From contig JBDTJH010000210.1 of NCBI GenBank assembly GCA_039935955.1, positions 2,799 through 66,798 on the forward strand: DNA of 64,000 nucleotides. Reading direction: 5' to 3'. Under the pieces are notes generated by a model. That model was not told the origin of the DNA and searched no databases. It saw only the letters and a program-made list of their open reading frames with translations. A program made the position numbers and the translations under genes. This stretch comes from Gemmatimonadaceae bacterium. GTDB taxonomy: Bacteria; Gemmatimonadota; Gemmatimonadetes; Gemmatimonadales; Gemmatimonadaceae. Each line of letters starts with the position of its first letter. The stretch's first letter is position 1. Shown in pieces: positions 1 to 64,000 of the stretch.

Positions 1-1
1 C

Positions 2-1669
2 ATGCGCGAGTTCGTGAGCACGGCGGGTGATCTCAAGCGCCGCAATCTCACCGAGGAATCGAAGGCGCTCGCCGACCAGCTCGACACCGCGTCGAAGGCG
101 CTACGCTCGGCCGAGACGTCGCTCGAGAACTTCCGGAAGAACACCATCACACTTCCGTCGGAAGCGCTGATCGCCGCGCCCGCAACGGGAATGGGCGCCG
201 GCGGCGGCGGTGGTGGCGGTGGTGGCGATCCGATGATCGGCAACTACTTCGGACAGAAGGCGCAGTACCTGACGATCCAGCACGACATTCAGATGCTGCA
301 GATTCTCGCGCGCGATCCGAACAGCATCACGGCGGACGCGTTCATCGGCATTCCGTCAGCGCAGTCATCGCCCGCACTGCAGGCCACGCTCCAGGATCTC
401 AGCAAGCGCGAGGCTGCTCTCCGCGCCGCGCGCGAGAGCTACACCGACGAGCATCGCATCGTGCAGGACCTTCGCCTCTCCGTGCAGGCGCTCCGCACAC
501 AGACGCTGCCGCAGGTGCTCAAACAGCTGATCGGTGAGCTGCAGGCGCGCGGCACCGACCTCAATCACCAGATGGCGAGCGCGTCCACCGAGTTGCAGAA
601 CATCCCGACGCGCACGATCGAGACGATGCGTCTGCAGCGCGATGTCGTCTCGCGCTCGTCGCTCTACTCGATGTTGCAGCAGCGGTATGCCGAAACGAAG
701 CTCGCGGAGGCGGGCGCGACTCCCGACGTCAGCATCCTCGACACCGCCGTCGCGCCGCTCGCGCCCACGACGAACACCGCGCCGACGATCCTCCTGCTCG
801 CGCTCATGGTGAGCTTCGGCGCATCGGTGGGTCTCGCGCTGCTGCTCGATCACACCGATCCACGCCTCCGCTATTCGGAGCAGGTCACGCGCGAGCTCGG
901 CCTCTCGATCCTCGGCGCCGTGCCGACGATCAAGCGCTCACGCGCCGGCGATCCCGATCCCGAGGAAGCCGCGCAAGTGATCGAGTCGTTCCGCACGATC
1001 CGCATGGCGATCACGAATCAGTACGACGCGAGCGGCTCGGCGATGCTCACGGTTTCGAGCCCGGGCGCCGGCGATGGGAAGTCGCTCGTCTGCTCGAATC
1101 TCGCGCTCTCGTTCGCCGAGGCGGGCTACCGCACGGTGCTCGTCGACGGCGACACGCGTCGCGGTCAGCTGCACGCGATGTTCGGAGCGAACCGTCGTCC
1201 TGGACTTCTCGATCTCCTCGGCGGCGACGCGCCGTTCGAGGCGATTCTCCGCACCACCACGCACGACCGTCTCACGCTCATCCCGTGCGGCACGCGCCGC
1301 CATCGCGGTCCGGAGCTGCTGCACTCGCAGGCGATGTCGCAGTTCATCGCCGAGCTTCGCCGCCGCTACGACGTCGTCGTGGTCGACAGCCCGCCGCTCG
1401 GCGCCGGCGTCGATCCGTTCGTGCTCGCCGCGGCGACGCAGAACATGTTGATCGTGCTGCGTACGGGCGCGACCGATCGGAAGATGGCCGAGAACAAGCT
1501 GAAGCTGCTCGATCGGCTACCGGTGCGGATGCTGGGTGCAGTGCTTAACGACATCCGCGCACAGGGTGAATACAAGTACTACTCGTACCTGTACGGATAC
1601 ACCACGAGCGAGGACGACGATCTGCCGCGTACCTCGCCGCAGGTCGGCGAGCTTACTGGGCGAACCTGA
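2..1669 (+). CDS. Wzc/EpsG-type polysaccharide co-polymerase fused to a bacterial tyrosine (BY) autokinase; the 5' end lies outside the window
   Basis: The frame is open to the window edge. A coiled-coil region is followed by the TM helix ILLLALMVSFGASVGLALLL and a P-loop kinase. Kinase motifs are Walker A SPGAGDGKS, Walker A' VLVDGDTRR and Walker B VVVVDSPP. The C-terminus carries the Tyr cluster EYKYYSYLYGY (nt 1571-1600). Confidence 0.9.
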   Translation: MREFVSTAGDLKRRNLTEESKALADQLDTASKALRSAETSLENFRKNTITLPSEALIAAPATGMGAGGGGGGGGGDPMIGNYFGQKAQYLTIQHDIQMLQILARDPNSITADAFIGIPSAQSSPALQATLQDLSKREAALRAARESYTDEHRIVQDLRLSVQALRTQTLPQVLKQLIGELQARGTDLNHQMASASTELQNIPTRTIETMRLQRDVVSRSSLYSMLQQRYAETKLAEAGATPDVSILDTAVAPLAPTTNTAPTILLLALMVSFGASVGLALLLDHTDPRLRYSEQVTRELGLSILGAVPTIKRSRAGDPDPEEAAQVIESFRTIRMAITNQYDASGSAMLTVSSPGAGDGKSLVCSNLALSFAEAGYRTVLVDGDTRRGQLHAMFGANRRPGLLDLLGGDAPFEAILRTTTHDRLTLIPCGTRRHRGPELLHSQAMSQFIAELRRRYDVVVVDSPPLGAGVDPFVLAAATQNMLIVLRTGATDRKMAENKLKLLDRLPVRMLGAVLNDIRAQGEYKYYSYLYGYTTSEDDDLPRTSPQVGELTGRT

Positions 1670-2603
1670 GCGACGAGCTGTCGTAGGCGCGGAGCTCGTT
1701 GCCGCGCTCGGCGTTCCGAACGGCACGCAGCGCCGAGTTCGCGCGCAGCAGCATCTCCACCGCATCGATGGCCGACCGCGCCCCATCCGCGACGGAGCAG
1801 TAGCCCGCACGCAGCTCCACGCGCTGCGCGATGCCGGCAGGGTGCGTGAGCATGTCGGAGAGCTGCGATTCGAGGCGTTCCATCATGCGAATCGCGCCCG
1901 GCTCTTCGGTGGCCGGCGCGATGATCGCAAACTCCGCGGGGCCGAGGCGTCCGATCGCATCCGACGCGCGTCCCGTACGACGCACGATGGCGCCGAGCCG
2001 CTCGATCATGATCTCGGTGATCGCGGCAGGCGTAGGCTCGGTGTCCGTGGTGGCGACGGGAGTGAACGCGACGCAGGAGATCGGCGCGTGGAGACGCTGC
2101 GCATCGGCAGACATCTCGCGTGCGCGGCGAACCATCCCCTGCATGTTGTACAACCCCGTCGCCTGGTCGAGCAGACTCTCATCACGGAGTCGATCCACGG
2201 CGCGCTTGCCACGCATGAACGCATCGAGCTTGAGCAGCAGCATCTCGGAGTCGAGCGGTTGACTGACGATCTCCCACGCACCGGCCTTGAATGCCTCGAG
2301 GCGCTCTTCGCGCTCGGGGGTGCCGGAGCTCGTGAAGATGATCGGCGTCTCCTCCGGAAAGTGCGGATCGTCGCGAAGCGCGCGGCAGACATCGACGCCG
2401 CGCATGTCGGGAAGCCGAACGTCGACCATGATGAGATCGGGCTGCGCGCTACGCACGAGACCGAGGAGCTGGCGACCGGTGTATGCGCGCAGGACTGCGA
2501 AGCCGTGCGGTCCGAGGATCGTCTCCAGGGAACGCGCGGCCCATTCATGCTCGTTAGCGAGCAGAATGAGAGGAGGTCGTGGTGTGAGACCGGCTTCCGT
2601 CAT
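1653..2603 (-). CDS. Receiver domain fused to a degenerate GGDEF domain (GPAEF) that retains the RxxD I-site
   Basis: The start is taken at MTEAGLTP (ATG 2603-2601), because the upstream part of the 345-aa ORF is Arg/Cys-rich junk. Receiver motifs are DLIMVDVRLPD, IIFTSSG and FKAGA. The GGDEF region reads RASDAIGRLGPAEFAIIAP (nt 1929-1970). Confidence 0.85.
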   Translation of the reverse strand: MTEAGLTPRPPLILLANEHEWAARSLETILGPHGFAVLRAYTGRQLLGLVRSAQPDLIMVDVRLPDMRGVDVCRALRDDPHFPEETPIIFTSSGTPEREERLEAFKAGAWEIVSQPLDSEMLLLKLDAFMRGKRAVDRLRDESLLDQATGLYNMQGMVRRAREMSADAQRLHAPISCVAFTPVATTDTEPTPAAITEIMIERLGAIVRRTGRASDAIGRLGPAEFAIIAPATEEPGAIRMMERLESQLSDMLTHPAGIAQRVELRAGYCSVADGARSAIDAVEMLLRANSALRAVRNAERGNELRAYDSSSLRFAQ

Positions 2604-2950
2604 GCACTTCCGGGTTGCTGGAGCGGTGCGGCGCAGCGGCCATCCTCGCGTTGCGACGCAGCGGCACGCCCTGCACGTAGTATGCGCCACGCGCGCACGT
2701 CTCCTAACGCATTGATTTAGTGCCTCTTAGAGAAAGTTCATCAACACAGGCAGACGCTTTCATGGGGCACGCGCGCTACATGACCGATGTAATGGTGAGA
2801 CGCGACGTATGCGACGTGTATCACACCGCTAATGAAACGCGGATCACAGAGTGTCGCAAGCATATGTGATTCATTTCTTTCCACCCACGTAATCTGCTTA
2901 CATTCGCAACGTGACCAGCGCGAACGCTATTGTAGAGGGGAGGCCACAGC

Positions 2951-2966
2951 TGGCACCGTCCGTGCT
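2951..2966 (+). promoter_or_regulatory. Candidate sigma-54 (RpoN) -24/-12 promoter for the wza-like operon
   Basis: The sequence is TGGCACcgtccGTGCT. It has an exact TGGCAC, exact GG-N10-GC spacing and one mismatch to the TTGCW -12 element. It lies in the roughly 450-nt lower-GC gap between the divergent regulator and exporter genes, about 95-110 nt upstream of the plausible Wza start. Confidence 0.5.
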
Positions 2967-3073
2967 CTTTGATGCGGTTGGGTTCGCCTCCCAAGTCACC
3001 AAGCCGTAAAGATTTATCCGTTCATGGCATTCTTCTCACCTCTAGCACGGCTGGTGCAATGATCACCGGGTAC

Positions 3074-3907
3074 ATGCGCACTTCATTTCGTTACAGCCTC
3101 GACCGGCTGCAAAGTTCGGCACGCGGAGTCCTGACCGTCTCCATGCTGGCAATCGGCATCAGCGCCTGCCACCACTCGGCGCCGCCGGTACAGTCGAAGC
3201 TCCTTCCTGCGAGCGACTCGCCGCATGCGGAAGCCACGAGGACGCAGCTGCAGGAGATGGCGGTCAACACGGATCAGGAAGCGAATGCTTCCACGGATCA
3301 GGCGACGAAGTCGCAGAAGATGATGCAGGCGGCAACGATTCGCGCTCGCCTTCGTGATGGTGATTTCGATGTCGGGGATCGCGTCTACGTCTCGATTCGC
3401 ACCGACTCGACGATCAGCGACACGGTCACTGTACGCGCGGGAAGAATGATCCGGCTTCCGAACATTCCGGACATCTCGCTGCAGGGCGTGCTTCGCTCGG
3501 AGCTCCAGGATTATCTGACGGCGCAGCTGACGCGCTATATCAAGCGGCCCGATGTGCAGACGACGTCGCTCGTGCGCGTGGCGGTGATGGGCGCGGTGAG
3601 CAAGCCGGGCTTCTATCAGTTGCCGGCGGATCTCGCGCTCGCGGATGCGATCATGATGGCGGGCGGGCCGACGAGTAATGCGGATGTAGACCGGACGCAG
3701 GTGAAGCGCGGCAACGATGTCGTTTACTCGTCGACGCTTCTCGGACAGGAAGTTGCAAAGGGAGCAACGCTCGACCAGCTCAATATCAGACCTGGTGATC
3801 AGATTCTCATTGGCGAACGACACAAGACGAACTGGGGGTTGATTGCCTCGATCGTCGGCATCAGCGCCGGACTCATTAGCACGATTGTCGTATTGAGGCG
3901 CCATTGA
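3074..3907 (+). CDS. Wza-type outer-membrane polysaccharide export lipoprotein (Poly_export + SLBB)
   Basis: A lipoprotein-like signal reads VSMLAIGISAC. The export-domain region reads DFDVGDRVYVSIRTD...IRLPNIPDISLQGV...LTRYIKRPDV, and the SLBB-like region reads VAVMGAVSKPGFYQLPADLALADAIMMAGG. The start is uncertain, with alternatives at 3059 and 2972. A start at 2972 conflicts with the sigma-54 site. Confidence 0.85.
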   Translation: MRTSFRYSLDRLQSSARGVLTVSMLAIGISACHHSAPPVQSKLLPASDSPHAEATRTQLQEMAVNTDQEANASTDQATKSQKMMQAATIRARLRDGDFDVGDRVYVSIRTDSTISDTVTVRAGRMIRLPNIPDISLQGVLRSELQDYLTAQLTRYIKRPDVQTTSLVRVAVMGAVSKPGFYQLPADLALADAIMMAGGPTSNADVDRTQVKRGNDVVYSSTLLGQEVAKGATLDQLNIRPGDQILIGERHKTNWGLIASIVGISAGLISTIVVLRRH

Positions 3908-4764
3908 GTAACGGACGTAGCGAAGGAGCAGCAAAAGTGTGGAGTATCCCGCAGGTCATCGATCAGCCGACGGTTGAGCGCGCTCCGATTCGTCGTCGGA
4001 GCGGAGCGTCGCGCATCGTCGCGCCCTCCGCGCCCGCCGCGGATTCGCAGATGGGGATCGAGACGTCGCGTCGCGCCGACCGGCGTATCACGCCCCAGGC
4101 GCCTACGATCGTCGAGGCCGAGCGCTCGGAGATCGCGAATCGCTGCGTGAACGTCGCGCTGGCATCGCTGTCGCTCGTCGCGCTGTCACCCGTGATCGTG
4201 CTCGTCGCGATCGCTGTCAAGCTCACGTCGCGCGGTCCGGCGGTGTACTCGCAGACGCGCGTCGGGCTCGATCGGCGCCGCCACGTGATCGATGCGCTGT
4301 ACAGCAATCGGAAGCAGGACCAAGGCGGGATAATCTTCACGATCTACAAGTTCCGCACGATGCGCGCGGACGCGGAGCGAAATTCGGGCGCAGTATGGGC
4401 CACGCGCAACGATCCACGCGTGACCAAGCTCGGCCGCATTCTCCGTCGCACCCGCCTCGATGAGCTGCCGCAACTGTGGAACGTGATCCGAGGCGACATG
4501 AACATCGTTGGTCCGCGCCCGGAGCGTCCGAGCATCTTCGTTCGCCTGCGCGAGGATCTTCCGGACTACAGGCTCCGCCAGCGCACCCGCCCCGGCATCA
4601 CCGGATGGGCGCAGATCAACCATGCGTACGACACGTCGATCGACGATGTGCGAACGAAGATCCGCTACGACCTCGAGTATCTCGAGCGCCAGTGCCTGGC
4701 GGAAGATTTGAAGATCATGGCGAAGACGGTTCCGGTGATGCTGTTCCGGCGCAGCGGCTGGTAA
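3904..4764 (+). CDS. Polyprenyl-phosphate glycosyl-1-phosphate transferase (bacterial sugar transferase, WbaP/EpsL-like priming enzyme)
   Basis: The hallmark motifs are FTIYKFRTMRADAE and RVTKLGRILRRTRLDELPQLWNVIRGDMNIVGPRPERP. There is one N-terminal TM helix. The TTG start overlaps the wza stop as TTGA; an alternative GTG lies at 3937. Confidence 0.93.
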   Translation: MSNGRSEGAAKVWSIPQVIDQPTVERAPIRRRSGASRIVAPSAPAADSQMGIETSRRADRRITPQAPTIVEAERSEIANRCVNVALASLSLVALSPVIVLVAIAVKLTSRGPAVYSQTRVGLDRRRHVIDALYSNRKQDQGGIIFTIYKFRTMRADAERNSGAVWATRNDPRVTKLGRILRRTRLDELPQLWNVIRGDMNIVGPRPERPSIFVRLREDLPDYRLRQRTRPGITGWAQINHAYDTSIDDVRTKIRYDLEYLERQCLAEDLKIMAKTVPVMLFRRSGW

Positions 4765-4784
4765 GGCAACTCGCAAGAATCGCA

Positions 4785-6488
4785 TTGAAGATACGGGGCG
4801 CTACTTTGCGGAGGTACATCGCCGGATCGGTTGCATGCACCGCGAATCGTCTCGTCGCGCTTGTGACAGTAAGCACGCTTTTCACCTGTGCTCCCGTCTC
4901 CGCACAACAGCCGCGGACGATCGTGATCGACTCCGCACGTCGTTCGCTCGAAGTGGGGCAATCGACCACCGTTCGGGCGACCGTTCTTGACTCCGCCGGT
5001 CACGTTGTTCAGCGTGCCGTTGCTTGGTCTAGTGACAATCCTGCGATCGCCCGTGTCGATGCCGATGGAGTCATCACCGCCGCCGGCGCCGGCGTGACCG
5101 GAGTGAGCGGAAGGATCGGTCCGAACGTGGCGTCGACACAGGTGAGCGTGTATTCGTCCTCCTCCGCGGGCACCGTGAAAGATCACGCCGATGGAGGGCA
5201 GCTCGAGCACACCAATGTGGTGGCGTCGAGGGCGCTGGCGAGAAGCGGGACGGCTCGATCTCCGCACTACTCGCACATTAGCGTGTTTTACACGGATTTC
5301 TATTCCACCTATGCGTCTCCATCTGACCGCGACGCGACGATCGCCTTCCTCGGCCCGCGAGTGGATGCGATAATGTCGGGGCCGGCGGCGGCGTGGAAGA
5401 ATGTGAATCCCACGGTTCGATACTTCCCATACGCGTTGCAGTACGAGGTCGTGCAGAGTCCGTCCGGAAAATCCGACGCCAGTCTGACGACGGCCTTTAC
5501 AGCCGACATGATTCACTGGTATGCGTCGCATCTCAAGTACGATTACGAATCCGCGTATCTGCATCGAGGTGGTCACGATTCGACTCATCGAGTAGCGTTC
5601 AAAAATGAGTCATATCGGTGGCTCATCAATCCCGACGACGCAGGCTCGCGCGCGTACCAGGCTGACCGTTTCGTGCGCATCGCGGAGGGACACGCAGGCG
5701 TATTTCTCGATGAATTCGGGGGCCCGATGTACGGCGCGATTAAGCCGACGGACGAATTCGCGACCGGCGCGGCGTATCTCGCGTCGGAAGCAGCGATGAT
5801 CGCGCACATTCACGCGGCGATTGCTCCCCGCATACTACTGATCAACATCGCGGAATACTGGACACCAACGGATTCGGCGATTGTCGTGGCGGGTGGCGGC
5901 GCACAGCTCGAGCGAACGAATTATCCATTTAGCGATCGAACCGAGGGCCGCTGGACGCAGATCGACCATCTGCTGGCAAGTGGTGTCTATACGGAGTTCG
6001 TGACGGCGATCTCGTATTCCGAATGGGCCGGCGTCACGCACAAGCATCCCAGCTTTGATGGAGGGCTCTACAGCTCGCCTACGGAGCGCGGGCAAATGTC
6101 GCAGCTCGCGAGCTACTACATGGCGGTGGGCGATGATCCCCAGCAGCTCTCATTCGATCAGCAGAATTTCTGGAATATTCGCCCGGACAAAGCGTGGGCG
6201 AGCGCGGTGGAGGTGGATGTTGGACATCCTGTGCAGGCGAGACACATCATCGCTAGGGGAGCCGATCCGAAGGGTCAGCAATATCGGATCTACGCGCGGG
6301 AATTCGAGCGCGCACTCGTGCTCGTGCGACCGGCCGTGGATTGGCGAACGACCGTCTACGGCGATGACACCGCGATCGAAGTCCCCCTGCCAAAGCCGAT
6401 GCGGTTGCTCCACCGCGACGGGACACTCGGAGCTTCCGTGACGAGCGTGAAGTTGCGGAACGTCGATGCCGCAATTCTCATCAAATAG
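4785..6488 (+). CDS. Secreted protein: signal peptide, one Big_2 (bacterial Ig-like) domain and an unassigned roughly 430-aa C-terminal domain (paralog A)
   Basis: There is no ATG; the start is TTG at 4785 or 4806. The signal peptide ends VSTLFTCAPVSA-QQ. The Big_2-like stretch reads LEVGQSTTVRATVLDSAGHVV...WSSDNPAIARVDADGVITAAGAGV. The C-terminal domain aligns along its length with the C-terminal domain of 7956-9962. The upstream part of the 670-aa ORF overlaps the sugar-transferase gene and is rejected. Confidence 0.7.
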   Translation: MKIRGATLRRYIAGSVACTANRLVALVTVSTLFTCAPVSAQQPRTIVIDSARRSLEVGQSTTVRATVLDSAGHVVQRAVAWSSDNPAIARVDADGVITAAGAGVTGVSGRIGPNVASTQVSVYSSSSAGTVKDHADGGQLEHTNVVASRALARSGTARSPHYSHISVFYTDFYSTYASPSDRDATIAFLGPRVDAIMSGPAAAWKNVNPTVRYFPYALQYEVVQSPSGKSDASLTTAFTADMIHWYASHLKYDYESAYLHRGGHDSTHRVAFKNESYRWLINPDDAGSRAYQADRFVRIAEGHAGVFLDEFGGPMYGAIKPTDEFATGAAYLASEAAMIAHIHAAIAPRILLINIAEYWTPTDSAIVVAGGGAQLERTNYPFSDRTEGRWTQIDHLLASGVYTEFVTAISYSEWAGVTHKHPSFDGGLYSSPTERGQMSQLASYYMAVGDDPQQLSFDQQNFWNIRPDKAWASAVEVDVGHPVQARHIIARGADPKGQQYRIYAREFERALVLVRPAVDWRTTVYGDDTAIEVPLPKPMRLLHRDGTLGASVTSVKLRNVDAAILIK

Positions 6489-6515
6489 CGTGCGTAGGAT
6501 GATCGCCGCCGGCGT

Positions 6516-7613
6516 TTGCCGGTGACGCCGCTCGTCGCACGTGCACGCCACCTTCCAGCGCTCGACGGTCTTCGCGCCGTCGCCGTATTCATCGTCATTG
6601 CCTACCACGCCGAATTGATCCAGGGAATTCCCGGCGACCTGGGCGTCACGCTCTTCTTCGTACTGTCCGGCTTCCTCATTACGTGGTTGCTGCTGCGGGA
6701 GTTCGCCTCGACCGGATCGATATCGATACGTGCGTTCTACACGAGACGTGCGCTCCGAATTTTCCCAGCCTACTACATGTTCATCCTCTTTTCTCTGGCG
6801 CTCGACACCGCACGGGGGCATCGCTGGTCGCTTGGCCTGATCTCGGTCGCCTTCACCTACCTCGTCAACTATTACAATGCTTTTCTCGGGCATCCGACGA
6901 CGTCGATCGCGCATGCGTGGAGCCTGGCAGTCGAGGAGCAGTTCTACTTGCTTTGGCCATTGGCGTGTCTGGCCCTTCTCCATCGCTCGCGCGCAGTCGC
7001 GAGGCGTACGGTTGGAATCGTCATCGTAGCTGTCGTCCTCTGGCGATCGGCGCTGTATCTGTTTCTGCACGCGCCAGCCTCATACGTCTACAACGCGTTT
7101 GATACACGGTGTGATGCGCTGGCGATCGGCTGCTTTATCGCTCTCTCATCCGAGGAGAGCTGGTTCGCTTCTCTCGAACGACGAATTCGGTCATCATCGT
7201 TGTTGCCGCTAGTGCCGATCGCCTTGATTCTGCTGTTTCGACACTATTCCTCACTAGCGTATCACTATAGCGTCGGGATGACGGTCGACGCGGTACTGAT
7301 CGCGCTTTTCATGATTCAGATGCTCGGACTTTCGACGACTCGACTCTGGTCCTGGCTCGACCATCCGATAACTCGCACACTTGGTCTCATCTCCTACCCG
7401 TGCTATCTGTATCATGCATGGGGACTGTCCGTGGGGGAGAAACTTCTCCCTCATGGCCCAAAGGTGCTGACGTTTGCAGTGGGTTACGCCGCTACGCTTT
7501 GTATGGCGTGGGGCTCGTTCAAGATCATCGAGCGTCCGTTTCTCACCATCAAGGATCGCATCTCCGCGTCTCCTCCAAGCGCGCAAAACGTGTCGGTCGG
7601 CATCGGTCTGTAG
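6516..7613 (+). CDS. Acyltransferase family 3 (integral-membrane O-acyl/acetyltransferase, OafA/WecH-like)
   Basis: The N-terminal signature is LPALDGLRAVAVFIVIAYH. About 10 predicted TM helices follow. SLAVEEQFYLLWP resembles the family motif. The start is TTG. Confidence 0.88.
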   Translation: MPVTPLVARARHLPALDGLRAVAVFIVIAYHAELIQGIPGDLGVTLFFVLSGFLITWLLLREFASTGSISIRAFYTRRALRIFPAYYMFILFSLALDTARGHRWSLGLISVAFTYLVNYYNAFLGHPTTSIAHAWSLAVEEQFYLLWPLACLALLHRSRAVARRTVGIVIVAVVLWRSALYLFLHAPASYVYNAFDTRCDALAIGCFIALSSEESWFASLERRIRSSSLLPLVPIALILLFRHYSSLAYHYSVGMTVDAVLIALFMIQMLGLSTTRLWSWLDHPITRTLGLISYPCYLYHAWGLSVGEKLLPHGPKVLTFAVGYAATLCMAWGSFKIIERPFLTIKDRISASPPSAQNVSVGIGL

Positions 7614-7955
7614 CGCCCACTCTCTCTCCGACACCACATAGATTTTCTTAGCTCGGCGCGACGCGGCGCAGTCAAGCGTCACTGTAATCATATGTATCAA
7701 CGTCGCCGCGTTAAGCGCGCGATGACCGCAACAAAACCACGCCATAAATCCATCGTGACGTCCGGCAAAGAAGACGCGTCTCTCCACCACGATCATCCTA
7801 CTAACCCATAGTACGGCGCGATCGCATGGGCTCATGCCCGGCGACAACGGCAAACCCGCCGAAAGACGGGGACGCAAAGCCAACGAGACTAAGGTGTGCC
7901 ACCCGGCACATTACGTCGGTCGGGTTGCCCGAAGAGCCTGTAAGGACTTTGGCTT

Positions 7956-9962
7956 ATGTCGATCTCTCGCCATGCACTCGCGCTCGCGAGCTGCGCGACC
8001 GTTGTCGCCTGCTCGGCAATGACGGATCCGTCGGCCTCTACCAACTCTCCACAGTCACTTGCGAGATGGATGATCATCTCGCCGGCGCAGCCGACGATAC
8101 CACCCGGCCAGACTCTGCTTCTCTCCGTTCGCATGCTGGACTCGGCCGGTCGCGACATCGCCGGCCAGCCCGAGTTGTGGACCACGAGCGACTCCTCGAT
8201 CGCATCAGTAGCCAGCGATGGAATGGTGAGCGCGCACTCCATCGGGAACGCGCAAGTCACGATCACGTCGGGAAACCGACGCGTCTCTGCGCTCGTGACC
8301 GTGTCGAACACATCGCCCGCGCCGACGTGGGTAACAGTGGACCCTGGAACCGCGCAGGTCTCCGTTCGCAGTACGCTCCGCTTGCTGTCGTCCGTAACGG
8401 ACGTCCACAATCACCCGCTTTCCAACGTACGAGTGACGTGGACGAGTGCCGACCCGTCGGTCGCTGGCGTCGATTCGACTGGCGTTGTTACCGGTGTTAC
8501 GACCGGTTCGGTCAACATTATCGTACATACGGCTTCGAATCAGGCTACGGCGCAGCTGACTGTAGTAGGCGCCAGCGCGACGCACCCTCCTGCGCCGCAG
8601 ACGCCGAACCAGCCCGCTCCGCCCCCGCCGCCGCCGCCGCTCCCACCGACATCCGCAGGCTCGTTGTATAGCGGATATAGCGCCGTCTCTCCGCACTGGC
8701 CGCACATCCGCACCGCCATCACTGACTTTTATTACTCGTGGAACGACGTTGAACGGCAGTGGGCGGGTCAGCACTACGACCTCTCGATGTCAGGGAGTGC
8801 CGCCGCGTGGAAAACCGTAAACCCGACGATCCAGAATTATCCGTACGTCCTCCTCGGCTTCACCGTGCTGCCCGCCGCGACGCCGTCAACCGGTATCCCC
8901 TCGAGCCAGTGGTACGACGATGCGGTGAGATGGTATTCGGGTCATACGCAGTACAACATCGAGACTGCATTCCTGCATCGCCTCGGTCAGCCAGCTGATG
9001 CCGCGCATCGCCTCAAGCCCTACGGATGGAGCTCCTATATCTGGGTTATCAACCCTGGAGATCCCGGCCTCATCGCCTACCAAACGGATCGTTTCCGGCG
9101 TCTCGCCTCGGGCCAGGATGGTCTCTTCATCGATGTTCAGGCATCGGGGGATTTCGCATCGTTTCTGAAGGACTCCAGTGGCCGCTCGAGCGAGTATACG
9201 AGTAGCGGTACCAGCTGGCCGCCCAGCGGCCAGTATTTTTCCGATTACGCGGCGCTGCTTCGCGCGCTCAAGAGCGCGGTTGGAACGGCCGTGCTGCAGC
9301 CGAACACTGCGACCTACAGCTTCGATCCCGATTTTGCGGACGTCAGCGCTGCCGGCGCTACGCACATGGAGAAGGCGAACAATCCGCTCTTCAGCGGACT
9401 GCCCGCCACCTGGAGTTGGATCGACAAGATGATCGGCGCTTCGGTGTCCGTGAACTTCGTCGATGCGCTCGACTATTCAGACATGAATTCCCTGAAGGTA
9501 CGTCTGGGGGGCAGCGCAGACAGTGCGTTCCATCGGATCAAGATGTTCGAGCTCGCCAGCTACTACATGGTCGTCCCCCATTCGCCTGACAAACTGCAGC
9601 TTCAGCTCGTGAACGAATGGAGCCGCCCCTTCTCGACGGTGTGGATAACGGCGCAGGAGGCGAACATCGGACACCCGACGGACATGCGTCAATCGCTGTC
9701 ACAGTCGGTTGTGGGCACCGATCCGTCCGGTCAGCAGGTGGTAGTGTATCAGCGCGACTTCGATCGTGCCCTCGTGATAGCACGGCCACAAACGGGATGG
9801 GGGACGCAACGCTACGACGATGCGTCAGCTGTTTCGATCCCACTTCCATCGAGCGAGACATGGGTTCCTCTGCACGCCGACGGAACCCTCGGCTCGCCCG
9901 TGACCACCATCAAGCTGAGAAACGCGGAGGCGGCGATTCTGATAAAGAAGCGAACGATTTAG
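7956..9962 (+). CDS. Secreted lipoprotein: two Big_2 domains, a Pro-rich linker and the same unassigned roughly 430-aa C-terminal domain (paralog B)
   Basis: The lipobox is LASCATVVAC. Two Ig-like repeats are present (…TSDSSIASVASDGMVSAHSIGNAQVTI… and …TSADPSVAGVDSTGVVTGVTTGSVNII…). The linker reads PAPPPPPPPLPP. The C-terminal domain shares AAWKTVNPT..YPY and the terminal DGTLGSPVTTIKLRNAEAAILIK with paralog A. Confidence 0.8.
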   Translation: MSISRHALALASCATVVACSAMTDPSASTNSPQSLARWMIISPAQPTIPPGQTLLLSVRMLDSAGRDIAGQPELWTTSDSSIASVASDGMVSAHSIGNAQVTITSGNRRVSALVTVSNTSPAPTWVTVDPGTAQVSVRSTLRLLSSVTDVHNHPLSNVRVTWTSADPSVAGVDSTGVVTGVTTGSVNIIVHTASNQATAQLTVVGASATHPPAPQTPNQPAPPPPPPPLPPTSAGSLYSGYSAVSPHWPHIRTAITDFYYSWNDVERQWAGQHYDLSMSGSAAAWKTVNPTIQNYPYVLLGFTVLPAATPSTGIPSSQWYDDAVRWYSGHTQYNIETAFLHRLGQPADAAHRLKPYGWSSYIWVINPGDPGLIAYQTDRFRRLASGQDGLFIDVQASGDFASFLKDSSGRSSEYTSSGTSWPPSGQYFSDYAALLRALKSAVGTAVLQPNTATYSFDPDFADVSAAGATHMEKANNPLFSGLPATWSWIDKMIGASVSVNFVDALDYSDMNSLKVRLGGSADSAFHRIKMFELASYYMVVPHSPDKLQLQLVNEWSRPFSTVWITAQEANIGHPTDMRQSLSQSVVGTDPSGQQVVVYQRDFDRALVIARPQTGWGTQRYDDASAVSIPLPSSETWVPLHADGTLGSPVTTIKLRNAEAAILIKKRTI

Positions 9963-12900
9963 TCACGGATCAAATGGGTCGTCATCACCCGAGTCGTCGG
10001 ACGGGGGGCCACCCAGCCCCGCAGCTTTCTCGACTCGCAGCACCTGTCGCTGCGTCGCGCCGCCCGCAGTCATCGTGACGACGTAGTCGCCGGTCTCGAC
10101 GATGGTGCCGCCGCGACGCCCGCCGCCGAATCCGCCTCCCGGCAAGGCCTTGCTCGCGCGCACTGCTCCCAACACGTCGCGCAGCACCTCCTGGCTCACG
10201 GCGCCTTCCTCCCCTTCGCCCCCCTCCCCACCCGCTGCCGCACCGGGCGCCTTTACGCTGTCCGCGCCGTGATGCCCCCCATGATGCGGCAGAGGACTCT
10301 CCGCCGGACGCTCGGCGAAGTGTCCACCGCCGCCACCGCCGCCGCCGGACGCACGCTCGAACAGCTCGCCGATGGTGCCGTTCTCGAGATGCTCACGCAC
10401 GGTCTCGAGCACCGGCTTGGGTGCGACGCCCGCGGTCGCGAGCGAGTCGAAGACATGGTCGAGCTTTCGCGCGGTGACGAGGCTGTCCCGTCGTCCCGCG
10501 GGTGTGAGCGGCGTCGGCGCCGGCGTCTTCCCCGTGAGATCCCAGGCGACGTGATGAATCCCCGCGCCGCCGCGTCCCGTCAGCGATTTGATGGTGTCGC
10601 CCTTCACGTTCGTGATCACGAGCTTCACCGTGTCTTTCTGCGTTCCGCCCGTGAGCCGGTAGACGATGTCCGCGCCGAAGGGTGCGCTTCGCCCCTTGAA
10701 GACACTCTGACCCGCGGTGAGGTCAGCGCCCGGCGACTCTCCGAATGCGTACGCCGTCTTCGGCGCAAAGAGATACCCGCCGCTCTTCGCGTACACGCTG
10801 TCGGCAAGCTGCTCGAGCGGCGCCACGTCGGCGATCCAGATGCCCCGTCCATGCGTCGCCGCGATGATCTCGTGGTCGCGCGGGTGGATCTTGAGATCGT
10901 GCACCGGTACCGTCGGCAGCCCGCTCATGAACTTCTGCCAGCTCTGCCCGCGATCGCGCGAGATGTACGCGCCCACATCCGTGCCGACGTAAAGCAGGTC
11001 GCGGTTCACCGGATCCTCGCGGATCACGTGGAGGAAATCGGGACCTCCCTTCGGCAGATCGCTCGCGATCGACTTGAACGTCTTCCCGAAGTCGCTCGTG
11101 ACGAAGAGGTAGGGCGCAAAATCGTCGACGCGATGACCATCGAATGCCACGTAGAAGGTCGCACTGTCGAAGTGCGACGGCTCGATGCGAACGACGTACG
11201 TCTTCGGCGGGACACCGGGGAAGCGCCCCGTGAGATTCTCCCATGTAGAACCGTTGTCGTGCGTGAGCCAGACGTTGCCATCGTCGGTGCCGGCCATGAG
11301 CAGCCCCGGACGCACGTACGATTCGGCGAGCGTCGTGATCGTGCCGTACGTCTCCGCGCCGGTCGCATCGTTCGTGATGCCGCCGGTCGAGTCCATGCTC
11401 CACCGCACCTTCGCCATGTCGTGCGTCGAGAGGTCGGGAGAGATTGGAAGGAAGTCGTCACCGCGGTTCGTCGACATGAGCACGCGATTGCCCGCGGCGT
11501 AGATCGTCGAGGGCGCGTGCGGAGAGATGATGTACGGCGTGTTCCAGTTGAAGCGGAGATCGAGGTCGGTCGAGTCCTTCTCCTGCATCGCGCGCAGCTC
11601 GGCGAGGCGCTTCTTCCCGGACGACGGTAGCGGCTTCGCGGTGTCTCCGCGCGCGACGAGGATCGAATCCTCGATCTGCAGATAGCGCGGACGCCACGTG
11701 GGCTTTACGAGCGGCTTGCTGTCGCCCGTGGCGTAGTCGAGGCGGCGGATGTTGCCGCCCTGCGATTCGGCGTAAATAATGTCGGGGTTCGTCGGGTCTT
11801 GCGCGGTGTAGAAGCCATCGCCGCCGCCGACGGTGAACCAGTCCGCATTCGTGATCGCACCGCGCTTGCGGCTCGGACCGCACCAGCTGCCGTTGTCCTG
11901 CAGTCCGCCACATACGCGATACGGTACCGCCATGTCGTAGCTGACTTCGTAGAACTGTCCGATCGAGATGCGATTGAGGAAATCGAAGTTGCCGCCGCGA
12001 TCCCACGTCTGCGACACGCCGCCATCATCGCCGACGAGAAAATGCTCCCCATCATTGGGATCGATCCACATCGCGTGGTGATCGACGTGAACGCCGATGG
12101 TCCCGCTGCGCACCGTCTTGCCGCCATCATCGGAGAAACTGAACGGCGTGGATGTCCAGTAGACGCGATTCGACAGCTTCGGATCGACGCGCACCTGCGA
12201 GTAATAGAACGGTCGCACGTCGACATCGTTCATCCACCGCCACGTCTTGCCCGCGTCCTGTGACCGATACAGTCCGCTCAGTAGTCGCTGCCGCTTCGCC
12301 GCCTTCGGCTTCTCCCCCGCAGAGTCGCTCGACGGCGCGCGCAGCGCATGTGTTGCACCGCGCAGCGAGTCCGCCTCGACGAGTGCGTAGACGGTGGCGG
12401 GATTGCTACGCGAGATGGCAACGTTGATGCGCCCCTTCATCGTCTCGGGAAATCCGCCGCCTTCCACCTTCGTCCACGTCGCACCGGCATCCGCGCTGCG
12501 CCAGAGCGCGCTTCCGGGTCCGCCGCTCTTTAGGAAGTACGGACCGCGCACTCGCTCGTAGCTCGACGCCCAGATCACATCCGGATTCGAGGGATCCATC
12601 GCAACGTCGACGAAGCCCGCCTTGTCGCTCACGAACTTGATGAGCTGCCAGCTCTTCCCGCCGTCCGTGGTCTTGTAGAGCCCGCGCTCGGGATTAGAGC
12701 CCCATACATGACCGAGTGCCGCGACGTAGACGATGTTCGGATTGGTGGGATGCACAATGATGCGACCGATCTGCTGCGTCTTCTCGAGTCCCATGAGCTT
12801 CCATGTCAGCCCGCCATCGGTGCTCTTGAAGATCCCGCCGCCCGGCGAGATCGAGTTGCGCGAGTTCTGCTCGCCGGTGCCGGCCCAGATCTCGTCCGTG

Positions 12901-13220
12901 TCCGACGGTGCGATCGCGAGCGCGCCCATCGAGACCACGCGCTGGTCGCCAAAGAGCGGGCGGAATGTCGTCCCCGCATTCGTCGTCTTCCAGATGCCGC
13001 CCGCGGCGCTCGCGACGTAGAATGTCTTCGACGGACTCGGAATTCCGACGATGTCCGCGATGCGCCCGCCCATGTCCGCGGGCCCGATGTTGCGCCACGC
13101 GAACGAGGCGAGCGTGGCCGAATCGAGTGGGGTGGCGCGATGCTGAGCACGCGCGGGAGTCGCGGAGACCACTAGCGATGTCATCAGCGACGCGAGGGCA
13201 ATCGGACGGGATCTATTCAT
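9963..13220 (-). CDS. BNR/Asp-box repeat beta-propeller protein (sortilin/VPS10-like, GH74-like fold), secreted
   Basis: The start is MNRSRPIALASLMTSLVVSATPARAQ (ATG 13220), with an alternative ATG at 13235. Repeated S/T-x-D-G-G-x-T/S-W boxes occur (STDGGLTW, TTDGGKSW, SADAGATW, SQDAGKTW, SDDGGKTV, HDNGSTW, SRDRGQSW). The C-terminal tail is Gly/His-rich. The 1355-aa ORF extension overlaps the GT2 gene and is rejected. Confidence 0.85.
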   Translation of the reverse strand: MNRSRPIALASLMTSLVVSATPARAQHRATPLDSATLASFAWRNIGPADMGGRIADIVGIPSPSKTFYVASAAGGIWKTTNAGTTFRPLFGDQRVVSMGALAIAPSDTDEIWAGTGEQNSRNSISPGGGIFKSTDGGLTWKLMGLEKTQQIGRIIVHPTNPNIVYVAALGHVWGSNPERGLYKTTDGGKSWQLIKFVSDKAGFVDVAMDPSNPDVIWASSYERVRGPYFLKSGGPGSALWRSADAGATWTKVEGGGFPETMKGRINVAISRSNPATVYALVEADSLRGATHALRAPSSDSAGEKPKAAKRQRLLSGLYRSQDAGKTWRWMNDVDVRPFYYSQVRVDPKLSNRVYWTSTPFSFSDDGGKTVRSGTIGVHVDHHAMWIDPNDGEHFLVGDDGGVSQTWDRGGNFDFLNRISIGQFYEVSYDMAVPYRVCGGLQDNGSWCGPSRKRGAITNADWFTVGGGDGFYTAQDPTNPDIIYAESQGGNIRRLDYATGDSKPLVKPTWRPRYLQIEDSILVARGDTAKPLPSSGKKRLAELRAMQEKDSTDLDLRFNWNTPYIISPHAPSTIYAAGNRVLMSTNRGDDFLPISPDLSTHDMAKVRWSMDSTGGITNDATGAETYGTITTLAESYVRPGLLMAGTDDGNVWLTHDNGSTWENLTGRFPGVPPKTYVVRIEPSHFDSATFYVAFDGHRVDDFAPYLFVTSDFGKTFKSIASDLPKGGPDFLHVIREDPVNRDLLYVGTDVGAYISRDRGQSWQKFMSGLPTVPVHDLKIHPRDHEIIAATHGRGIWIADVAPLEQLADSVYAKSGGYLFAPKTAYAFGESPGADLTAGQSVFKGRSAPFGADIVYRLTGGTQKDTVKLVITNVKGDTIKSLTGRGGAGIHHVAWDLTGKTPAPTPLTPAGRRDSLVTARKLDHVFDSLATAGVAPKPVLETVREHLENGTIGELFERASGGGGGGGGHFAERPAESPLPHHGGHHGADSVKAPGAAAGGEGGEGEEGAVSQEVLRDVLGAVRASKALPGGGFGGGRRGGTIVETGDYVVTMTAGGATQRQVLRVEKAAGLGGPPSDDSGDDDPFDP

Positions 13221-13411
13221 GAGACGGGCAGTCATGGGCGGGAGGCGGGGCGAGAAGAGGCTCGAGATCACTGCGGATGTCATGACTACGTCAACATCCG
13301 CCGATGCGTTGGGTTTCGCACGGAAATGCCAATCGCAACCGCGTCTTGAATGTCCCCGGCTGCATCGCGGCACTGCACGAGGCCGCCAGCACGCGAGTGG
13401 CGCCCTCAGCG

Positions 13412-14584
13412 CTACTCGGGAATCGCGGCGCGGCGAGTCGGCTCCCACATCGGCAGCCGCTTGCTGCGCATCGCGAGAATCCACGCGCTCAACCCTCCGA
13501 GAGTCGAGGCGAGCGCAAAGCCTGCCACCGCGATGGGCAGCGGCACGCGGTGTCCTTCGGGCCAGCGCATCGCGGCCAGTCCCGCGGAGATTCCCGCGAT
13601 GATGGCGAAGACGAGCGCGAGCGCGACGCGCGACGACAGCGCGAGCCACACGATGCCGACGATCGCCAGCGGGATCGAGAGATAGACCAGCCAGCGCGCA
13701 AGCTTGTGGCTGGCGAGCGCAAAGGCGAAGGCGCCGTAGCGGATTGGATTCAGCAGCGACGCTCCGTAGCGCAACGTCTCGAGCCCCTGCGCCATCGTGC
13801 GCGCCTTCCGCTTCGTCTCCGCACGCAGCGACGGCGTGCGTGGCACGACGGCCGTCGCCTCGTTCACGGATACGGCGCGCAGGCCGAGCCGCTTCGCGAT
13901 GAGCGCGCTCGCAAAGTCGCGCGCGAGATCGTCGCGGAGCACGGTGCGTTGAATCTGCACCCGCGTGGCATAGCAACAGCCGCTCGCGCCGACGATGCCG
14001 CCGAGCCGTGTCTCGAGGTCGCGGACCCACATCTCGTAGCCGACGTAGCCGGACTCTCCGCGATTGCCTTCGACCTCGGCGCCCACGCTGATGTCGCGCC
14101 CCGATGCGACACCGATTGTCGGATCCTGGAAGGTGCGCACGAGCGCCTTCACCGAGTGCGGCTGGATGCGGATCGAAGCGTCGGTGTTGACGATGATCTC
14201 GCCGCGCAACGCCGCCGCCGCGGCATTCTCCGCCGCCGTCTTCCCGCCGCGCTGCGCGACACGATAGAGCTCGACGCCTCGGTCGGCGTACTCGGCCACG
14301 ATGCGGTCGGTGTCATCGCTCGATGCATCGGAGACGATCAGGATCTGCCGGCGATCGGCAGGATAGTCGATGGCGAGCAGACTCTCGATCGTCGAGCGGA
14401 TGCGCGCGGCCTCGTTGTACGCGGGGACGGTAATCGAGATGAGGGGCCACGTCGCCGGGTCGGCCGGCACGGCGCGCGGCGAGCGGAAGCGCGAGACAAT
14501 CCAGAGTGCGGCGGGATAGCCTGCATACGCCCAACCGAAGATCGCGACGGGAAGCGCGACGAGGATGTACGGGACGCTGCTCAC
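13412..14584 (-). CDS. Membrane-integrated family-2 glycosyltransferase (synthase-like topology)
   Basis: The GT-A signature is ISITVPAYNEAARI...IVSDASSDDT...IVNTDAS. TM helices are present at the N-terminus and at the C-terminus. The GTG start at 14584 overlaps the upstream stop as GTGA. Confidence 0.85.
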   Translation of the reverse strand: MSSVPYILVALPVAIFGWAYAGYPAALWIVSRFRSPRAVPADPATWPLISITVPAYNEAARIRSTIESLLAIDYPADRRQILIVSDASSDDTDRIVAEYADRGVELYRVAQRGGKTAAENAAAAALRGEIIVNTDASIRIQPHSVKALVRTFQDPTIGVASGRDISVGAEVEGNRGESGYVGYEMWVRDLETRLGGIVGASGCCYATRVQIQRTVLRDDLARDFASALIAKRLGLRAVSVNEATAVVPRTPSLRAETKRKARTMAQGLETLRYGASLLNPIRYGAFAFALASHKLARWLVYLSIPLAIVGIVWLALSSRVALALVFAIIAGISAGLAAMRWPEGHRVPLPIAVAGFALASTLGGLSAWILAMRSKRLPMWEPTRRAAIPE

Positions 14585-15750
14585 GAGTGGCTTCCGCCCC
14601 GCGCGCGTGCCCCGATCAGGTGGCGGTAAAGCTCTTCGTAGCGCTCGGCCCACGGCGCCACGTCGTACTCGCTGCGCTGTCGCTGCTGGCCCGCCTGCGC
14701 GCGCTCGGAGGCGGCGCCCGGATCATCGATGGTCGCGCGGATGGCGGCCGCGAGGGCACGCGGATCGTCTGCGGCGACGAGCACTCCTTCCGCGGGCGAG
14801 AGCAGATCCGGGATGCCGCCCACGGCGGTAGTCACGATCGGCACGCGCGCGGCCATCGCCTCCAGCAACACCATCGGCAGCCCCTCCGCCCGCGAGCTCA
14901 TGACGAAGACATCGAAGGCTGCGAAGTAGCGCGCCGCATCGGGCACGGTGCCCAGCCACTGGAAGCGTCCCGGAGCAAGTGACTCGGCTCGAGCCTCCTG
15001 CGCGGAGCGCTCGGGGCCGTCGCCGACGATCGTAGCGCGGATGACGCGGTCGCCGATGGCGTGAATGGCGTCAATGAAGACGTCGACCCCCTTCTCGATG
15101 CTAACTCGGCCGACCCAGCCGGCTACTAGCCCCTCCGGGGCGAGGCCGAGGGCGAGCCGTGCGGCGGCTCGGTCGACGGGATTCGGGTGGGCGGCGAGAG
15201 CGTTGGCGATGATATGGGTACGGGTCTCCGGCACGCCGCTGGCGCGAAGGAAGGCGGCCTGTGGCTGCGAGACGACCACGACAGCGTCGAACCGTTCGAA
15301 CGCGCGGCGCTGGAGCGCTTCAAAGGTGCGGTTCTTTAGCGAACCACCAGTAAAACCGTGAACGGTGGTTACTATTGGAAGCCCTTCGCTGCGACCCGCC
15401 ATCCCCCCCACGATGTCAGACCTGTAACCGTGTGTATGCACTACACTTACATGCTTGTCAGCGCACAGCTTCCTGATCAGCCGGCATTCGCGAAGATAGC
15501 TTCGGCGGGCGACGGTGAGCGGGATGATCTCGACGCGACTGCCGGCAAGGGAGGCAAGAAAGCCCTTCCCGTCGTCCTGGGCCGAGAGCGTCGGGGCCAC
15601 GATTACTCTATGCCCCGCACGGCTTTGCGCCCGCGCAAGCATCGAGACGACCGTCTCCAGCCCCCCTACCGGAGCGGGGGCGAGCAGATGCAGAATAGTG
15701 AGCGGCGTGGACAGTGCGGTTGGGTCGGAAGGATACGGGTGGCCGAGCAA
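14581..15750 (-). CDS. Family-4 (GT-B) glycosyltransferase
   Basis: The N-terminus reads ILHLLAPAPVGGLETVV. The C-terminal GT1 motif is SRAEGLPMVLLEAMAARVPIVTTAVGGIPDLL. The only in-frame start is TTG at 15750. Confidence 0.88.
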   Translation of the reverse strand: MLGHPYPSDPTALSTPLTILHLLAPAPVGGLETVVSMLARAQSRAGHRVIVAPTLSAQDDGKGFLASLAGSRVEIIPLTVARRSYLRECRLIRKLCADKHVSVVHTHGYRSDIVGGMAGRSEGLPIVTTVHGFTGGSLKNRTFEALQRRAFERFDAVVVVSQPQAAFLRASGVPETRTHIIANALAAHPNPVDRAAARLALGLAPEGLVAGWVGRVSIEKGVDVFIDAIHAIGDRVIRATIVGDGPERSAQEARAESLAPGRFQWLGTVPDAARYFAAFDVFVMSSRAEGLPMVLLEAMAARVPIVTTAVGGIPDLLSPAEGVLVAADDPRALAAAIRATIDDPGAASERAQAGQQRQRSEYDVAPWAERYEELYRHLIGARARGGSHS

Positions 15751-15796
15751 ATGTCGGCGCCATCAATAGACGGCGCAACTAGTCGAATCGTCCCTG

Positions 15797-15832
15797 CTGA
15801 GGGCACGGCTCGTGCTCGATGGGTGCCCTGAG
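15797..15832. promoter_or_regulatory. Imperfect inverted repeat carrying two weaker, divergent sigma-54-like -24/-12 matches
   Basis: The repeat is ctgaGGGCAC-N16-GTGCCCtgag. The plus strand reads GGGCACggctcGTGCT (15801-15816). The minus strand reads GGGCACccatcGAGCA (15828-15813). Both keep GG-N10-GC spacing but lack the leading T and match the -12 element poorly. Confidence 0.25.
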
Positions 15833-15963
15833 CTTGCTTCGCGCGGCGAGGCGGATGCTCCACTCGCCTTCGCAGCCCGTACCATACAGATGAGCCGACG
15901 ATCGCCGACGAAATCGTAGTAGTCCCTCCGCCTCGAACGGACAGCCAAGCGCTCGACCGGTCG

Positions 15964-17388
15964 CTGGTCTCGGGCATCGCGTGGACGGGGGGAACGAAGT
16001 GGGCGACCCAGCTTCTGAGCTGGGCGGCCACTCTCGTGGTGGCGCGCATCCTTTCCCCGTCCGACTATGGGCTCATGGGAATGGCCGCCGTCTACCTCGG
16101 CCTCGTGACCCTGGTGAATGAGTTCGGGCTCACGGCCGCGATCCTGCGGCATCGCGAGCTGACCGAGGAACAGATCGCGCGCGTGGGCGGCTTCAGCGTG
16201 CTGGTTGGCCTCGTGATCGCCGCGATCTCCGTGTCGGTTTCGCCGCTCATCGCGCGATTCTATGGTGAGCCTGCGGTCGCGACGATCATCTCCGTGTTGA
16301 GCCTGAACTTCGTCTTCGGCTCGCTCGGCGTTCTCCCGCGGTCGCTGCTGGCGCGCGATCTCGCGTATCCGCGGCTCGCGATGATCGATGGGATCACGAA
16401 CCTCGCGCAGATGTTGACGATGCTCGCGTTTGCGATCGGCGGCTATCGCTACATGGCGCTGGTGTTCGGCAGTCTCGTCGGCAGCGCGTGTGGCGCGCTG
16501 CTCGCGCTCTGGTGGCGGCCGCACAAGCTCGCATGGCCGTCGTCGTTCGACACGATCGGCGGCGCACTGCACGTCGGGTGGCATATCGTGGTAGGGCGGC
16601 TCGCGTGGTACACGTACAACACCGCGGACTTCGCTGTCGTCGGGCGAGTGCTTGGCAAGCAGTCGCTGGGGGCGTACACGCTTGGCTGGGAGATCGCGAC
16701 GATGCCGGTCGAGCGTATCAGCTCGCTCGTGTCGAGTGTGACGCCCGGAATTTTCTCGGCGGTGCAGCACGACATCGCGGCGCTGCGGCGCTATTTTCTC
16801 GGTGTCGTCGAGGGGCTCGCGTTCATCACGCTGCCGGCGGCGGCGGGGCTCGCGCTCATCGCGGGTGAGTTCGTTCCGGTGGTGCTTGGGCAGCAGTGGC
16901 TTGGCGCGATCGTCCCGCTGCGGCTGCTCGCGTTGTATGGTGGCGTGCGGTCGATCGACACCGTGACGCCGCAGGTGCTCATCTACACCGGGAATTCGCG
17001 GCAGAGTATGTGGTAGTCGGTGATCGCCGCGTGCGTTATGCCGGTGCTGTTCGTGGTTGGAACGAAATGGGGCGTCGGTGGCGTGGCCGCGGTGTGGATC
17101 GTCGCGTATCCGATCGTCGTCGCGCCGCAGTATCGACTCGCCTTTCGTGTGCTCGAGATGCCGGCCGGCGCATATTTCAGGACGCTCTGGCCGGCCGTGA
17201 GCTCGACAGCGATCATGGCACTGGCGGTCGGCATCGTGCAGGCTACGCTCCCTCCTACGCTGGCTCCGGTGGCTCGCTTGGTGATCGAAGTGGTCGTTGG
17301 CATAGCGGCGTACGGCGGGATGATCGCGTGGCGTCATCGGGCGCGCGCGCGCGCGTTCGTCTCGATCGTGCGGGAGCACGCGCTGTGA
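15964..17388 (+). pseudogene. wzx: Wzx-type (MOP superfamily) polysaccharide flippase interrupted by an in-frame TAG at 17014-17016
   Basis: ORF 16036-17016 and ORF 17020-17388 are in the same frame and together form one roughly 470-aa multi-TM flippase. The N-terminus reads SLVSGIAWTGGTKWATQLLSWAATLVVARILSPSDYG. The stop aligns with R of the intact paralog, as W*S versus WRS. There is no ATG, GTG or TTG in frame between the upstream stop (15829-15831) and 16036. Possible starts are CTG at 15964, or ATG at 15890 in another frame, which would imply a frameshift. Confidence 0.75.
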
Positions 17389-18830
17389 GCACTGCCGGGA
17401 GCGCGGCGCCATTCTGGGAGAAGGCTGGATCGCCAGCGCAGGATGCACATCGGCTGCTCGTGATCAGCTACCACTTTCCGCCCGACACGACCATCGGGGC
17501 GCGTCGTTGGGAGAAGCTCGCGAATGCTGTGACGGAGCGTGGATGGGGGCTCGACGTCATCACCTGCGCGCCGACGTCACCGGTGGGCGCGAAGCTCGAC
17601 TCGCTTCCGGCTGGGGTGCGCGTGTATGGTATCGCGGATCCGGAGCTGATCTCGGAGCGCATCGAGCACGTGCTCTGGCGCATATACCGCACGGTGTGGC
17701 CGAAAAGGAAAGCTGAGGCGAGTGCACGCGCGGCAGGCGGGGGCCCTGCGCACGTTGTGCGCGAGCGACCGGAGTCGCTCGACCGTTCGGAGATTCGCGG
17801 CAGCGCTCGCACGCCGCGCGAAGTAATGCGCACCTATTGGGCATGGCTCGAGCTCACGCACGGAATGCGCTGGGCGCACGCTGCCGCAGCGCTCGCGCAG
17901 CGTACTATCGTGAAGGGGGTGCATGACGCCGTGATCATATCGGCGCCGCCGCACATGAGCCACGAGGCAGGCAGGCTCGTATCGCTCGCAACCGGGCTGC
18001 CGTTCGTGATGGATATGCGCGATCCGTGGAGCCTTCAGCCATGGCTGCGGGAGAGTGTCGCAAGTCCACTCTGGTACAAACGTGCCAAAGAGTGTGAGCG
18101 CGCGTGTGTCGAGCAGGCGAAGTTGATCGTGGCGAATACGGAGCCTGCTCGTATCGCACTCGCGGATGCGTATCCGGACGCGCGCGACAGGATCATCACG
18201 GTGATGAACGGATCGGACGATGATCCGCTTCCGCCGCACCGTCACACCGATCGCTTCACCATCGGCTATGCGGGAACCATCTATCTCGATCGCGATCCGC
18301 TGCTGCTCTTTCGCGCCGCGGCGGAGGTGATCAGGGCTGAATCGCTCTCCGCTGCGCAATTCGGCATCGACATACTCGGGCGCCTCGCGGCCGAGGAGCA
18401 TCTACCGCTATTCGCAATGGCGACGCGCGAAGGAATCGCGGACTACGTGACGGTCGAGCCGCCGCGGCCGCAGCAGGCTGCCTTCGAGTTTCTCGCCGGC
18501 GCATCGATGCTCGTGATCTTTCCCGGCAGTAACTCACTCGCGATTCCCGCTAAGGTATTCGAGTACATCCGCTTCGATTCGTGGCTCCTGACGATCGCAG
18601 AGCCGCAGAGTGCGATAGCGCAACTGCTGCGCGGCTCGACCGCGGATGTCGTGGCGCCGGAGGTCGATGCCATCGCCGCCGCGATCACGGCGCGCTACCG
18701 TGACCATCGAGCCGGCGTGCGACCCACGCGGGTCGCGCGCGACGACCGCTACAGCCGCCAGGCGCAGGCGCGGGTGTTGCTCGATGCGGTCGCGAAGCTC
18801 GTTCCGGCGCCGGCGATGAAGACTACGTGA
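17385..18830 (+). CDS. GT-B glycosyltransferase (GT4-like, WcaI/WbuB-like)
   Basis: The GTG start overlaps the wzx stop as GTGA. The N-terminus reads LLVISYHFPPDTTIGARRWEKLA, and VMDMRDPW is also present. The C-terminal Rossmann half contains PAKVFEYI. The upstream part of the 644-aa ORF overlaps wzx and is rejected. Confidence 0.75.
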   Translation: MSTAGSAAPFWEKAGSPAQDAHRLLVISYHFPPDTTIGARRWEKLANAVTERGWGLDVITCAPTSPVGAKLDSLPAGVRVYGIADPELISERIEHVLWRIYRTVWPKRKAEASARAAGGGPAHVVRERPESLDRSEIRGSARTPREVMRTYWAWLELTHGMRWAHAAAALAQRTIVKGVHDAVIISAPPHMSHEAGRLVSLATGLPFVMDMRDPWSLQPWLRESVASPLWYKRAKECERACVEQAKLIVANTEPARIALADAYPDARDRIITVMNGSDDDPLPPHRHTDRFTIGYAGTIYLDRDPLLLFRAAAEVIRAESLSAAQFGIDILGRLAAEEHLPLFAMATREGIADYVTVEPPRPQQAAFEFLAGASMLVIFPGSNSLAIPAKVFEYIRFDSWLLTIAEPQSAIAQLLRGSTADVVAPEVDAIAAAITARYRDHRAGVRPTRVARDDRYSRQAQARVLLDAVAKLVPAPAMKTT

Positions 18831-19944
18831 GCAGGAGACCGCGGTAGAGTGAGTCGTAGCGATCGGCCATCGTGGCGATCGCGTAGTCGCGCTGAGCGCG
18901 CAGTCGGCCGGCGTCGCCCAGCCGGCGGCGCGTGGCGGCGCTGTCGATCAGGCGCTCGAGCGCGTTGGACAGTGCACGCGCGTCGGACGGCGGTACGAGC
19001 AATGCCTCGACATCGTTGGTGACGACCTCCGGGATTCCGCCGACGCGCGAGACCACTACGGGCAGCCCGAACGACATCGCTTCCACGAGTGCGAGCGGCA
19101 ATCCCTCCGACAGCGACGGCATCGCGAAGATATCTCCCGCCGCGAGGATGTCGGGGATGTCGTCGCGGAAGCCGAGGATGTGCACGCGCGCGTCGAGCCC
19201 CGCGGCGGCGGACTGCGCGCGGAGCCGCACCTCCTCTTCGCCCCGCCCCGCGATGGCGAGCTGCCACCCCGCGCGATCGGCGAGCATCGACAGCGCCTCA
19301 ATCAGAACGGCGTGTCCCTTCACCGGATACAGATTGCCGACCGCGACGATCAGCAGATCGTCATCCGGAATCCCGAGCTCTCGGCGGATGCGATCGCGAA
19401 CGCCAGCGCGCTGTGGGATGCCGTTCGGCACTACGACGACTTTCTCGCGCGGGATATTGAGCGCCTGAGCGAGCGTGTTGGCGGTGGCGACGGAGACGCC
19501 CACCAGCGCGTCGCTGCGTCGCGAGGCCCAACGCAGGGCGGCGCGGCGCCGCCACGCGGAAGCGTAGTAGAGGCCGCCGTGCATCGTGATCACGTGTCGC
19601 GCGCCCGCGCGCCGGGCGGCGGCGGCACCGTAGATCGCCATCGTGAACTCGTGACTGTGGACGACGTCGGCGCGGAAGTCGCGCAGGATCGTGGTGAGCG
19701 CGCGCACCGCGGCGAAGTCGACGGGGCTGTCGATCGCGAACGTCGTCGGCTTGAATCCCGCCGCCTCGAAGCGCTCGCCGAGCCATCCGGTGCCGTTGGC
19801 GAGATTCACGGGAAGTACTTCGTGCCCGCGCGAGCGCAGCTCCGTCGCCAGGTCGAGCATCATCAGCTCGGCTCCGCCGGGTCCGTCGCACTCGATCATG
19901 AGCGCGATGCGGAGCGGCACGTCGCGAATCGCGGTGCTCGTCAT
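18823..19944 (-). CDS. Family-4 (GT-B) glycosyltransferase
   Basis: The start is MTSTAIRDVPLRIALMIE (ATG 19944), which overlaps the upstream stop as ATGA. Motifs are GPGGAELMMLDLA and PSLSEGLPLALVEAMSFGLPVVVSRVGGIPEVV. Confidence 0.88.
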   Translation of the reverse strand: MTSTAIRDVPLRIALMIECDGPGGAELMMLDLATELRSRGHEVLPVNLANGTGWLGERFEAAGFKPTTFAIDSPVDFAAVRALTTILRDFRADVVHSHEFTMAIYGAAAARRAGARHVITMHGGLYYASAWRRRAALRWASRRSDALVGVSVATANTLAQALNIPREKVVVVPNGIPQRAGVRDRIRRELGIPDDDLLIVAVGNLYPVKGHAVLIEALSMLADRAGWQLAIAGRGEEEVRLRAQSAAAGLDARVHILGFRDDIPDILAAGDIFAMPSLSEGLPLALVEAMSFGLPVVVSRVGGIPEVVTNDVEALLVPPSDARALSNALERLIDSAATRRRLGDAGRLRAQRDYAIATMADRYDSLYRGLLLT

Positions 19945-21131
19945 CGTCGGCGAAACCAGTCGAGCGTCTCGCGGATGAATGGGCGCACGTCGCGCGTGCG
20001 GAAGACATCGCTGCGGTTGTGCGGATGCATCAGCGAAAAGAACTCGAGGGTCGCGCGCGCGCGCGATGGCGCGTCGGAAGGAAGGGCGAGACTCGCGTCG
20101 CTCCCCCGCCAGCGCGCGAGGAGCTGGTCGACGTCGCCCCACCACCACCGGATGCGCGCGCCACGACGATAGCTCGTCACCGACTGTATCGGGTCCCCGG
20201 ACGCCGCCGCGATGAGCAGCGCCGGAAAATCGACTCCCGCGTCGATCGCAAGCTGCAGCGAGCCCCAGAAGCGTCCGTTAACCTCCATCAGATACGGCAC
20301 CCCGGTGCGCGCGTCGAGCTTATACTCGACCATCGCGACGCCATTCCACCCCATGCGCTCGAGCAGGAGCCGCGACTGCTCTGCGAGCTCGGGATCGGCG
20401 GCGATGCTCTCCGAGTAGACGCTCACGCCGCCCGACGGCGGCTTTTCGCGCAGACGCCGGTGCGCGAACGTCGCGCGCACGACGCCATCCCACACGAGGA
20501 GAAAGACCCCCGTGCCCGGCCCGACGATCCGCTGCTGGATGAGCAGCGGGAATGCCGCGTCGTCGAGCGATTCGACCATCGGACGCAGTGACGCCGCGTC
20601 GGCCACGTGTATCACGCCGAGCGCGATGCGCTTGCCAGCGTGCTCGCCCACGGAGCGCGAGGGCTTGAGGACCACGGGATAGTCGAGCAGCGTCGGATCC
20701 ATCGCGCGCAGATCATCCTTCGAATTGAGCACCACCTGCCGCGGCGTTGCGATCCCGAGCTCGCGCGCGATCGCGAGCACAGCGCTCTTGTCCATGATCG
20801 CGCGCACGACGCGCTCGTCGGGAAACGGGATGGCGGCACCGAGCGTCGCGCGCTCGGGGAGCAGCGCGAGCAGCGAGGCTTCGGTGATCGGGACGAGCAT
20901 CTCGATACGCCATCGGTCCACGAGCAGCGTCACTTCCGTTACAAAGTCCGCGGGTGCCACCAGTGGATCGGGAACCGCGGACTCCGCGAACGAAAAGCGC
21001 GACGACCCGGCGAGCGACGGCACACGCGCCGCACACACGAACACCGTATGCCCCGCCCTGCCCAGCGAGCGCACGACGGCGAGCGCGCTCCGCTGCGTGC
21101 CGTCGGTGACGAGGATGCGGCGCGGCTTCAT
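19941..21131 (-). CDS. ATP-grasp domain protein (carboxylate-amine ligase-like)
   Basis: The start is MKPRRILVTDG (ATG 21131, ATGA overlap). ATP-grasp features are YPVVLKPSRS, LLIQQRIVGPG, GVAMVEYK and YLMEVNGRFWGS. Confidence 0.8.
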   Translation of the reverse strand: MKPRRILVTDGTQRSALAVVRSLGRAGHTVFVCAARVPSLAGSSRFSFAESAVPDPLVAPADFVTEVTLLVDRWRIEMLVPITEASLLALLPERATLGAAIPFPDERVVRAIMDKSAVLAIARELGIATPRQVVLNSKDDLRAMDPTLLDYPVVLKPSRSVGEHAGKRIALGVIHVADAASLRPMVESLDDAAFPLLIQQRIVGPGTGVFLLVWDGVVRATFAHRRLREKPPSGGVSVYSESIAADPELAEQSRLLLERMGWNGVAMVEYKLDARTGVPYLMEVNGRFWGSLQLAIDAGVDFPALLIAAASGDPIQSVTSYRRGARIRWWWGDVDQLLARWRGSDASLALPSDAPSRARATLEFFSLMHPHNRSDVFRTRDVRPFIRETLDWFRRR

Positions 21132-22045
21132 CGCAGTCGTGCGCCGGCGCAGCGGAGCGCGAAGCCCGCGGCCGAGAGGCCGGACGGCACGTCGAGACGC
21201 GGAATTGCGAATGGATTGCTCGCGCCGCGTGAGATCCATCCACCTTCGATACGCAGACCTGCCGTGTATCCCGCAGCCGCCGCCACGCGCTCGACGTCGG
21301 GCGAGGAGAGTCCGTACGGATACGAGATCGCGGGAAGCACGTTGGAGAATCTCGCGCGCAGCCACGAAAGGGGTCTCTCGAGCTCCGCGCGCAGCTCGTC
21401 GCCCGCGAGGCGCGCGAGATTCGGATGACGGTGTGTGTGCGAGCCCATCGTGATTCCCTTCACGGCTGCAGCGGCAACGAGGTCGCGCTCGCTCGCGCCG
21501 CGCGCGTGCGACGGAGGCGCGTTGACGACGGCGAGATGCTCGCGCGCGGCGAGCTCGCGCACGCGCCCATCGAGCCCCGCGCACGCCGCGAGCGCGCGCG
21601 CCCGAAGCTCGGCTGTGGGCGCGCTCGCGCCGGGCGCCGTCAGCGCATCCCACCAGAAGTCGCCGCCGTTCACGAACGCCGTCGCGACGAAGATCGTCGC
21701 GGGAAGTCCTCGCGCCGCGAGCTCGGCGACGCCGGCGGTCACCGCACCCTCATATGCATCGTCGAAGGTGACGACGGCCGCAGGGCGATCGCCCGCGTGT
21801 CCTGTGAGCGCGCGCTCGAGTGGAATCACGTCGTGCGTGCGCATCAACTCATCGAGCTGCTCGGCGAAGCGCGACTGAGTGAGATGCAGCGAGCGGTCGC
21901 CGGCGGCGCCCTGGCCAGTCGGCACGATGTTGTGATACGCGAGCACGAGCACCTCGCCTCGCCGGCGCGCGCGCATCACGCGTGGAAGGCCGCTCCACAA
22001 TGCGCCGTGCTCGATCGTGCTCTTCACGAGACCGCGGAGATTCAT
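21128..22045 (-). CDS. Polysaccharide deacetylase (NodB/CE4 family)
   Basis: The start is MNLRGLVKS (ATG 22045). Motifs are VLAYHNI, VVTFDDAYEG, ATIFV and GSHTHRHPNL. Confidence 0.85.
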   Translation of the reverse strand: MNLRGLVKSTIEHGALWSGLPRVMRARRRGEVLVLAYHNIVPTGQGAAGDRSLHLTQSRFAEQLDELMRTHDVIPLERALTGHAGDRPAAVVTFDDAYEGAVTAGVAELAARGLPATIFVATAFVNGGDFWWDALTAPGASAPTAELRARALAACAGLDGRVRELAAREHLAVVNAPPSHARGASERDLVAAAAVKGITMGSHTHRHPNLARLAGDELRAELERPLSWLRARFSNVLPAISYPYGLSSPDVERVAAAAGYTAGLRIEGGWISRGASNPFAIPRLDVPSGLSAAGFALRCAGARLR

Positions 22046-22064
22046 GTCGTGCGCGAGCGGGCGA

Positions 22065-23504
22065 TCAGCGCCGCGCGTCCGCGCCCTGGATGGTCGCTTC
22101 GATCGCGTTGCGCACCGCACCCAGGTCCGCCTCCGCCGGCGCCGTGCGAGGGGCGAGCCGCACGTTGATCTGCGGCTTCGGCGGCGGCCCGCTCATGGCG
22201 CGCATGCGCACGAGCTTGACCAACCCCACCGAAAGCGCGAGCAGAAAATACAGATACGCGAAGTACTCCGCGGACACGAAGATCCCAGAGATCGCGAATC
22301 CGACGATTGTCGCGATCAGCATCTGCGCGAGCGAGATCTCCCGCGTCGACACCCATCTTTTGAACTTTCCCCGCTTCGAGATACGGGACAGCGACACACC
22401 GGTCACTATAAGAATGGCGACGAACACCGCGAGCCCCGGAATTCCCAGCTCCGCGCCTGTCTCGAGAAACGAGTTGTGCGCGACCGACCACTTGAACCCG
22501 GCTCCCTGCGCTTGAAGACTCTGGGCGAGATCCGATCCTCCCTCTGCCATGGGATACGCCGCGACTCCGACACCGACGACGGGGTTGTGCATCATGTAGC
22601 CCATGCCGCGCTTCCACACCTCGACGCGCCCCTCGTTCGACGTGTAGTTGTAGTCGGTGGTGGGATGCAGAATCGTCGACATCATCTCCCAGTACTTGTC
22701 GCTCGCGAAACCGAAGAAGAGCGCGACGCCCGCGACCGTGATGAGCAGTCGCGTGCGACTCGGGATGGCGCGATAGAAGAGCAGGATATACACCATGATG
22801 CCGATCAAGCCGATGAATCCGCCGCGCGAGCCGCTCTTCACCATCGCGGTGAGAAACATTCCGAGCGCGACCAGCGCCGTAATCCGTCGAGATGCTTTCT
22901 GCCCTTTGCCGAGAAAATAGAAGGCGAATGGAATCGTGCAGACCATCACGAGTGCGAAGTCGTTGGCGTCGTAGTAAATGAGTGAGCCGAGTCGTCCGTC
23001 GCCGCCCACGTGAAAGAAGAGCGCGACGACGATCGCAAAGGCGAGCGCGCCGTAGAGATTCATCAGCGCGTACCATTCGATATCGCGGATCGTGCGCACG
23101 GTCGACGCGACGAGGATGTAGAAGACGACGTCGGGAACGTAACTCTTCAGTACGAACTCGGCGCTGTGCCCAAACCAGAGACTGAACGGAACGCCAATGA
23201 TCATGAGGACCAAGAGCGCGAATATCAGTTGCGATGTGCGCTGCGAGGTGACCGCACGGATGCGGCGCATAGGATGCTTGACGCCGGCGAAGATGAGCAC
23301 CGCCGCGATGAGCGCGATGAGCGCGATCTGGAGCTTTCCCAGGATCGGGAAAGCGTCCTGGATTCGCCACACGTAAGTGAAGATCATGAGCGCGACGGCC
23401 CGCATCAGGCGGTCCGGGCGCGGCTCGGCGTTCGCCGGAGACGTCGAGACGATCGGATTTCTTCCGGTCGGTTGACGCTGGAAAGTCATGGCAGGTATGG
23501 ACAT
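22065..23504 (-). CDS. O-antigen ligase / Wzy-like polymerase family membrane protein
   Basis: It has about 10-12 TM helices. The Wzy_C-type signature is KSGSRGGFIGLIGIMVYILLF, followed by a large loop. The start is uncertain. The sigma-54-like site at 23518-23533 would favour an internal start such as MRAVALMI (23405). Confidence 0.8.
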   Translation of the reverse strand: MSIPAMTFQRQPTGRNPIVSTSPANAEPRPDRLMRAVALMIFTYVWRIQDAFPILGKLQIALIALIAAVLIFAGVKHPMRRIRAVTSQRTSQLIFALLVLMIIGVPFSLWFGHSAEFVLKSYVPDVVFYILVASTVRTIRDIEWYALMNLYGALAFAIVVALFFHVGGDGRLGSLIYYDANDFALVMVCTIPFAFYFLGKGQKASRRITALVALGMFLTAMVKSGSRGGFIGLIGIMVYILLFYRAIPSRTRLLITVAGVALFFGFASDKYWEMMSTILHPTTDYNYTSNEGRVEVWKRGMGYMMHNPVVGVGVAAYPMAEGGSDLAQSLQAQGAGFKWSVAHNSFLETGAELGIPGLAVFVAILIVTGVSLSRISKRGKFKRWVSTREISLAQMLIATIVGFAISGIFVSAEYFAYLYFLLALSVGLVKLVRMRAMSGPPPKPQINVRLAPRTAPAEADLGAVRNAIEATIQGADARR

Positions 23505-23517
23505 CGGTGGTCATGCC

Positions 23518-23533
23518 AGCGAATAGGGTGCCA
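23518..23533 (-). promoter_or_regulatory. Candidate sigma-54 -24/-12 promoter for the Wzy-like/deacetylase/ATP-grasp/GT4 operon
   Basis: The minus strand reads TGGCACcctatTCGCT. It has an exact TGGCAC, GG-N10-GC spacing and one mismatch to TTGC. It shares TGGCACCCTA with the site at 27096-27111. Confidence 0.5.
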
Positions 23534-23960
23534 CTATCTGGCGGTCGATGAACGTCACGAATGCGCTGCTTGTTGCGGGAGAGCCACACTCCCCACGATC
23601 AACACGTCGCAGTCCGAGAAATCTCGGGAAGCCGTATAGCCCCCTTCTGACACGCCCCGCGGGCCGATATCAGTCAAGTGGGACGAGCTTCCCTCCAATT
23701 CGTGAACGCCGAGCCGGCGGGGCGAGCGCGGTGATCGAAAGCTAAGGATCAATCGGCTCGCGCGCCCGCGTTTGGATTGGCGCCGCCGACCCTGCTTGCC
23801 TGGAGGACGATCTTTGCCCAGGCGTTTCGAAGCCCAAATCGTCGGTATCGCTGCGCCGACATTGCCATCGTCGTTGAGCGGCATGCACCGCTGGGAAGCG
23901 AGCACCGTGATCGACACTGCCGCGTCGAACGACTCAACCTTATACGGGCATCATAATTCG

Positions 23961-25118
23961 TCAACCCAGCCAGCTGGTCAGGTCGCGAAGATCATCGTCG
24001 TTCACCATCGCATGCGTCGGAAGCGTGACGAGCGTGCGCTGCAGCTCTCGCGCGCCCGAGAGTGTCTCGCCGCCGCTGAGCGATGCTTGCAGCTCGACGA
24101 GCTCGGCAATTGTGTTCGGATAGCCGCGCACGATGCCGAGATCGCTACGCTCCATTCGCGCGTCGGCGACGCGCACCGGAAAGCGCAGATAGCCGGGCAC
24201 GCTGCCGGGAATGGCGCGGATCGTCCGCACGCGGCGCGAGCGTGCGGCCATCTGGTCGAGCTCCTCGGCGTGCGTGCGGCGCACCGCGAGATCCGCATTC
24301 GCGCGCGCGAGCGCCGCGCGCACGAGCGACGCGGAGACGCCGGTGATCCCGCGCGGCTCGTGCGCGGGATGGTAGATCGTCTCGCCCAGGTGCAGCGCGG
24401 GGATCGCCGACGGGATCGCGTACAGAGACGGACGTCCGAGGATCCACTGCGCCTTCGTCAGCGCGAGCGTGCGCAGCCCGCTCCGTGACGGCTCGAGTCT
24501 CGCGGCTCCTGCTGCAATCGCCTCCGAATAGCGCGCTCCCATTCCGAGCAGCGCGCCCCCACCTCCCCCCGTCATCCCCTTCCCTCGGCCGAAGCTCAAC
24601 ACGGTGAGCGGGCCGAACGCGCCGAGCCGCGTCTCCAGCAACTTGCCCCACGCGCCCTGCGCCGCATCCTCGATCACGGTAACGCCGTGCGCGGCCGCGA
24701 GCGCAGCGACGCCGGGCACATTCGCCGGATAGCCAAAGAGATGCGCGACGACGATCGTGTCGATGCCTTCGCCGAGCACGCGCGACACGGACTCGAGATC
24801 CGGAGAGAGGGTGACGGGATCGACATCGTAGAGTCGCACGCGGAGCTTCGCGAAGATCGCGGCCGCGCCGATGTCGACGCACGCGTACGCCGGAAGAGCG
24901 ACGGTTCCGCCTTCGCGCGTGGCGATTCGTAGCGCCAGGACGAGCGCGGAGGTGCCGCAGTCGACGAGCGCGACGTCGCTCGCGCCGAATGCCCGCTTGA
25001 GCTCCGTGCCCAACGCGTCGCGGTCGCGCGCGCCGCCGCCGAGCGCGGGTCCGATCGCATCGATGAGCGAGCGTGCGGTGATCGTCGAGCTCACCGGAAG
25101 CTGGTGGCGGAAGCTCAC
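23961..25118 (-). CDS. DegT/DnrJ/EryC1/StrS-family PLP-dependent sugar aminotransferase
   Basis: Motifs are DCGTSALVLAL, VVAHLFGYPA and VIEDAAQG. The Schiff-base lysine context is LSFGRGKGMTGGGGG. Confidence 0.85.
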   Translation of the reverse strand: MSFRHQLPVSSTITARSLIDAIGPALGGGARDRDALGTELKRAFGASDVALVDCGTSALVLALRIATREGGTVALPAYACVDIGAAAIFAKLRVRLYDVDPVTLSPDLESVSRVLGEGIDTIVVAHLFGYPANVPGVAALAAAHGVTVIEDAAQGAWGKLLETRLGAFGPLTVLSFGRGKGMTGGGGGALLGMGARYSEAIAAGAARLEPSRSGLRTLALTKAQWILGRPSLYAIPSAIPALHLGETIYHPAHEPRGITGVSASLVRAALARANADLAVRRTHAEELDQMAARSRRVRTIRAIPGSVPGYLRFPVRVADARMERSDLGIVRGYPNTIAELVELQASLSGGETLSGARELQRTLVTLPTHAMVNDDDLRDLTSWLG

Positions 25119-25125
25119 GTCCGGA

Positions 25126-26151
25126 TCAAGGGATGTAGCGCACGATGCGCGGGCCGAGCATCGTCGTCACCGATGCCGGAAGTCGCTTCCAGATGCGCGG
25201 GCCCCACGAATAGCCGGAGTCCGTGGGCGACGGCGTCTTCACGTCCGCAGTCGCGGCGCGATCGTACCACCAGAGTTGCTCGTCGCGGGTGCCCCACTGC
25301 GTCTTGAAGCGATGCGTGCCGCTGCCCGGCGACGTGCGTCCGAAGTTGAACGTCGTGATGCCATTCTCGATCGCGCGCTCCATGAATCGATAATAGAGGA
25401 GCATGTTGGGCGCGATGCGCTTGTGCGCGTTGAGCGACGACGCCCACGTCATCTCGAGCTCGGTGCCCCACTGGAAGGCGCAGCCGCACGCCACCGGCCG
25501 GGCTTCGTACCAAGCACAGCCGAACCATGCATCGTCGGGAAAGATGGCGGCGATCGTCTCGAAGAGGATGCGCGGCTGCGTCGGGGTGCCGAGGTCGCGC
25601 ATGTGATGCGCAAAGACCTCGAAGAAGGGCGCGACCTGATCGGCGCCGAACTTCACGGTGACCCCTTCCTTCTGCGGACGACGCACCTGGCTGCGCAGCT
25701 TCGCATCGAGCTGCTTCATGAGCGCGGGCTCGCTGTTCGGAAGATCGAGAAGCACAGTGATCTTGCGATGCGACACGGGGATGTCGATCGGCAGCTCGAT
25801 GCGGCTGCGGAGCTCGAGCAACTTGACACCGGAGTCGCGCGCGATCTCCGATGCGTGCGCGACGAGGGCGATGATCGCGTCGTCGGAGCCAAGTGGGCCG
25901 CCGTAGTTGAGGAAGGGCATCGACACGAGAAAGTGTCCGAAAAGCATGCTCTTCACGCGGACGAGTGGGAGCACGCCGGCGAGTGCGCCGCTGTCGTCGA
26001 GAGCCGCGAGGTAGATGCACTCGTGGCCGAAGACGCGCTCCATCACCGCGCGCCAACCGTAGAGATGAAAGTGGGTGAATCCGGGCGAGCGGCGCGCGAG
26101 AGCGTCCCACTCGTGCGCGGCTCCCGCGAAGCGTTCGACGCGCGCGATCAC
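25126..26151 (-). CDS. FemAB-like / GNAT-fold acyltransferase of the PEP-CTERM (XrtA) locus type
   Basis: The GTG start at 26151 overlaps the upstream stop as GTGA. The sequence FTHFHLYGWRAVMERVFGHECIYLAA...LPLVRVKSMLFGHFLVSMPFLNYGGP matches my recollection of the FemAB-related PEP-CTERM-associated family. Confidence 0.8.
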   Translation of the reverse strand: MIARVERFAGAAHEWDALARRSPGFTHFHLYGWRAVMERVFGHECIYLAALDDSGALAGVLPLVRVKSMLFGHFLVSMPFLNYGGPLGSDDAIIALVAHASEIARDSGVKLLELRSRIELPIDIPVSHRKITVLLDLPNSEPALMKQLDAKLRSQVRRPQKEGVTVKFGADQVAPFFEVFAHHMRDLGTPTQPRILFETIAAIFPDDAWFGCAWYEARPVACGCAFQWGTELEMTWASSLNAHKRIAPNMLLYYRFMERAIENGITTFNFGRTSPGSGTHRFKTQWGTRDEQLWWYDRAATADVKTPSPTDSGYSWGPRIWKRLPASVTTMLGPRIVRYIP

Positions 26152-27041
26152 TCGACGGCGCTGGCCGCCCTGTTGCCCGTCGCGAAGGACATCGGAAGCT
26201 TGAGGCACTGCGCAGCGCTCCGGAAACGGAACTCACCGAGCAGCCGCTCGAGCAGCGGCTGCGTTTTGCGGAGCCCGGCGTAGTGCCGCATGCGTGTGTG
26301 CCACGGCACCGCGATTCGTGGCTGATCCGGATCGAGCTCCCACGGATGAATGTAGAACATCGCGGGGACGCCACTCACATCGTGCTCGCGGAACGCGCGC
26401 TGGATCAGGCGAAACGGCAGGTGGCGGAGATACGCGCCGCCGGCCGCGGGGAGGCGCATCCCACGCCACTGCGTCGTCGCAAGCGGGAGCTCAGTGAGCG
26501 TGCCGGCAGGGCGATGGATGAGATGCGGCACCGGGGGCGCGCTCGGATATCCGTAGCCTGGACGCCGGATCGGGAAAAGGCTCGAGTCGTAGCGATAGCC
26601 TTCTTCGAGCAGGATGTCGAACGCCCATTCGGTGCCGGGCGATATCGAGAAGTTCGGGGCTCGAAAGCCCCACACCGGCGAACCGGAAAGATCCTCGAGG
26701 ATGGCTTTCGATACGCGGATATCTTCGCGAAATTCATCCGGCGTCAGCGTATCCACGCGACGATGCCAATGTCCATGCGATGCGATCTCGTGTCCCGCAT
26801 CCACAATACGACGCATGAGAAACGGATGACGCTCAGCCACCCAGCCCAACGTGAAGAACGTCGCGTTCGCATGATGGCGCGCGAGCAGCTCGAGGATGAT
26901 GCCGATCGAGTGCTCGAGACGGCTCGGATGCGAATCCCAATCCTTTCGCTGCACGACACGATCGAACGCGCCGACCTGGAAATATTCTTCCACGTCGACG
27001 GTGAAGATGTGCTCAGTGGCGCAGTGAACCGGCAAGCTCAT
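26148..27041 (-). CDS. Polysaccharide deacetylase, PEP-CTERM/XrtA-locus subfamily (CE4)
   Basis: The start is MSLPVHCATEHIFTVDVEEYFQV (ATG 27041). Motifs are ATFFTLGWVAERHP, IASHGHWH, FRAPNFSI and FYIHPWELDPDQPR. Confidence 0.88.
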   Translation of the reverse strand: MSLPVHCATEHIFTVDVEEYFQVGAFDRVVQRKDWDSHPSRLEHSIGIILELLARHHANATFFTLGWVAERHPFLMRRIVDAGHEIASHGHWHRRVDTLTPDEFREDIRVSKAILEDLSGSPVWGFRAPNFSISPGTEWAFDILLEEGYRYDSSLFPIRRPGYGYPSAPPVPHLIHRPAGTLTELPLATTQWRGMRLPAAGGAYLRHLPFRLIQRAFREHDVSGVPAMFYIHPWELDPDQPRIAVPWHTRMRHYAGLRKTQPLLERLLGEFRFRSAAQCLKLPMSFATGNRAASAVE

Positions 27042-27095
27042 ACGGAGCGCCGATCTGCGCGAAGGATTAATGCCCGCATTCGTGTGTCGAAGTCT

Positions 27096-27111
27096 TGCAG
27101 TTAGGGTGCCA
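27096..27111 (-). promoter_or_regulatory. Candidate sigma-54 -24/-12 promoter for the deacetylase/FemAB/aminotransferase operon
   Basis: The minus strand reads TGGCACcctaaCTGCA. It has an exact TGGCAC, GG-N10-GC spacing and one mismatch to TTGCA. The -12 element lies about 55 nt upstream of ATG 27041. Confidence 0.55.
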
Positions 27112-27126
27112 CCTGCGGCTTTCCCC

Positions 27127-27164
27127 ATGCAGCCGTTCGATGTTGTAACATCCCGTTGCTGCAT
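27127..27164. promoter_or_regulatory. 38-nt nested imperfect palindrome (candidate activator or operator site)
   Basis: The sequence is ATGCAGCcgttcGATGTTgtAACATCccgttGCTGCAT. The outer arms are 7 bp and the inner arms 6 bp. It lies immediately upstream of the sigma-54-like site on the minus strand and about 60-97 nt upstream of the vanZ-like TTG. Confidence 0.4.
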
Positions 27165-27223
27165 ACGCTTCTACGCGATCTTTCGCGCGCGAACTCTCAC
27201 ACCGTACGCCACGGACTGTTGCG

Positions 27224-28453
27224 TTGATACCACAAAAAACATTCGGCCGCGCACTCTGGATCGCCGGCCTGCTGTTCATCGCCGTACTTACGCTCACGCC
27301 GCAATACGCCGCTACGAAACCGCCGCCGAGTTGGTGTTTGCTGTGCGGCGAGCAATCGGTTCTCGATGCGGTGTTGAACGTCATTCTCTTCATTCCGTTC
27401 GGGATGGGACTTCGCCTCGCGGGAATGTCGCGGAGACGCGCGTTCGCGATTGGTTTGGTGACCACCATCACCGTCGAGCTGCTTCAGCTCTACATCCCGG
27501 GTCGAGACACGAGCCTCGGCGACATCCTCACCAACTCCTCCGGCGGGATGATCGGGATACTCGCCGCCGACGTCTGGCGCGTGGTGCTGGTTCCGTCGCG
27601 ACGTGCAGCATCGAGACTCGCCGCTGGGTGGACGCTGTTCTGGGTGCTGTTGTTAACGGCAAGCGCGGAACTCACGCACATCTCGCTCTCGCCGCTGACC
27701 GCCTGGGGCGTGTGGACACCCGAGCTCCTTCACCACGACTACTTCCCCGGCAAGGTCCTCTCGGCCACCGCCGGCGGGCTGCCGACGCCGAACGCCATGT
27801 CGGGCGCGAGCGCGGATGTGCGGAGGCGACTGTCGTCGGACTCGGTCGTCGTGCAGGCGACGGTGGTCGGCGCGGGAGCGACGACGCAGTTCTCATCGGT
27901 CGCGAGCATCTACGACATGAGCAAGCAGCAGATATTTTTTCTTGGGCAGCGAAAAGGGAATCTGATCTTCTCGATGCGCATGCGGACCGCCGATGCGAAG
28001 GTCGAGACGCCGACGATCAAGCTCGATTCCGTCTTCCCGCGCCAGCGCGCAGCGAAGACCGACACGATCTTCGTGGAGGGCGGGCTGATTCATCATCGAC
28101 TGTGGGTGAGCGCCGAGAGAAATGGGGTCAGGCGCGAACGGACGTTGCCGATCGATGCGGGGCTCGGCTGGAGCTACCTCCTTCCATTCGACTACGAGTA
28201 CGGACGCGAGGCGCCGTGGCTCACCGCGCTCTGGCTCGCCGGGCTCGCGGCGCCCGCGATGTACTGGGCGACACGCGCGCGGCGAAACGCACTCCTGGCG
28301 ACGGGAGCGGCACTGGCGGCCGCGCTGCTGCTCGTTCCCCTCGCGACGGCCGTGCATCCGACGCCGTGGTGGGAGTGGATAGGGCTCGCGGCGGGTGCGA
28401 TGATCGGGATCGCGGCAGGAGCGGTGAGCGTGCGCTCGAGCCGCCCCGTGTGA
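27224..28453 (+). CDS. VanZ-like membrane protein with an extra central domain and C-terminal TM helices
   Basis: The VanZ core reads LNVILFIPFGMGLRLAG...TITVELLQLYIPGRDTSLGDILTNSSGGMIG. A non-membrane segment of about 170 aa follows, then 3 TM helices. The start is TTG. Confidence 0.7.
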   Translation: MIPQKTFGRALWIAGLLFIAVLTLTPQYAATKPPPSWCLLCGEQSVLDAVLNVILFIPFGMGLRLAGMSRRRAFAIGLVTTITVELLQLYIPGRDTSLGDILTNSSGGMIGILAADVWRVVLVPSRRAASRLAAGWTLFWVLLLTASAELTHISLSPLTAWGVWTPELLHHDYFPGKVLSATAGGLPTPNAMSGASADVRRRLSSDSVVVQATVVGAGATTQFSSVASIYDMSKQQIFFLGQRKGNLIFSMRMRTADAKVETPTIKLDSVFPRQRAAKTDTIFVEGGLIHHRLWVSAERNGVRRERTLPIDAGLGWSYLLPFDYEYGREAPWLTALWLAGLAAPAMYWATRARRNALLATGAALAAALLLVPLATAVHPTPWWEWIGLAAGAMIGIAAGAVSVRSSRPV

Positions 28454-28542
28454 ACCTCGGCAGAGGTAGTGGGGTTACATTAGCGTTGTCGAGCGCACGC
28501 TGAGCGCCGGGCGTGTTTGGCTGCTTCCCTTTCCATACTCCA

Positions 28543-30702
28543 ATGCGCGTCCTTCCGCTCGCCAGTGCGGTGACACTCTGCGCCTTCGTCATGACCTCAG
28601 TGTTCATCGAAACACTCGCGGCCCAGTCGTCGCTGCACTATCCCGTCGCGCGCAAAGGCGATCAGAGCGACAGCTACTTCGGCACCGCGGTCGCCGATCC
28701 CTATCGCTGGCTCGAGGACACCGATTCGCCCGAGACCAAGAAGTGGGTCGAGGCGGAAAATGCGCTGACCTTTCAGTATCTCGCGGGCATTCCGGAGCGT
28801 GCGTCGATCAAGGAGCAGCTGACGCGCGTCTGGAACTACCCGAAGTACACGGTGCCGATCAAGCGCGGAAAGGACTACTTCACCATCGAGAACAGCGGGC
28901 TGCAGAACCAGGGCGTGCTCTACGTGCAGCGCGGCCTCAAGGGCGTGAAGAAGGTCGTGCTCGATCCCAACACGCTCTCCACCGATGGCACGGTCGCACT
29001 CGGCACGTGGGACGCGACGGAGAACGGCCAGTATCTCGCGTACGCCGTCGCTGCGGCGGGCTCGGATTGGGAACAGATTCGCGTGCGCGATATCGAGCGC
29101 GGCGTCGATCTCCCCGACACGCTCAAGTGGGTCAAGTTCTCGAACCTCGCGTGGACGAAGGACCACAAGGGATTTTTCTACTCGCGCTTCGAGGAGCCGA
29201 AGAGCGAAAACGCGATGCTCGCGAAGAACACCGGGCAGAAGCTCTACTACCACCGGCTCGGCGAGGCGCAGGCGAAGGATCAGCTCATCCTCGCGCGCCC
29301 GGATCATCCGCAGTGGGGAATCACGGCAATGGTGAGCGACGATGGCGAGTACGTCGTCATCTACGTCACCGATGGGACGAATCCGAACAACCGGATCTTC
29401 TTCATCGACATGGGAAGCGCGGGGAAGCCGAAGATCGACAACCCGCTGGTCACTCTCGTCGATAACGAGGAGTCCGAGAACCGGGTGATCGACAATGCGG
29501 CCGACGTCTTCTTTCTGCAGACGAATCTGGACGCGCCGCTGGGCCGAGTGGTCGCGGTCGACATCAACAAGCCCGCGAAGAAGTACTGGCGTTCGATCAT
29601 CCCCGAGGGCACCGACAAGATGGAGCAGGTGGAGCTCATCGGCGCACACTTCGTCGTGAGCATGCTGAAGGACGCGCACTCGGTGCTGCAGATCTACGCG
29701 CTGCGCGGCAACATGGTGGCGACCGTGAAGCTTCCCGGTATCGGCACCGTCGCAGCGCTCTCGGGCAAGCCGAACGAATGGGAGCTGTTCTACGCGTACG
29801 CGTCGTATCTGCAGCCAACGTCCATCTATCGCTACGACATCGAGACGCGCCTGCAAGCGCCCTTCCTCGTGGCGAAGGTGCCGATCGACAGCACGGCGTA
29901 CGAAACGAAGCAGATATTCGCAGCCGGAAAGGATGGAACCAAGATTCCGATCTTCGTGACCGCGAAGAGGGGGCTCGCGCTCGATGGTACGCACCCGACG
30001 ATTCTCTACTCCTACGGCGGCTTCGACATCAACATGACGCCTGGTTTCTCGCCATCGATGATGCAGTGGGTGTCGATGGGCGGCGTATACGCGGTGGCGG
30101 TGATCCGCGGTGGCGGTGAGTACGGACGCGCGTGGCACGAGGCGGGGATGCTCGCGAAGAAGCAGAACGTCTTCAACGACTTCATCGCGGCGGCGGAGTA
30201 CCTGATCTCGCGGAAATACACGTCGTCGAAGAAACTCGCGATTCGCGGCGGCTCCAACGGCGGCCTGCTCATCGGCGCCGTCGAGACGCAGCGCCCTGAT
30301 CTCGCCGCGGTCGCGCTGCCCGCCGTCGGGGTGATGGACATGCTGCGCTACCAGAAGTTCACGATCGGCGGCGCGTGGGCGCCCGAGTACGGCACGTCGG
30401 ACGACTCGACGCAGTTCAAGACGCTGTACGCATACTCGCCGCTGCACAACATCAAGCCGGGCACATCGTATCCCGCGACGCTCGTCGAGACGGCAGATCA
30501 CGATGATCGTGTCGTGCCGGGGCACTCGTTCAAATACGCAGCGACGCTCCAGGCTGCGCAATCCGGACCCGCGCCGGTGCTCATCCGCATCGACACCAAG
30601 GCCGGCCACGGCGGCGGGAAGCCGACGTCGAAGCAGATCGACGCGGCGACGGACGAGCTCTCGTTCGTGGTGAAGAATCTCGGGATGTCGCTGACGCCTT
30701 GA
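28543..30702 (+). CDS. Prolyl oligopeptidase (S9A serine peptidase), secreted
   Basis: The signal peptide begins MRVLPLASAV. The N-terminal motif is DPYRWLEDTDSPETKKWVEAEN. The catalytic Ser lies in GGSNGGLL, and DHDDRV and KAGHGGGKP are also present. Confidence 0.93.
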   Translation: MRVLPLASAVTLCAFVMTSVFIETLAAQSSLHYPVARKGDQSDSYFGTAVADPYRWLEDTDSPETKKWVEAENALTFQYLAGIPERASIKEQLTRVWNYPKYTVPIKRGKDYFTIENSGLQNQGVLYVQRGLKGVKKVVLDPNTLSTDGTVALGTWDATENGQYLAYAVAAAGSDWEQIRVRDIERGVDLPDTLKWVKFSNLAWTKDHKGFFYSRFEEPKSENAMLAKNTGQKLYYHRLGEAQAKDQLILARPDHPQWGITAMVSDDGEYVVIYVTDGTNPNNRIFFIDMGSAGKPKIDNPLVTLVDNEESENRVIDNAADVFFLQTNLDAPLGRVVAVDINKPAKKYWRSIIPEGTDKMEQVELIGAHFVVSMLKDAHSVLQIYALRGNMVATVKLPGIGTVAALSGKPNEWELFYAYASYLQPTSIYRYDIETRLQAPFLVAKVPIDSTAYETKQIFAAGKDGTKIPIFVTAKRGLALDGTHPTILYSYGGFDINMTPGFSPSMMQWVSMGGVYAVAVIRGGGEYGRAWHEAGMLAKKQNVFNDFIAAAEYLISRKYTSSKKLAIRGGSNGGLLIGAVETQRPDLAAVALPAVGVMDMLRYQKFTIGGAWAPEYGTSDDSTQFKTLYAYSPLHNIKPGTSYPATLVETADHDDRVVPGHSFKYAATLQAAQSGPAPVLIRIDTKAGHGGGKPTSKQIDAATDELSFVVKNLGMSLTP

Positions 30703-30703
30703 C

Positions 30704-31288
30704 ATGCCGCTGATCGCCGTCGTCATCTACTACCTGCGCATCGCGCTTCTCGTCGCCATCGCAGTCTTTCTGCTCATCGCGGCGCTCGACTGGGCCGTAC
30801 GTACGCGGCGCATCAATCCGTTCTCCTCGATCGCGCGCTTCTGTCGTCGCGTGATCGACCCGATACTCGCGCCGATCGAGGCGCGCGTCGTGCGCTCGGG
30901 CGGGATGCCGAGTCAGGCGCCGTGGTGGGGGCTGGGCGCGGCGGTCGTCATCGGGGTGCTGCTGATCGTGCTCCTGCAATGGGTGCGCACCGCGATGTTC
31001 GCCATTTCGATCGCGGCGAGTCAGGGCGGAATGGGGATCGCGGGGCTCGTCGTCGAAGCAGCGTTCGAGGTGCTCTGGTTTGCACTGATCGTGCGCGTGA
31101 TCGTCTCGTGGATTGGGATGCGCTACTCCTGGTGGGCGCGCACCGCGTTCACCCTCACCGACTGGCTCGTCAAGCCGATCGCGCGCGCGCTTCCGCCCCT
31201 CGGCATCATCGACTTCTCGGTTTTCGCCGCCATGATCGTCGTCTGGCTTGCGGAGAAGCTCGTGTTGAGTTCCGTGTTCGGCCGCTAA
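30704..31288 (+). CDS. YggT-family membrane protein
   Basis: The protein contains two YGGT-type repeats. One reads INPFSSIARFCRRVIDPILAPI. The other reads FALIVRVIVSWIG...LTDWLVKPIARALPPLGIIDFS. Confidence 0.8.
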   Translation: MPLIAVVIYYLRIALLVAIAVFLLIAALDWAVRTRRINPFSSIARFCRRVIDPILAPIEARVVRSGGMPSQAPWWGLGAAVVIGVLLIVLLQWVRTAMFAISIAASQGGMGIAGLVVEAAFEVLWFALIVRVIVSWIGMRYSWWARTAFTLTDWLVKPIARALPPLGIIDFSVFAAMIVVWLAEKLVLSSVFGR

Positions 31289-31354
31289 TCGTCCTTGGAG
31301 CACGAGCAGCTCCCGCTTGTTGCCTGTGGGGCTCGCCACTAGCTTGGGGTACAA

Positions 31355-31460
31355 TTGATTCGTGGCGATTTACGGCAACTTGCGGCCACGTAAAACATTC
31401 CGCTAAAGCGTCGGCTCAGTGCCAACGCGTGCACTGGGCATTTTTTGCTTTTGCACGTCT
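31355..31460 (+). promoter_or_regulatory. Possible structured 5' leader of metH (class not assignable by eye)
   Basis: A 205-nt untranslated gap precedes metH. The segment GCGAUUUACGGCAACUUGCGGCC...CCGCUAAAGCG contains GAUUU, UUGC and AAAGC elements reminiscent of SAM-II. A 6-bp hairpin CGUGCA-N16-UGCACG follows. Confidence 0.25.
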
Positions 31461-31493
31461 CGCTGACGGCCGGCGGCGTCTCAAGCCAATGAT

Positions 31494-34400
31494 ATGCCTC
31501 AGCCACGTTTCCCCTCCGCTTATCTGGATGCCCTCGATCGCCGCGTGCTCATCTACGACGGCGCGATGGGAACGAACATCCAGCGTGCAGGACTGACCGC
31601 TGACGACTATGGCGGGCAGTCGCTCGAGGGGTGCAACGACAACCTCGTGCTTACCCGCCCGGACGTCATCCAGACGATCCACGAGTCGTTCCTCGCGGTC
31701 GGCTGTGACGTCGTCGAAACGTGCACCTTTCAGAGCACGCCGCGCCGTCTCACCGAATGGGGACTCGGCGACAAGACCGACGCGATCAACATCGGCGCCG
31801 CGCAGCTCGCACGCGCGGCATGCGCGAAGTACGCAACCACGGCATGGCCGCGCTTCGTCGCCGGCTCGATGGGCCCGACCGGCATGCTCCCCTCGAGCGC
31901 CGACGCGACGCTCTCCGACATCTCCTTCGCGGAGCTGGCCGAAAACTATTACCAGCAGGCGAAGGGGCTGGTCGCAGGAGGTGTAGATGTTCTCCTCATC
32001 GAGACGTCGCAGGACATCCTCGAGGTAAAGGCCGCGATCGCCGGCATCGAGCGACTGTTTTCGGAGCTCGGCCATCGTGTCGCGCTGCAGGCGCAGGTGA
32101 CGCTCGACACGAGCGGCCGGATGCTCCTCGGCACCGACATCGCGAGCGCCATGACGACGCTCGAGTCGCTCGGCGTCGATGTGATCGGGCTCAATTGCTC
32201 GACGGGCCCCGAGCACATGCGCGAGCCGATCCGGTACCTGGGCGAGCACGCGCGATTGCCCATCTCCGTCATCCCGAATGCCGGACTGCCGCTGAACACC
32301 GGCGTCGGCGAGGCAGTGTATCCCCTCGAGCCCGCGCCGATGGCCGCCGCGCTCGCGGAGTTCGTGCACGACTTCGGCGTGCGTATCGTGGGCGGGTGTT
32401 GCGGTACGACACCCGAGCATCTGAGCGCAATCGTCGCGGCCGTGAAGAAGGTCGAGGCGAAGCACGAGGCGCCATCAGAGCGACAGGAGACGCACATTCC
32501 GCGCGTCTCGTCGGCGATGCGCGCGATCACGCTGCACCAGGACCCGCCGCCGCTCCTCATCGGGGAGCGCGTCAACGCGCAGGGCTCGCGCAAGGTGAAA
32601 CGGCTGCTGCTCGCCGAAGACTACGAGGGGATCGTGCAGGTCGGCCGCGAGCAGATGGAAGCCGGCGCGCACGTGCTCGATGTGTGCGTCGCCGTCACCG
32701 AACGCGCGGACGAGGCGGCACAGATGTCGGAGGTCGTGCGGCTGCTCTCGATGAGCGTCGAGTCGCCGCTCATGATCGACTCGACCGAGCTCGACGTCAT
32801 CAAGGCCGCACTCGAGCACATCCCCGGGCGCGCGATCGTCAACTCGATCAACATGGAAAACGGGCGCGCGCGCATCGACAGCGTGCTCCCCGTCGTGAAA
32901 GCGAATGGCGCCGCGGTCGTCGCGCTCACGATCGATGAGGTCGGGATGGCGAAGACGGCCGAGCGAAAGCTCGAGATCGCGCGTCGCATCCACGACATCG
33001 CGATGAAGGAGTACGGCCTCGAGCCCGAGGACATCATCTTCGACGCGTTGACGTTCACGCTCGCGACCGGCGAGGCGGAGTGGCTGCCGTCGGCGCACGA
33101 GACCATCGAGGGGATCAAGCTGATCAAGCGTGAGCTTCCCGGCGTCTTCACGAGCCTCGGCGTCAGCAACGTGAGCTTCGGACTCGACCAGAACGCGCGC
33201 GCGGTGCTCAACTCGGTCTTCCTGCATCACTGCGTGAGTGCCGGTCTCGACATGGCGATCGTGAATCCGGCGCACGTCACGCCGTACGTCGAGATCCCCG
33301 CGGACGAGCGCGCGCTGGCAGACGACATGGTGTTCAACCGTCGTCCGGACTCGCTGCAGCGCTTCATCGAGCACTTCGCCGCGCGCGGGCCGAACGCCGC
33401 GGCGGAAGCGGCGAGCGGCGCAGCGGACGCGACGGCGATGGAGCCGGACGAGCGCGTGCGCTGGCACGTGCTCTATCGCAAGAAGGATGGCGTGGAGGCC
33501 GCACTCGATGCGGCCGGCGTGCGCGAGCAGCCGGTGCGCGTGCTGAACGAGGTGCTGCTGCCCGCGATGAAGGAAGTCGGCGACCGCTTCGGCGCCGGCG
33601 ATCTCATTCTCCCCTTCGTGCTGCAGAGCGCCGAGGTGATGAAGAAGGCCGTGGCGCATCTCGAGAAGTTTCTCGAGCGGAAGGAAGGCTACACGAAGGG
33701 GAAGGTCGTGCTCGCGACGGTGTACGGCGACGTGCACGATATCGGGAAGTCGCTCGTCAACACGATCCTCTCGAACAACGGCTACACCGTGTACGACCTC
33801 GGCAAGCAGGTGCCGGTGAACACGATCATCGACAAGGCGATCGAGGTTGGCGCCACCGCGATCGGGCTCTCGGCGCTACTCGTGTCGACGTCGAAGCAGA
33901 TGCCGATCTGCGTGCAGGAGCTCGACCGCCGCGGGCTCGACTTTCCGGTGCTCATCGGCGGCGCGGCGATCAACCGGCGCTTCGGACGTCGGGCGATGTT
34001 CCTCGAAAACGAGCGTGCGTACGCGCCGGGCGTCTTCTACTGCAAGGACGCATTCGAGGGACTCGACACGATGGAATCGCTCATCGATGCCGACAAGCGC
34101 GGGCCGATGGTGCTCGAGCTGATCGACAGCGCGCGCAAGGATGTCTTCCTACGCACCGCGGTGGGCAAGGATATCTCGCACGGCGACAGCGCCGGACAGC
34201 GTAGCGCGGTCATCGCGACGAATCCGGTGCCCAAGCCGCCGTTCTGGGGCGCAAAAGTGCGGCGCGACATTCCGGTAGCCGACGTGCTCGCGCTCCTCGA
34301 CATCGATGAGCTCTTCCGCCTGCAGTGGGGCGGACGCGGCTCCGGCCCGGCGTGGGAGAAAGCCGTACTCGAAGAATTTCGTCCCGCGCTGGCGCGACTC

Positions 34401-35024
34401 TCCGAGAGCGCCGAGCGCGAGAAGTGGCTCGCGCCGCAGACGGTGTACGGCTACTTCCCCGTGCAGTCGAGCGGCAACGATCTCATCGTGTATGATCCCG
34501 CCGCGATGCAGAGCGACGGCGGATCGCTGCGCGAGCTCACGCGCTTCCCTTTCCCGCGTCAGGAAGGACGCGAGCATCTCTGTCTCGCAGACTATTTCCG
34601 CTCGGTAGAATCCGGCGACATTGATGTGGCGGCGTTCCAGATCGTGACCGTCGGCGATGAGGCCACGCGACGCTTCGAGAAGCTGCAGGCCGAGGGCGAA
34701 TTTTCCGAGGGCTACTATCTCCACGGCTTGGGCGTGGAGGCCGCGGAGGCGACCGCCGAGTGGGTGCACCAGCTCATTCGCCGCGAGATGGGAATTCCGG
34801 CGGATCAGGGGAAGCGCTACTCGTGGGGCTACCCCGCGTGTCCGGATCTCGAGGGACACGCGCAGCTCTTCAAGCTCCTTCCCGCCACCGAGGCGCTCGG
34901 CATCGAGCTCACGTCGGCATTCCAGCTGATGCCGGAGCAGTCGACGGCGGCGCTCGTCGTGCATCATCCGCAGGCCAAGTACTACGCGGTGCGCGGCGCG
35001 GCTGCAGAGCCGGACGCCGCATGA
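31494..35024 (+). CDS. metH: Cobalamin-dependent methionine synthase
   Basis: All four modules are recognisable. They are the Hcy-binding module (GGCCGTTPEHL), the pterin-binding module, the B12-binding DxHxxG motif (GDVHDIGK) and the AdoMet reactivation domain (PFWGAKV...ELFRLQWG). Confidence 0.97.
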   Translation: MPQPRFPSAYLDALDRRVLIYDGAMGTNIQRAGLTADDYGGQSLEGCNDNLVLTRPDVIQTIHESFLAVGCDVVETCTFQSTPRRLTEWGLGDKTDAINIGAAQLARAACAKYATTAWPRFVAGSMGPTGMLPSSADATLSDISFAELAENYYQQAKGLVAGGVDVLLIETSQDILEVKAAIAGIERLFSELGHRVALQAQVTLDTSGRMLLGTDIASAMTTLESLGVDVIGLNCSTGPEHMREPIRYLGEHARLPISVIPNAGLPLNTGVGEAVYPLEPAPMAAALAEFVHDFGVRIVGGCCGTTPEHLSAIVAAVKKVEAKHEAPSERQETHIPRVSSAMRAITLHQDPPPLLIGERVNAQGSRKVKRLLLAEDYEGIVQVGREQMEAGAHVLDVCVAVTERADEAAQMSEVVRLLSMSVESPLMIDSTELDVIKAALEHIPGRAIVNSINMENGRARIDSVLPVVKANGAAVVALTIDEVGMAKTAERKLEIARRIHDIAMKEYGLEPEDIIFDALTFTLATGEAEWLPSAHETIEGIKLIKRELPGVFTSLGVSNVSFGLDQNARAVLNSVFLHHCVSAGLDMAIVNPAHVTPYVEIPADERALADDMVFNRRPDSLQRFIEHFAARGPNAAAEAASGAADATAMEPDERVRWHVLYRKKDGVEAALDAAGVREQPVRVLNEVLLPAMKEVGDRFGAGDLILPFVLQSAEVMKKAVAHLEKFLERKEGYTKGKVVLATVYGDVHDIGKSLVNTILSNNGYTVYDLGKQVPVNTIIDKAIEVGATAIGLSALLVSTSKQMPICVQELDRRGLDFPVLIGGAAINRRFGRRAMFLENERAYAPGVFYCKDAFEGLDTMESLIDADKRGPMVLELIDSARKDVFLRTAVGKDISHGDSAGQRSAVIATNPVPKPPFWGAKVRRDIPVADVLALLDIDELFRLQWGGRGSGPAWEKAVLEEFRPALARLSESAEREKWLAPQTVYGYFPVQSSGNDLIVYDPAAMQSDGGSLRELTRFPFPRQEGREHLCLADYFRSVESGDIDVAAFQIVTVGDEATRRFEKLQAEGEFSEGYYLHGLGVEAAEATAEWVHQLIRREMGIPADQGKRYSWGYPACPDLEGHAQLFKLLPATEALGIELTSAFQLMPEQSTAALVVHHPQAKYYAVRGAAAEPDAA

Positions 35025-36931
35025 CCGCGACGATCGGACTCGCGAAGAACACTGCGCGGCCGGATGTACGCGACATCGCGGACCCCGAGCGTATCATGGT
35101 GGCCGATGGCGCGATGGGGACGATGCTCTACTCGCGCGGCGTCTTCATCAACCAGTGTTACGACGAGCTGAACGTCCGCTCTCCGGAGCTCGTCCTCGAT
35201 GTGCATCGCGCGTACGTGAAAGCAGGCGCCGAGCTGATCGAGACGAACAGCTTCGGCGCGAACCGGCTCAAGCTCGCGCAGTATGGACTCGAGAATCACG
35301 TCGCGGAGTTCAACCGTCGCGCGGCGGAGATCGCGCGCGAGGCCGCTGGCGCCAACGTACTCGTCGCCGGCGCCGTCGGCCCACTCGGCGTTCGCATCGA
35401 GCCCTTCGGCTCCACGAGCCGCGAGGAGGCGCGCGGGCACTTCCGCGAGCAGATGCAGGCGCTGCTCGAAGGTGGCGCGGACTGCTTCCTTCTCGAGACC
35501 TTCGGTGACCTCGGCGAGATGGAGCAGGCGATCGCGGCGGCGCGCGAGATCTCTCTGTCGACGCCCGTGATCGCGCAGATGACGATCGGCCAGGATGGGC
35601 TCACGCCGTTCGGCGCGACGCCGGAAGATGTCGCGCGCACGCTGGACGACTGGGGCGCGGACGTGATCGGTCTGAACTGCTCCGTCGGGCCGCAGGCGAT
35701 CCTCGAAGCGATCGAGCGGATGGCCGCGGTGACGAAGCGGAAGCTGAGCGCGCAGCCGAACGCGGGGATGCCGCGCGATGTCTCGGGGCGCACGATGTAC
35801 ATGGCGAGCCCTGAGTACATGGCGAGCTACGCGCGCCACTTCATCCAGGCGGGCGCGAAGCTCATCGGCGGATGCTGTGGAACGACACCCGAGCACATCA
35901 AGTCGCTCGTCGATGGCATCCGCCCGCTCATGCCGCGCAACCAACGCAAGCCGAGCGTGCGCTACCAGATGCCGGTCGGTCTCGAGGACGGTGGCGGGGA
36001 GCATGCGACGACCGACGCGGGCGTCGAGGAGATGCCCTTCGCGCAGCGCTCGCGCTGGGCGGGGAAGATCGCGCGCGGGGAGTTCGTCACGTCGGTCGAG
36101 ATCGTCCCGCCGCGCGGCGTCGACGCGACCTCGATGCTCGAAGGCGTGTCCGCGCTCAAGGTCGCAGGCGTCGATGCGGTGAACGTCCCCGATGGACCGC
36201 GCGCGCAGAGCCGCATGGGCGCGCTCATGACGAGCCTCCTGATCGAGCAGCGCATCGGGATGGAGACGGTCACGCACTACTGCTGCCGCGACCGGAACCT
36301 CCTCGGAATGCTCAGCGATCTGCTCGGCGCATCCGCGATGGGGCTGCGCAATCTGCTCATCATCACGGGCGATCCGCCGAAGATGGGTCCCTATCCCGAC
36401 GCGACGGCGGTATTCGACATCGACTCGATTGGCCTCACGAATCTGGTGAGCCGGTTGAACAAGGGACTCGATCCGGGCGGCAACTCGATCGGACAGGCGA
36501 CCGCGTTCACCATCGGCGTCGGTGTGAATCCCGCAGCGATCGATCCAGCGTATGAGCTGCGGCGCTTCGAGTGGAAGGTCGGAGCGGGCGCCGAGTATGC
36601 GATCACGCAGCCGGTGTTCGACGTCGCGCAGCTCGAGAAGTTTCTCGACTCGATCGCGCATGTGCGTATTCCGATCGTGGCGGGGATCTGGCCGCTGGTC
36701 TCGGCGCGCAACGCGGAGTTTCTCGCGAACGAGGTGCCTGGCGTGGTGGTGCCCGAGGCCGTGCTGGCGCGGATGCGCGCGGCGAGCGAGAAGTCGAAGG
36801 AGCACGCGGTGGCGGAAGGGATCGCGATCGCACGCGAAATGCTCGAGCGCGTGCGTGGCGCCGTGCAGGGCGCGCAGGTCTCGGCCCCGTTCGGCAAAGT
36901 CGAGCTCGCGGTGCGGGTGTTCGAGAGCTGA
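35021..36931 (+). CDS. Bifunctional homocysteine S-methyltransferase / 5,10-methylenetetrahydrofolate reductase (YitJ-like fusion)
   Basis: The ATG at 35021 overlaps the metH stop as ATGA. The N-terminal half reads ADGAMGTMLYSRG...IETNSFGAN...GGCCGTTPEHI. The C-terminal MTHFR half reads VEIVPPRG...THYCCRDRN...LLIITGDPP. Confidence 0.92.
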   Translation: MTATIGLAKNTARPDVRDIADPERIMVADGAMGTMLYSRGVFINQCYDELNVRSPELVLDVHRAYVKAGAELIETNSFGANRLKLAQYGLENHVAEFNRRAAEIAREAAGANVLVAGAVGPLGVRIEPFGSTSREEARGHFREQMQALLEGGADCFLLETFGDLGEMEQAIAAAREISLSTPVIAQMTIGQDGLTPFGATPEDVARTLDDWGADVIGLNCSVGPQAILEAIERMAAVTKRKLSAQPNAGMPRDVSGRTMYMASPEYMASYARHFIQAGAKLIGGCCGTTPEHIKSLVDGIRPLMPRNQRKPSVRYQMPVGLEDGGGEHATTDAGVEEMPFAQRSRWAGKIARGEFVTSVEIVPPRGVDATSMLEGVSALKVAGVDAVNVPDGPRAQSRMGALMTSLLIEQRIGMETVTHYCCRDRNLLGMLSDLLGASAMGLRNLLIITGDPPKMGPYPDATAVFDIDSIGLTNLVSRLNKGLDPGGNSIGQATAFTIGVGVNPAAIDPAYELRRFEWKVGAGAEYAITQPVFDVAQLEKFLDSIAHVRIPIVAGIWPLVSARNAEFLANEVPGVVVPEAVLARMRAASEKSKEHAVAEGIAIAREMLERVRGAVQGAQVSAPFGKVELAVRVFES

Positions 36932-36990
36932 CTCCGCGCGGCACGGTTCCGGCTATATTGACGAGTCACCCGTCGAGGCGAGGAGTTCAG

Positions 36991-37479
36991 ATGAAGGGGA
37001 TCCTGATCATCGATCATGGTTCGATGAAGGAAGCCGCGAACCACATGCTCGAATGTGTGGGCGAGCTCGTGCAGCGCATGGCTGGCGAGGGCGTGGTCGT
37101 GCGAGTGGCGCACATGGAGCTCGCGTCGCCGACCGTCGCCGATGGCTTCGCGGCGTGCATTGCCGCCGGCGCGACGGAGATCGTCGCCTTCCCGTACATG
37201 CTGTCGCCGGGCAAGCACTCCACGCGCGACATTCCGCGGATGGTCGCGGAGATCTCGGCCGAACACCCTGGCATCTCCGTCCAGGTGACGACGGCGTTCG
37301 GCGTGAACGAACAGCTGGCGGCAGTCGTGCTCGCGAAGGCGGGGGTCGCGCCGGTGGCGCACGTGGACCCGCATCGCTGCGAGCGTCCCGCGGGAACGCC
37401 GGAGCGCTACTGCGGCGACGGCTGCGCGGAGAACAACTCTCCCGCCACGCTTCGCCTGGCGGGGACGCTCTCCGTTTAG
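36991..37479 (+). CDS. Small CbiX-like (class II chelatase fold) protein with a Cys-rich C-terminal tail
   Basis: An AG-rich RBS (gaggcgaggag) precedes ATG 36991. CbiX-type features are ILIIDHGS, MELASPTVADGF and IVAFPYMLSPGKHSTRDIP. The tail reads HRCERPAGTPERYCGDGC. Confidence 0.7.
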   Translation: MKGILIIDHGSMKEAANHMLECVGELVQRMAGEGVVVRVAHMELASPTVADGFAACIAAGATEIVAFPYMLSPGKHSTRDIPRMVAEISAEHPGISVQVTTAFGVNEQLAAVVLAKAGVAPVAHVDPHRCERPAGTPERYCGDGCAENNSPATLRLAGTLSV

Positions 37480-37598
37480 GGAAGAGTTAGCGGCGAGAAT
37501 ATTTTGAAAAACAGGTAGTCGACGCATGCCTGCCGGCGAGCCCTCCTCCCTCCAGGCGGACGCTGCGCGCCGATGGCCCCGCGAGTAAGATTGTCACC

Positions 37599-38765
37599 AT
37601 GACTACCGACGCTTCGGGTGCGCACGCCCCGCTCACGGTGCTGTCCGAGGAAGAGAATGCATTCCGCGAGGCCGTCGCGGAATTCGCCGCGCAGGAAGTG
37701 CGGCCGCGCGTGCAGGAGATGGAGCGCGCCGCGCGCATCGATCCCAAGCTGACCTCCGCGCTCTTTGAGCTCGGGCTCATGGGCATCGAGGTCCCCGACC
37801 AATACGGTGGCGCGGGCGGCTCGCTGATGATGATCACGCTCGCCGTCGAGGAGATCAGCCGCGTGGACGCGTCTGCGGCGATCATGGTCGACGTGCAGAA
37901 CACGCTCGTCAACTATCCGATCTCGCGCTACGGCACCGATGCGCAGCGCGAAAAGTTTCTGCCGCGCCTCGCGGCGAAGATGATCGGCGCGTACGCGCTG
38001 TCGGAGGCCGGCTCGGGGTCGGATGCGTTCGGCCTCGCCACGCGCGCGGTGAAGCACGGCGACGACTGGTCGATCACCGGACGCAAGCTCTGGATCACGA
38101 ACGGCGCGGACGCGGGCGTCTTTCTCGTGTTCGTGACCGTGAACCCCGACGCGGGCTACAAGGGAATCACCGCCGTTCTCGTCGAGCGCGACACCCCGGG
38201 CTTCACGGTCGGGAAGAAGGAAGACAAGCTCGGCATCCGTGCCTCGAGCACGACGGAGTTGCTCTTCGACGGATGCGTAGTGCCCGCCGCGAACGTGCTC
38301 GGCGAAGTCGGCCAGGGCTACAAGATCGCCATCGAGACGCTCAACGTCGGCCGCATCGGGATCGGCGCACAGATGATCGGCATCGCGCGCGGCGCGCTCG
38401 ATGCGACCTTCGCGTACGTGAAGGAGCGCAAGCAGTTCGGGACGCGGCTCGCGGATTTCCAGGGCATTCAGTTCCAGCTCGCGCAGGCGGCGACGGAGCT
38501 CGAGGCCGCGCGGCTCCTCGTCTACAATGCCGCGCGGATCAAGGATGCGGGCGGGCAGTTCACCCGCGAGGCGGCGATGGCGAAGCTCTTCGCCTCACAG
38601 GTGTGCGAGCGCGTCACGTCGCTCTGCGTCGAGCTGCACGGCGGCTATGGCTACACGAAGGACTATCCCGTCGAGAAATTCTACCGCGATGCGAAGATCG
38701 GCACGATCTACGAGGGCACGTCCAACATGCAGCTCAACACGATCGCGAAGCTGCTGCTGAAGTAG
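37599..38765 (+). CDS. Acyl-CoA dehydrogenase (short/branched-chain type)
   Basis: Motifs are AYALSEAGSGSDAF, GRKLWITNG, KLGIRASSTTEL, FGTRLADFQGIQFQLA and YEGTSNMQLNTIAK. Confidence 0.93.
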   Translation: MTTDASGAHAPLTVLSEEENAFREAVAEFAAQEVRPRVQEMERAARIDPKLTSALFELGLMGIEVPDQYGGAGGSLMMITLAVEEISRVDASAAIMVDVQNTLVNYPISRYGTDAQREKFLPRLAAKMIGAYALSEAGSGSDAFGLATRAVKHGDDWSITGRKLWITNGADAGVFLVFVTVNPDAGYKGITAVLVERDTPGFTVGKKEDKLGIRASSTTELLFDGCVVPAANVLGEVGQGYKIAIETLNVGRIGIGAQMIGIARGALDATFAYVKERKQFGTRLADFQGIQFQLAQAATELEAARLLVYNAARIKDAGGQFTREAAMAKLFASQVCERVTSLCVELHGGYGYTKDYPVEKFYRDAKIGTIYEGTSNMQLNTIAKLLLK

Positions 38766-38778
38766 ATCGCGCGATCGA

Positions 38779-39534
38779 CTATTGCCGCAACGCGCCAAGC
38801 ACGCCTGGGAGCGCGCCGATGAACCAGACGATCGCGGCGGCAAGATAGGAGTTCGATTTCGAGACCTTCCCCGTCACCTGTAGCCCGATCGCGAGCAGAA
38901 TCGTCTCCCAGATCGTGAAGACGTCGACGCGCGCGAGCATCGCGATGAGAACCGGCGACGTCGTGTCGGGGTTCAGCAGGGAGCCCACGCCGACCGATAG
39001 TCGCACCAATCCGTTCAATCGCTCCGGACTCGAGAGATACGCGATGAGCGCTCCCGCGAGCGATGCGAGGATCTTGGGGAAGAACGCGTACGTCGCGACC
39101 ATGAGCGCCTGAGTTCCGTTCTGCTTCGACTCGAAGATCTTCCCCACCAGCCAGAGCACGAGCCCAGTGAGCATCACCATGATCGGGATCGCGACGATGA
39201 TGATGTATGGTCCGATCTTCGCGCCCATCGCCTGCTGCTGCTGTATCTGTGCCGCGGTGATCTCCGGATGTTGCTTCATCGTGTGCGCCATCGCTCGCGC
39301 CATGTCGCCGTCGACGGCCGGCTGCACGAGCGACTTCGTGCCCAGGATGAGAATTGCAAAGATCACCGTAAGAACGATCAACGGAACGCCGAATCCCGAA
39401 TTCTCACGACGTCTGAACACGGCGGCCGGCGACGTGAAGATGTCGATGAAGTCCTCCCACAGCGACGCGTTCGGCACTGCAGGTGTGAGCGTAGGCTCGG
39501 TCACGTTCCGGCTCCGGGAGTTGAGTGAATGCAA
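38779..39534 (-). CDS. Yip1-domain membrane protein
   Basis: The N-terminus reads LWEDFIDIFTSPAAVFRR. Five TM helices follow, with a Gln-rich loop. The topology is typical of the Yip1/DUF1282 family. Confidence 0.7.
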   Translation of the reverse strand: MHSLNSRSRNVTEPTLTPAVPNASLWEDFIDIFTSPAAVFRRRENSGFGVPLIVLTVIFAILILGTKSLVQPAVDGDMARAMAHTMKQHPEITAAQIQQQQAMGAKIGPYIIIVAIPIMVMLTGLVLWLVGKIFESKQNGTQALMVATYAFFPKILASLAGALIAYLSSPERLNGLVRLSVGVGSLLNPDTTSPVLIAMLARVDVFTIWETILLAIGLQVTGKVSKSNSYLAAAIVWFIGALPGVLGALRQ

Positions 39535-39583
39535 CTATGATCCATGAGCGTACGTAGTCTCGCCAGTACCCGTTTCACACAAT

Positions 39584-41110
39584 GTGAAAGCTCTCCCAAC
39601 GGTATGTTCAAGGGACTTCCGCCCAGGTGCCATCGTGCCTCGCACGCTTCTAGCACTTCTCTCCCTGTTCGCTGCCGTGCCGCTGGCCGCACAGGTGCCC
39701 GCTGCCGAGTACGCGGCACGACGCGACTCGCTCGCAGCGACGATGCGCGACGGCGTTCTGCTTGCCCTCGGCGGCGAGGAGCCGGCCGAGGACTTCCTCA
39801 CCTTCTACCCAGTCCCGTCCTTCTACTATCTGACGGGAGTGACGGAGCCTGGCGCAGCGCTCGTCATGGTGAAACGGAACGACACCGTCTCCACGACGAT
39901 CTTCGTCGAGCCGCGCGATCCCGCGCGAGAGTCATGGACCGGCGCTCGGCTCGGCATGGATGGAATGACGCGCGCGACCGGAATCCCCTCGCGCTCGATC
40001 GAGCAGCTCGTGCCCGTGCTCGACTCGGTGCTCGCGTCGAGCAACCATCTGAGCGTGGTCGGTGATCTTTCGGGCGATGGATTCGCCACGCGCGACGAGC
40101 AGTTCGTAGCCTCGCTGAGCAAGAAGCATCCGAACATGCAGATGCAGCCCGCCAACGATCTCGTCGCGCGCTTGCGCATGCGGCACAGCGCCGCGGAGCT
40201 CGCGCTCGAGCGCAAGGCGATCGACATCACGGTGCGCGCGCAGCACGACGCGATCTCCGCGATTCGCCCCGGCATCAACGAGTTCGAGATTCAGGCGCTC
40301 ATCGAGTACACCTTTCGTCGCAACGGCGCCGACCGCCCGTCCTTCGCCACCATCGTCGGCTCAGGGCCCAACTCGACCGCACTGCATTACTCCGCGAACG
40401 ACCGTTTCATGAAGGCCGGCGACGTCGTGGTGATGGACATCGGCGCGTCGTATCGCGGCTACGCTGCGGACGTCACGCGTACGGTTCCGGTAAGCGGCAC
40501 CTTCACCACCGAGCAGCGCGCGATCTACCAGGTCGTGCGCGACGCGCAGCACGCCGCGGAGTCGATCGCGAAGCTCGGCGTCACGTCCACGCAGATGGAA
40601 GCGGCCGCCGACAAGGTGCTTGCGGAGGGGCTCGCGAAGCTCGGGCTCATCGAGTCGGCGGACGCCACCTACGATCCGGGGGGCGAGCTGTGTCGCAGAC
40701 GGATCTCACGCGGCTGCTCCCAGCTCTCGCTCTTCTACTTTCACGCGCTCGGCCACGCGATCGGGCTCGAGGTGCACGACCCCACATCGTACGTCATCGC
40801 GCCGGGAAACACGTTTACGATCGAGCCCGGGATCTACGTGCGTCCCCACGTCCTCGAAGATCTCGCGGATACGCCGAAGAACCGCGCGCTGGTTGCGAAG
40901 CTGCGTCCGATCGTGCGGCACTACGCGAACATCGGCGTCCGCATCGAGGATGATTATTTCGCGACGGAGCGCGGCGTGGAGTGGATCTCGCGCGGGCCGC
41001 GCGAGGCGAGCGAGATCGAGGAGTTGATGCGGACGCGCGCGGCGGTGCCGGCCCCGCGCGACTCGACGATCGTGAACTGGTACCGCCAGACGGAGCCCGG
41101 CACGCTCTAG
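39584..41110 (+). CDS. Xaa-Pro aminopeptidase (M24B family), secreted
   Basis: The signal peptide is LLALLSLFAAVPLAAQ. M24 metal-ligand contexts are VVMDIGASYRGYAADVTRT, HALGHAIGLEVHD, TIEPGIY and GVRIEDD. The start is ambiguous between GTG 39584 and GTG 39638. Confidence 0.9.
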   Translation: MKALPTVCSRDFRPGAIVPRTLLALLSLFAAVPLAAQVPAAEYAARRDSLAATMRDGVLLALGGEEPAEDFLTFYPVPSFYYLTGVTEPGAALVMVKRNDTVSTTIFVEPRDPARESWTGARLGMDGMTRATGIPSRSIEQLVPVLDSVLASSNHLSVVGDLSGDGFATRDEQFVASLSKKHPNMQMQPANDLVARLRMRHSAAELALERKAIDITVRAQHDAISAIRPGINEFEIQALIEYTFRRNGADRPSFATIVGSGPNSTALHYSANDRFMKAGDVVVMDIGASYRGYAADVTRTVPVSGTFTTEQRAIYQVVRDAQHAAESIAKLGVTSTQMEAAADKVLAEGLAKLGLIESADATYDPGGELCRRRISRGCSQLSLFYFHALGHAIGLEVHDPTSYVIAPGNTFTIEPGIYVRPHVLEDLADTPKNRALVAKLRPIVRHYANIGVRIEDDYFATERGVEWISRGPREASEIEELMRTRAAVPAPRDSTIVNWYRQTEPGTL

Positions 41111-41111
41111 T

Positions 41112-41131
41112 GGCCTGACCGACGGCAGGCC
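41112..41131 (+). terminator. Weak candidate terminator hairpin after the aminopeptidase gene
   Basis: The hairpin is GGCCUG-accgacgg-CAGGCC, with a 6-bp GC-rich stem starting 2 nt after the stop. No clear U-tract follows. Confidence 0.3.
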
Positions 41132-41292
41132 CGGGGTTAGAAAGCTAATGGCTACATTCTCGGCTCATCAGCGTCGATCGACGCGGGCACGAAAATTTCC
41201 AATCGAATCCAGCAAGACGAGGGCAGCTTCGTCCGCGCACGCGCCGCGTTGACGCGCCGCACTCCTTGCGCCTCCACCCCGTCTTCGTCTGC

Positions 41293-42543
41293 ATGCCGGC
41301 CTCCGCGATCGATGAGTCTCCGCTCCGCGCGATGCCGCGCTCCGCGCCGCCCGCGCGTATTCTGCTCGTGGCCCCGCAGCCATTTTTCGAATCGCGGGGG
41401 ACGCCGCTGAATGTGCTGGCCATGACGCAGACGCTCTGCGCGGCCGGTCACGAGGTCCATTTGGCGACGTACGCCGTGGGCGAGACGGTGCCAGTTCCCG
41501 GACTCACCTATCATCGGGCCGCCCGCATTCCGGGGGCCGACGAGGTGCCGATCGGCTTCTCGCTTCGCAAGATGGTGCACGATGCCGCGCTCGCGGCGCT
41601 CGTGGTGCGTCTGCTCGCGACACGTCGGTTCGACGTCGTGCACGCCGTTGAGGAGTCGATTTTCTTCGCCATGCCGCTCGCTCTCGCGCGCGGCATACCG
41701 GTGATCGGCGACGTGGATTCGTGCCTCTCCGACCAACTCGCGAACCGTGGGCTTCGCCACCTCCCTGGCGCGGTGCCGCTTGTGCGCGCGGCCGAGCGCG
41801 CCGCCTTGCGCCGCGCCCGGCTGGTCATCACGGTGTGTCGCGCCCTCACAGAGATGGTGGCATCCCGCGCCCCCGGCGTGCCCGTGGCCCAGATCGAGGA
41901 TTGCCCGCCCGAAGGGACGAGTCGTCCGGCCGACGCCGACAGCGTGGCCACGCTCCGGAGCAGATGGAATCCCGATGGCGCGCCGCTCGCCGTCTACACC
42001 GGCAATTTCGCGCCGTATCAGGGCCTCGATCTGCTCTTCGGCGCGCTGCCGACCCTCGCCGCGGTCGCCCCCGCCGCGCACGTGCTGCTCGTCGGTGGCA
42101 CGGCGGCCGAGATCGCCAGCGCACAGTCGGCGCTCGCGCAGCGCGGGCTCGCCGATCGCGTGCGATTCGCCGGCCGTCAACCGCTCGAGAGTATGCCCGC
42201 GTTCACAGCGTTGGCCGACGTACTCGTCTCACCTCGAAGCGAGGGCGACAACACCCCCCTCAAGATTTTCGCATATATGGCGTCGGGGCGACCCATCGTG
42301 GCCACGGATCGCCGCACGCACACGCAGGTGCTCGACCACACGAGCGCGCTATTGTGCGCGGCCACCCCCAAGGCGCTGGGAGAGGCACTTGGGGCGGTCC
42401 TCAACGATCCGTCCGCCTATGCCGCGCGAGCGCTGGAAGCGAGTGCCCGCGCGGCGCGAGACTTCTCGCGGGCTGCTTTCTCGCGGAAGCTGCTCGCCGC
42501 GTACGACAGCGTGCTCGCCGGCGTCGGTTCTCTCCCACCTTGA
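41293..42543 (+). CDS. Family-4 (GT-B) glycosyltransferase
   Basis: The N-terminus reads ILLVAPQPFFESRGTPLNV. The C-terminal half reads VLVSPRSEGDNTPLKIFAYMASGRPIVATD. The start is ATG 41293, with an alternative at 41332. Confidence 0.85.
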   Translation: MPASAIDESPLRAMPRSAPPARILLVAPQPFFESRGTPLNVLAMTQTLCAAGHEVHLATYAVGETVPVPGLTYHRAARIPGADEVPIGFSLRKMVHDAALAALVVRLLATRRFDVVHAVEESIFFAMPLALARGIPVIGDVDSCLSDQLANRGLRHLPGAVPLVRAAERAALRRARLVITVCRALTEMVASRAPGVPVAQIEDCPPEGTSRPADADSVATLRSRWNPDGAPLAVYTGNFAPYQGLDLLFGALPTLAAVAPAAHVLLVGGTAAEIASAQSALAQRGLADRVRFAGRQPLESMPAFTALADVLVSPRSEGDNTPLKIFAYMASGRPIVATDRRTHTQVLDHTSALLCAATPKALGEALGAVLNDPSAYAARALEASARAARDFSRAAFSRKLLAAYDSVLAGVGSLPP

Positions 42544-42547
42544 AGCC

Positions 42548-43507
42548 ATGACCCAGATCGCCGTCGCGATCGTCAACTACAACACCATCGGCGATCTGCG
42601 CAACTGCCTCGCCACAGTGCGCGCCGCAGGCGCGACCGAGATCGTGCTCAAGGACAATGGTTCGACAGACGGAAGCGTGGAGATGGTGGAGCGCGAATTT
42701 TCCGAGGTGCGAGTGCTCGACTCGCGCGACAATCCCGGCTACGGTGCCGCCTCCAACCAGGCGATCGCCGCCTGCCGCGCGCCGTACGTGCTCCTGCTCA
42801 ACAGCGACATCCTCCTCGCGCCCGAGACGCTCGACGTGCTCGTCGAGTATCTCGACGCGCACCCGCGCGCCGCCATCGTCGGTCCGCGACTCCGGAATCC
42901 GGACGGCACGCTACAGCGCTCCGCGCACGCCTTTCCTCGGCCAGTTACGCTGCGCCCCGTCGTCCGGCACATCCCCGGGCTGCGCGACCGTTCATTGCTT
43001 ACCTGGCCTCACGACCAGCCGCGCGTGGTCCAGTGGGTGAAGGGAGCCGCGCTCGCGATCCGCCGCACGGCGTTCGACGCGGTCTCTGGATTCGACCCCG
43101 CATTCTTCATGTATTTTGAAGAAACCGATCTCTGTTATCGGCTGCACGAGGCGGGCTGGGAGATCCACTTCACCCCCGCGACGACGATCGTGCACAAGGG
43201 CGGCGCGAGCACCGAGCAGATGAGGGCCGACATGGCGGTGCAATTCTACGCAAGCATGCGGCAGTTCTATCGATATCACTATCCCACCGCCGATCTGCGT
43301 CGACTCGACGCGGTGCTGCGCCTGCAGTCGCGGCTCGCCCTCGCGCGCGACCGCGCCCGGTTGCTGTCCACCCGCGATCCGCGAGCCGCCGCAATACTCG
43401 CGGACGACGTTCGTGTCTGGCGCCGAGTGCTCGCGGGCGACTGGCCTGTGCGGCCAACACCCGTTTCAGCACCAGAGCCACAGGAAAAAATCGATCACCG
43501 GCCGTAG
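42548..43507 (+). CDS. Family-2 glycosyltransferase (rhamnosyltransferase-like)
   Basis: The start is MTQIAVAIVNYNT. Motifs are LKDNGSTDGS, NPGYGAASNQ and LLLNSDI. Confidence 0.88.
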   Translation: MTQIAVAIVNYNTIGDLRNCLATVRAAGATEIVLKDNGSTDGSVEMVEREFSEVRVLDSRDNPGYGAASNQAIAACRAPYVLLLNSDILLAPETLDVLVEYLDAHPRAAIVGPRLRNPDGTLQRSAHAFPRPVTLRPVVRHIPGLRDRSLLTWPHDQPRVVQWVKGAALAIRRTAFDAVSGFDPAFFMYFEETDLCYRLHEAGWEIHFTPATTIVHKGGASTEQMRADMAVQFYASMRQFYRYHYPTADLRRLDAVLRLQSRLALARDRARLLSTRDPRAAAILADDVRVWRRVLAGDWPVRPTPVSAPEPQEKIDHRP

Positions 43508-44631
43508 CTATCGACCCAGCGACGGTATTGCTCCGTCACCATCAGAAAGCCCTGCTGCACCAACTCGTTCACGTCGTGCAGCTCGCGCGCGGTCTCGAGG
43601 CGCAGACAGAGATCCGGCTGCTCGCCCAGCACCCCCGACAGTCCGCCATACAGAGCCTCGGCCTTGTTGTGCCACCTCTCCTCGACTGTGCGGCGCACCC
43701 GGGAAGGCAGGGAGGCGACGTACTTGAAGTGCAGCAGGGCTGTCGAGATGTCCGCAATCGGCGCGTTAGTGTGGAAGTGTCCGTCGTAGGTGTAGATGCC
43801 GACCGAGTCATCCGCGTAGAGGAGCGGATGCTTCGTGAGCAGCAGGCAGTCATCGCCAAAGAATCGCTTCCGGATGCCGCCGAACAGGCAGACGATCTCG
43901 CTGTTCGTGCGCGCCCCGTCGCGGATCCAGTACACCTCGTCCGTTGGCACGAGGTCCGTCAGGTCGTAGTAGCGGTACACGTCGCGCAGCCGCTCGCCCG
44001 GCCTTGCCTCGATCTGACTGAAAGGCCTGTCGGAGAACAGATCGAGCATCTGACCTGTGGCGGCCTTGTAGCCGTGCTGCCGCAGGTATCGGAGCAGGCC
44101 GGAGAGTGGCAGGTGATCGGAAAGCGGATAGTCGAACAGCTCGTCGGCGTCGCAGTACAGGCTCCACCGGTTGCGCCCGAAGGTGCGCGTGATCCACCGG
44201 CGCAGACCCACCTCGTAGCGTTTGAAGGAGAGCGTGGTGGTGAACGCCGTCACGCGATCGTGTCGCGCGGCGCGCGCGAGCGTGTCGTCGGTGGAGCCGT
44301 TGTCGAGGAAGAAGATCTGCCGCGCGCCGATCGACAGGTGATGCTCGACGAAGTCGTCGAGCCAGGGCGCTGCGTCGCGCCCGATGGAGAGTACGACGAG
44401 CTCGTCCTCCGCGCAGTCAACCTGCAGGGGGCCGTGCACGTGCCGGATCACGCCCGGGAGGTTGGCGACGCGCTCCTGCACGGCGTTCGCGACGGCATAG
44501 ATGTGGCGCTTTACGTCGTTGCGCCGCGTGACGTGGCAGCTGTGGCAACCAAGGCTGAGCGCGCGGTCGCCGGCCTCGGTAGCCATCGGAAGCGCGGCGC
44601 GCGCGCGCTTCACTGCGTCGCGATCGGTCAC
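43495..44631 (-). CDS. GT-A fold glycosyltransferase (Glyco_tranf_2_4 / GT2-like)
   Basis: Motifs are VVLSIGRDAAPWLDDFVEHHLSIGARQIFFLDNGSTDDT and YCDADELF (DxD). The GTG at 44631 overlaps the upstream stop as GTGA, with an alternative ATG at 44586. The 3' end overlaps the convergent GT2 gene by 13 nt. Confidence 0.75.
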   Translation of the reverse strand: MTDRDAVKRARAALPMATEAGDRALSLGCHSCHVTRRNDVKRHIYAVANAVQERVANLPGVIRHVHGPLQVDCAEDELVVLSIGRDAAPWLDDFVEHHLSIGARQIFFLDNGSTDDTLARAARHDRVTAFTTTLSFKRYEVGLRRWITRTFGRNRWSLYCDADELFDYPLSDHLPLSGLLRYLRQHGYKAATGQMLDLFSDRPFSQIEARPGERLRDVYRYYDLTDLVPTDEVYWIRDGARTNSEIVCLFGGIRKRFFGDDCLLLTKHPLLYADDSVGIYTYDGHFHTNAPIADISTALLHFKYVASLPSRVRRTVEERWHNKAEALYGGLSGVLGEQPDLCLRLETARELHDVNELVQQGFLMVTEQYRRWVDSYGR

Positions 44632-46271
44632 GGGGCTCGCAGCAGGGTGCGCCGAAGCACGGGAGCGAACGGACCGGGCGCGCTTCGGCAGAGAAGCTCG
44701 GTCAGCCACCGTCCGTCCTCGCCAAGTACGACGGGCAATGCTCGGATGACGAGGATGAGGCTGGGGAGGATCACCAGCGCGGCCGCGCCGAGCGTCACGA
44801 GGGAGGGGGCGCCAATCGCGCGCAGCGCGGTCGCCACGCCCCATGCTTCGGCTGCGACGATAAGCGTCAGCAGGGCGGCGGGCAGATGCAGCCCCACGAT
44901 GCTCCGTGCACCGAGACCGGTGACTCGCGCACCGAGCTGCATGATGATGGCGAAGTTCGCCGCGATGGCGCCGAGCACCCCCGTCGAGACGCCGACGAGC
45001 CCCCACCGCACTCCCGCAAGCGCGCCGGCTACGACGAGGGCAGCGAACGCGGCCGACCGCCAGGCGACCGCCCGTACGGCGCCCGTGGCATTGGCCACGG
45101 TGTAGCCGATCATGTACGCTACACGGAAATACATCCCCAGTGCGAGCACCTGGAACGGAACAACGGCCCCAGTCCAGCCCGGGCCGAGCAGCGCACGGAC
45201 GAGCTCGGGCGCGAGGACGATCGAGCCCGCGCTCAGCGGCATGACGACCAGCGACACGAGCGCCATCGCTCGACGATATGCGAGTCGCAGGCGCTCCGGC
45301 TCCTCCTGCACGCGAGACAGCGCAGGAAAGAGCACCTTCTCGAGCAACGTCCCGATCGACTGGGCCGGCACCAGCATGAGCTCGTATGCGCGCCCGTAGA
45401 CGCCGAGCGCGGCCGCACCCATGATGCGCGCAACTACGACGTTGTCTCCTTGCGCCACGACGTAGGTGCTGAGCGCACTAGCGGTGTATCCGGAGCCGAA
45501 GTGGAGCAGGTCCTTCAGCGGGCCGCGACGGAGCCGGAGACGCCGCGCCTCCGGCACGGCATGCAAGAGGATGACGGTCTTCACCGCCGATTTCGCAATC
45601 TCGGCGCCCACGAGCGACCACGCGCCGGCGCCCGCCAGGCCGAGGCCGACTCCCACCAACCCGTAGCCGATCGCATAGGACGTCAGTTCGGCGCGCGCGA
45701 GCTCGCCGAAGCGGAGTTCGCGCTGCAGCATACACTCGGCCACAGACGCGAGCCCGGCGAGTGGGAAAACGACGGCGAGACCGCGGAGGATCGGGGCCAG
45801 TCCAGCGACGCGGAGCAGCGACTCGACGGTCGGCGCGACCGCCACGACGATGAGCGAGGTCGCGACGCCGAACAGTGCAGAAGCGGCGGCCGCCGCCTCG
45901 ACGTGCTCCACGTCTACAGAAGTTCGCTGGATCAGGGCAGGGCCTACGCCGAGGCTCGAAAAGATGAGCGACAACCAGACGGCTACGCCGGCGGCGGCCA
46001 CGACCCCGAACTCCGCGGGCGTGAGCAGCCGCCCGAGCGCCGCCAGCACGGCGATCTTCAGGATCGCGCGCGCGCCATTGCCGGCCGACATCCAGAGGAC
46101 CCCGACGATCGTGCTTTGCCTGAGACTCGATTCCGCTCGGATGGGTGCGCGCCATGAGTTGGGGAAGTACACTGCCACGGGTGACGGCGACCCCCGTCGA
46201 GCAGGAAACGCACCAGCGCCGGCCTCGGCGGCACTCCTGACGCGCCGGGCGCTGAACCGGCCGGCCGCCAT
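44628..46271 (-). CDS. wzx: Wzx-type (MOP superfamily) polysaccharide flippase, intact
   Basis: The N-terminus reads STIVGVLWMSAGNGARAILKIAVLAALGRLLTPAEFG. There are about 12-14 TM helices. The start is ambiguous among ATG 46271, GTG 46178 and GTG 46172. Confidence 0.85.
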   Translation of the reverse strand: MAAGRFSARRVRSAAEAGAGAFPARRGSPSPVAVYFPNSWRAPIRAESSLRQSTIVGVLWMSAGNGARAILKIAVLAALGRLLTPAEFGVVAAAGVAVWLSLIFSSLGVGPALIQRTSVDVEHVEAAAAASALFGVATSLIVVAVAPTVESLLRVAGLAPILRGLAVVFPLAGLASVAECMLQRELRFGELARAELTSYAIGYGLVGVGLGLAGAGAWSLVGAEIAKSAVKTVILLHAVPEARRLRLRRGPLKDLLHFGSGYTASALSTYVVAQGDNVVVARIMGAAALGVYGRAYELMLVPAQSIGTLLEKVLFPALSRVQEEPERLRLAYRRAMALVSLVVMPLSAGSIVLAPELVRALLGPGWTGAVVPFQVLALGMYFRVAYMIGYTVANATGAVRAVAWRSAAFAALVVAGALAGVRWGLVGVSTGVLGAIAANFAIIMQLGARVTGLGARSIVGLHLPAALLTLIVAAEAWGVATALRAIGAPSLVTLGAAALVILPSLILVIRALPVVLGEDGRWLTELLCRSAPGPFAPVLRRTLLRAP

Positions 46272-46405
46272 CTGCGGCACCCAACTTGAATGGATGCGCA
46301 GTCGTTGTCGAGGTGGTCCGACTCTGTACGTGTCGACCCGCCCAATCGTCCGCGCCGAGTGCGGGCGCGGCGTAAGGACTGGCATGCGAGTCGACGGGAG
46401 CAGTG

Positions 46406-47389
46406 ATGGAACGAGTGTTGGTCACAGGTGGCACCGGGTTCGCGGGATCGCACTTGGTGCGCACCCTCGTCGAGGCGGGCGACGACGTTCGCGTGCTCGC
46501 GCGAAGCGCCGCGCGCGCGCGCGAGCGGTTGCCCGCGGGGGTGGACGTGATCGAGGGCGACGTGTCGGATCGGCGCGCCGTCGGCGAGGCAGTCCGCGGT
46601 CGCGACGTAGTGTTTCACCTGGCGGCGGCCTTTCGCGAGCCAGGAATCGCTGATCGGCGCTATCGCGAGGTTCATGTGGACGGCACGCGACACCTCCTCG
46701 AAGCGTCCCGCGCACAGGGGGTCCGTCGCTTCGTTCACGTCAGCACAGCGGGCGTGTATGGGCATATCGAGCACCCGCCCGCCGACGAAACCGCCCCGCA
46801 TTCGCCGGGTGACGTGTACCAGGCGACCAAGAACGAAGGCGAGCGGCTGGCGATCGCGTTCCAGCGCGAGCACGACTTCCCGCTCACCGTGATCCGGCCG
46901 GCGGGAATCTACGGGCCCGGCGACATGCGGCTCCTCAAGCTGTTCCGCCCGATCGCCCGGCGCCGCTTCGTCATGCTCGGTGACGGGCGGACGCTCTTCC
47001 ACATGGTGCATGTGCGCGACCTGATCGACGGGATGCGTCTCGCGGCATCGCACCCCGATGCGGTGGGCGAGTCGTTCATCATCGCTGGCGAGGAGTACTG
47101 CTCCCTCGACGAGCTCACGGCCCGGATCGCGCATGTGTGGGGCGTCCCCGCACCGCGGCTCCACCTGCCCGTGTGGCCCTTCTACCTCGCAGGCGCGCTA
47201 TGCGAGGCGGTCTGCGTGCCGCTACACATTGATCCGCCGATTTTTCGGCGGCGCGTCGCCTTCTTCACCAAGAGTCGCGCTTTTCGTATCGACAAGGCCG
47301 CACGGATGCTGGGCTACCGCCCGCGCGTCGCGCTCGACGAAGGGTTGCGGGAAACGGCGGACTGGTACCGCGCACGAGGGTACGCGTGA
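46406..47389 (+). CDS. NAD-dependent epimerase/dehydratase (extended SDR)
   Basis: The N-terminus is MERVLVTGGTGFAGSHL. The YxxxK motif is YQATK. Confidence 0.88.
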   Translation: MERVLVTGGTGFAGSHLVRTLVEAGDDVRVLARSAARARERLPAGVDVIEGDVSDRRAVGEAVRGRDVVFHLAAAFREPGIADRRYREVHVDGTRHLLEASRAQGVRRFVHVSTAGVYGHIEHPPADETAPHSPGDVYQATKNEGERLAIAFQREHDFPLTVIRPAGIYGPGDMRLLKLFRPIARRRFVMLGDGRTLFHMVHVRDLIDGMRLAASHPDAVGESFIIAGEEYCSLDELTARIAHVWGVPAPRLHLPVWPFYLAGALCEAVCVPLHIDPPIFRRRVAFFTKSRAFRIDKAARMLGYRPRVALDEGLRETADWYRARGYA

Positions 47390-48678
47390 GCCGACTATCC
47401 ACCGGCCGAACCGTCGATGCCGGCGGAGGGCCCGTGCGAGTGCTGATCGCGTGCGATCACATTGACTATGACGGCGCCCTGCACGGGGGCGGACGGCAGC
47501 TGATCGAGCTGGCGCGCGCACTCGACCGGCGGCTCGTGGATCCCACGGTATGCGTGCTGCGTGGAGCCAGCACCCTCGGTGCCGAGTTGCGCGCCGAAGG
47601 GCTGCCCTTCCACTTCTTCGGCGACGCGCGGTTCAGCCCAGTCTCGCTCATCCGCCTCCTTTGGATCATCCGGCGCGATCGCATCGAGGTGGTCCACCTC
47701 ACCGACTTCGGCGCGTGCACGCTCGGCCGGATCGCCGCCCGTCTCGCGGGGATCCCATCTATCGTGCAGGTGATCTCGCATCACAGCCCGGGTCAGCCGC
47801 GAGGATTTCCACGCTATGTGGAGCTGGCGTATCGAGCCCTCGCGCCGCACACGAGCCGCGTGCTCGCGATTAGCGACAGCGTGCGCGACTTTGCCGTGAA
47901 GCGCATGGGGTTCGCTCCCGGATCGGTCGAGGTACTCACCTACCCCCTCCCTCGGCACTCGTTCGCGCCGGCGACCGCGGACGCGATCGAGTCACATCGG
48001 GCGACTCACGGGATCGCGGCCGGCGATCCCGTGGTCGGAGCGGTGACACGCTTCTATCCCGCCAAGGGGATCGAGCACCTGATCGACGCGTTCGCGGTCG
48101 TCCGCCGCGCGCACCCAGGTGCGTGGCTGGTCTTGGTGGGACAGGGTCCGGAGGAAGCGGCACTACGCGCGCGCGCTAAGGAGCTCGCGATCGCCGATCG
48201 CGTGGTGTTCACCGGGTTCCAACGTGACGCACAGGCGTACGTCGGTGGATTCGACGTCGCCGCCGTTCCGTCGATCGAGGAAGGATTCGGACTCGTGGCG
48301 CTCGAGGCACTCGCGCTCGGTGTGCCAGTCGTGGCGTCCCGGGTTGGCGGGCTTCCCGACATCGTCGTCGACGGGGTCACGGGCGTCCTCGTGGAGCCCG
48401 CCCGTCCCGAAGCGCTCGCCGGCGCCATCGTGCGCCTACTCGGTGATCCGGCGCTTCGGCGCCAGATGGGCGCGGCGGCGAAGCTCGACGTGCAGCGCTT
48501 TTCGCTCGACGCGTATTCAGGCAGACTCTCCGAGATCTATAGGGAGCTCGCTGCTAAATCCACGCGCGCACCGCAGGCGGCAGCTGGTGGCACGCGCTCT
48601 TCACCGTCCAGCGCGGCGCATACGCCGCGGACTTCCTCCCCCGCATCGATCTCTCGCACCCCGTCGGCCGACCTGTGA
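47386..48678 (+). CDS. Family-4 (GT-B) glycosyltransferase
   Basis: The GTG start overlaps the upstream stop as GTGA. The GT1 motif is PSIEEGFGLVALEALALGVPVVASRVGGLPDIVVDGVTG. The C-terminal tail is low-complexity. Confidence 0.88.
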   Translation: MSRLSTGRTVDAGGGPVRVLIACDHIDYDGALHGGGRQLIELARALDRRLVDPTVCVLRGASTLGAELRAEGLPFHFFGDARFSPVSLIRLLWIIRRDRIEVVHLTDFGACTLGRIAARLAGIPSIVQVISHHSPGQPRGFPRYVELAYRALAPHTSRVLAISDSVRDFAVKRMGFAPGSVEVLTYPLPRHSFAPATADAIESHRATHGIAAGDPVVGAVTRFYPAKGIEHLIDAFAVVRRAHPGAWLVLVGQGPEEAALRARAKELAIADRVVFTGFQRDAQAYVGGFDVAAVPSIEEGFGLVALEALALGVPVVASRVGGLPDIVVDGVTGVLVEPARPEALAGAIVRLLGDPALRRQMGAAAKLDVQRFSLDAYSGRLSEIYRELAAKSTRAPQAAAGGTRSSPSSAAHTPRTSSPASISRTPSADL

Positions 48679-50858
48679 CCTCCACTGCGCCGAGCTCCAC
48701 CGCGTTCTCGCCGCGCCGCGTCGCCATCGTCGGCGCCGGTCTCATCTCGAACATCCACGTCACCGGGCTCAGACGCGCCGGCGCGGAGGTCGTCGCCATC
48801 GTGGACGCGGACGAGCGCCGCGCTCGCGAGAAGGCCAAGCAGCTCGGCGTCCCGGCGTGGTTTACGACTCAGCGCGCGATGCTGGACGCGCTGATCCCGG
48901 ACGCAGTGCACGTGCTCACCCCGCCCGCTACTCACGCCGCCCTCTGCGTCGAGGCGATGGAATCCGGCGCGCACGTGTACGTGGAGAAGCCTCTGGCGGA
49001 GTCGGTGGAAGACTGCGACCGGATGATCGCCGCCGCCGAGCGCACGCGTCGCGAGCTGTGCGTAGGCCACTCGCTGGTCTACGACCCCCTCATGCAGCGC
49101 ATGCTGGCGCTCATCGCCTCCGGAGAGGTGGGCGACGTGTTGCATGCGTCGGCGACCTATGCGTTCGACCCGAAGCGGATTCCCGGCTTGCGCAACAAGA
49201 CGTGGTACCGCAGGCTGGCCGGCGGCTTCCTCGAGGATCTCACCTCCCATCCTGCGTCGGTACTGATCCGCCTGGTCGGCGAGCCGCTCAGCGTGGCGGG
49301 AGTGCGGGACCGCCGCTCCACCGACGCGTTGGAAGAGGTCGCGGCGCTCATCGATGGCGAGCGCGGCGCGGCCACCATGCACGTCTCGCTTACCGCGCGC
49401 CCTGAAGACGTAAGCGTGACGGTTCGCTGCACGCGCGGCACTCTGCGCGCGGACTTCTCCACGATGACGCTCGTCGTGCAGCGCGAGCGAAAGCTCCCCA
49501 AGGCGCTCGCCCACGGCGTGAAGAACTTCGAGACGGCGGCGCAGCTCGCCACTCAGACCGTCGCCGCTACCGTGCGCGTCGCCACCAAGCGCACCGACAC
49601 CACGAAGGGAATCCATTCCCTCATCGCAGCATTTCACGCCGCGCTCGACGCGGGCGAACCGGCACCGGTCAGCGGCGCGGAGGGACGCGCGGCCGTCGGC
49701 ATCCTGCGCGCGCTGTGGCCTGAGCCGTCGCCGCTGGTGTCGCAACCCCCACGCTGGGTTCTGTCCTCGGGCGGAGACGAGGCAACCTCGCAGCGCGGCG
49801 AGTCGGCGCTCGTGACCGGCGCCACGGGATTCATTGGCCGGCACCTCGTGCGCTTCCTTGCGGCGCGCGGCGTTCGCGTGCGCGCGCTCGCCCGCGATCC
49901 GGTGCGCGGGCGCGAGCTCGCCGGCCCGAACGTAGAGGTGGTGATCGGAGACTTCGCCGACGCCGCCGTCATCGACGGACTCGCGGAGGGGGTGCAGACC
50001 ATCTATCACCTCGCCTCCGTCATGAAGGGCACGGCGGACGAATTCGAGCGTGTCGATCTCGACGGCGGCCGTCGCCTGCTCGATGAGGCGAAGCGCGCGG
50101 GAGTGCGGCGCTTCGTGTTCACCAGCACCATGGGCGCGTTCAAGCTCGGCGGCCTGCGCGACGGAACTGTCGTGACCGAGGAGATGACCGACGATCCGGA
50201 GCGGGTGGGCCACTATTCACGCGCCAAGCTTCTGCTCGAGCAGATGCTCCTCGACGCCAATCGCGCTGGTGAGATCGAGGCAGTAGTGCTGCGCCCCGGG
50301 CTCGTGTTCGGCGATGGCATCAGCCCGTATCTCGAGCACCTGCCGCACGTCGGCTCGCTCAAGGGCGACCGCTACACCGTGTTCGGCGATGGCGAGGTGC
50401 CGCTCCAACTCACCTACGTCGGGAACGTCGTGGATGCGCTCTGGCGCGCGGCCACCGCTGCGGACGCGCCAGGGCACATCCTGACGATCATCGACGACGA
50501 CATCCCCACCCAGCGCGAGTTCGTACGCCGGCTCGCCGAGCTCACCGGCAGGCCCCTCGAGATCAAAGCGATCCCCCGCCCCGTCGCGTGGATGATCGGA
50601 TTCGGTGTGGAGCGCGCCGCCGGCGTCCTGCGGATCAAGGCGCCCACCACGCGCACATTGCTGCTCGGCAAGACGGCGAAGCTCGCCTTCGACTGCTCGC
50701 GCGCGAAGCGGGTGCTCGGCTGGTCCCCGGCGGTGGGGTGGGAGGAGGGGTTGCGCCGCGCGGTGGCGTGGGACGCCGCGCGCCGCGGAACGGCCGCGAA
50801 GGCCGGCGACGCCGTCCCGTCGCGTACGGAAGTCGGGACCGAGCCCGTACTCCGCTGA
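48675..50858 (+). CDS. Fusion protein: Gfo/Idh/MocA-family oxidoreductase (N-terminal) plus NAD-dependent epimerase/dehydratase SDR (C-terminal)
   Basis: The GTG start overlaps the upstream stop as GTGA. The N-terminal part reads VAIVGAGLISNIH...HVYVEKPLA. From about residue 375 the sequence reads ALVTGATGFIGRHLV, with the YxxxK motif YSRAK. Confidence 0.85.
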   Translation: MTSTAPSSTAFSPRRVAIVGAGLISNIHVTGLRRAGAEVVAIVDADERRAREKAKQLGVPAWFTTQRAMLDALIPDAVHVLTPPATHAALCVEAMESGAHVYVEKPLAESVEDCDRMIAAAERTRRELCVGHSLVYDPLMQRMLALIASGEVGDVLHASATYAFDPKRIPGLRNKTWYRRLAGGFLEDLTSHPASVLIRLVGEPLSVAGVRDRRSTDALEEVAALIDGERGAATMHVSLTARPEDVSVTVRCTRGTLRADFSTMTLVVQRERKLPKALAHGVKNFETAAQLATQTVAATVRVATKRTDTTKGIHSLIAAFHAALDAGEPAPVSGAEGRAAVGILRALWPEPSPLVSQPPRWVLSSGGDEATSQRGESALVTGATGFIGRHLVRFLAARGVRVRALARDPVRGRELAGPNVEVVIGDFADAAVIDGLAEGVQTIYHLASVMKGTADEFERVDLDGGRRLLDEAKRAGVRRFVFTSTMGAFKLGGLRDGTVVTEEMTDDPERVGHYSRAKLLLEQMLLDANRAGEIEAVVLRPGLVFGDGISPYLEHLPHVGSLKGDRYTVFGDGEVPLQLTYVGNVVDALWRAATAADAPGHILTIIDDDIPTQREFVRRLAELTGRPLEIKAIPRPVAWMIGFGVERAAGVLRIKAPTTRTLLLGKTAKLAFDCSRAKRVLGWSPAVGWEEGLRRAVAWDAARRGTAAKAGDAVPSRTEVGTEPVLR

Positions 50859-51646
50859 TGTTGGGGGGCGCGGTGCGGTCGGTGGTCGCCGCGGTGAACG
50901 CGCTGCGCGCGTACGGCTCTGCGCTGGAGACGCCAATCGACGTGGTGCGCTACGCCCGACTTCGGCTCGCGAAGGCCTGGTCCTCCCCCGCAGCCTCGCG
51001 CCGTCCACCGGTGCCGCTGCGCGTACGTGCTCTGAACGGGCTCCCGATGTTGTGCCGCGCGTCGCAGGACGTGTGGACGTTCAAGTACACCTTCGTGTCT
51101 CAGTTCCACCTCCCGCCCGTCGCGCTGCGCGAGGGCGCGCTCATCCTGGACCTCGGGAGCAACGTCGGGTACACGGTCGCCCACCTCGCCCAGGTGCATC
51201 CCACGGCGCGCGTGATCGGCGTTGAGATGGACGCGGCGAACTTCACTCTCGCGGAGCTCAACACCGCGGCGTACGGCGAGCGCGTGCGGCTCGTGCATGC
51301 CGCGGTGTGGACGCACGACGGCGAGATCGCCTATGGCGGCGAAGGCGACGATGCGTTCGCCGTGAGCGGTGACACGGGACCGCGCCGTGCACCGGCCATG
51401 CGGGTCGACACCATTCTCGCCGCGCACGGCGTCACCCAGGTGGATTACGTGAAGATGGACGTCGAGGGCGCGGAGGCAGCGATCCTCGCTGAACCCGCGG
51501 AGTGGCTCGACCGCGTGCGCGCGATGAAGGTCGAGATTCATCCCCCGGCCACGATGGAATCGATTCGTAACGTGCTCGAGGCGCGCGGGTTCACTTGTTC
51601 GGTCGACGCGCATCATCCCCGCTGTCTTGTCGCCCTGCGTCCATAG
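50858..51646 (+). CDS. FkbM-family SAM-dependent methyltransferase
   Basis: The ATG shares one base with the upstream TGA (TGATG). Motifs are ILDLGSNVGYT, VIGVEMD and VDYVKMDVEGAEAAIL. Confidence 0.85.
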   Translation: MLGGAVRSVVAAVNALRAYGSALETPIDVVRYARLRLAKAWSSPAASRRPPVPLRVRALNGLPMLCRASQDVWTFKYTFVSQFHLPPVALREGALILDLGSNVGYTVAHLAQVHPTARVIGVEMDAANFTLAELNTAAYGERVRLVHAAVWTHDGEIAYGGEGDDAFAVSGDTGPRRAPAMRVDTILAAHGVTQVDYVKMDVEGAEAAILAEPAEWLDRVRAMKVEIHPPATMESIRNVLEARGFTCSVDAHHPRCLVALRP

Positions 51647-52826
51647 CGGCGTGGTGACGCGGGGCTGCGGTCGCCGCCTTGCGATAGATCCGCTCGAGCG
51701 CCCGCAGCGAGTGCGAGATGTCGAACTGCTCCAGCGCGCGTCGGCGTCCCGCCGCGCCCATCGCGGCGGCGAGCCCTGGCGTCTCGAGGATCCGCAGCAC
51801 CGCGTCGGCCATCGCCAGCGGGTCGCCCCGCGGCACGACGAGCCCCGTCTCGCCATGGCGCACGATTTCCGGGACGCCGCCCACGCCGGTCGCAACGACG
51901 GGCCGCGCGGCGCGCATCGACTCGAACAGCGGTAGCGGCGCCGCCTCGCTCTCCGACGCGAGCACGAGTACGTCGGCTGCCGCGAGCAGTGTATCCACGT
52001 CGGAGCGGGATCCCAACAGCTGGATGGTGCCGTCGAGCCCGGCCTCCGCGACCTGTCGCGCGAGCTCCTCGCGCAGGTCGCCGTCGCCAGCGACGAGCAG
52101 CCGCGCGTCGGGCAGCCGGGCACGCACTCGCAACATCATCGGCACGAGCTGGCGCTGTCCCTTCACTGCCTCGAGCCGCCCCACGTTCAGCAGCACCGGC
52201 GCCGTCGCACCGATGCCGAGCGCTTCGCGCGCGCGCCCGCGGAGGAGCGGATCTGGCGCCGGCGCGCCCGCAACGTCGAGCCCTGGATACACGACTTCGA
52301 CCCGCTCGACGGGAAATCCTGGCAACGATGCGAAACTGCGCTTCACCGCGTCGGAGACGGCGACGATGCGACGCGCGAACGCGCGGTTGAGCACGACCGG
52401 CGACATCTCCTCAGCCCGACGTGCGAGCGAGGCGCCCTCGTCCTCGGGATGGTCGGCCATCCGGCCGAGCCAGTGCAGCGTGGAGACGACCGGCACGCCG
52501 CGCAGTCGCGCTGCCGTGCCCGCGAGCGCGAGATCGAGCGTGCGATTGGCGTGCACGACGTCGATCGACAGCGCGTCCATCAGCCTCGCGAGCCGGACGA
52601 TCGTCGAGGGGATCGAGCTGGCCCCGCGATGGCCGATGACGTGCGGCTCGACGCCCGCGGCGCGGCACTCGTCCACGAGCTGAAGATCGGGGATCAGCAC
52701 ACACACGTGGTGGCGAAACTGATCGCGGTCGAGCCGCGCCACGTTGCGCAGCACCACCTTCGTGACGCCATCCACGCGCAGACTGCGCAGCGTGTGCAGG
52801 ACGTTGAGCCGGCGAGCGCCCGTCAC
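51591..52826 (-). CDS. Family-4 (GT-B) glycosyltransferase
   Basis: The GTG start at 52826 overlaps the upstream stop as GTGA. Motifs are LNVLHTLRSLRVDGVTKVV and ASESEAAPLPLFESMRAARPVVATGVGGVPEIV. The 3' end overlaps the FkbM gene by 56 nt. Confidence 0.88.
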   Translation of the reverse strand: MTGARRLNVLHTLRSLRVDGVTKVVLRNVARLDRDQFRHHVCVLIPDLQLVDECRAAGVEPHVIGHRGASSIPSTIVRLARLMDALSIDVVHANRTLDLALAGTAARLRGVPVVSTLHWLGRMADHPEDEGASLARRAEEMSPVVLNRAFARRIVAVSDAVKRSFASLPGFPVERVEVVYPGLDVAGAPAPDPLLRGRAREALGIGATAPVLLNVGRLEAVKGQRQLVPMMLRVRARLPDARLLVAGDGDLREELARQVAEAGLDGTIQLLGSRSDVDTLLAAADVLVLASESEAAPLPLFESMRAARPVVATGVGGVPEIVRHGETGLVVPRGDPLAMADAVLRILETPGLAAAMGAAGRRRALEQFDISHSLRALERIYRKAATAAPRHHAAMDAGRQDSGDDARRPNK

Positions 52827-53641
52827 GGTGGCGACGGCGGGACAGTCGCGCGCTCGGCGAGGAGGAGCGCCGGCGAGCGCAGCCCGTCGCCGATCCCGAC
52901 GGCGCGCAGCGAGCCCTCGAGCGCCGCGGAGATCGCCGGGCTGCGCATCGCCCGGTGCAGCACCATCGGCACAGCGAACTGCCCCACCGTCGCGACGCGC
53001 GAGAAGCCGCGCGCGCCGAGCTCGTTCACGAGTGCCCCCTCGGCGTACGCGAAAAACGGACGCGTGGTGCCCTCCGCGCGATGCTTGAGGGCGAAAGCGG
53101 CGTCGCGCACCGACCGGAGCGAGAGCAGGTCACTCTTCCGCGCGAACTCGATGATGACGAATCGCGCCGCGACTCTCGTCATCTCGGCGAGCAGGTCGCG
53201 CCAGTGCGTCACGTGCCCGAGCAGCCGCACGGCGATCACGACGTCGACGCTCGCGTCACCGAAAGGCAGCGCCCTCCAGCTCGCGACGCACCGCGCGAGC
53301 CGATCGGGATTCGCGCGGCGTGCGGCTTCGATCCGTTCGAAGCAGGCATCGGAGCTTCCGTGCACCACAACGTTGTGCCCCCGCTTCAACAACAAGGGGG
53401 TGATCTGCCCGTGACCGCCCCCCACCTCGAGCACGCGACGCGGAGCGGGCCCGATGCGGTCGAGTAACGAGCCCACCGCGCGCGACTGCTGCTCGAGCAG
53501 CCAGCGTCCGGTCGGCCCGGCGAACCGGCCCGTCGTATAGCGGTCGGACGAGGTCTCCACGTCCGGGCGCTCCGTGTCGTGCGGACGTTTTGCCCCCAAC
53601 TCGGAGGTGTCGACGCCGAAGTTGCGTGATGCGCGCGTCAT
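52823..53641 (-). CDS. Class I SAM-dependent methyltransferase (Methyltransf_11-like)
   Basis: The start is ATG 53641 (MTRASRNF). Motif I is [24 protein letters not shown] is also present. The upstream part of the 398-aa ORF is rejected. Confidence 0.8.
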
Positions 53642-53713
53642 GGCAAGCCCAATGGACCGCGTGGCGAAAACCGCGTCGAGCGGCGTCGTGGCTGATGAAA
53701 TGACGCTTCTTGG

Positions 53714-53735
53714 TCGTTCGGCATATGCCGAACGA
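53714..53735. promoter_or_regulatory. Perfect 22-nt palindrome in the divergent promoter region (candidate dimeric-regulator operator)
   Basis: The sequence is TCGTTCGGCAT|ATGCCGAACGA, with 11-bp arms and no spacer. It lies 73 nt from the methyltransferase start and 67 nt from the rfbB start. Confidence 0.5.
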
Positions 53736-53801
53736 TACGAAACAGCACAGAATCCTGCCGATGTCCGTGCGCGACTCTGTCGGAAGTGCGATACTCCGCC
53801 C

Positions 53802-54899
53802 ATGTCCTCGGAGCTCATCATCGTCACCGGCGGCGCCGGCTTCATTGGCTCCGCGCTCGTGCGCAAGCTGATCGCCGAATCCGACGTCTCCGTCGTGACC
53901 GTCGACAAGCTGACATATGCCGGAAATCTGGAGTCGCTGTCTCCCGTGGCCGCCAACCCGCGCCACCACTTCGAGCAGGTCGACATCTGCGACGCGCCGG
54001 CGCTGCGGAAGCTATTCACCCGCTACGAGCCCAGCGCCGTGATGCATCTGGCCGCGGAGTCGCACGTCGACCGTTCGATCGACGGCCCCGCCGCCTTCAT
54101 CCAGACGAATGTGGTAGGTACGTTCACGTTGCTCGACCAGACGCGGCGCTATTGGGACGAGCTCTCCGGTGCCCGGCGCGCCGCGTTCCGCTTCCTCCAC
54201 GTCTCCACCGACGAGGTGTTCGGCTCGCTGGGAGCGTGCGGCAAGTTCGACGAGACCACACCGTACGCGCCGAGCTCCCCCTACTCGGCGAGCAAGGCGG
54301 GCTCCGATCACCTGGTGCGGGCGTGGCACCACACGTATGGGCTCCCCGTCCTCACGACGAATTGCTCCAACAACTATGGACCGTACCAGTTTCCCGAAAA
54401 GCTCATCCCGCTCGTGATCCTCAACGCGTTGGAAGGACAGCCGCTCCCGGTGTATGGCGGCGGCGAGAACGTGCGGGACTGGCTCTATATCGATGATCAC
54501 GCGGACGCCCTGGTGACGGTGCTCGACCGAGGCCAACCCGGCGAGACGTACTGCATAGGCGGCGACAACGAGCGGCGAAACATCGATGTCGTCAGAGCGA
54601 TCTGCGCGATCGTGGACGAGCTGGCGCCACGCGCGGAGGGATCGCGCGAGCAGCTGATCGCGTTCGTTCCGGATCGCCCCGGCCACGACCTCCGCTACGC
54701 GATCGATGCGAGCAAGATCACGCGTCAGCTGGGCTGGGCTCCGCGCGAGACGTTCGAAAGTGGACTGCGCGCGACGGTTCGATGGTACCTCGAGCACCGC
54801 GAATGGTGGGAACGCGTCCGGTCGGGTGCGTATCGGGGCGAGCGCCTTGGACTCGGCGCCGGCGGAGAGGTGTCGGCGCCCACCGTGGTGTCGGCATGA
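53802..54899 (+). CDS. rfbB: dTDP-glucose 4,6-dehydratase
   Basis: Motifs are [23 protein letters not shown] and [10 protein letters not shown] (YxxxK). The protein aligns end to end with my recollection of RmlB. Confidence 0.95.
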
Positions 54900-55783
54900 C
54901 GGGGCGAAAGGGAATCATCCTCGCAGGCGGATCGGGGACGCGGCTGTATCCGATCACGCGGGTGGTGAGCAAGCAGCTCCTGCCGGTATACGACAAGCCG
55001 ATGATCTACTATCCGCTCTCGGTCCTGATGCTCGCGGGCATCCGGGACGTGCTCGTCATCTCCACGCCGTCGGATTTGCCGCGCTTCGAGCAGCTGCTCG
55101 GTGACGGATCCGAATGGGGGATGTGCTTCCAGTACGCGGCGCAGCCCGCGCCCGATGGGCTGGCGCAGGCGTTCATTCTCGGACGGGATTTCGTGGGCAG
55201 CGACGGCGCCGCGCTCGCGCTCGGAGACAACATCTTCTACGGCCATGGCCTCAGCCAGATCGTACAGGACGCGGCGGCACAGACGAAGGGCGCGACGATC
55301 TTCGGCTACTGGGTCCGCGATCCTGAACGATACGGCGTGGCCGAGCTGCGGGCGGACGGCAGCGTCGCGAACATCGAGGAGAAACCGGCGCGTCCGCGTT
55401 CGAATTACGCGGTCACAGGTCTTTACTTCTACGACAACGACGTCCTCGACATCGCCGCGAGCCTGCAGCCCTCGGCGCGCCGAGAGCTCGAGATCACCGA
55501 CGTGAACCGCATGTATCTCGAGCGCGGTCAGCTACGCATGCGCGTCCTTGGTCGAGGCATGGCGTGGCTCGACACGGGCACGCACGAGTCGCTGCAGGAA
55601 GCATCGAACTTCATCGAGACGATCGAGAAGCGGCAGGGGCTAAAGGTGTCGTGCCCGGAGGAGGTCGCATTCCGGATGGGCTTCATCGACGCCGAGCAGG
55701 TGAGACGTCTGGCGGCGCCGCTGCGGACCAGCGCCTATGGCGCGTACCTGCTGGATCTCGTCGATCGAGCGGACCACCCATGA
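54896..55783 (+). CDS. rfbA: Glucose-1-phosphate thymidylyltransferase
   Basis: Motifs are [33 protein letters not shown] and LGDNIFYG. The start overlaps the rfbB stop as ATGA. Confidence 0.96.
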
Positions 55784-56343
55784 ACGTCGTCGCGGGATCG
55801 CTGCCGGGTGTACTGATCTTCGAACCACCCAGCTTTCCCGACGCGCGCGGGAGCTTCCGCGAACTGTACCGCGCGCCGCGCTACGCCGACGCCGGACTCA
55901 CGGAGACATTCGTTCAGGACAATCTGTCTCGATCCTCGCAGCACACGCTGCGCGGCCTGCATCTGCAAAATCCGGGAGCACAGGGCAAGCTCGTGATGGT
56001 GCTCGATGGCGCAGTGTACGACGTCGCGGTGGACGTCCGGCGTGGCTCTCCCACCTTTGGCAGCTGGGAAGGGTTCGAGCTGAACGCGGAGAATGGTCGA
56101 CAGGCCTACCTGCCACCGGGAGTAGCGCACGGCTTTCTCGTCCTGAGCGAGAGCGCACTCGTCATGTACAAATGCACTGCGCTTTACGGCCCGAGCAACG
56201 AGCTATGCGTGAGGTGGGACGATCCCGCGCTTCGCATCGAATGGCCAGTCGGAAGACCAGTGCTCTCCGCGCGCGATGCCGGAGCGCCGTCGCTCGACCA
56301 GATCCCGCTCGAGCGCCTGCCACGCTTCGAAGCGTCGCGGTGA
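55780..56343 (+). CDS. rfbC: dTDP-4-dehydrorhamnose 3,5-epimerase
   Basis: Motifs are [34 protein letters not shown] and PPGVAHGF. The start overlaps the upstream stop as ATGA. Confidence 0.94.
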
Positions 56344-57266
56344 GCGATCGGGACGCACGGCCGCCGACGATTCTGCTCACCGGTGCCGCCGGCCAGGTGG
56401 GAATGGAGCTGCGTCGCAGCCTCGCTCCCCTCGGACACGTCGTCGCACTCTGCCGGTCGGAGCTCGACCTGGCCGAGCACGGGCGCATCGCCGAGATCGT
56501 GGAGGCGGTGGCGCCCGCGGTGATCGTGAATGCGGCGGCCTACACCGCAGTGGACCTGGCCGAATCGGAGCGAGACGCCGCCTTTGCGATCAACGCCACG
56601 GCGCCGCGCGTACTCGCCGAGTCGGCGGCGCGCGCGGGCGCGGCCATGGTGCACTTCTCGACCGATTACGTCTTCGACGGCACCAAGACGACAGCGTATC
56701 TCGAAGACGATGTCCCAGCTCCGCTCAGCGTGTATGGCAGCAGCAAGCTTGCGGGAGACGAGGCGGTGATAGGCGCCGGAATCCCTCATCTCGTGCTACG
56801 AACGAGTTGGGTATACGCGGCGCGGGGTCGCAACTTCCTGCGCTCGATGCTGCGTCTCGCGCACGAGTGCACCGAGTTGGCTGTGGTCGCTGACCAGTTC
56901 GGAGCCCCCACGCCGGCCCGATTGATCGCCGATGTCACCGCGCTGCTGCTGGAGAATGGGCGCGGCCCAACGGGCTTTCGCTTTCCCTCATGGCTGAGCG
57001 GCGTGTACAACGTGACGGCGAGAGGGGTCGCCAGCTGGTATGATCTAGCCACGGCCATCGTCGCGCTCGATCCGCGGCGTGAGCGCCAGACGGTCCATCA
57101 CATTCGCGCGCTCACGACGGCCGAATATCCAACTCCCGCTCGGCGACCGACGAACTCTCGCCTCGATCCGGGAAAGCTCGAACGGACGCTCGGGGTCCGA
57201 ATGCCCGAATGGGAGGCGCAGCTCGAGACGGTGATGCGGGAGTTGTCGATACAGGAAACCGCGTAG
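56340..57266 (+). CDS. rfbD: dTDP-4-dehydrorhamnose reductase
   Basis: Motifs are ILLTGAAGQVG, NAAAYTAVD and YGSSKLAGD (YxxxK). The GTG start overlaps the upstream stop as GTGA. Confidence 0.92.
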   Translation: MSDRDARPPTILLTGAAGQVGMELRRSLAPLGHVVALCRSELDLAEHGRIAEIVEAVAPAVIVNAAAYTAVDLAESERDAAFAINATAPRVLAESAARAGAAMVHFSTDYVFDGTKTTAYLEDDVPAPLSVYGSSKLAGDEAVIGAGIPHLVLRTSWVYAARGRNFLRSMLRLAHECTELAVVADQFGAPTPARLIADVTALLLENGRGPTGFRFPSWLSGVYNVTARGVASWYDLATAIVALDPRRERQTVHHIRALTTAEYPTPARRPTNSRLDPGKLERTLGVRMPEWEAQLETVMRELSIQETA

Positions 57267-57297
57267 ACAAAGCGACGCCTATATCTGTCATCCGCCG

Positions 57298-59127
57298 CTA
57301 TCCCGCGGTCGTGCCGTGGAGAATGCCCGAGCGTATCCGCACGGCCTTCGCCGATGCACCGGGTAGTAGTACGATACGGAGCTGCACGCGCCATGTGAAC
57401 TGCAGCGGCGCCGCGAGCGACAGCTGCTTCCCTTCACGCACGACGGTCACGGGAACGATCACGTTCGGCGAATTTCCGTACTTCACCAGCAGATGCTGCG
57501 ACAGCGACTCGGCGTCGCCAGGGATGTCGCCCACCGACACGAGATCGTCGCCCGGCCGCACCCCCGCCTGCTCCGCCGTCGATCCCGGCGTCACGGCCGT
57601 GATGCGCGTGCCGTTCTCCTCGGCCCCCATCGTGACGCCGAGTACGGGCGTGCGCGTCGAGTCCCGCAAGAGCTGCAGCCCAGCGAGCGGAAGCACCGTC
57701 GACCACGGGTACGGCTCGCGCCCGTCGACGTAGCGCGCGTCGAAGTCGGCGAAGGACTTGCCGCCAGCGGCGCTCTGCACCGCTTTCCACCATTGCTCGC
57801 CCGTGAATCCCTTTCCCGCCTTGTACGCATCGCGATAGAGCCCGCGCATCACGTCGTCGAGTGAACGATGGTTGTCGCTCGCATCGCGGATGAGGATGTC
57901 GAGCATCAGTCCCGCCAGCGATCCCTTCGGGTAGTAGGCATCAGCGGTGCCATCGGTCGGATGGATCCACGCGGACAGCGACGCGTCGTCGAGTCCGAAG
58001 GGCGGAAGCGCCGCGACCTCGCCGATCTTCCCCGCCGTGGTCGCGAAGAACGCGGCGCTGTCCGTCACGCCGCTTCGCACGAGGGCGACATCCGCGTAAT
58101 AGTCGGTGACCCCTTCGCTCACCCAGAGCCACGACGTCGGCTGCTCGTGCGCGTACTGGTACGGCCACATGTCGGAGGGACGCAGTCGCTTCACATTCCA
58201 CGCGTGGAAGATCTCGTGCGCATACACCGATGTGAGCACGGGCTGCCCGATTACGAACGGAGTGGTGAGATCGACGTGCGAGTTCTGATGCTCGAGCCCC
58301 ACGATGGCGGAGAACGTCGAATCGGCGATCTGCATCACGGTGTACGTCTTCCACGGCGTCTCTCCGAACACCGCGGACTCGACGCCGATGATCTTCGAGA
58401 GATCACTCAACGTCGCGGCGCGCCGGGGGAGCGACTCGATCGATGCAGGATAGCTCGCGAAGCGCAGCCAGCCATCGCCGACACGGATGCTATCGAGGTC
58501 GAAGTGGCCGGCGACGATCGGCATGTCGACGAGGTCGTGATAATTCTGCGCGCTGAACGAGTTGCCCGCGCCGCCGGTCATCCCGGTGACGACGCGCCAG
58601 CTCGCCGGCACGCGCAGCGCGACGGTGCTCGGAAAGTCGAACGGGCGTCCGGCGGGATACAGAAAGAGATTCGCACCGTTGAGCAGCGCGAAGCCGGGTT
58701 GGCTCCACGAGTTCGAGTTGTCGAGCGAATCGTTCTTGTACTCGAAGGACACGAGTATCGTGCCCGCGCCGGTCGGTCGCACGCGCCACGTCTGGTAATC
58801 AGCCTTGTCCCATGCGAGAGTTTTGTCGCCACTCGTCGCAGAGAACGCGGAGACGTATTTCGCCCAGTAGGCCAACTCGTACGACCCCGGCGTCCACGCG
58901 GGAAGTGCGAGCAGCACCGGATCAGCCGACGCCACCGAGAAGGTCATCGCAACGCGGATCGTGCGACGCGCGGCATCCGCGCTGTCGATCGCGATACGAT
59001 AGGCGACGGCAGAGATCGGCGCTGAGATCGGACTGCTCTGCGGGACGGCGGTCTGCGCTTTGGCGGTTACAGCGAAGGCCATGAGCAGCGTGGCTGAAAG
59101 CAGAGTCCGTCTAGGCAAACAGTTCAT
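57298..59127 (-). CDS. M61-family metallopeptidase (glycyl aminopeptidase-like) with a C-terminal PDZ domain, secreted
   Basis: The signal peptide begins MNCLPRRTLLSATLLMAFAVTAKAQ. The zinc motif is YAHEIFHAWNVKR. The PDZ-like region reads GVRPGDDLVSVGDIP. Confidence 0.88.
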   Translation of the reverse strand: MNCLPRRTLLSATLLMAFAVTAKAQTAVPQSSPISAPISAVAYRIAIDSADAARRTIRVAMTFSVASADPVLLALPAWTPGSYELAYWAKYVSAFSATSGDKTLAWDKADYQTWRVRPTGAGTILVSFEYKNDSLDNSNSWSQPGFALLNGANLFLYPAGRPFDFPSTVALRVPASWRVVTGMTGGAGNSFSAQNYHDLVDMPIVAGHFDLDSIRVGDGWLRFASYPASIESLPRRAATLSDLSKIIGVESAVFGETPWKTYTVMQIADSTFSAIVGLEHQNSHVDLTTPFVIGQPVLTSVYAHEIFHAWNVKRLRPSDMWPYQYAHEQPTSWLWVSEGVTDYYADVALVRSGVTDSAAFFATTAGKIGEVAALPPFGLDDASLSAWIHPTDGTADAYYPKGSLAGLMLDILIRDASDNHRSLDDVMRGLYRDAYKAGKGFTGEQWWKAVQSAAGGKSFADFDARYVDGREPYPWSTVLPLAGLQLLRDSTRTPVLGVTMGAEENGTRITAVTPGSTAEQAGVRPGDDLVSVGDIPGDAESLSQHLLVKYGNSPNVIVPVTVVREGKQLSLAAPLQFTWRVQLRIVLLPGASAKAVRIRSGILHGTTAG

Positions 59128-59279
59128 GCGAATGCTGGGTAGGAGTTCGGTCAAGCTAACCCCCAACTGACCGTCCGCCATGCACTTTCGGGCTCATGAA
59201 TTGCATTAGAGCTGTGAAGACCCGAACTCCATACTGCGCAACGAGATACGCGGTTTAATCCGAGCCTGGCAGCGCTACC

Positions 59280-61211
59280 GTGCACTTTATATCTCGACTT
59301 CCATTCCCCGTATTGGGGATCGACGAACAAGGGACGATTCACGAGAGCAACGGAGCTCTCGAGCGGGAGCTGGGGTTGACCGGCACGCTCCAGAATCATT
59401 CGATTGCGGAGAGCCTCGCCCCCGGATCCGACCACGCCGTCGCGACGATCCTCGGCGACGGGGCGAATCAAAGCCCCGTCGTCCAGCTGACCTTTGCCGG
59501 CGCGAACGCCAGCCCCCGCTCTTTCTACGTGACGGTCGACGGTGCCACGCGGTGGCTCATCGGCCAGCCGCTCGAGCTCGATGTGCAGCGCGAAGCATTG
59601 GAAAGCGCGCATCTACGCGCGGAGGCGCAGACCGACGAGTACGCACGCATCAGCCAGGAGCTTCTGACCGCCAACGAGCAGCTCGCGCATCGCGCGCGCG
59701 CACTGGTCGAGGCGAGCGAAGCGAAGGCGCGCTTTCTCGCCACGATGTCGCACGAGCTCCGCACGCCGCTCAACGCGGTGCTCGGCTACGCCGGACTGTT
59801 GCGCGATGGCGTCTACGGACCGGTGAGCGAGCAGCAGGAGCGCGCGGTGCAGGCGATCGTGCGCCGCGCGAAGGACCTGCAGCTGCTCATCGACGACGTG
59901 CTCGATCTCTCGAAGATCGAATCCGGTCGCGTCGAGCTTCGCGTGGATGAATTCGATCCGAGCGCGGTGCTGGCAGAGGTGAAGGACGCGATCGGCTCGT
60001 TCGCGCGCGACAAGAATCTGCGCGTCACCCTGCGCACGAAGATGCAGCGGCGCGTGCGTCTCGATCGCGCGAAGTATCGGCAGGTGGTGCTCAACCTCGC
60101 GTCGAACGCGGTGAAGTTCACTCCCGAGGGCGGCGAGGTGGAGCTCTCGGTGGAGGAGGGCGATCACGACACTGTGCTTACGCACGTGCGCGATACCGGC
60201 ATCGGCATCGCGCCCGAAAATCTCAGCGTCATCTTCGACGACTTTCAGCAGGTCGAGTCGGGGACGACGCGCCGCTTCCAGGGGATCGGGCTCGGCCTTG
60301 CGATCGTGAAGCGCACCGTCGAGCTGCTGGGCGGCGCGGTCACGGTGACGAGCGAGCCGGGGCGCGGCACCGCCTTTTCGCTGAGCTTCCCGATTCGGCC
60401 GGAGGGCGAGGCGCTCGTCGGCGAGAGCGGCGCGATTCCAGACGACGCGATGATGTCCAACGATCCGATCATCGTGGCGATCGACGACGATCCCGAGGTG
60501 ATCGCACTCCTCCGCGACTCGCTCGCGCCGGCGCACTTTCGCGTGGTGGGCGCGCTCACCGGTGATCGCGGGATGGAGCTCGCGCGCATCCTCAAGCCGT
60601 TCGCGATCACGCTCGACATCATGATGCCGGAAAAGGATGGCTGGCAGGTGCTGCGCGAGGTCAAGGCAGATCCGGAGCTCTGCCGGATTCCGGTCGTCGT
60701 GATGTCGATCGTCTCCGAGCGCTCCCTCGGCTTTTCGCTCGGTGTCACCGACTATCTCGTGAAGCCGGTGGACCGGCGCGTGCTGATCGAGGTACTCGAG
60801 CGTCTCCGCGAACGGAAGGTGATGCAGACGGCGCTCGTGGTCGACAATGACTATGACGCGCGCACGCTACTCGCCGATCTCCTTCGCTCGCTCGGTGTGC
60901 GCGTGCGTACCTGCGACACGAGCGTGGCGTGCATCGACGCGCTGCAGAAGGAGCCGGCCGATCTCCTTTTTCTCGACGTGGAGATGCCGGAGAAGGAGGT
61001 CGCACGGATCATGGACTTCGTTTCGAGCGATCATCGCTTCGAGAACACGCGCACGGTGGTGATCACGCGAAACGACTCGACCGGCGATCAGCGGGAATGG
61101 ATGCGCCGCGCGGCGGCCGAGATCGTGTACGAGGGTCACGAGCACTCGGACACGCTGCTGCACGACCTACGCGGCGCATTGACGGCGCTGGGGGCGACAG
61201 TCGAGGGTTAG
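59280..61211 (+). CDS. Cytoplasmic hybrid sensor histidine kinase with two receiver domains
   Basis: The H-box is FLATMSHELRTPLN. ATPase boxes are LASNAVKFT, DTGIGI and GIGLGLAIV. REC1 contains ITLDIMMPEKDGW and REC2 contains LLFLDVEMPEKE. No TM segment is evident. The start is GTG. Confidence 0.9.
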   Translation: MHFISRLPFPVLGIDEQGTIHESNGALERELGLTGTLQNHSIAESLAPGSDHAVATILGDGANQSPVVQLTFAGANASPRSFYVTVDGATRWLIGQPLELDVQREALESAHLRAEAQTDEYARISQELLTANEQLAHRARALVEASEAKARFLATMSHELRTPLNAVLGYAGLLRDGVYGPVSEQQERAVQAIVRRAKDLQLLIDDVLDLSKIESGRVELRVDEFDPSAVLAEVKDAIGSFARDKNLRVTLRTKMQRRVRLDRAKYRQVVLNLASNAVKFTPEGGEVELSVEEGDHDTVLTHVRDTGIGIAPENLSVIFDDFQQVESGTTRRFQGIGLGLAIVKRTVELLGGAVTVTSEPGRGTAFSLSFPIRPEGEALVGESGAIPDDAMMSNDPIIVAIDDDPEVIALLRDSLAPAHFRVVGALTGDRGMELARILKPFAITLDIMMPEKDGWQVLREVKADPELCRIPVVVMSIVSERSLGFSLGVTDYLVKPVDRRVLIEVLERLRERKVMQTALVVDNDYDARTLLADLLRSLGVRVRTCDTSVACIDALQKEPADLLFLDVEMPEKEVARIMDFVSSDHRFENTRTVVITRNDSTGDQREWMRRAAAEIVYEGHEHSDTLLHDLRGALTALGATVEG

Positions 61212-61289
61212 CGGGGGGAAGAGGCGTCAACGATGAATAGCGATCGCCAATTGGCTTCGTATCCTCGGCGCGACTGCTCTTCCCCCCGC
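61211..61289. repeat. 79-nt hyphenated palindrome: perfect 13-bp outer arms plus a central 10-nt palindrome
   Basis: The left arm GCGGGGGGAAGAG (61211-61223) pairs with CTCTTCCCCCCGC (61277-61289). GCCAATTGGC (61246-61255) sits at the symmetry centre. The interior is partially symmetric. The element begins at the last base of the kinase stop codon. Confidence 0.6.
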
Positions 61290-61365
61290 ATGTGCAACTC
61301 CGCGAGCGGGCGACGTCCCATGTGTGTGCGAGCCATGACGACTCGCCGCTCACACCGAGGACGAT

Positions 61366-62307
61366 ATGCGGAGTGTCCCAATTCTGCTGTGCATCGCTGC
61401 GCTGATCACCGCCTGCCATCGTGATTCCGCGCGCCCCGCCGAGAAGGAGCTCGACGCGGTGTCGCAGTCAGAGCCGGAGCGGAAGGACGTGGCGCTCATG
61501 GCGAAGGTCTCCGGCACCGTTGCCAGCGACATGGCGCGCGCCGAGTCGCCGGCGGCGGCACCGCAGCCAGACGGCTCGTCTTCGCAGATGCCGAGCGCGC
61601 ACTCCGTGAGCGATTCCATCATCGCCTCGATGATCATCCGCACCGGACAGGCGAGCGTGCAGGTGGACTCCCTCGAGCTCGGGATTCGCGCGGTGCGCGT
61701 GCTCGCGACGCGCGTGGGCGGCTACGTGGCGAACAGCACGATCTCCTCGGGGCACAACGAGATGCACTCGGCGACACTCGAGATCAAGATCCCCGCGACG
61801 CACTTCGACGAGGCCGTCAACGGGCTTCAGCCGATCGGATCGCTCGAGTCGGTGAGCGTCAGCGCGGAAGATGTCGGCGAGGAGTTCGTCGACGTCGCGG
61901 CGCGCGCGGAGAACGGCCACAAGCTCGAGCAGCGGCTCATCGACATCCTCGGTACGCGAACGGGGAAGCTCAGCGACGTGCTCGCGGTCGAGCGCGAGCT
62001 CGCGCGCGTGCGCGAGGACATCGAGCGGCAGGAAGGTCGGATGCGCTATCTGCGTACCCGTGCGGCGATGAGCACGCTCTCGGTGACGGTGCACGAGAAA
62101 GCGGCCGTGGTCGCGGGCACGGGAAGCGGCGGCGTACTCGCTGAAGCCTTCCGTCAGGCGTGGCGCAACTTCATCGCCTTCATCGCGGGCGCCATCGCCG
62201 CGATGGGCACACTCCTTCCGCTCGGCGCCATCGTGGCGGTGATCGCGTGGCTCGTCTGGCGGGCGCGCCGGGCTCGCGGAGCCACGACGGAGGTGCACCC
62301 CGGATAG
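61366..62307 (+). CDS. DUF4349-family lipoprotein with a C-terminal TM anchor
   Basis: The lipobox is CIAALITAC. The family-like core reads SATLEIKIPATHFDEAVNGL...VSAEDVGEEFVDVAARAENGHKLEQRL. A coiled coil and a C-terminal TM helix follow. Confidence 0.75.
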   Translation: MRSVPILLCIAALITACHRDSARPAEKELDAVSQSEPERKDVALMAKVSGTVASDMARAESPAAAPQPDGSSSQMPSAHSVSDSIIASMIIRTGQASVQVDSLELGIRAVRVLATRVGGYVANSTISSGHNEMHSATLEIKIPATHFDEAVNGLQPIGSLESVSVSAEDVGEEFVDVAARAENGHKLEQRLIDILGTRTGKLSDVLAVERELARVREDIERQEGRMRYLRTRAAMSTLSVTVHEKAAVVAGTGSGGVLAEAFRQAWRNFIAFIAGAIAAMGTLLPLGAIVAVIAWLVWRARRARGATTEVHPG

Positions 62308-62391
62308 GCAGTACGTCCGCTTCGGCCCGGTGTCTCTTCCCCGGGTCGATGCCGCCCGTCCATATTGCCCCCGTCACTCGACGAGGAGCAC

Positions 62392-64000
62392 ATGTCGATT
62401 CCCAACCAGCCTCCGCTCAACGCGGAGGCAGACCAGATTCCGATCGCTGCCGACGACGACGTGCACGTTCCCTACGTCGCGTCGAGCAAGGATGTCCCCG
62501 AGCTCACGGTCGGCGCGATCCTGCTCGGCATCGTGCTCGGTCTCGTGTTCGCGCTATCGAGCGTGTACCTCGCGCTCAAGGTCGGGCTGACGGTCAGCGC
62601 ATCGATTCCGATCTCGGTCCTCTCGATCACGATCTTCCGATACATCTCGAAGTCCTTCGGCGCGAAGCCGGCGACGATTCTTCAGAACAACATGGTGCAG
62701 ACGACGGGCTCCGCCGGCGAATCAGTCGCCGCCGGAATCGTCTTCACTCTTCCCGCGCTGCTTCTGCTCGGCTACAACCTGCCGTGGACGAAAGTCGCGG
62801 CCGTCGCCGTCGTCGGCGGACTCCTCGGCGTCTTCCTCATGATCCCGCTGCGCAACGCGTTGATCGTGAAGGAGCGGAAGACGCTGAAGTATCCCGAGGG
62901 CACCGCGGCGGCCGAAGTGCTGATCGTCGGCGAGGAGCGCGGCGTGCAGGCGCGCACGGTGTTCCTCGGATTCGGACTCGCGGCGCTCTACAAGCTCCTC
63001 GTCAGCGGGCTGCATCTCTGGCAGGAAGTTCCGCGCTATGTCTTCCAGCGAATCGCACCAACCGGAAAGATCGAGCTGTTCGGTGAGATTCGTGCGGAGA
63101 TCAGCCCGGAGCTCACCGGCGTCGGCTACATCATCGGGCCTCGCATCGCCGGCTTCCTGTTCGCGGGCGGATGCCTCTCGTACTTCGTGCTCATCCCCAC
63201 GATCAAGCTCTTCGGCGCGGGACTCACCGACGTCATCCCGCCCGGCACGGCGCTCATCAGCGGAATGGATGCAACGGCCGTTCGCGCGAACTACGTCTAC
63301 TACATCGGCGCCGGCGCGGTGACCGCCGCGGGGCTCATCAGCCTCCTGCGCTCATTTCCAACGATTCTCGCCGCGTTAGCCGGCGGCTTCAGGCGCAACG
63401 CCGACGATCGAGCTGGCCGTGCAGCGCGCGCGCGCACCGATCGCGACCTCCCCATCACCGTCGTCCTCGTCGGCGTCGTCGCCTGTGCGATCGCGATGAT
63501 CGCGCTGCCGCAGATCGGGATCAATCTCCTCGCGGCGGCGCTCGCGGTCGGCTTCGCCTTTCTGTTCGTCACCGTCTCGAGCCGCATCACGGGACAGATC
63601 GGCGCGTCGTCGAATCCGATCTCTGGGATGACGGTCGCGACCGTACTGCTCACCGCGCTGATCTTTCTCGCCATCGGCTGGACCGGCGTCGAGCATCGCG
63701 TGCTCGCACTCACGATCGGCGGCGTGGTGTGCGTCGCCGCCGCCGTTGCCGGCGCGACGTCACAGGATCTCAAGACCGGCTACATCGTCGGCGCGACTCC
63801 GGCGCGTCAGCAGATTGGCCTCCTCTTCGGCGTCACGACATCCGCGCTCCTCATCGGCGGAATGATCGCGCTGTTGAACACTGCACACCGCACGATCGTC
63901 GTGAAGAGCTATCCCGGTGTCGTCGTCTCGATCATCGACGCGGGTGAGATCGAGACGGTTGCCGGCGTGCAATACCAGGTCGGGCATCTCTACGAGACGC
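62392..64000 (+). CDS. OPT-family oligopeptide transporter, 3' end outside the window
   Basis: This gene is not in the supplied ORF track because it has no stop within the window. I translated it by hand from ATG 62392. The translation reads MSIPNQPPLNAE...LTVGAILLGIVLGLVFALSSVYLALKVGLTVSASIP...NMVQTTGSAGESVAAGIVFTLPAL...GQIGASSNPISGMTV...SQDLKTGYIVGATP. It is open to base 64000. Confidence 0.85.
   Translation, partial: MSIPNQPPLNAEADQIPIAADDDVHVPYVASSKDVPELTVGAILLGIVLGLVFALSSVYLALKVGLTVSASIPISVLSITIFRYISKSFGAKPATILQNNMVQTTGSAGESVAAGIVFTLPALLLLGYNLPWTKVAAVAVVGGLLGVFLMIPLRNALIVKERKTLKYPEGTAAAEVLIVGEERGVQARTVFLGFGLAALYKLLVSGLHLWQEVPRYVFQRIAPTGKIELFGEIRAEISPELTGVGYIIGPRIAGFLFAGGCLSYFVLIPTIKLFGAGLTDVIPPGTALISGMDATAVRANYVYYIGAGAVTAAGLISLLRSFPTILAALAGGFRRNADDRAGRAARARTDRDLPITVVLVGVVACAIAMIALPQIGINLLAAALAVGFAFLFVTVSSRITGQIGASSNPISGMTVATVLLTALIFLAIGWTGVEHRVLALTIGGVVCVAAAVAGATSQDLKTGYIVGATPARQQIGLLFGVTTSALLIGGMIALLNTAHRTIVVKSYPGVVVSIIDAGEIETVAGVQYQVGHLYET

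Follow-up and report, generated by a model that had tools for sequence, protein, structure and literature searches.

Paralogous GH168-like candidate glycoside hydrolases in a Gemmatimonadaceae exopolysaccharide locus, one of them downstream of a c-di-GMP-I riboswitch

The paralogous genes A and B of a Gemmatimonadaceae exopolysaccharide (EPS) locus probably encode exported, Big_2-stalked glycoside hydrolases of the GH168/GHL15 branch that cut the cell's own EPS endolytically, with B tuned by c-di-GMP. Both lie in the window, the 64,000-nucleotide stretch of contig JBDTJH010000210.1 that was analysed (Table 1), where their open reading frames were found as placed by the earlier note, and all motif pairs quoted there were present in the translations. 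The two products shared 33% identity over 572 aligned columns (BLASTP, E = 7e-87), a similarity far beyond chance, and are paralogs; with the Acyl_transf_3 match of the intervening gene, this bears out the earlier description of a paralogous pair flanking an acyltransferase. TTG 4785 is the first in-frame start of A past the upstream gene; TTG 4806 is an alternative, and the mechanical open reading frame extends back to 4476.

Table 1. Features of the paralog pair and its surroundings, in window coordinates
Feature	Position	Strand	Basis
Gene A (567 aa)	4785..6488	+	Signal peptide, one Big_2, then GH168/GHL15-like catalytic region (predicted)
Big_2 of A (residues 47-108)	4923..5108	+	Pfam PF02368, E 1.2e-5, 25.6 bits vs cutoff 22.8
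(beta/alpha)8 barrel of A (about residues 150-478)	5232..6218	+	AF2 model, pLDDT 87.7, pTM 0.89
Predicted nucleophile of A, D309	codon 5709-5711	+	Alignment to Fun168A
Predicted acid/base of A, E376	codon 5910-5912	+	Alignment to Fun168A
C-terminal beta-sandwich of A (about residues 479-567)	6219..6485	+	Strands 338-417 of AF2 model
O-acyltransferase (Acyl_transf_3), integral-membrane, between A and B	6516..7613	+	Pfam PF01757, E 3.6e-22
c-di-GMP-I riboswitch aptamer	7839..7932	+	Rfam RF01051, 66.3 bits (gathering score 35), E 8.8e-11, full-length
Gene B (668 aa)	7956..9962	+	Lipoprotein signal peptide, two Big_2, Pro-rich linker, GH168/GHL15-like catalytic region (predicted)
Two Big_2 of B (residues ~39-108, ~123-208)	8070..8579	+	Pfam PF02368, E 8.7e-19, two stretches
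(beta/alpha)8 barrel of B (about residues 234-570)	8655..9665	+	AF2 model, pLDDT 86.7, pTM 0.87
Predicted nucleophile of B, D393	codon 9132-9134	+	HMM alignment to Fun168A
Predicted acid/base of B, E472	codon 9369-9371	+	HMM alignment to Fun168A
C-terminal beta-sandwich of B (about residues 571-668)	9666..9959	+	Strands 346-431 of AF2 model

The shared region of about 430 aa comprises the C-terminal 418 aa of A and 435 aa of B. The earlier note rightly called it unassigned, as by their own sequence these regions gave no match in Pfam, NCBIfam or the PDB, even at E ≤ 1-10. A broad family profile built from 46 relatives (23-47% identity) matched, among PDB sequences, the GH168 structures 9jom (E = 5.3e-7), 8ya6 (Fun168A, 1.3e-6), 9jos (2.7e-5) and 9nhf (MeGH168, 9e-4), a GH66 cycloisomaltooligosaccharide glucanotransferase (CITase, 8e-4) and PelA (7e-3). 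The CAZy family GH168 overlaps Pfam GHL15 (PF14885), and 9NHF bears the PDB deposition title 'GHL15 protein' and the publication name MeGH168. The PF14885 check suggested in the earlier note was positive for 14 of the 46 relatives (best E = 2.7e-10; P0252, 27.6 bits against a cutoff of 27) and negative for A and B themselves; P0118 weakly matched Pfam GH66. Since A and B on their own reach neither PF14885 nor PDB sequences, and a profile of the close family aligned with Fun168A at 6.7% probability in hhalign, the homology rests on the broader profile together with structure prediction, by which remote homology to GH168 is shown here. The catalytic module is best explained as a branch of the GH168/GHL15 lineage that has diverged deeply and is still unannotated.

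In the AF2 models, both paralogs form a (beta/alpha)8 barrel followed by a C-terminal beta-sandwich, an enzymatic fold that agrees with the TIM-barrel guess made before. The motif DGTLG..VT..KLRN..AAILIK closes the sandwich of A. A small sandwich at the same end is also present in GH168 enzymes (PMC11685898), and the R(D/E)F(D/E)xAxV motif common to them and to A and B, at the start of the sandwich in B, aligns with TREFEHASV of the GH168 structures. The top Foldseek matches were GH168 9f9v, 9jos, 8ya6, 9jom and 8rg5 and GH66 8iu9; the A model matched 9f9v with E = 4.4e-12 and TM 0.58/0.66, and the B model matched 9jos with TM 0.56/0.66. The lowest E-value for B went to the GH66 dextranases/CITases (8iu9, 9.4e-12), which are larger, have additional domains at both termini and use alpha-1,6-glucan as substrate, and whose profile match covers the beta3-beta5 region, W-x-x-N/D-P and D-G-x-x-x-D included. 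As GH66 CITases and GH13/GlgE transferases were among the significant structural and profile matches, A and B could be retaining transglycosylases that branch, cyclise or ligate EPS repeat blocks; retaining chemistry allows transglycosylation, and two paralogs around a modifying acyltransferase would suit remodelling. However, GH168 hydrolases superposed best (TM 0.55-0.66, rmsd ~5 Å, vs 0.36-0.51 and 9-10 Å for GH66), the strongest sequence bridge also leads to GH168, and an acceptor site has no positive evidence; we regard this role as improbable.

The predicted nucleophile Asp sits in GVFLDE (A) or GLFIDV (B) and the predicted acid/base Glu in AQLE or THME. They align with residues D221 and E279 of the 8ya6 chain, which are D206 and E264 of Fun168A, published as its nucleophile and acid/base, and the register was repeated in an independent hhalign run. 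The conserved acidic positions pointed out in the earlier note held up in the homologues, where the invariant columns of 46 sequences were Y64, D160, N217, E239, R294, G339 and R367. Other features common to GH168 and A/B are DG-x-F-x-D with the nucleophile at beta4, an Asn after beta5, x-x-E with the acid/base at beta6 and a W/Y...G-x-P segment. Sequence identity to GH168 is only ~10-14%, the first third of the barrel of A and B is longer by about 70-100 residues, and N101 of WfGH168_II is not obviously kept. By homology to GH168, a retaining double-displacement mechanism would be expected, with D309 (A) or D393 (B) at the end of strand beta4 and E376 or E472 at the end of beta6. Fold, family profile and acidic residues thus support the GHL-type reading, the relatives act on glycans, and we infer that A and B are glycosidases. 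An esterase, deacetylase or other non-glycosidic modifier working with the O-acyltransferase, an alternative raised in the earlier note, would fit the adjacent acyltransferase gene, which is missing together with B from one related locus (L056). However, the conserved residues map to a glycosidase nucleophile and acid/base, and the best 50 of 166-206 Foldseek matches at E ≤ 0.001 held glycosidases or transglycosidases throughout and no carbohydrate esterase or deacetylase, which makes such a role hardly credible.

The N-terminal parts contain one Ig-like domain in A and two in B, as noted earlier and matched to Big_2 by Pfam, and residues 123-208 of B also matched the Ig-like module of 7quz in the PDB sequence search. 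B has a lipoprotein signal peptide with Cys19 and a second conserved Cys13, its lipobox is kept in orthologues (..SCA..[VL][AG]C|S), and its Pro-rich linker is PPAPQTPNQPAPPPPPPPLPP, in agreement with the proposed lipoprotein with a poly-Pro linker. The signal peptide claimed for A is present and ends VSA|QQ, but orthologues retain a Cys in a lipobox-like context (VVAC, LGSC, LVSC), and A, like B, may therefore be lipid-anchored. Big_2 stalks and a lipid anchor would also suit a catalytically dead scaffold, adhesin or EPS-binding protein tethering the polymer to the envelope. Pseudoenzymes usually lose catalytic residues, whereas all 46 relatives and both paralogs keep the Asp/Glu pair, the Asn and several aromatic and Arg residues unchanged, and we consider a dead tether very unlikely. 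The earlier note had mentioned neither the C-terminal beta-sandwich, nor the possible lipidation of A, nor a riboswitch.

A c-di-GMP-I riboswitch lies upstream of B and is linked to the gene family as a whole. Its aptamer ends 23 nt ahead of the ATG of B, with a Shine-Dalgarno-like AAGGA in the gap. Among 28 homologues, 97.1% of cells were paired, compared with 29-42% in slid controls, and 10 pairs showed changes at both partners. A custom covariance model run on 61 related loci (790 kb, almost all Gemmatimonadaceae MAGs) gave 38 matches, all directly upstream of a family gene; Rfam independently confirmed four. In 35 of the 38 the start codon, 14-28 nt further on, could be called with confidence, and each product opens with a lipobox signal peptide, so that riboswitch-led family genes encode a lipoprotein wherever the reading frame is intact. 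Genomes carry several independent riboswitch-gene units. The aptamer abuts the ribosome-binding site instead of lying upstream of a terminator, for which there is no room, and this points to translational control; B is thus most likely gated by c-di-GMP at translation, as judged from sequence. The predicted accessibility of the Shine-Dalgarno sequence favoured neither an on- nor an off-switch, at 0.34 for the free ensemble and 0.37 once the aptamer was constrained. Known regulons of this RF01051 class (Vibrio cholerae Vc1/gbpA and Vc2, Clostridioides difficile Cd1, zmpI/adhesin) likewise control envelope- or matrix-related genes, and the nucleotides corresponding to Vc2 G20, A47 and C92 are conserved here. 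Unlike in those regulons, the target here is a GH168-like lipoprotein family of Gemmatimonadaceae, a pairing of which no report was found in the literature searched.

The placement inside an EPS locus was confirmed by Wzc-like, Wza-like, Bac_transf, GT2, two GT4, Wzx (Polysacc_synt_3) and Wzy_C neighbours, along with DegT, GNAT/FemAB and ATP-grasp genes. The order Wzc - REC/GGDEF - Wza - Bac_transf - A - AT3 - B - GT2 - GT4 is kept in five other genomes; the synteny of A extends over L001-L005 and L056, and AT3 and B are both present in L001-L005. A follows the Bac_transf stop by 21 nt and precedes the acyltransferase gene by 28 nt. This close spacing makes its co-transcription with wza and the phosphoglycosyl transferase gene probable, and A appears to be made together with the export operon. 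As A and B are embedded in a Wzx/Wzy/Wza/Wzc locus, we infer that their substrate is the polymer of that locus, which they would cleave endolytically, either in the periplasm or on the cell surface; the purpose could be to trim or release chains, to control their quality or to remodel the matrix. A would be made along with the export machinery, and B would be the lipid-anchored copy whose own leader adjusts translation to c-di-GMP.

The family also occurs elsewhere, with 3-5 copies per genome, and many riboswitch-bearing paralogs lie outside EPS loci, for example between an MFS and an AI-2E transporter (L021) or between purK and uvrA (L009); locus membership therefore cannot fix the substrate for the whole family. 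Such paralogs, one adjoining a sugar MFS transporter, together with a copy number typical of catabolic CAZymes and a Sortilin/BNR beta-propeller protein adjoining B, could suggest surface-anchored endo-glycanases foraging on foreign plant, fungal, algal or other bacterial polysaccharides, with the position in an EPS locus incidental. The nearest characterised relatives are catabolic fucanases of polysaccharide-utilisation loci, whose substrates are foreign sulfated fucans from algae or echinoderms and not EPS made by the cell itself. However, a conserved, operon-like arrangement places A directly between the genes of the priming transferase and the O-acyltransferase, and GT4 and Wzy genes flank other members. 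The locus genes scanned included no SusC/D, TonB-receptor, sulfatase or sugar-catabolic gene, and control by c-di-GMP fits the physiology of a biofilm matrix rather than induction by nutrients. Foraging therefore seems unlikely, and cleavage of the cell's own EPS is preferred.

The GH168-like domain of A and B was previously unlabelled and is distant kin of marine fucan-degrading enzymes, the endo-alpha-1,3-L-fucanases Fun168A (8YA6/8YA7), Fun168D/E, PbFucA (8RG3-5), Rho5174 (9F9V) and MeGH168 (9NHF). Unlike these products of marine fucoidan utilisation loci, A and B have N-terminal Big_2 domains, carry a lipid anchor in B and possibly in A, belong to the EPS biosynthesis locus of a soil bacterium and, for B, come under probable riboswitch control. 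The PelA hydrolase domain (GH166) and Ega3 (GH114) are TIM-barrel endo-alpha-glycanases that belong to biofilm EPS loci or act on their polymers, and PelA is an analogue in mode of action, a periplasmic or secreted glycanase in an EPS system under c-di-GMP. Its profile match covers the beta3-beta4 region, a sequence relation much weaker than that to GH168; in contrast to A and B, PelA has a deacetylase as fusion partner, its control runs through PelD, a protein receptor, instead of an RNA, and Pel is synthase-dependent whereas the locus here is of the Wzx/Wzy type. PslG (GH39), BcsZ (GH8), AlgL, the C-terminal domain of PgaB (GH153) and ExoK/ExsH (GH16) follow the logic proposed for A and B, in that the locus which makes a polymer also encodes an enzyme cleaving it, and PgaB is in addition a lipoprotein, of the outer membrane, whose glycanase domain is a TIM barrel; these families are unrelated to A and B or related only at the level of fold, and we know of none under riboswitch control. 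Distant members of the A/B family have other neighbours, for instance esterases or fn3-rich proteins, and one distant homologue (P0263) on a phage-like contig adjoins tail-adaptor and tail-fibre-like genes, a typical position of polysaccharide depolymerases.

The two exported Big_2 proteins, designated A (567 aa) and B (668 aa), are both encoded in the window where the earlier note had placed them (interval 4785-9962), and the features it had read from the sequence were largely recovered. BLASTP aligned A with B at 33% identity over 572 columns (E 7e-87), which confirms the claimed paralogy, and all six motif pairs said to be shared were found in the translations. The most plausible start of A is the TTG at 4785, 21 nt beyond the stop of the preceding Bac_transf gene, with an alternative TTG at 4806, and B starts with the ATG at 7956. 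A carries one Ig (Big_2) domain and B two, as described (PF02368 in Pfam, 25.6 bits for A and 67.7 bits for B against the gathering cutoff of 22.8), and the bracketed gene, AT3, is an O-acyltransferase of the Acyl_transf_3 family. Even with permissive thresholds, neither the last 418 aa of A nor the last 435 aa of B had a match in Pfam, NCBIfam or PDB sequences, so "unassigned" is an accurate label for this shared domain; direct annotation with A, B or a 20-member close-family profile against these databases returned the Big_2 parts only. Export signals were judged by the lipobox pattern [LVI][ASTVI][GAS]C near the end of the N-terminal hydrophobic segment and by its conservation in orthologues. 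The N-terminus of B (MSISRHALALASCATVVAC followed by S) fits the pattern, which is retained in five related loci from other genomes (L001-L005), so that the lipoprotein assignment of B stood, whereas the non-lipoprotein signal peptide proposed for A is ambiguous, with LFTC in the window and lipobox-like VVAC, LGSC and LVSC in orthologues.

The placement of A and B in an exopolysaccharide (EPS) locus was borne out by a Wzx/Wzy-type gene set around them (Table). The order Wzc, REC/GGDEF, Wza, Bac_transf, A, AT3, B, GT2, GT4 was retained in L001-L005. In another related locus, L056, A is present and AT3 and B are both absent, a joint absence which hints, from this single comparison, that B may be matched to an O-acylated polymer. 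Consensus promoter and terminator scans of 6400-10200 gave about as many hits as shuffled sequence.

Table. Positions of genes and RNA elements in the window
Feature	Position	Strand	Source
Wzc-like co-polymerase/kinase	2-1669	+	
REC-GGDEF protein	1653-2690	-	
Wza-like exporter	2969-3907	+	
Priming Bac_transf	3904-4764	+	
Gene A	4785-6488	+	
Acyltransferase AT3	6516-7613	+	Pfam
Element 5′ of the aptamer	7815-7838	+	
c-di-GMP-I aptamer (RF01051)	7839-7932	+	Rfam
Gene B	7956-9962	+	
Sortilin/BNR propeller protein	9963-~13100	-	
GT2	13412-14653	-	
GT4	14581-15750	-	
Wzx	16036-17016	+	
GT4	18823-20148	-	
ATP-grasp	19941-21653	-	
Wzy	22065-23504	-	
DegT aminotransferase	23961-25118	-	
GNAT/FemAB-like acyltransferase	25126-26208	-	
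SAM_alpha (SAM-II) riboswitch	31352-31426	+	
metH	31494-35024	+	Pfam

Several other features of the locus were recorded. The REC protein has a degenerate GGDEF motif (GPAEF) and keeps an RxxD I-site (RASD) at canonical spacing, motifs more in keeping with a c-di-GMP receptor than with a cyclase; as a receptor, it would provide a second, protein-level c-di-GMP input to the EPS locus. The Sortilin-Vps10/BNR double-propeller protein adjoining B downstream (~1045 aa; the mechanical ORF extends to 14030, overlapping the GT2 gene) is encoded in L001 and L003 and absent at the same position in L002, L004 and L005, which indicates an indel within the locus. GC3 of A, AT3 and B is 0.69-0.73 (overall GC 0.58-0.61) against 0.80-0.88 for flanking locus genes, which suggests a cassette of different history, or relaxed codon bias, in a variable part of the EPS locus. 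A tblastn search of the window for a third paralog returned A and B only. Close relatives carry an extra riboswitch-controlled family member ~5 kb from the GT4b orthologue (L042 8001-9233 and L055 3229-4463, on the same contigs as L001 and L056, respectively); the roughly matching position of the window is occupied by the Wzy, DegT aminotransferase and GNAT/FemAB genes, with no family gene.

From a 20-sequence alignment, AlphaFold2 modelled the B domain (pLDDT 86.7, pTM 0.87) as eight beta-alpha units followed by a beta-sandwich, and the A-domain model (pLDDT 87.7, pTM 0.89) is equivalent, so the TIM barrel that had been guessed at is present in both models as a (beta/alpha)8 barrel. A (beta/alpha)8 barrel followed by a small C-terminal beta-sandwich is the architecture of GH168 (PMC11685898, PMC12210190), and both models have it. 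Foldseek searches against the PDB, which had been proposed as a check, gave glycosidases and transglycosidases as the only enzymes among the top matches listed; as no esterase or deacetylase structure was among these listed matches, a reading of the domain as such an enzyme was rejected. The lowest E-values were those of GH168 endo-fucanase 9f9v (4.4e-12) and GH66 dextranase 8iu9 (9.4e-12), and GH168 structures 9jos, 8ya6, 9jom and 8rg5 were also listed; the best superpositions among the listed matches were all to GH168 (TM 0.55-0.66, rmsd ~5-6 Å, versus ~9-10 Å for GH66). A viral fold library gave generic TIM-barrel glycoside hydrolase matches only, e.g., GH5 and alpha-galactosidase.

Seven columns were invariant in an alignment of 46 relatives (Y64, D160, N217, E239, R294, G339 and R367 in B-domain numbering). 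The conserved Asp and Glu to which the earlier note had drawn attention are among them, and the HMM alignment placed the Asp of DG-x-F-x-D on D221 and the Glu of H/Q-x-E on E279 of the 8ya6 chain, i.e., D206 and E264 of the GH168 fucanase Fun168A after correction for a 15-residue tag offset, with a spacing of 58 residues in both. Mutagenesis and a product complex identified D206 as the nucleophile and E264 as the general acid/base of Fun168A (PMC11685898), and the equivalents in MeGH168 are D167 and E237 (PMC12210190). In full-length numbering, the residues predicted to form the catalytic pair are D309 and E376 of A and D393 and E472 of B. An independent alignment of the close-family profile with the Fun168A segment by hhalign gave the same Asp/Asn/Glu register with poor support (probability 6.7%, E 0.0055). 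Additional motifs common to GH168 in the HMM alignment, namely the Asn after beta5, W...G-x-P, and R-(D/E)-F-(D/E)-x-A-x-V (TREFEHASV), add to the case for true homology over mere fold resemblance. For the −1 subsite, Y99, N101, N218 and W332 of WfGH168_II served as the comparison set: in the HMM alignments the GH168 Asn and Trp fall on invariant N217 and on W330 (conserved in ≥90%); the equivalence of invariant Y64 to Y99 falls beyond the stretch aligned, and the residue at Y64 +2 is Leu, not Asn. The invariance of the catalytic pair makes it unlikely that A and B are non-catalytic tethers. That they are transglycosylases would suit the predicted retaining mechanism and the GH66 and GH13 structural neighbours, and we regard it as quite improbable.

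An exhaustive profile search returned 711 clusters (50% identity) at E≤1e-3, 388 at E≤1e-10 and 140 at E≤1e-30. A broad profile made from 46 shorter members with 23-47% identity to B reached GH168 among PDB sequences (9jom, E 5.3e-7; Fun168A 8ya6, E 1.3e-6; 9jos, E 2.7e-5), with weaker matches to GH66 CITases (E 8e-4), 9nhf (E 9e-4) and PelA (E 7e-3). The GHL-type affiliation that the earlier note had suggested checking against PF14885 (GHL15) applied to distant relatives but not to A and B themselves: 14 of the 46 members of the broad alignment matched (best E 2.7e-10), one protein, P0252, being above the curated cutoff (27.6 bits vs 27), whereas A and B had no match at E≤1 and 20 close homologues none at E≤10. 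Likewise, neither B alone nor the close-family profile matched GH168 among PDB sequences, and neither a gathering-cutoff match nor significant direct similarity to GH168 or PF14885 was found for A or B. 9NHF carries the name "GHL15 protein" in its deposition and MeGH168 in the publication; GHL15 and GH168 are therefore largely one lineage. Judged from the broad profile and the predicted structures, on which its GH168 homology depends, the A/B domain is a diverged branch of this lineage beyond the reach of the current Pfam model, homologous to it and predicted to be alike in catalysis, though failing the sequence-membership tests of both families; by CAZy practice it would probably be given a family of its own, or be treated as a distant subfamily, after activity has been shown. 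A fold, a mechanism-level hypothesis and targets for point mutation are thereby available for a domain that occurs in at least 711 protein clusters and has no label in the current Pfam and NCBIfam models.

Homologues with source names came from Gemmatimonadota MAGs, mostly Gemmatimonadaceae, in a sampling of related loci by family-specific peptide patterns that is biased to close relatives; ten cluster representatives yielded almost no taxonomy, and the ~2.6 kb contigs of P0252 and P0175, another family protein, were uninformative on gene context. The only non-Gemmatimonadota genome recovered was MAG JBBIVY, labelled Planctomycetota (L054, L057, L058, L065), which has at least four family members and no riboswitch; the members differ in their N-terminal regions (P0147 has fn3 domains), and one adjoins two esterase genes. 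A distant member, P0263 (L066 426-1838), matches the family profile at E 3e-28; on its phage-like contig the neighbours are a Laminin_G_3 protein and a SU10_adaptor homologue, surroundings which on phages are the usual neighbourhood of a tail-associated polysaccharide depolymerase.

Gemmatimonadota are a poorly studied yet abundant soil phylum, and to our knowledge the GH168/GHL15 lineage has so far been known only from marine fucoidan degraders. Its extension to soil Gemmatimonadaceae and to EPS biosynthetic loci suggests substrates beyond fucans, and algal fucan is disfavoured as the substrate of A and B by the context, a soil EPS locus in which the genes scanned include no sulfatase. We infer that both proteins act as retaining endo-glycanases and that their substrate, met either at the cell surface or in the periplasm, is the polymer of their own locus. 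Expression of A would go together with that of the export and priming genes, and c-di-GMP would govern the translation of B, the lipid-anchored copy. A glycanase is a known kind of component of EPS loci; PslG, BcsZ, PelA and PgaB, which A would resemble, are encoded alongside the machinery of their own polymer.

The description of the genes in 4785-9962 was correct, but a riboswitch ahead of B had been missed. The 342-nt gap between AT3 and B, conserved in orthologues, contains a c-di-GMP-I aptamer (66.3 bits vs gathering score 35, E 8.8e-11, model positions 1-87 of 87) whose 3′ end lies 23 nt before the ATG of B, with a Shine-Dalgarno-like AAGGA between. When the Rfam structure was applied to 28 homologous leaders aligned with MAFFT, 97.1% of cells were paired, versus 29-42% in slid controls, with both-side changes in 10 of 22 pairs; the covariation score was 0.283 versus 0.145 in shuffles, none of 500 of which reached 0.283. 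GGCAAAC, GACGCAAAGCC and the GCC of the 3′ GGGU(U/C)GCC segment were invariant in all 28 aptamers, and we take these segments to correspond to the ligand-contacting G20, A47 and C92 of the Vc2 structures; G rather than A at Vc2 position 20 presumably denotes c-di-GMP over cGAMP. From the position of the aptamer 23 nt from the ATG with the Shine-Dalgarno element between, we infer translational control of B by c-di-GMP, the ligand and the regulatory sign being predicted from sequence alone. Immediately 5′ of the aptamer, in the window and at equivalent positions in L001-L059, there is a conserved GATCGC motif with a short covarying hairpin (e.g., GGGC-UCAU-GCCC, GGACCC-UUUG-GGGGUCC and GGGCUCC-CGGAGCUC), and the CGACAA at the 5′ side of the aptamer is invariant here and not conserved in the Rfam consensus. 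This stretch might mark the 5′ end of the leader, belong to the expression platform or act as a promoter-proximal element.

A covariance model built from homologous leaders was searched in 790 kb (the window and 61 related loci) and gave 38 matches, every one on the coding strand immediately upstream of a family gene (B and 37 others). Start calls were possible for 36, and in 33 the start codon was 14-28 nt downstream of the aptamer; the L036 and L053 genes have a first in-frame GTG that overlaps the end of the aptamer, a TTG ~20 nt downstream being the more plausible start. Every product with a called start begins with a canonical lipobox signal peptide except that of L039, where the automatic start call is in the wrong frame. 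L055 has two matches ahead of family genes with interrupted reading frames. Rfam confirmed four matches, with 61-82 bits for the L035, L019 and L018 leaders, and, for L030 (4904-4994), a better score against c-di-GMP-I-GGC, a variant in the same clan (RF03167, 71.2 bits vs gathering score 59), than against RF01051; the subgroup of L030 and the related leaders L033-L037 and L059 carries …CGACAAGGGCAAACC… and has RF03167 as its best match. Rfam found no riboswitch upstream of five lipoprotein members lacking a covariance-model match. Overall, the switch is carried by about 38 of 64 evaluable family genes and by none of the A-type genes. Tandem or divergent pairs with a riboswitch for each gene occur in L033, L034, L037, L055 and L059, and switched members were found both inside EPS loci (e.g., between GT4 and Wzy in L033) and at unrelated sites (between MFS and AI-2E transporters in L021 and between purK and uvrA in L009).

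This paralog expansion and the copies outside EPS loci would fit foraging on foreign glycans, as practised by the characterised GH168 fucanases. The operon position of A and the c-di-GMP control speak against it, as does the lack of uptake, sulfatase and catabolic genes among the locus genes scanned, and we consider foraging rather doubtful. The reading of A and B as enzymes of their own matrix leads to a broader proposal, which we advance tentatively: Gemmatimonadaceae may possess a regulon in which c-di-GMP riboswitches control lipid-anchored GH168-like endo-glycanases, each genome having several autonomous riboswitch-gene units in and outside EPS loci, constituting a new GH family whose natural substrate is the cell's own matrix polysaccharide. 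c-di-GMP would then set matrix cutting at the RNA level, unswitched A would serve biosynthesis and export and switched B remodelling or dispersal, and B might be specific for the polymer O-acylated by AT3. The literature search found no report tying c-di-GMP riboswitches to Gemmatimonadota, GH168/GHL15 or EPS glycoside hydrolases, an absence that does not prove novelty; as far as the searchable literature shows, a family of predicted glycanase lipoproteins each with its own c-di-GMP-I riboswitch is apparently undescribed. The association itself is tight (38/38 matches) and, given the predicted activity, would tie a biofilm second messenger directly to cleavage of the matrix polysaccharide. Confirmed activity would make the proteins candidate members of a new CAZy family and candidate EPS-depolymerising tools.

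The role of B would depend on the direction of the switch: OFF at high c-di-GMP would make it a dispersal or remodelling enzyme, and ON a biosynthesis-associated trimming enzyme. In ViennaRNA ensembles of 31 leaders, the unpaired probability of the Shine-Dalgarno element was 0.34 free and 0.37 with the aptamer constrained, with no consistent trend. In the RNAalifold structure of 14 B-type leaders, AUGUCG at the start codon is paired to the invariant CGACA, and the Shine-Dalgarno element lies in a small hairpin, a predicted fold that would point to occlusion of the ribosome-binding site in the folded state; as the CGACA/AUGUCG pairs never vary, they carry no weight for or against it. An outer P1 helix, GGCUC/GAGCC, was rejected because its 5′ partner varies while GAGCC does not.

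A second riboswitch in the window, SAM_alpha (40.9 bits vs gathering score 36), lies upstream of metH, which encodes a B12-dependent methionine synthase (S-methyl_trans, Pterin_bind, B12-binding and Met_synt_B12 domains). The same SAM_alpha riboswitch is found in L038, L045, L047 and L050, divergently beside a glycanase-family member that has no riboswitch.

Follow-up and report, generated by a model that had tools for sequence, protein, structure and literature searches.

Deacetylase, FemAB-like and ATP-grasp genes in a Gemmatimonadaceae exopolysaccharide locus and their likely role in exchanging N-acetyl groups for amino acids

The slime-polysaccharide gene cluster of a soil Gemmatimonadaceae bacterium carries a recurrent set of enzymes, comprising two CE4 deacetylases, a FemAB-like transferase, a DegT-like enzyme and an ATP-grasp ligase-type enzyme, which raises the question of what such a set does to the sugars of the polymer. 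A preliminary description of this DNA proposed de-N-acetylation or amination of a sugar followed by re-acylation with an amino acid. In our analysis of the whole 64-kb stretch (hereafter, the window), this pathway is the best-supported reading, given the FemX fold, the Phe-Lys motif, the catalytic residues and the families that travel together, and the module most likely replaces the acetyl groups of amino sugars by amino acids. Since a related pair of enzymes already does such chemistry in oral bacteria, the module would be a further example rather than a new kind of system.

Gene order and junctions

The minus strand encodes, in order, a TIGR03006 deacetylase, a TIGR03019 FemAB-like protein and a DegT-like protein and, beyond a non-coding gap, a Wzy_C protein, a second CE4 deacetylase, an ATP-grasp protein and a GT4 glycosyltransferase (Table 1). 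Reading of the minus-strand sequence reproduced all seven genes at the positions given in the preliminary description, and likewise the three 4-nt overlaps of start and stop codons and the gap of 7 nt. The GTGA at 26148-26151 contains the stop codon of the first deacetylase gene and the GTG start of the FemAB-like gene, the ATGA at 21128-21131 joins the second CE4 gene (stop) to the ATP-grasp gene (start), the ATGA at 19941-19944 joins the ATP-grasp gene (stop) to the GT4 gene (start), and the 7-nt gap at 25119-25125 separates the FemAB-like gene from the DegT-like gene. These junctions are correct, but the 456-nt gap divides the genes into two units. The earlier list of the module omitted the GT4 gene and the Wzy_C gene, which is the only polymerase/ligase-like gene of this locus. 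The second CE4 gene most likely starts at the ATG at 22045 and not at the start of a longer GTG open reading frame. The same locus also has genes of the Wzc, Wza and priming-transferase types and a gene for a large sialidase-like hydrolase.

Table 1. Features of the tailoring genes and their surroundings (positions in the window)
Feature	Position	Strand	Length	Family match or remark
GT4 glycosyltransferase	18823..19944	-	373 aa	PF00534 + PF13439
ATP-grasp carboxylate-amine ligase-type enzyme, unnamed family	19941..21131	-	396 aa	PF15632, 46 bits vs cut-off 29
Second CE4 deacetylase, PgaB/IcaB/PplD-like subgroup	21128..22045	-	305 aa (from ATG 22045)	PF01522, 59 bits
Wzy_C-family membrane protein	22065..23504	-	479 aa	PF04932, 74 bits
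Non-coding gap	23505..23960	-	456 nt	Splits the stretch into two units; sequence read
Divergent DegT/DnrJ/EryC1-type PLP enzyme	23961..25118	-	385 aa	PF01041; conserved downstream partner of FemAB-like gene
FemAB/FemX-like tandem-GNAT transferase	25126..26151	-	341 aa (GTG start)	TIGR03019; PF13480
CE4 polysaccharide deacetylase, XrtA-locus type	26148..27041	-	297 aa	TIGR03006; PF01522 Polysacc_deac_1 + PF11959 DUF3473
Putative sigma-54-like promoter element	27096..27113	-		TGGCAC-N5-CTGCA; upstream of deacetylase/FemAB/DegT unit; sequence read

Enzyme families, folds and conserved neighbourhoods

The preliminary description had suggested that the deacetylase and the FemAB-like protein be checked against the NCBIfam models, and both proteins scored above the curated cut-offs: the first deacetylase matched TIGR03006 with 333.3 bits (cut-off 276.2) over model positions 3-269 of 272, and the FemAB-like protein matched TIGR03019 with 287.4 bits (cut-off 260.35) over model positions 2-330 of 330. 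All five tailoring enzymes (both deacetylases and the FemAB-like, DegT-like and ATP-grasp proteins) retain their catalytic residues. No signal peptide was found in the sequence of any tailoring protein and the ATP-grasp enzyme needs ATP, so that we place the chemistry in the cytoplasm.

The AlphaFold2 (AF2) model of the FemAB-like protein (pLDDT 93.6) was compared with solved structures by Foldseek. The best matches were FemX, Sba18/Sbb17, FemA and MprF, and all 26 of the 26 nearest structures are aminoacyl-tRNA-dependent transferases; acetyl-CoA-dependent tandem GNATs rank lower in the list. The match to FemX_Wv had an E-value of 1e-18 and a TM score of 0.68-0.70, and that to Sba18/Sbb17 bound to the amino-sugar acceptor streptothrisamine had a TMt of 0.79-0.80. 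Residues F282 and K283, invariant in 21 sequences, belong to the invariant motif F282-K283-x-x-W286 (F-K-x-x-W-G), which aligns with AFKKVWG (FKK) of Staphylococcus aureus FemX (6snr). In FemX_Wv, Lys305 is a catalytic residue (PMC12945691), and K283 was equated with it by way of the S. aureus FemX motif, as the alignment to FemX_Wv itself ends before residue 305. Judging from the sequence and the model, the donor is most likely an aminoacyl-tRNA. No tRNA gene was found within the 64-kb window, which is a point against this reading.

The DegT-like protein matches PF01041 (87 bits against 19.8) in its N-terminal half only (residues 35-191; model positions 28-185 of 360). Its C-terminal half is conserved only within its own subfamily and with the DegT protein encoded after FemAB on Desulfovibrio vulgaris pDV1, to which it is 32-39% identical in both halves. 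D151, Q154, S175 and K180 are invariant in 17 orthologues and correspond to the PLP-binding Lys (S-x-x-x-x-K) and the Asp/Gln of the EDAAQ motif. No dehydrogenase or dehydratase that would form a keto sugar for this enzyme was found in this locus, and the nearest candidates, rmlA/rmlB and a Gfo/Idh/MocA fusion, lie 21-27 kb away in a second locus.

In the second unit, the family profile of the second CE4 protein matches 6dq3 (E 2e-32), 4v33 and the structures of PgaB, BpsB and IcaB, including the LMYH segment. H38, D95, D96, H203 and H207 are invariant in 19 sequences and represent the Asp-His-His metal triad, the catalytic base Asp and the N-terminal His of the Y-H motif; H38 is presumably the catalytic acid, by analogy with PgaB. 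The AF2 model of the ATP-grasp protein (pLDDT 91.6) has the three-domain ATP-grasp fold and gave 460 PDB matches at E<=1e-3, of which the top 50 are all ATP-grasp enzymes, and its TM scores of about 0.6 to PurK, biotin carboxylase and L-amino-acid ligases reflect a generic fold match that names no substrate. K156, Q199, E283, N285 and R287 are invariant, and K156, E283 and N285 provide the ATP-binding Lys and the Mg-binding Glu/Asn. The GT4 protein best matches TIGR03088 (178 bits) and then BshA (129 bits), both below cut-off, and the Wzy_C protein reaches 88 bits with TIGR03097, also below its cut-off of 188.

The ATP-grasp protein has 7478 relatives at E<1e-5, and we examined the neighbourhoods of 80 loci with this gene from several bacterial phyla, covering Gemmatimonadota, Gammaproteobacteria (including the isolate Steroidobacter gossypii), Nitrospira, Desulfuromonadales, Zixibacteria and Terriglobia. 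Immediately upstream of the ATP-grasp gene there is a CE4 gene in 40 of 66 other loci, and immediately downstream a GT4 gene in 27 of 71. The DegT-like gene comes next after FemAB in 13 of 16 loci, while CE4, ATP-grasp, FemAB and DegT-like genes occur all together in 11 of the 80 and are contiguous in three (L057, L062 and L064). The first deacetylase has orthologues at the same position in L001, L016 and L036. The gene order of the module is preserved in other Gemmatimonadaceae contigs, with synteny kept in a Gemmatimonadaceae genome of 70% identity. This grouping of genes exceeds chance, and, like the gene identities, the folds and the intact catalytic residues, the conserved neighbourhoods are direct results of the present study.

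Proposed pathway and related systems

We somewhat favour the view that these genes form the tailoring end of a Wzx/Wzy-dependent exopolysaccharide (EPS) locus of XrtA-type ancestry, with two cytoplasmic cassettes in each of which an amine is freed and an amide is then formed. In cassette 1, the TIGR03006 deacetylase would take the N-acetyl group off an amino sugar, carried either by a nucleotide sugar or by a lipid-linked repeat unit; the sugar amine may also, or instead, arise from a keto sugar through the DegT-like PLP enzyme. Onto this amine the FemX-like transferase would then load an aminoacyl group, most likely from aminoacyl-tRNA. In cassette 2, a HexNAc added by the GT4 protein would be de-N-acetylated by the PgaB/PplD-like CE4 enzyme, and the ATP-grasp protein would form a further amide with ATP, either acylating the freed amine or extending or capping the aminoacyl group. 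The decorated unit would finally be polymerised by Wzy_C. It is the substrates, the amino acid, the order of the steps and the use of tRNA that we infer for this organism, and the role of the ATP-grasp enzyme is the least certain part of the pathway.

The closest precedent is the Wbp/Vim pathway of Porphyromonas gingivalis and Tannerella forsythia, in which a CE4 deacetylase is also paired with a FemAB-like transferase (PMC7468200). The preliminary description regarded the chemistry of the deacetylase/FemAB pair as not established, which is out of date: genetics and mass spectrometry indicate that the homologous VimE (CE4) and VimA (a TIGR03019 match) convert a 2-N-acetyl group into a 2-N-seryl or 2-N-glycyl group in Porphyromonas and Tannerella, and the same study applied the idea to exosortase loci as well (PMC7468200). 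The proposed chemistry is likewise cytoplasmic, with N-acetyl removal followed by addition of Ser or Gly to the sugar amine, and the direct donor of VimA is putative, as is that of the FemAB-like protein of the window. In the Wbp/Vim pathway, the products of WbpA, WbpB, WbpE and WbpD genes supply the substrate UDP-GlcNAc3NAcA. The locus differs from this pathway in lacking WbpA/B/D genes and a T9SS or PorU context; neither a UDP-GlcNAc 6-dehydrogenase nor a WbpD-type acetyltransferase was found in the window, where the Gfo/Idh/MocA fusion occurs in the second locus only. It also differs in having a DegT-like gene fixed beside the FemAB-like gene and a second CE4 gene coupled to an ATP-grasp gene, whereas the Vim pathway has no ATP-grasp enzyme.

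With the canonical XrtA/PEP-CTERM EPS loci of D. vulgaris Hildenborough pDV1 and Rubrivivax gelatinosus (PMC1569441, PMC3684757), which are marked by TIGR03006, TIGR03019, TIGR03088, TIGR03097, XrtA and EpsI, the locus shares the two marker models above cut-off, the deacetylase-FemAB-DegT order of pDV1, the Wzc-, Wza- and priming-transferase-type genes, the large sialidase-like hydrolase and sigma-54-like elements. Unlike these loci, the window has neither an exosortase, EpsI or PEP-CTERM proteins nor a TIGR03015 ATPase or TIGR03016 outer-membrane protein within its 64 kb, and its GT4 and Wzy_C proteins stay below the XrtA-specific cut-offs. The tandem-GNAT fold and the Phe-Lys motif are shared with FemX/FemABX and with Sba18, Sbb17 and Orf11 of streptothricin-type antibiotics, and the Sba/Sbb enzymes aminoacylate the amine of an amino sugar (PMC12945691), although their identity to the FemAB-like protein is just 17-18% and the putative acceptor here is an EPS precursor instead of a peptidoglycan or antibiotic intermediate. 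In Caulobacter, HfsH (CE4) and HfsK (a FemX-like GNAT) both act on the holdfast, an adhesive polysaccharide also made by a Wzx/Wzy route, for which re-acylation of freed amines has been proposed, but c-di-GMP controls HfsK by way of an extension at its C terminus (PMC5362036). The holdfast pathway also differs in having neither an ATP-grasp nor a DegT-like partner. Mycothiol and bacillithiol are synthesized by a GT4 enzyme (MshA/BshA), a deacetylase and, last, an ATP-dependent ligase whose target is the amine of GlcN, and this triad resembles the coupled CE4, ATP-grasp and GT4 genes, BshA being the second-best match of the GT4 protein. Their deacetylase and ligase come from unrelated families, however, and where those pathways yield a small thiol, this one would yield a component of a polymer.

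Alternative readings and putative promoters

The aminoacyl-sugar might be an anchor rather than a decoration. Secreted proteins would then be joined to its free alpha-amine, the nucleophile, by an exosortase or a different C-terminal sorting transpeptidase of Gemmatimonadota, in parallel with PorU and the Wbp/Vim linking sugar and with sortase and the Fem-built cross-bridge. Such a role was put forward by Veith et al. for those proteins of exosortase loci that are related to VimA (PMC7468200), the models TIGR03006 and TIGR03019 are defined by their shared distribution with XrtA, the pDV1 trio shares an operon with XrtA, EpsI and PEP-CTERM proteins in a bona fide XrtA locus, and XrtA lies beside the module in L068 and L071. 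We nevertheless consider it unlikely here, because exosortase, EpsI and PEP-CTERM tails were found neither in the 64-kb window, where exosortase was sought with NCBIfam, tblastn and jackhmmer, nor in 78 of the 80 related loci (the PEP-CTERM regular expression recovered the three PEP-CTERM proteins of pDV1 as a positive control), so that the 64 kb contain no complete XrtA/PEP-CTERM system, and some carriers of the module have no known sortase-type partner in its vicinity. The deacetylases may instead merely free amines and yield a partly cationic polymer such as PNAG, Pel or holdfast, while the FemAB-like, DegT-like and ATP-grasp proteins serve unrelated steps. The nearest solved relatives of the second CE4 enzyme (PgaB, IcaB and PplD) simply de-N-acetylate polymers or linkage units, but they work outside the cytoplasm, whereas the proteins of the window have no export signals; together with the adjacencies conserved across phyla and the start/stop overlaps that tie the genes together, this makes such a division of labour very improbable.

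The amide-forming steps of the favoured pathway can each be read in another way. The ATP-grasp enzyme might activate the carboxylate of a uronic acid in the repeat unit and amidate it with an amino acid or an amino alcohol (phosphate), the adjacent CE4 enzyme being independent. Activation of a carboxylate is indeed ATP-grasp chemistry, and a Cj1438-type amidoligase amidates a uronic acid in Campylobacter capsule synthesis. In a minority of relatives, the ATP-grasp protein is fused to or lies beside a phosphoesterase (LMW-PTP in Vibrio and Halobacterium, a PHP protein in Natribaculum), which is easier to reconcile with amidation of a uronate by a phospho-amine than with N-acylation, and haloarchaeal relatives lie beside WbpA/B/E/D-like genes for an aminouronic acid. 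A UDP-sugar 6-dehydrogenase was not found in the window, however, and the dominant conserved neighbour of the ATP-grasp gene is the translationally coupled CE4 gene, which argues for a shared substrate; on balance, uronate amidation is also improbable. Still less probable is the use of acyl-CoA by the FemAB-like enzyme, by which the sugar would be re-acylated with a group other than an amino acid. The protein also matches the GNAT family PF13480, acetyl-CoA-dependent tandem GNATs do appear in its fold list, and for HfsK, an EPS-pathway FemX-like tandem GNAT, acyl-CoA is one candidate donor under discussion for its action after HfsH (PMC5362036). The 26 top structural neighbours are tRNA-dependent, however, the Fem-type Phe-Lys motif does not vary, and the choice between Ser and Gly is set by VimA, itself a TIGR03019 match (PMC7468200). 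With similarly slight confidence, we raise an elaboration of the aminoacylation pathway, in which the Gemmatimonadaceae module has become uncoupled from exosortase and a tRNA-dependent Fem-type transferase and then the ATP-grasp enzyme act in series to build a short peptide stem (at least two residues) on the amino sugar of a lipid-linked repeat unit; a so far unrecognised protein-sorting system of the phylum might use this stem as its point of attachment. If true, the exopolysaccharide would carry a stem peptide like that of peptidoglycan.

The XrtA-type EPS operons of D. vulgaris pDV1 depend on sigma-54 and an EBP (PMC4641369). Besides the putative element upstream of the first unit (Table 1), the sequence contains a second putative sigma-54-like element, TGGCAC-N5-TCGCT, in the non-coding gap immediately 5' of the Wzy_C start. 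At the place of this gap, loci L001 and L016 have a gene for a 465-aa protein, which is a paralogue of the genes at 5259-6485 and 8661-9947 of the window.

Gene layout and putative regulatory elements of the module

The stretch at 18823-27041 contains seven minus-strand genes and forms the end of a Wzx/Wzy EPS locus (see table). The GC content of the window is ~66%, and the Gemmatimonadaceae label is carried by the close homologues of its ATP-grasp and FemAB-like proteins. The start/stop overlaps reported in the preliminary description (GTGA at 26148-26151, ATGA at 21128-21131 and ATGA at 19941-19944) and the 7-nt gap at 25119-25125 were all exact on the sequence, and the NCBIfam check that it had proposed for the deacetylase and the FemAB-like protein placed both above the cut-offs of their families.

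Features of the module and of the surrounding polysaccharide loci (positions are those of the window)
Feature	Position	Strand	Family match or location
CE4 deacetylase	26148-27041	-	TIGR03006 333 bits (cut-off 276); PF01522 + DUF3473
FemAB-like protein	25126-26151	-	TIGR03019 287 bits (cut-off 260); also PF13480
DegT-like protein	23961-25118	-	PF01041 87 bits, N-terminal half only
Non-coding gap, 456 nt	23505-23960		
Wzy_C-family protein	22065-23504	-	
Second CE4	21128-22045	-	
ATP-grasp	19941-21131	-	PF15632
GT4	18823-19944	-	
Sigma-54-like element TGGCAC-N5-CTGCA	27096-27113 (near 27111)	-	before deacetylase-side unit
Sigma-54-like element TGGCAC-N5-TCGCT	23518-23533 (near 23533)	-	before Wzy_C-side unit
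Wzc-like kinase	2-1669		EPS locus
Response regulator with GGDEF domain			EPS locus
Wza-like exporter			EPS locus
Priming phosphoglycosyl transferase			EPS locus
Secreted glycanase-like paralogues			EPS locus
BNR/sialidase-like protein, 1450 aa			EPS locus
Glycosyltransferases and Wzx flippase			EPS locus
Second polysaccharide locus	41149-55783		TIGR04063-like GT, Wzx, SDR epimerases, Gfo/Idh/MocA-epimerase fusion, rmlB, rmlA

The sequence TGGCACCCTA is common to both sigma-54-like elements, one of which stands in front of each transcription unit. Homologous XrtA-type EPS operons in D. vulgaris need sigma-54 and an enhancer-binding-type regulator (EBP; DVUA0057) (PMC4641369). We identified no gene for an EBP in the window and found no sigma-70-like promoters within the stretch. 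Terminator-like sites in the stretch numbered 8, compared with 3.8 ± 1.8 in shuffled sequences, and none of them was accepted as a real terminator, all being inside genes or outside the operon. The window has no tRNA genes.

The position of the non-coding gap is filled by a gene for a 465-aa exported protein in two related Gemmatimonadaceae loci, L001 (6064-7461) and L016 (6105-7358). The 465-aa protein is a paralogue, with 36-41% identity, of the proteins encoded at window 5259-6485 and 8661-9947, which carry a glycanase-like domain; no remnant of its gene was detectable in the gap of the window.

Conservation of the gene set in other genomes

Four lines of evidence show that the grouping of the module genes exceeds chance. 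The whole gene order (S9 peptidase, VanZ, deacetylase, FemAB, DegT, Wzy_C, CE4, ATP-grasp and GT4) is kept in L001, which lies on a 4.03-Mb Gemmatimonadaceae contig and has a 70% identical ATP-grasp protein, the sole difference in order being the additional 465-aa gene. To cover a wider range, species-representative genomes were scanned with an ATP-grasp alignment, giving 80 loci from Gemmatimonadota, Gammaproteobacteria (including the isolate Steroidobacter gossypii, Thiodiazotropha and Chromatiales), Nitrospira, Desulfuromonadales and Desulfobulbaceae, Zixibacteria and Terriglobia. In 40 of 66 loci, PF01522 was found in the ORF immediately preceding the ATP-grasp gene, and in 27 of 71 a GT4 gene came directly after the ATP-grasp gene. 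A FemAB-like gene was found in 16 of the 80 loci, with a DegT-like gene directly next downstream in 13 of these 16, and the TIGR03006-type deacetylase in only 10 of the 80. The FemAB-like, DegT-like, CE4 and ATP-grasp genes occurred together in 11 loci and were contiguous in Steroidobacter (L057, L062) and Thiodiazotropha (L064); they are a portable four-gene set of several bacterial phyla.

On plasmid pDV1 of D. vulgaris Hildenborough (L002), deacetylase, FemAB and DegT genes lie within a bona fide XrtA operon, which also encodes PEP-CTERM proteins, XrtA, EpsI and a sigma-54 EBP. The DegT protein of pDV1 is homologous to that of the window across both halves (32-39% identity), which was visible only by direct comparison because a tblastn search of plasmids with the DegT-like protein at E 1e-10 gave no match. 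The pDV1 locus ends with a 26%-identity homologue of the window ATP-grasp protein, located after a sialidase-family gene. The locus has two unrelated ATP-grasp genes (24124-25440 and 40073 onward), and the TupA-like 'sugar-transfer associated' ATP-grasp inside the operon was rejected as a homologue since it is unrelated in sequence.

No exosortase, EpsI or PEP-CTERM protein was found within the 64 kb by methods that included regular expressions and jackhmmer, for which the positive controls recovered the exosortase and three PEP-CTERM proteins of pDV1. A VCSGLR motif found in an ORF of 126 aa (7271-7648) was attributed to chance: compared with the real gene its reading frame is wrong, its length falls short of that of an exosortase, and jackhmmer gave it no support. 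Of the 80 ATP-grasp loci, L068 and L071 were the only two with an exosortase at a distance of up to 10 kb.

Homologues of the ATP-grasp protein (33-36% identity) on haloarchaeal plasmids adjoin polysaccharide deacetylases, GNATs and WbpA/B/E/D-like genes, giving the first impression of the same module. However, pairwise BLASTP overturned this: the GNAT and deacetylase of Halobacterium zhouii had no detectable similarity to the FemAB-like and CE4 proteins of the window, and the Natribaculum deacetylase resembled the TIGR03006 type rather than the second CE4. The haloarchaeal deacetylases and GNATs are therefore not orthologues of those in the window, and the archaeal association holds only at the family level. 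The ATP-grasp protein of Vibrio alfacsensis pVa1 (L005, 7947-9737) has a low-molecular-weight phosphotyrosine-phosphatase-like domain fused to its C-terminus, and the ATP-grasp gene has an overlapping gene in front of it, for a PTP in H. zhouii (L007, 6291-8116) and for a PHP phosphoesterase in Natribaculum luteum (L003, 7333-9146). Such links are a hint that the substrate or an intermediate is phosphorylated in these lineages.

Enzymes of the module and their predicted chemistry

In a fold search with the AF2 model of the FemAB-like protein (pLDDT 93.6), the best 26 PDB neighbours were all aminoacyl-tRNA-dependent transferases (FemX_Wv, Sba18/Sbb17 with bound streptothrisamine, FemX_Sa, FemA and MprF), and the acetyl-CoA-dependent tandem GNATs were placed lower. 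F282-K283-x-x-W286 is invariant and aligned to AFKKVWG of S. aureus FemX. The catalytic residue of FemX_Wv is Lys305, and in the equivalent Phe-Lys pair of DhpH-C, Lys329 is essential and Phe328 contributes to activity (PMC12945691). A FemAB-like enzyme that takes acyl-CoA as its donor is accordingly a reading to which we give little weight.

The Asp/Gln of EDAAQ and the lysine of S-x-x-x-G-K are invariant in the DegT-like protein, so that PLP-dependent activity is probable; its top matches are 4-keto-6-deoxy-sugar aminotransferases. The second CE4 falls in the PgaB/IcaB/PplD-like subgroup, with H38, D95, D96, H203 and H207 invariant. In the Gemmatimonadaceae/Longimicrobiales clade it has P-R-L-D-V-P at residues 282-287 (window 21185-21199), whereas the corresponding sequence in every other clade is P-R-x-N-(I/V)-H with an acidic residue after it. 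Loss of the catalytic-acid His, with Pro replacing the His of the C-terminal R-x-N-I-H, was set aside because the acid of the PgaB/PplD-like subgroup is presumably the N-terminal Y-H histidine, which is invariant and is kept in this clade together with the metal ligands.

The model of the ATP-grasp protein (pLDDT 91.6; invariant K156, E283 and N285) showed generic likeness to PurK, biotin carboxylase and L-amino-acid ligases (TM ~0.6), so its substrate is not assignable from the fold. Amidation of a uronate carboxylate by this enzyme appears rather unlikely to us. The FemAB-like, DegT-like, CE4 and ATP-grasp proteins have no export signal in their sequences, and the chemistry should therefore be cytoplasmic, with nucleotide sugars or a lipid-linked repeat unit as its substrates.

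The preliminary description regarded the chemistry of the deacetylase/FemAB pair as not established; however, it had already been addressed for VimE and VimA. Using mass spectrometry and cross-species complementation, Veith et al. (2020) concluded that VimE, a CE4 protein, and VimA, which matches TIGR03019 in a conserved-domain search, convert the 2-N-acetyl group of a Wbp-pathway sugar to a seryl group in P. gingivalis and a glycyl group in T. forsythia, giving the linking sugar that carries T9SS cargo. They also put forward, explicitly as speculation, that a comparable sugar bearing an amino acid is made by the VimA-related proteins encoded in exosortase loci, with D. vulgaris as the named example (PMC7468200). 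A second parallel, resolved in less detail, is offered by HfsH and HfsK in Caulobacter (PMC5362036). The locus thus belongs to an already known kind of system. The fixed DegT-like partner beside the FemAB-like gene, the CE4/ATP-grasp(/GT4) cassette and the occurrence of the set without an exosortase nearby are not covered in the literature searched, and neither the DegT-like partner nor the CE4/ATP-grasp pair has a curated family.

The best reading, which we hold with moderate confidence, is that of two cassettes, each freeing an amine and then making an amide. In the first, the Fem-type enzyme would aminoacylate a sugar amine provided by the TIGR03006 deacetylase, by the DegT-like aminotransferase or by the two together; in the second, GT4 would add a HexNAc, CE4 would take off its acetyl group and ATP-grasp would form another amide. 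The scheme is based on family assignment, residues, fold and the conserved neighbourhood of the genes; we infer its substrates, donor, amino acid and step order. The earlier proposal of sugar de-N-acetylation or amination followed by re-acylation with an amino acid is supported, as a prediction for this organism, by analogy and comparative genomics. It is improbable, to a degree similar to uronate amidation, that the aminoacyl sugar is the protein-anchoring nucleophile for an exosortase-like enzyme; least probable of all is that the deacetylases act alone, with re-acylation absent.

If the two-cassette prediction is true, abundant soil Gemmatimonadaceae wear an amino-acid-bearing, possibly zwitterionic polysaccharide coat, with consequences for soil aggregation, desiccation tolerance and phage or predator recognition. 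The nucleophile of exosortase systems and the spread of Vim-type aminoacyl sugars beyond Bacteroidota are the questions at stake, and D. vulgaris Hildenborough (pDV1) and the isolate S. gossypii are tractable carriers of the set that make a direct test possible.

Surroundings of the module

Past the EPS locus come a VanZ-like gene and housekeeping genes, and then the second polysaccharide locus, a possible source of dTDP-4-keto-6-deoxyglucose or a 3-keto sugar for the DegT-like enzyme encoded in the first locus. A ~476-aa protein is encoded on the plus strand at 17400-18830, convergent with the GT4 gene. Its MshA-like match is weak and its L001 orthologue had no Pfam match; its synteny is kept across the Gemmatimonadaceae loci.
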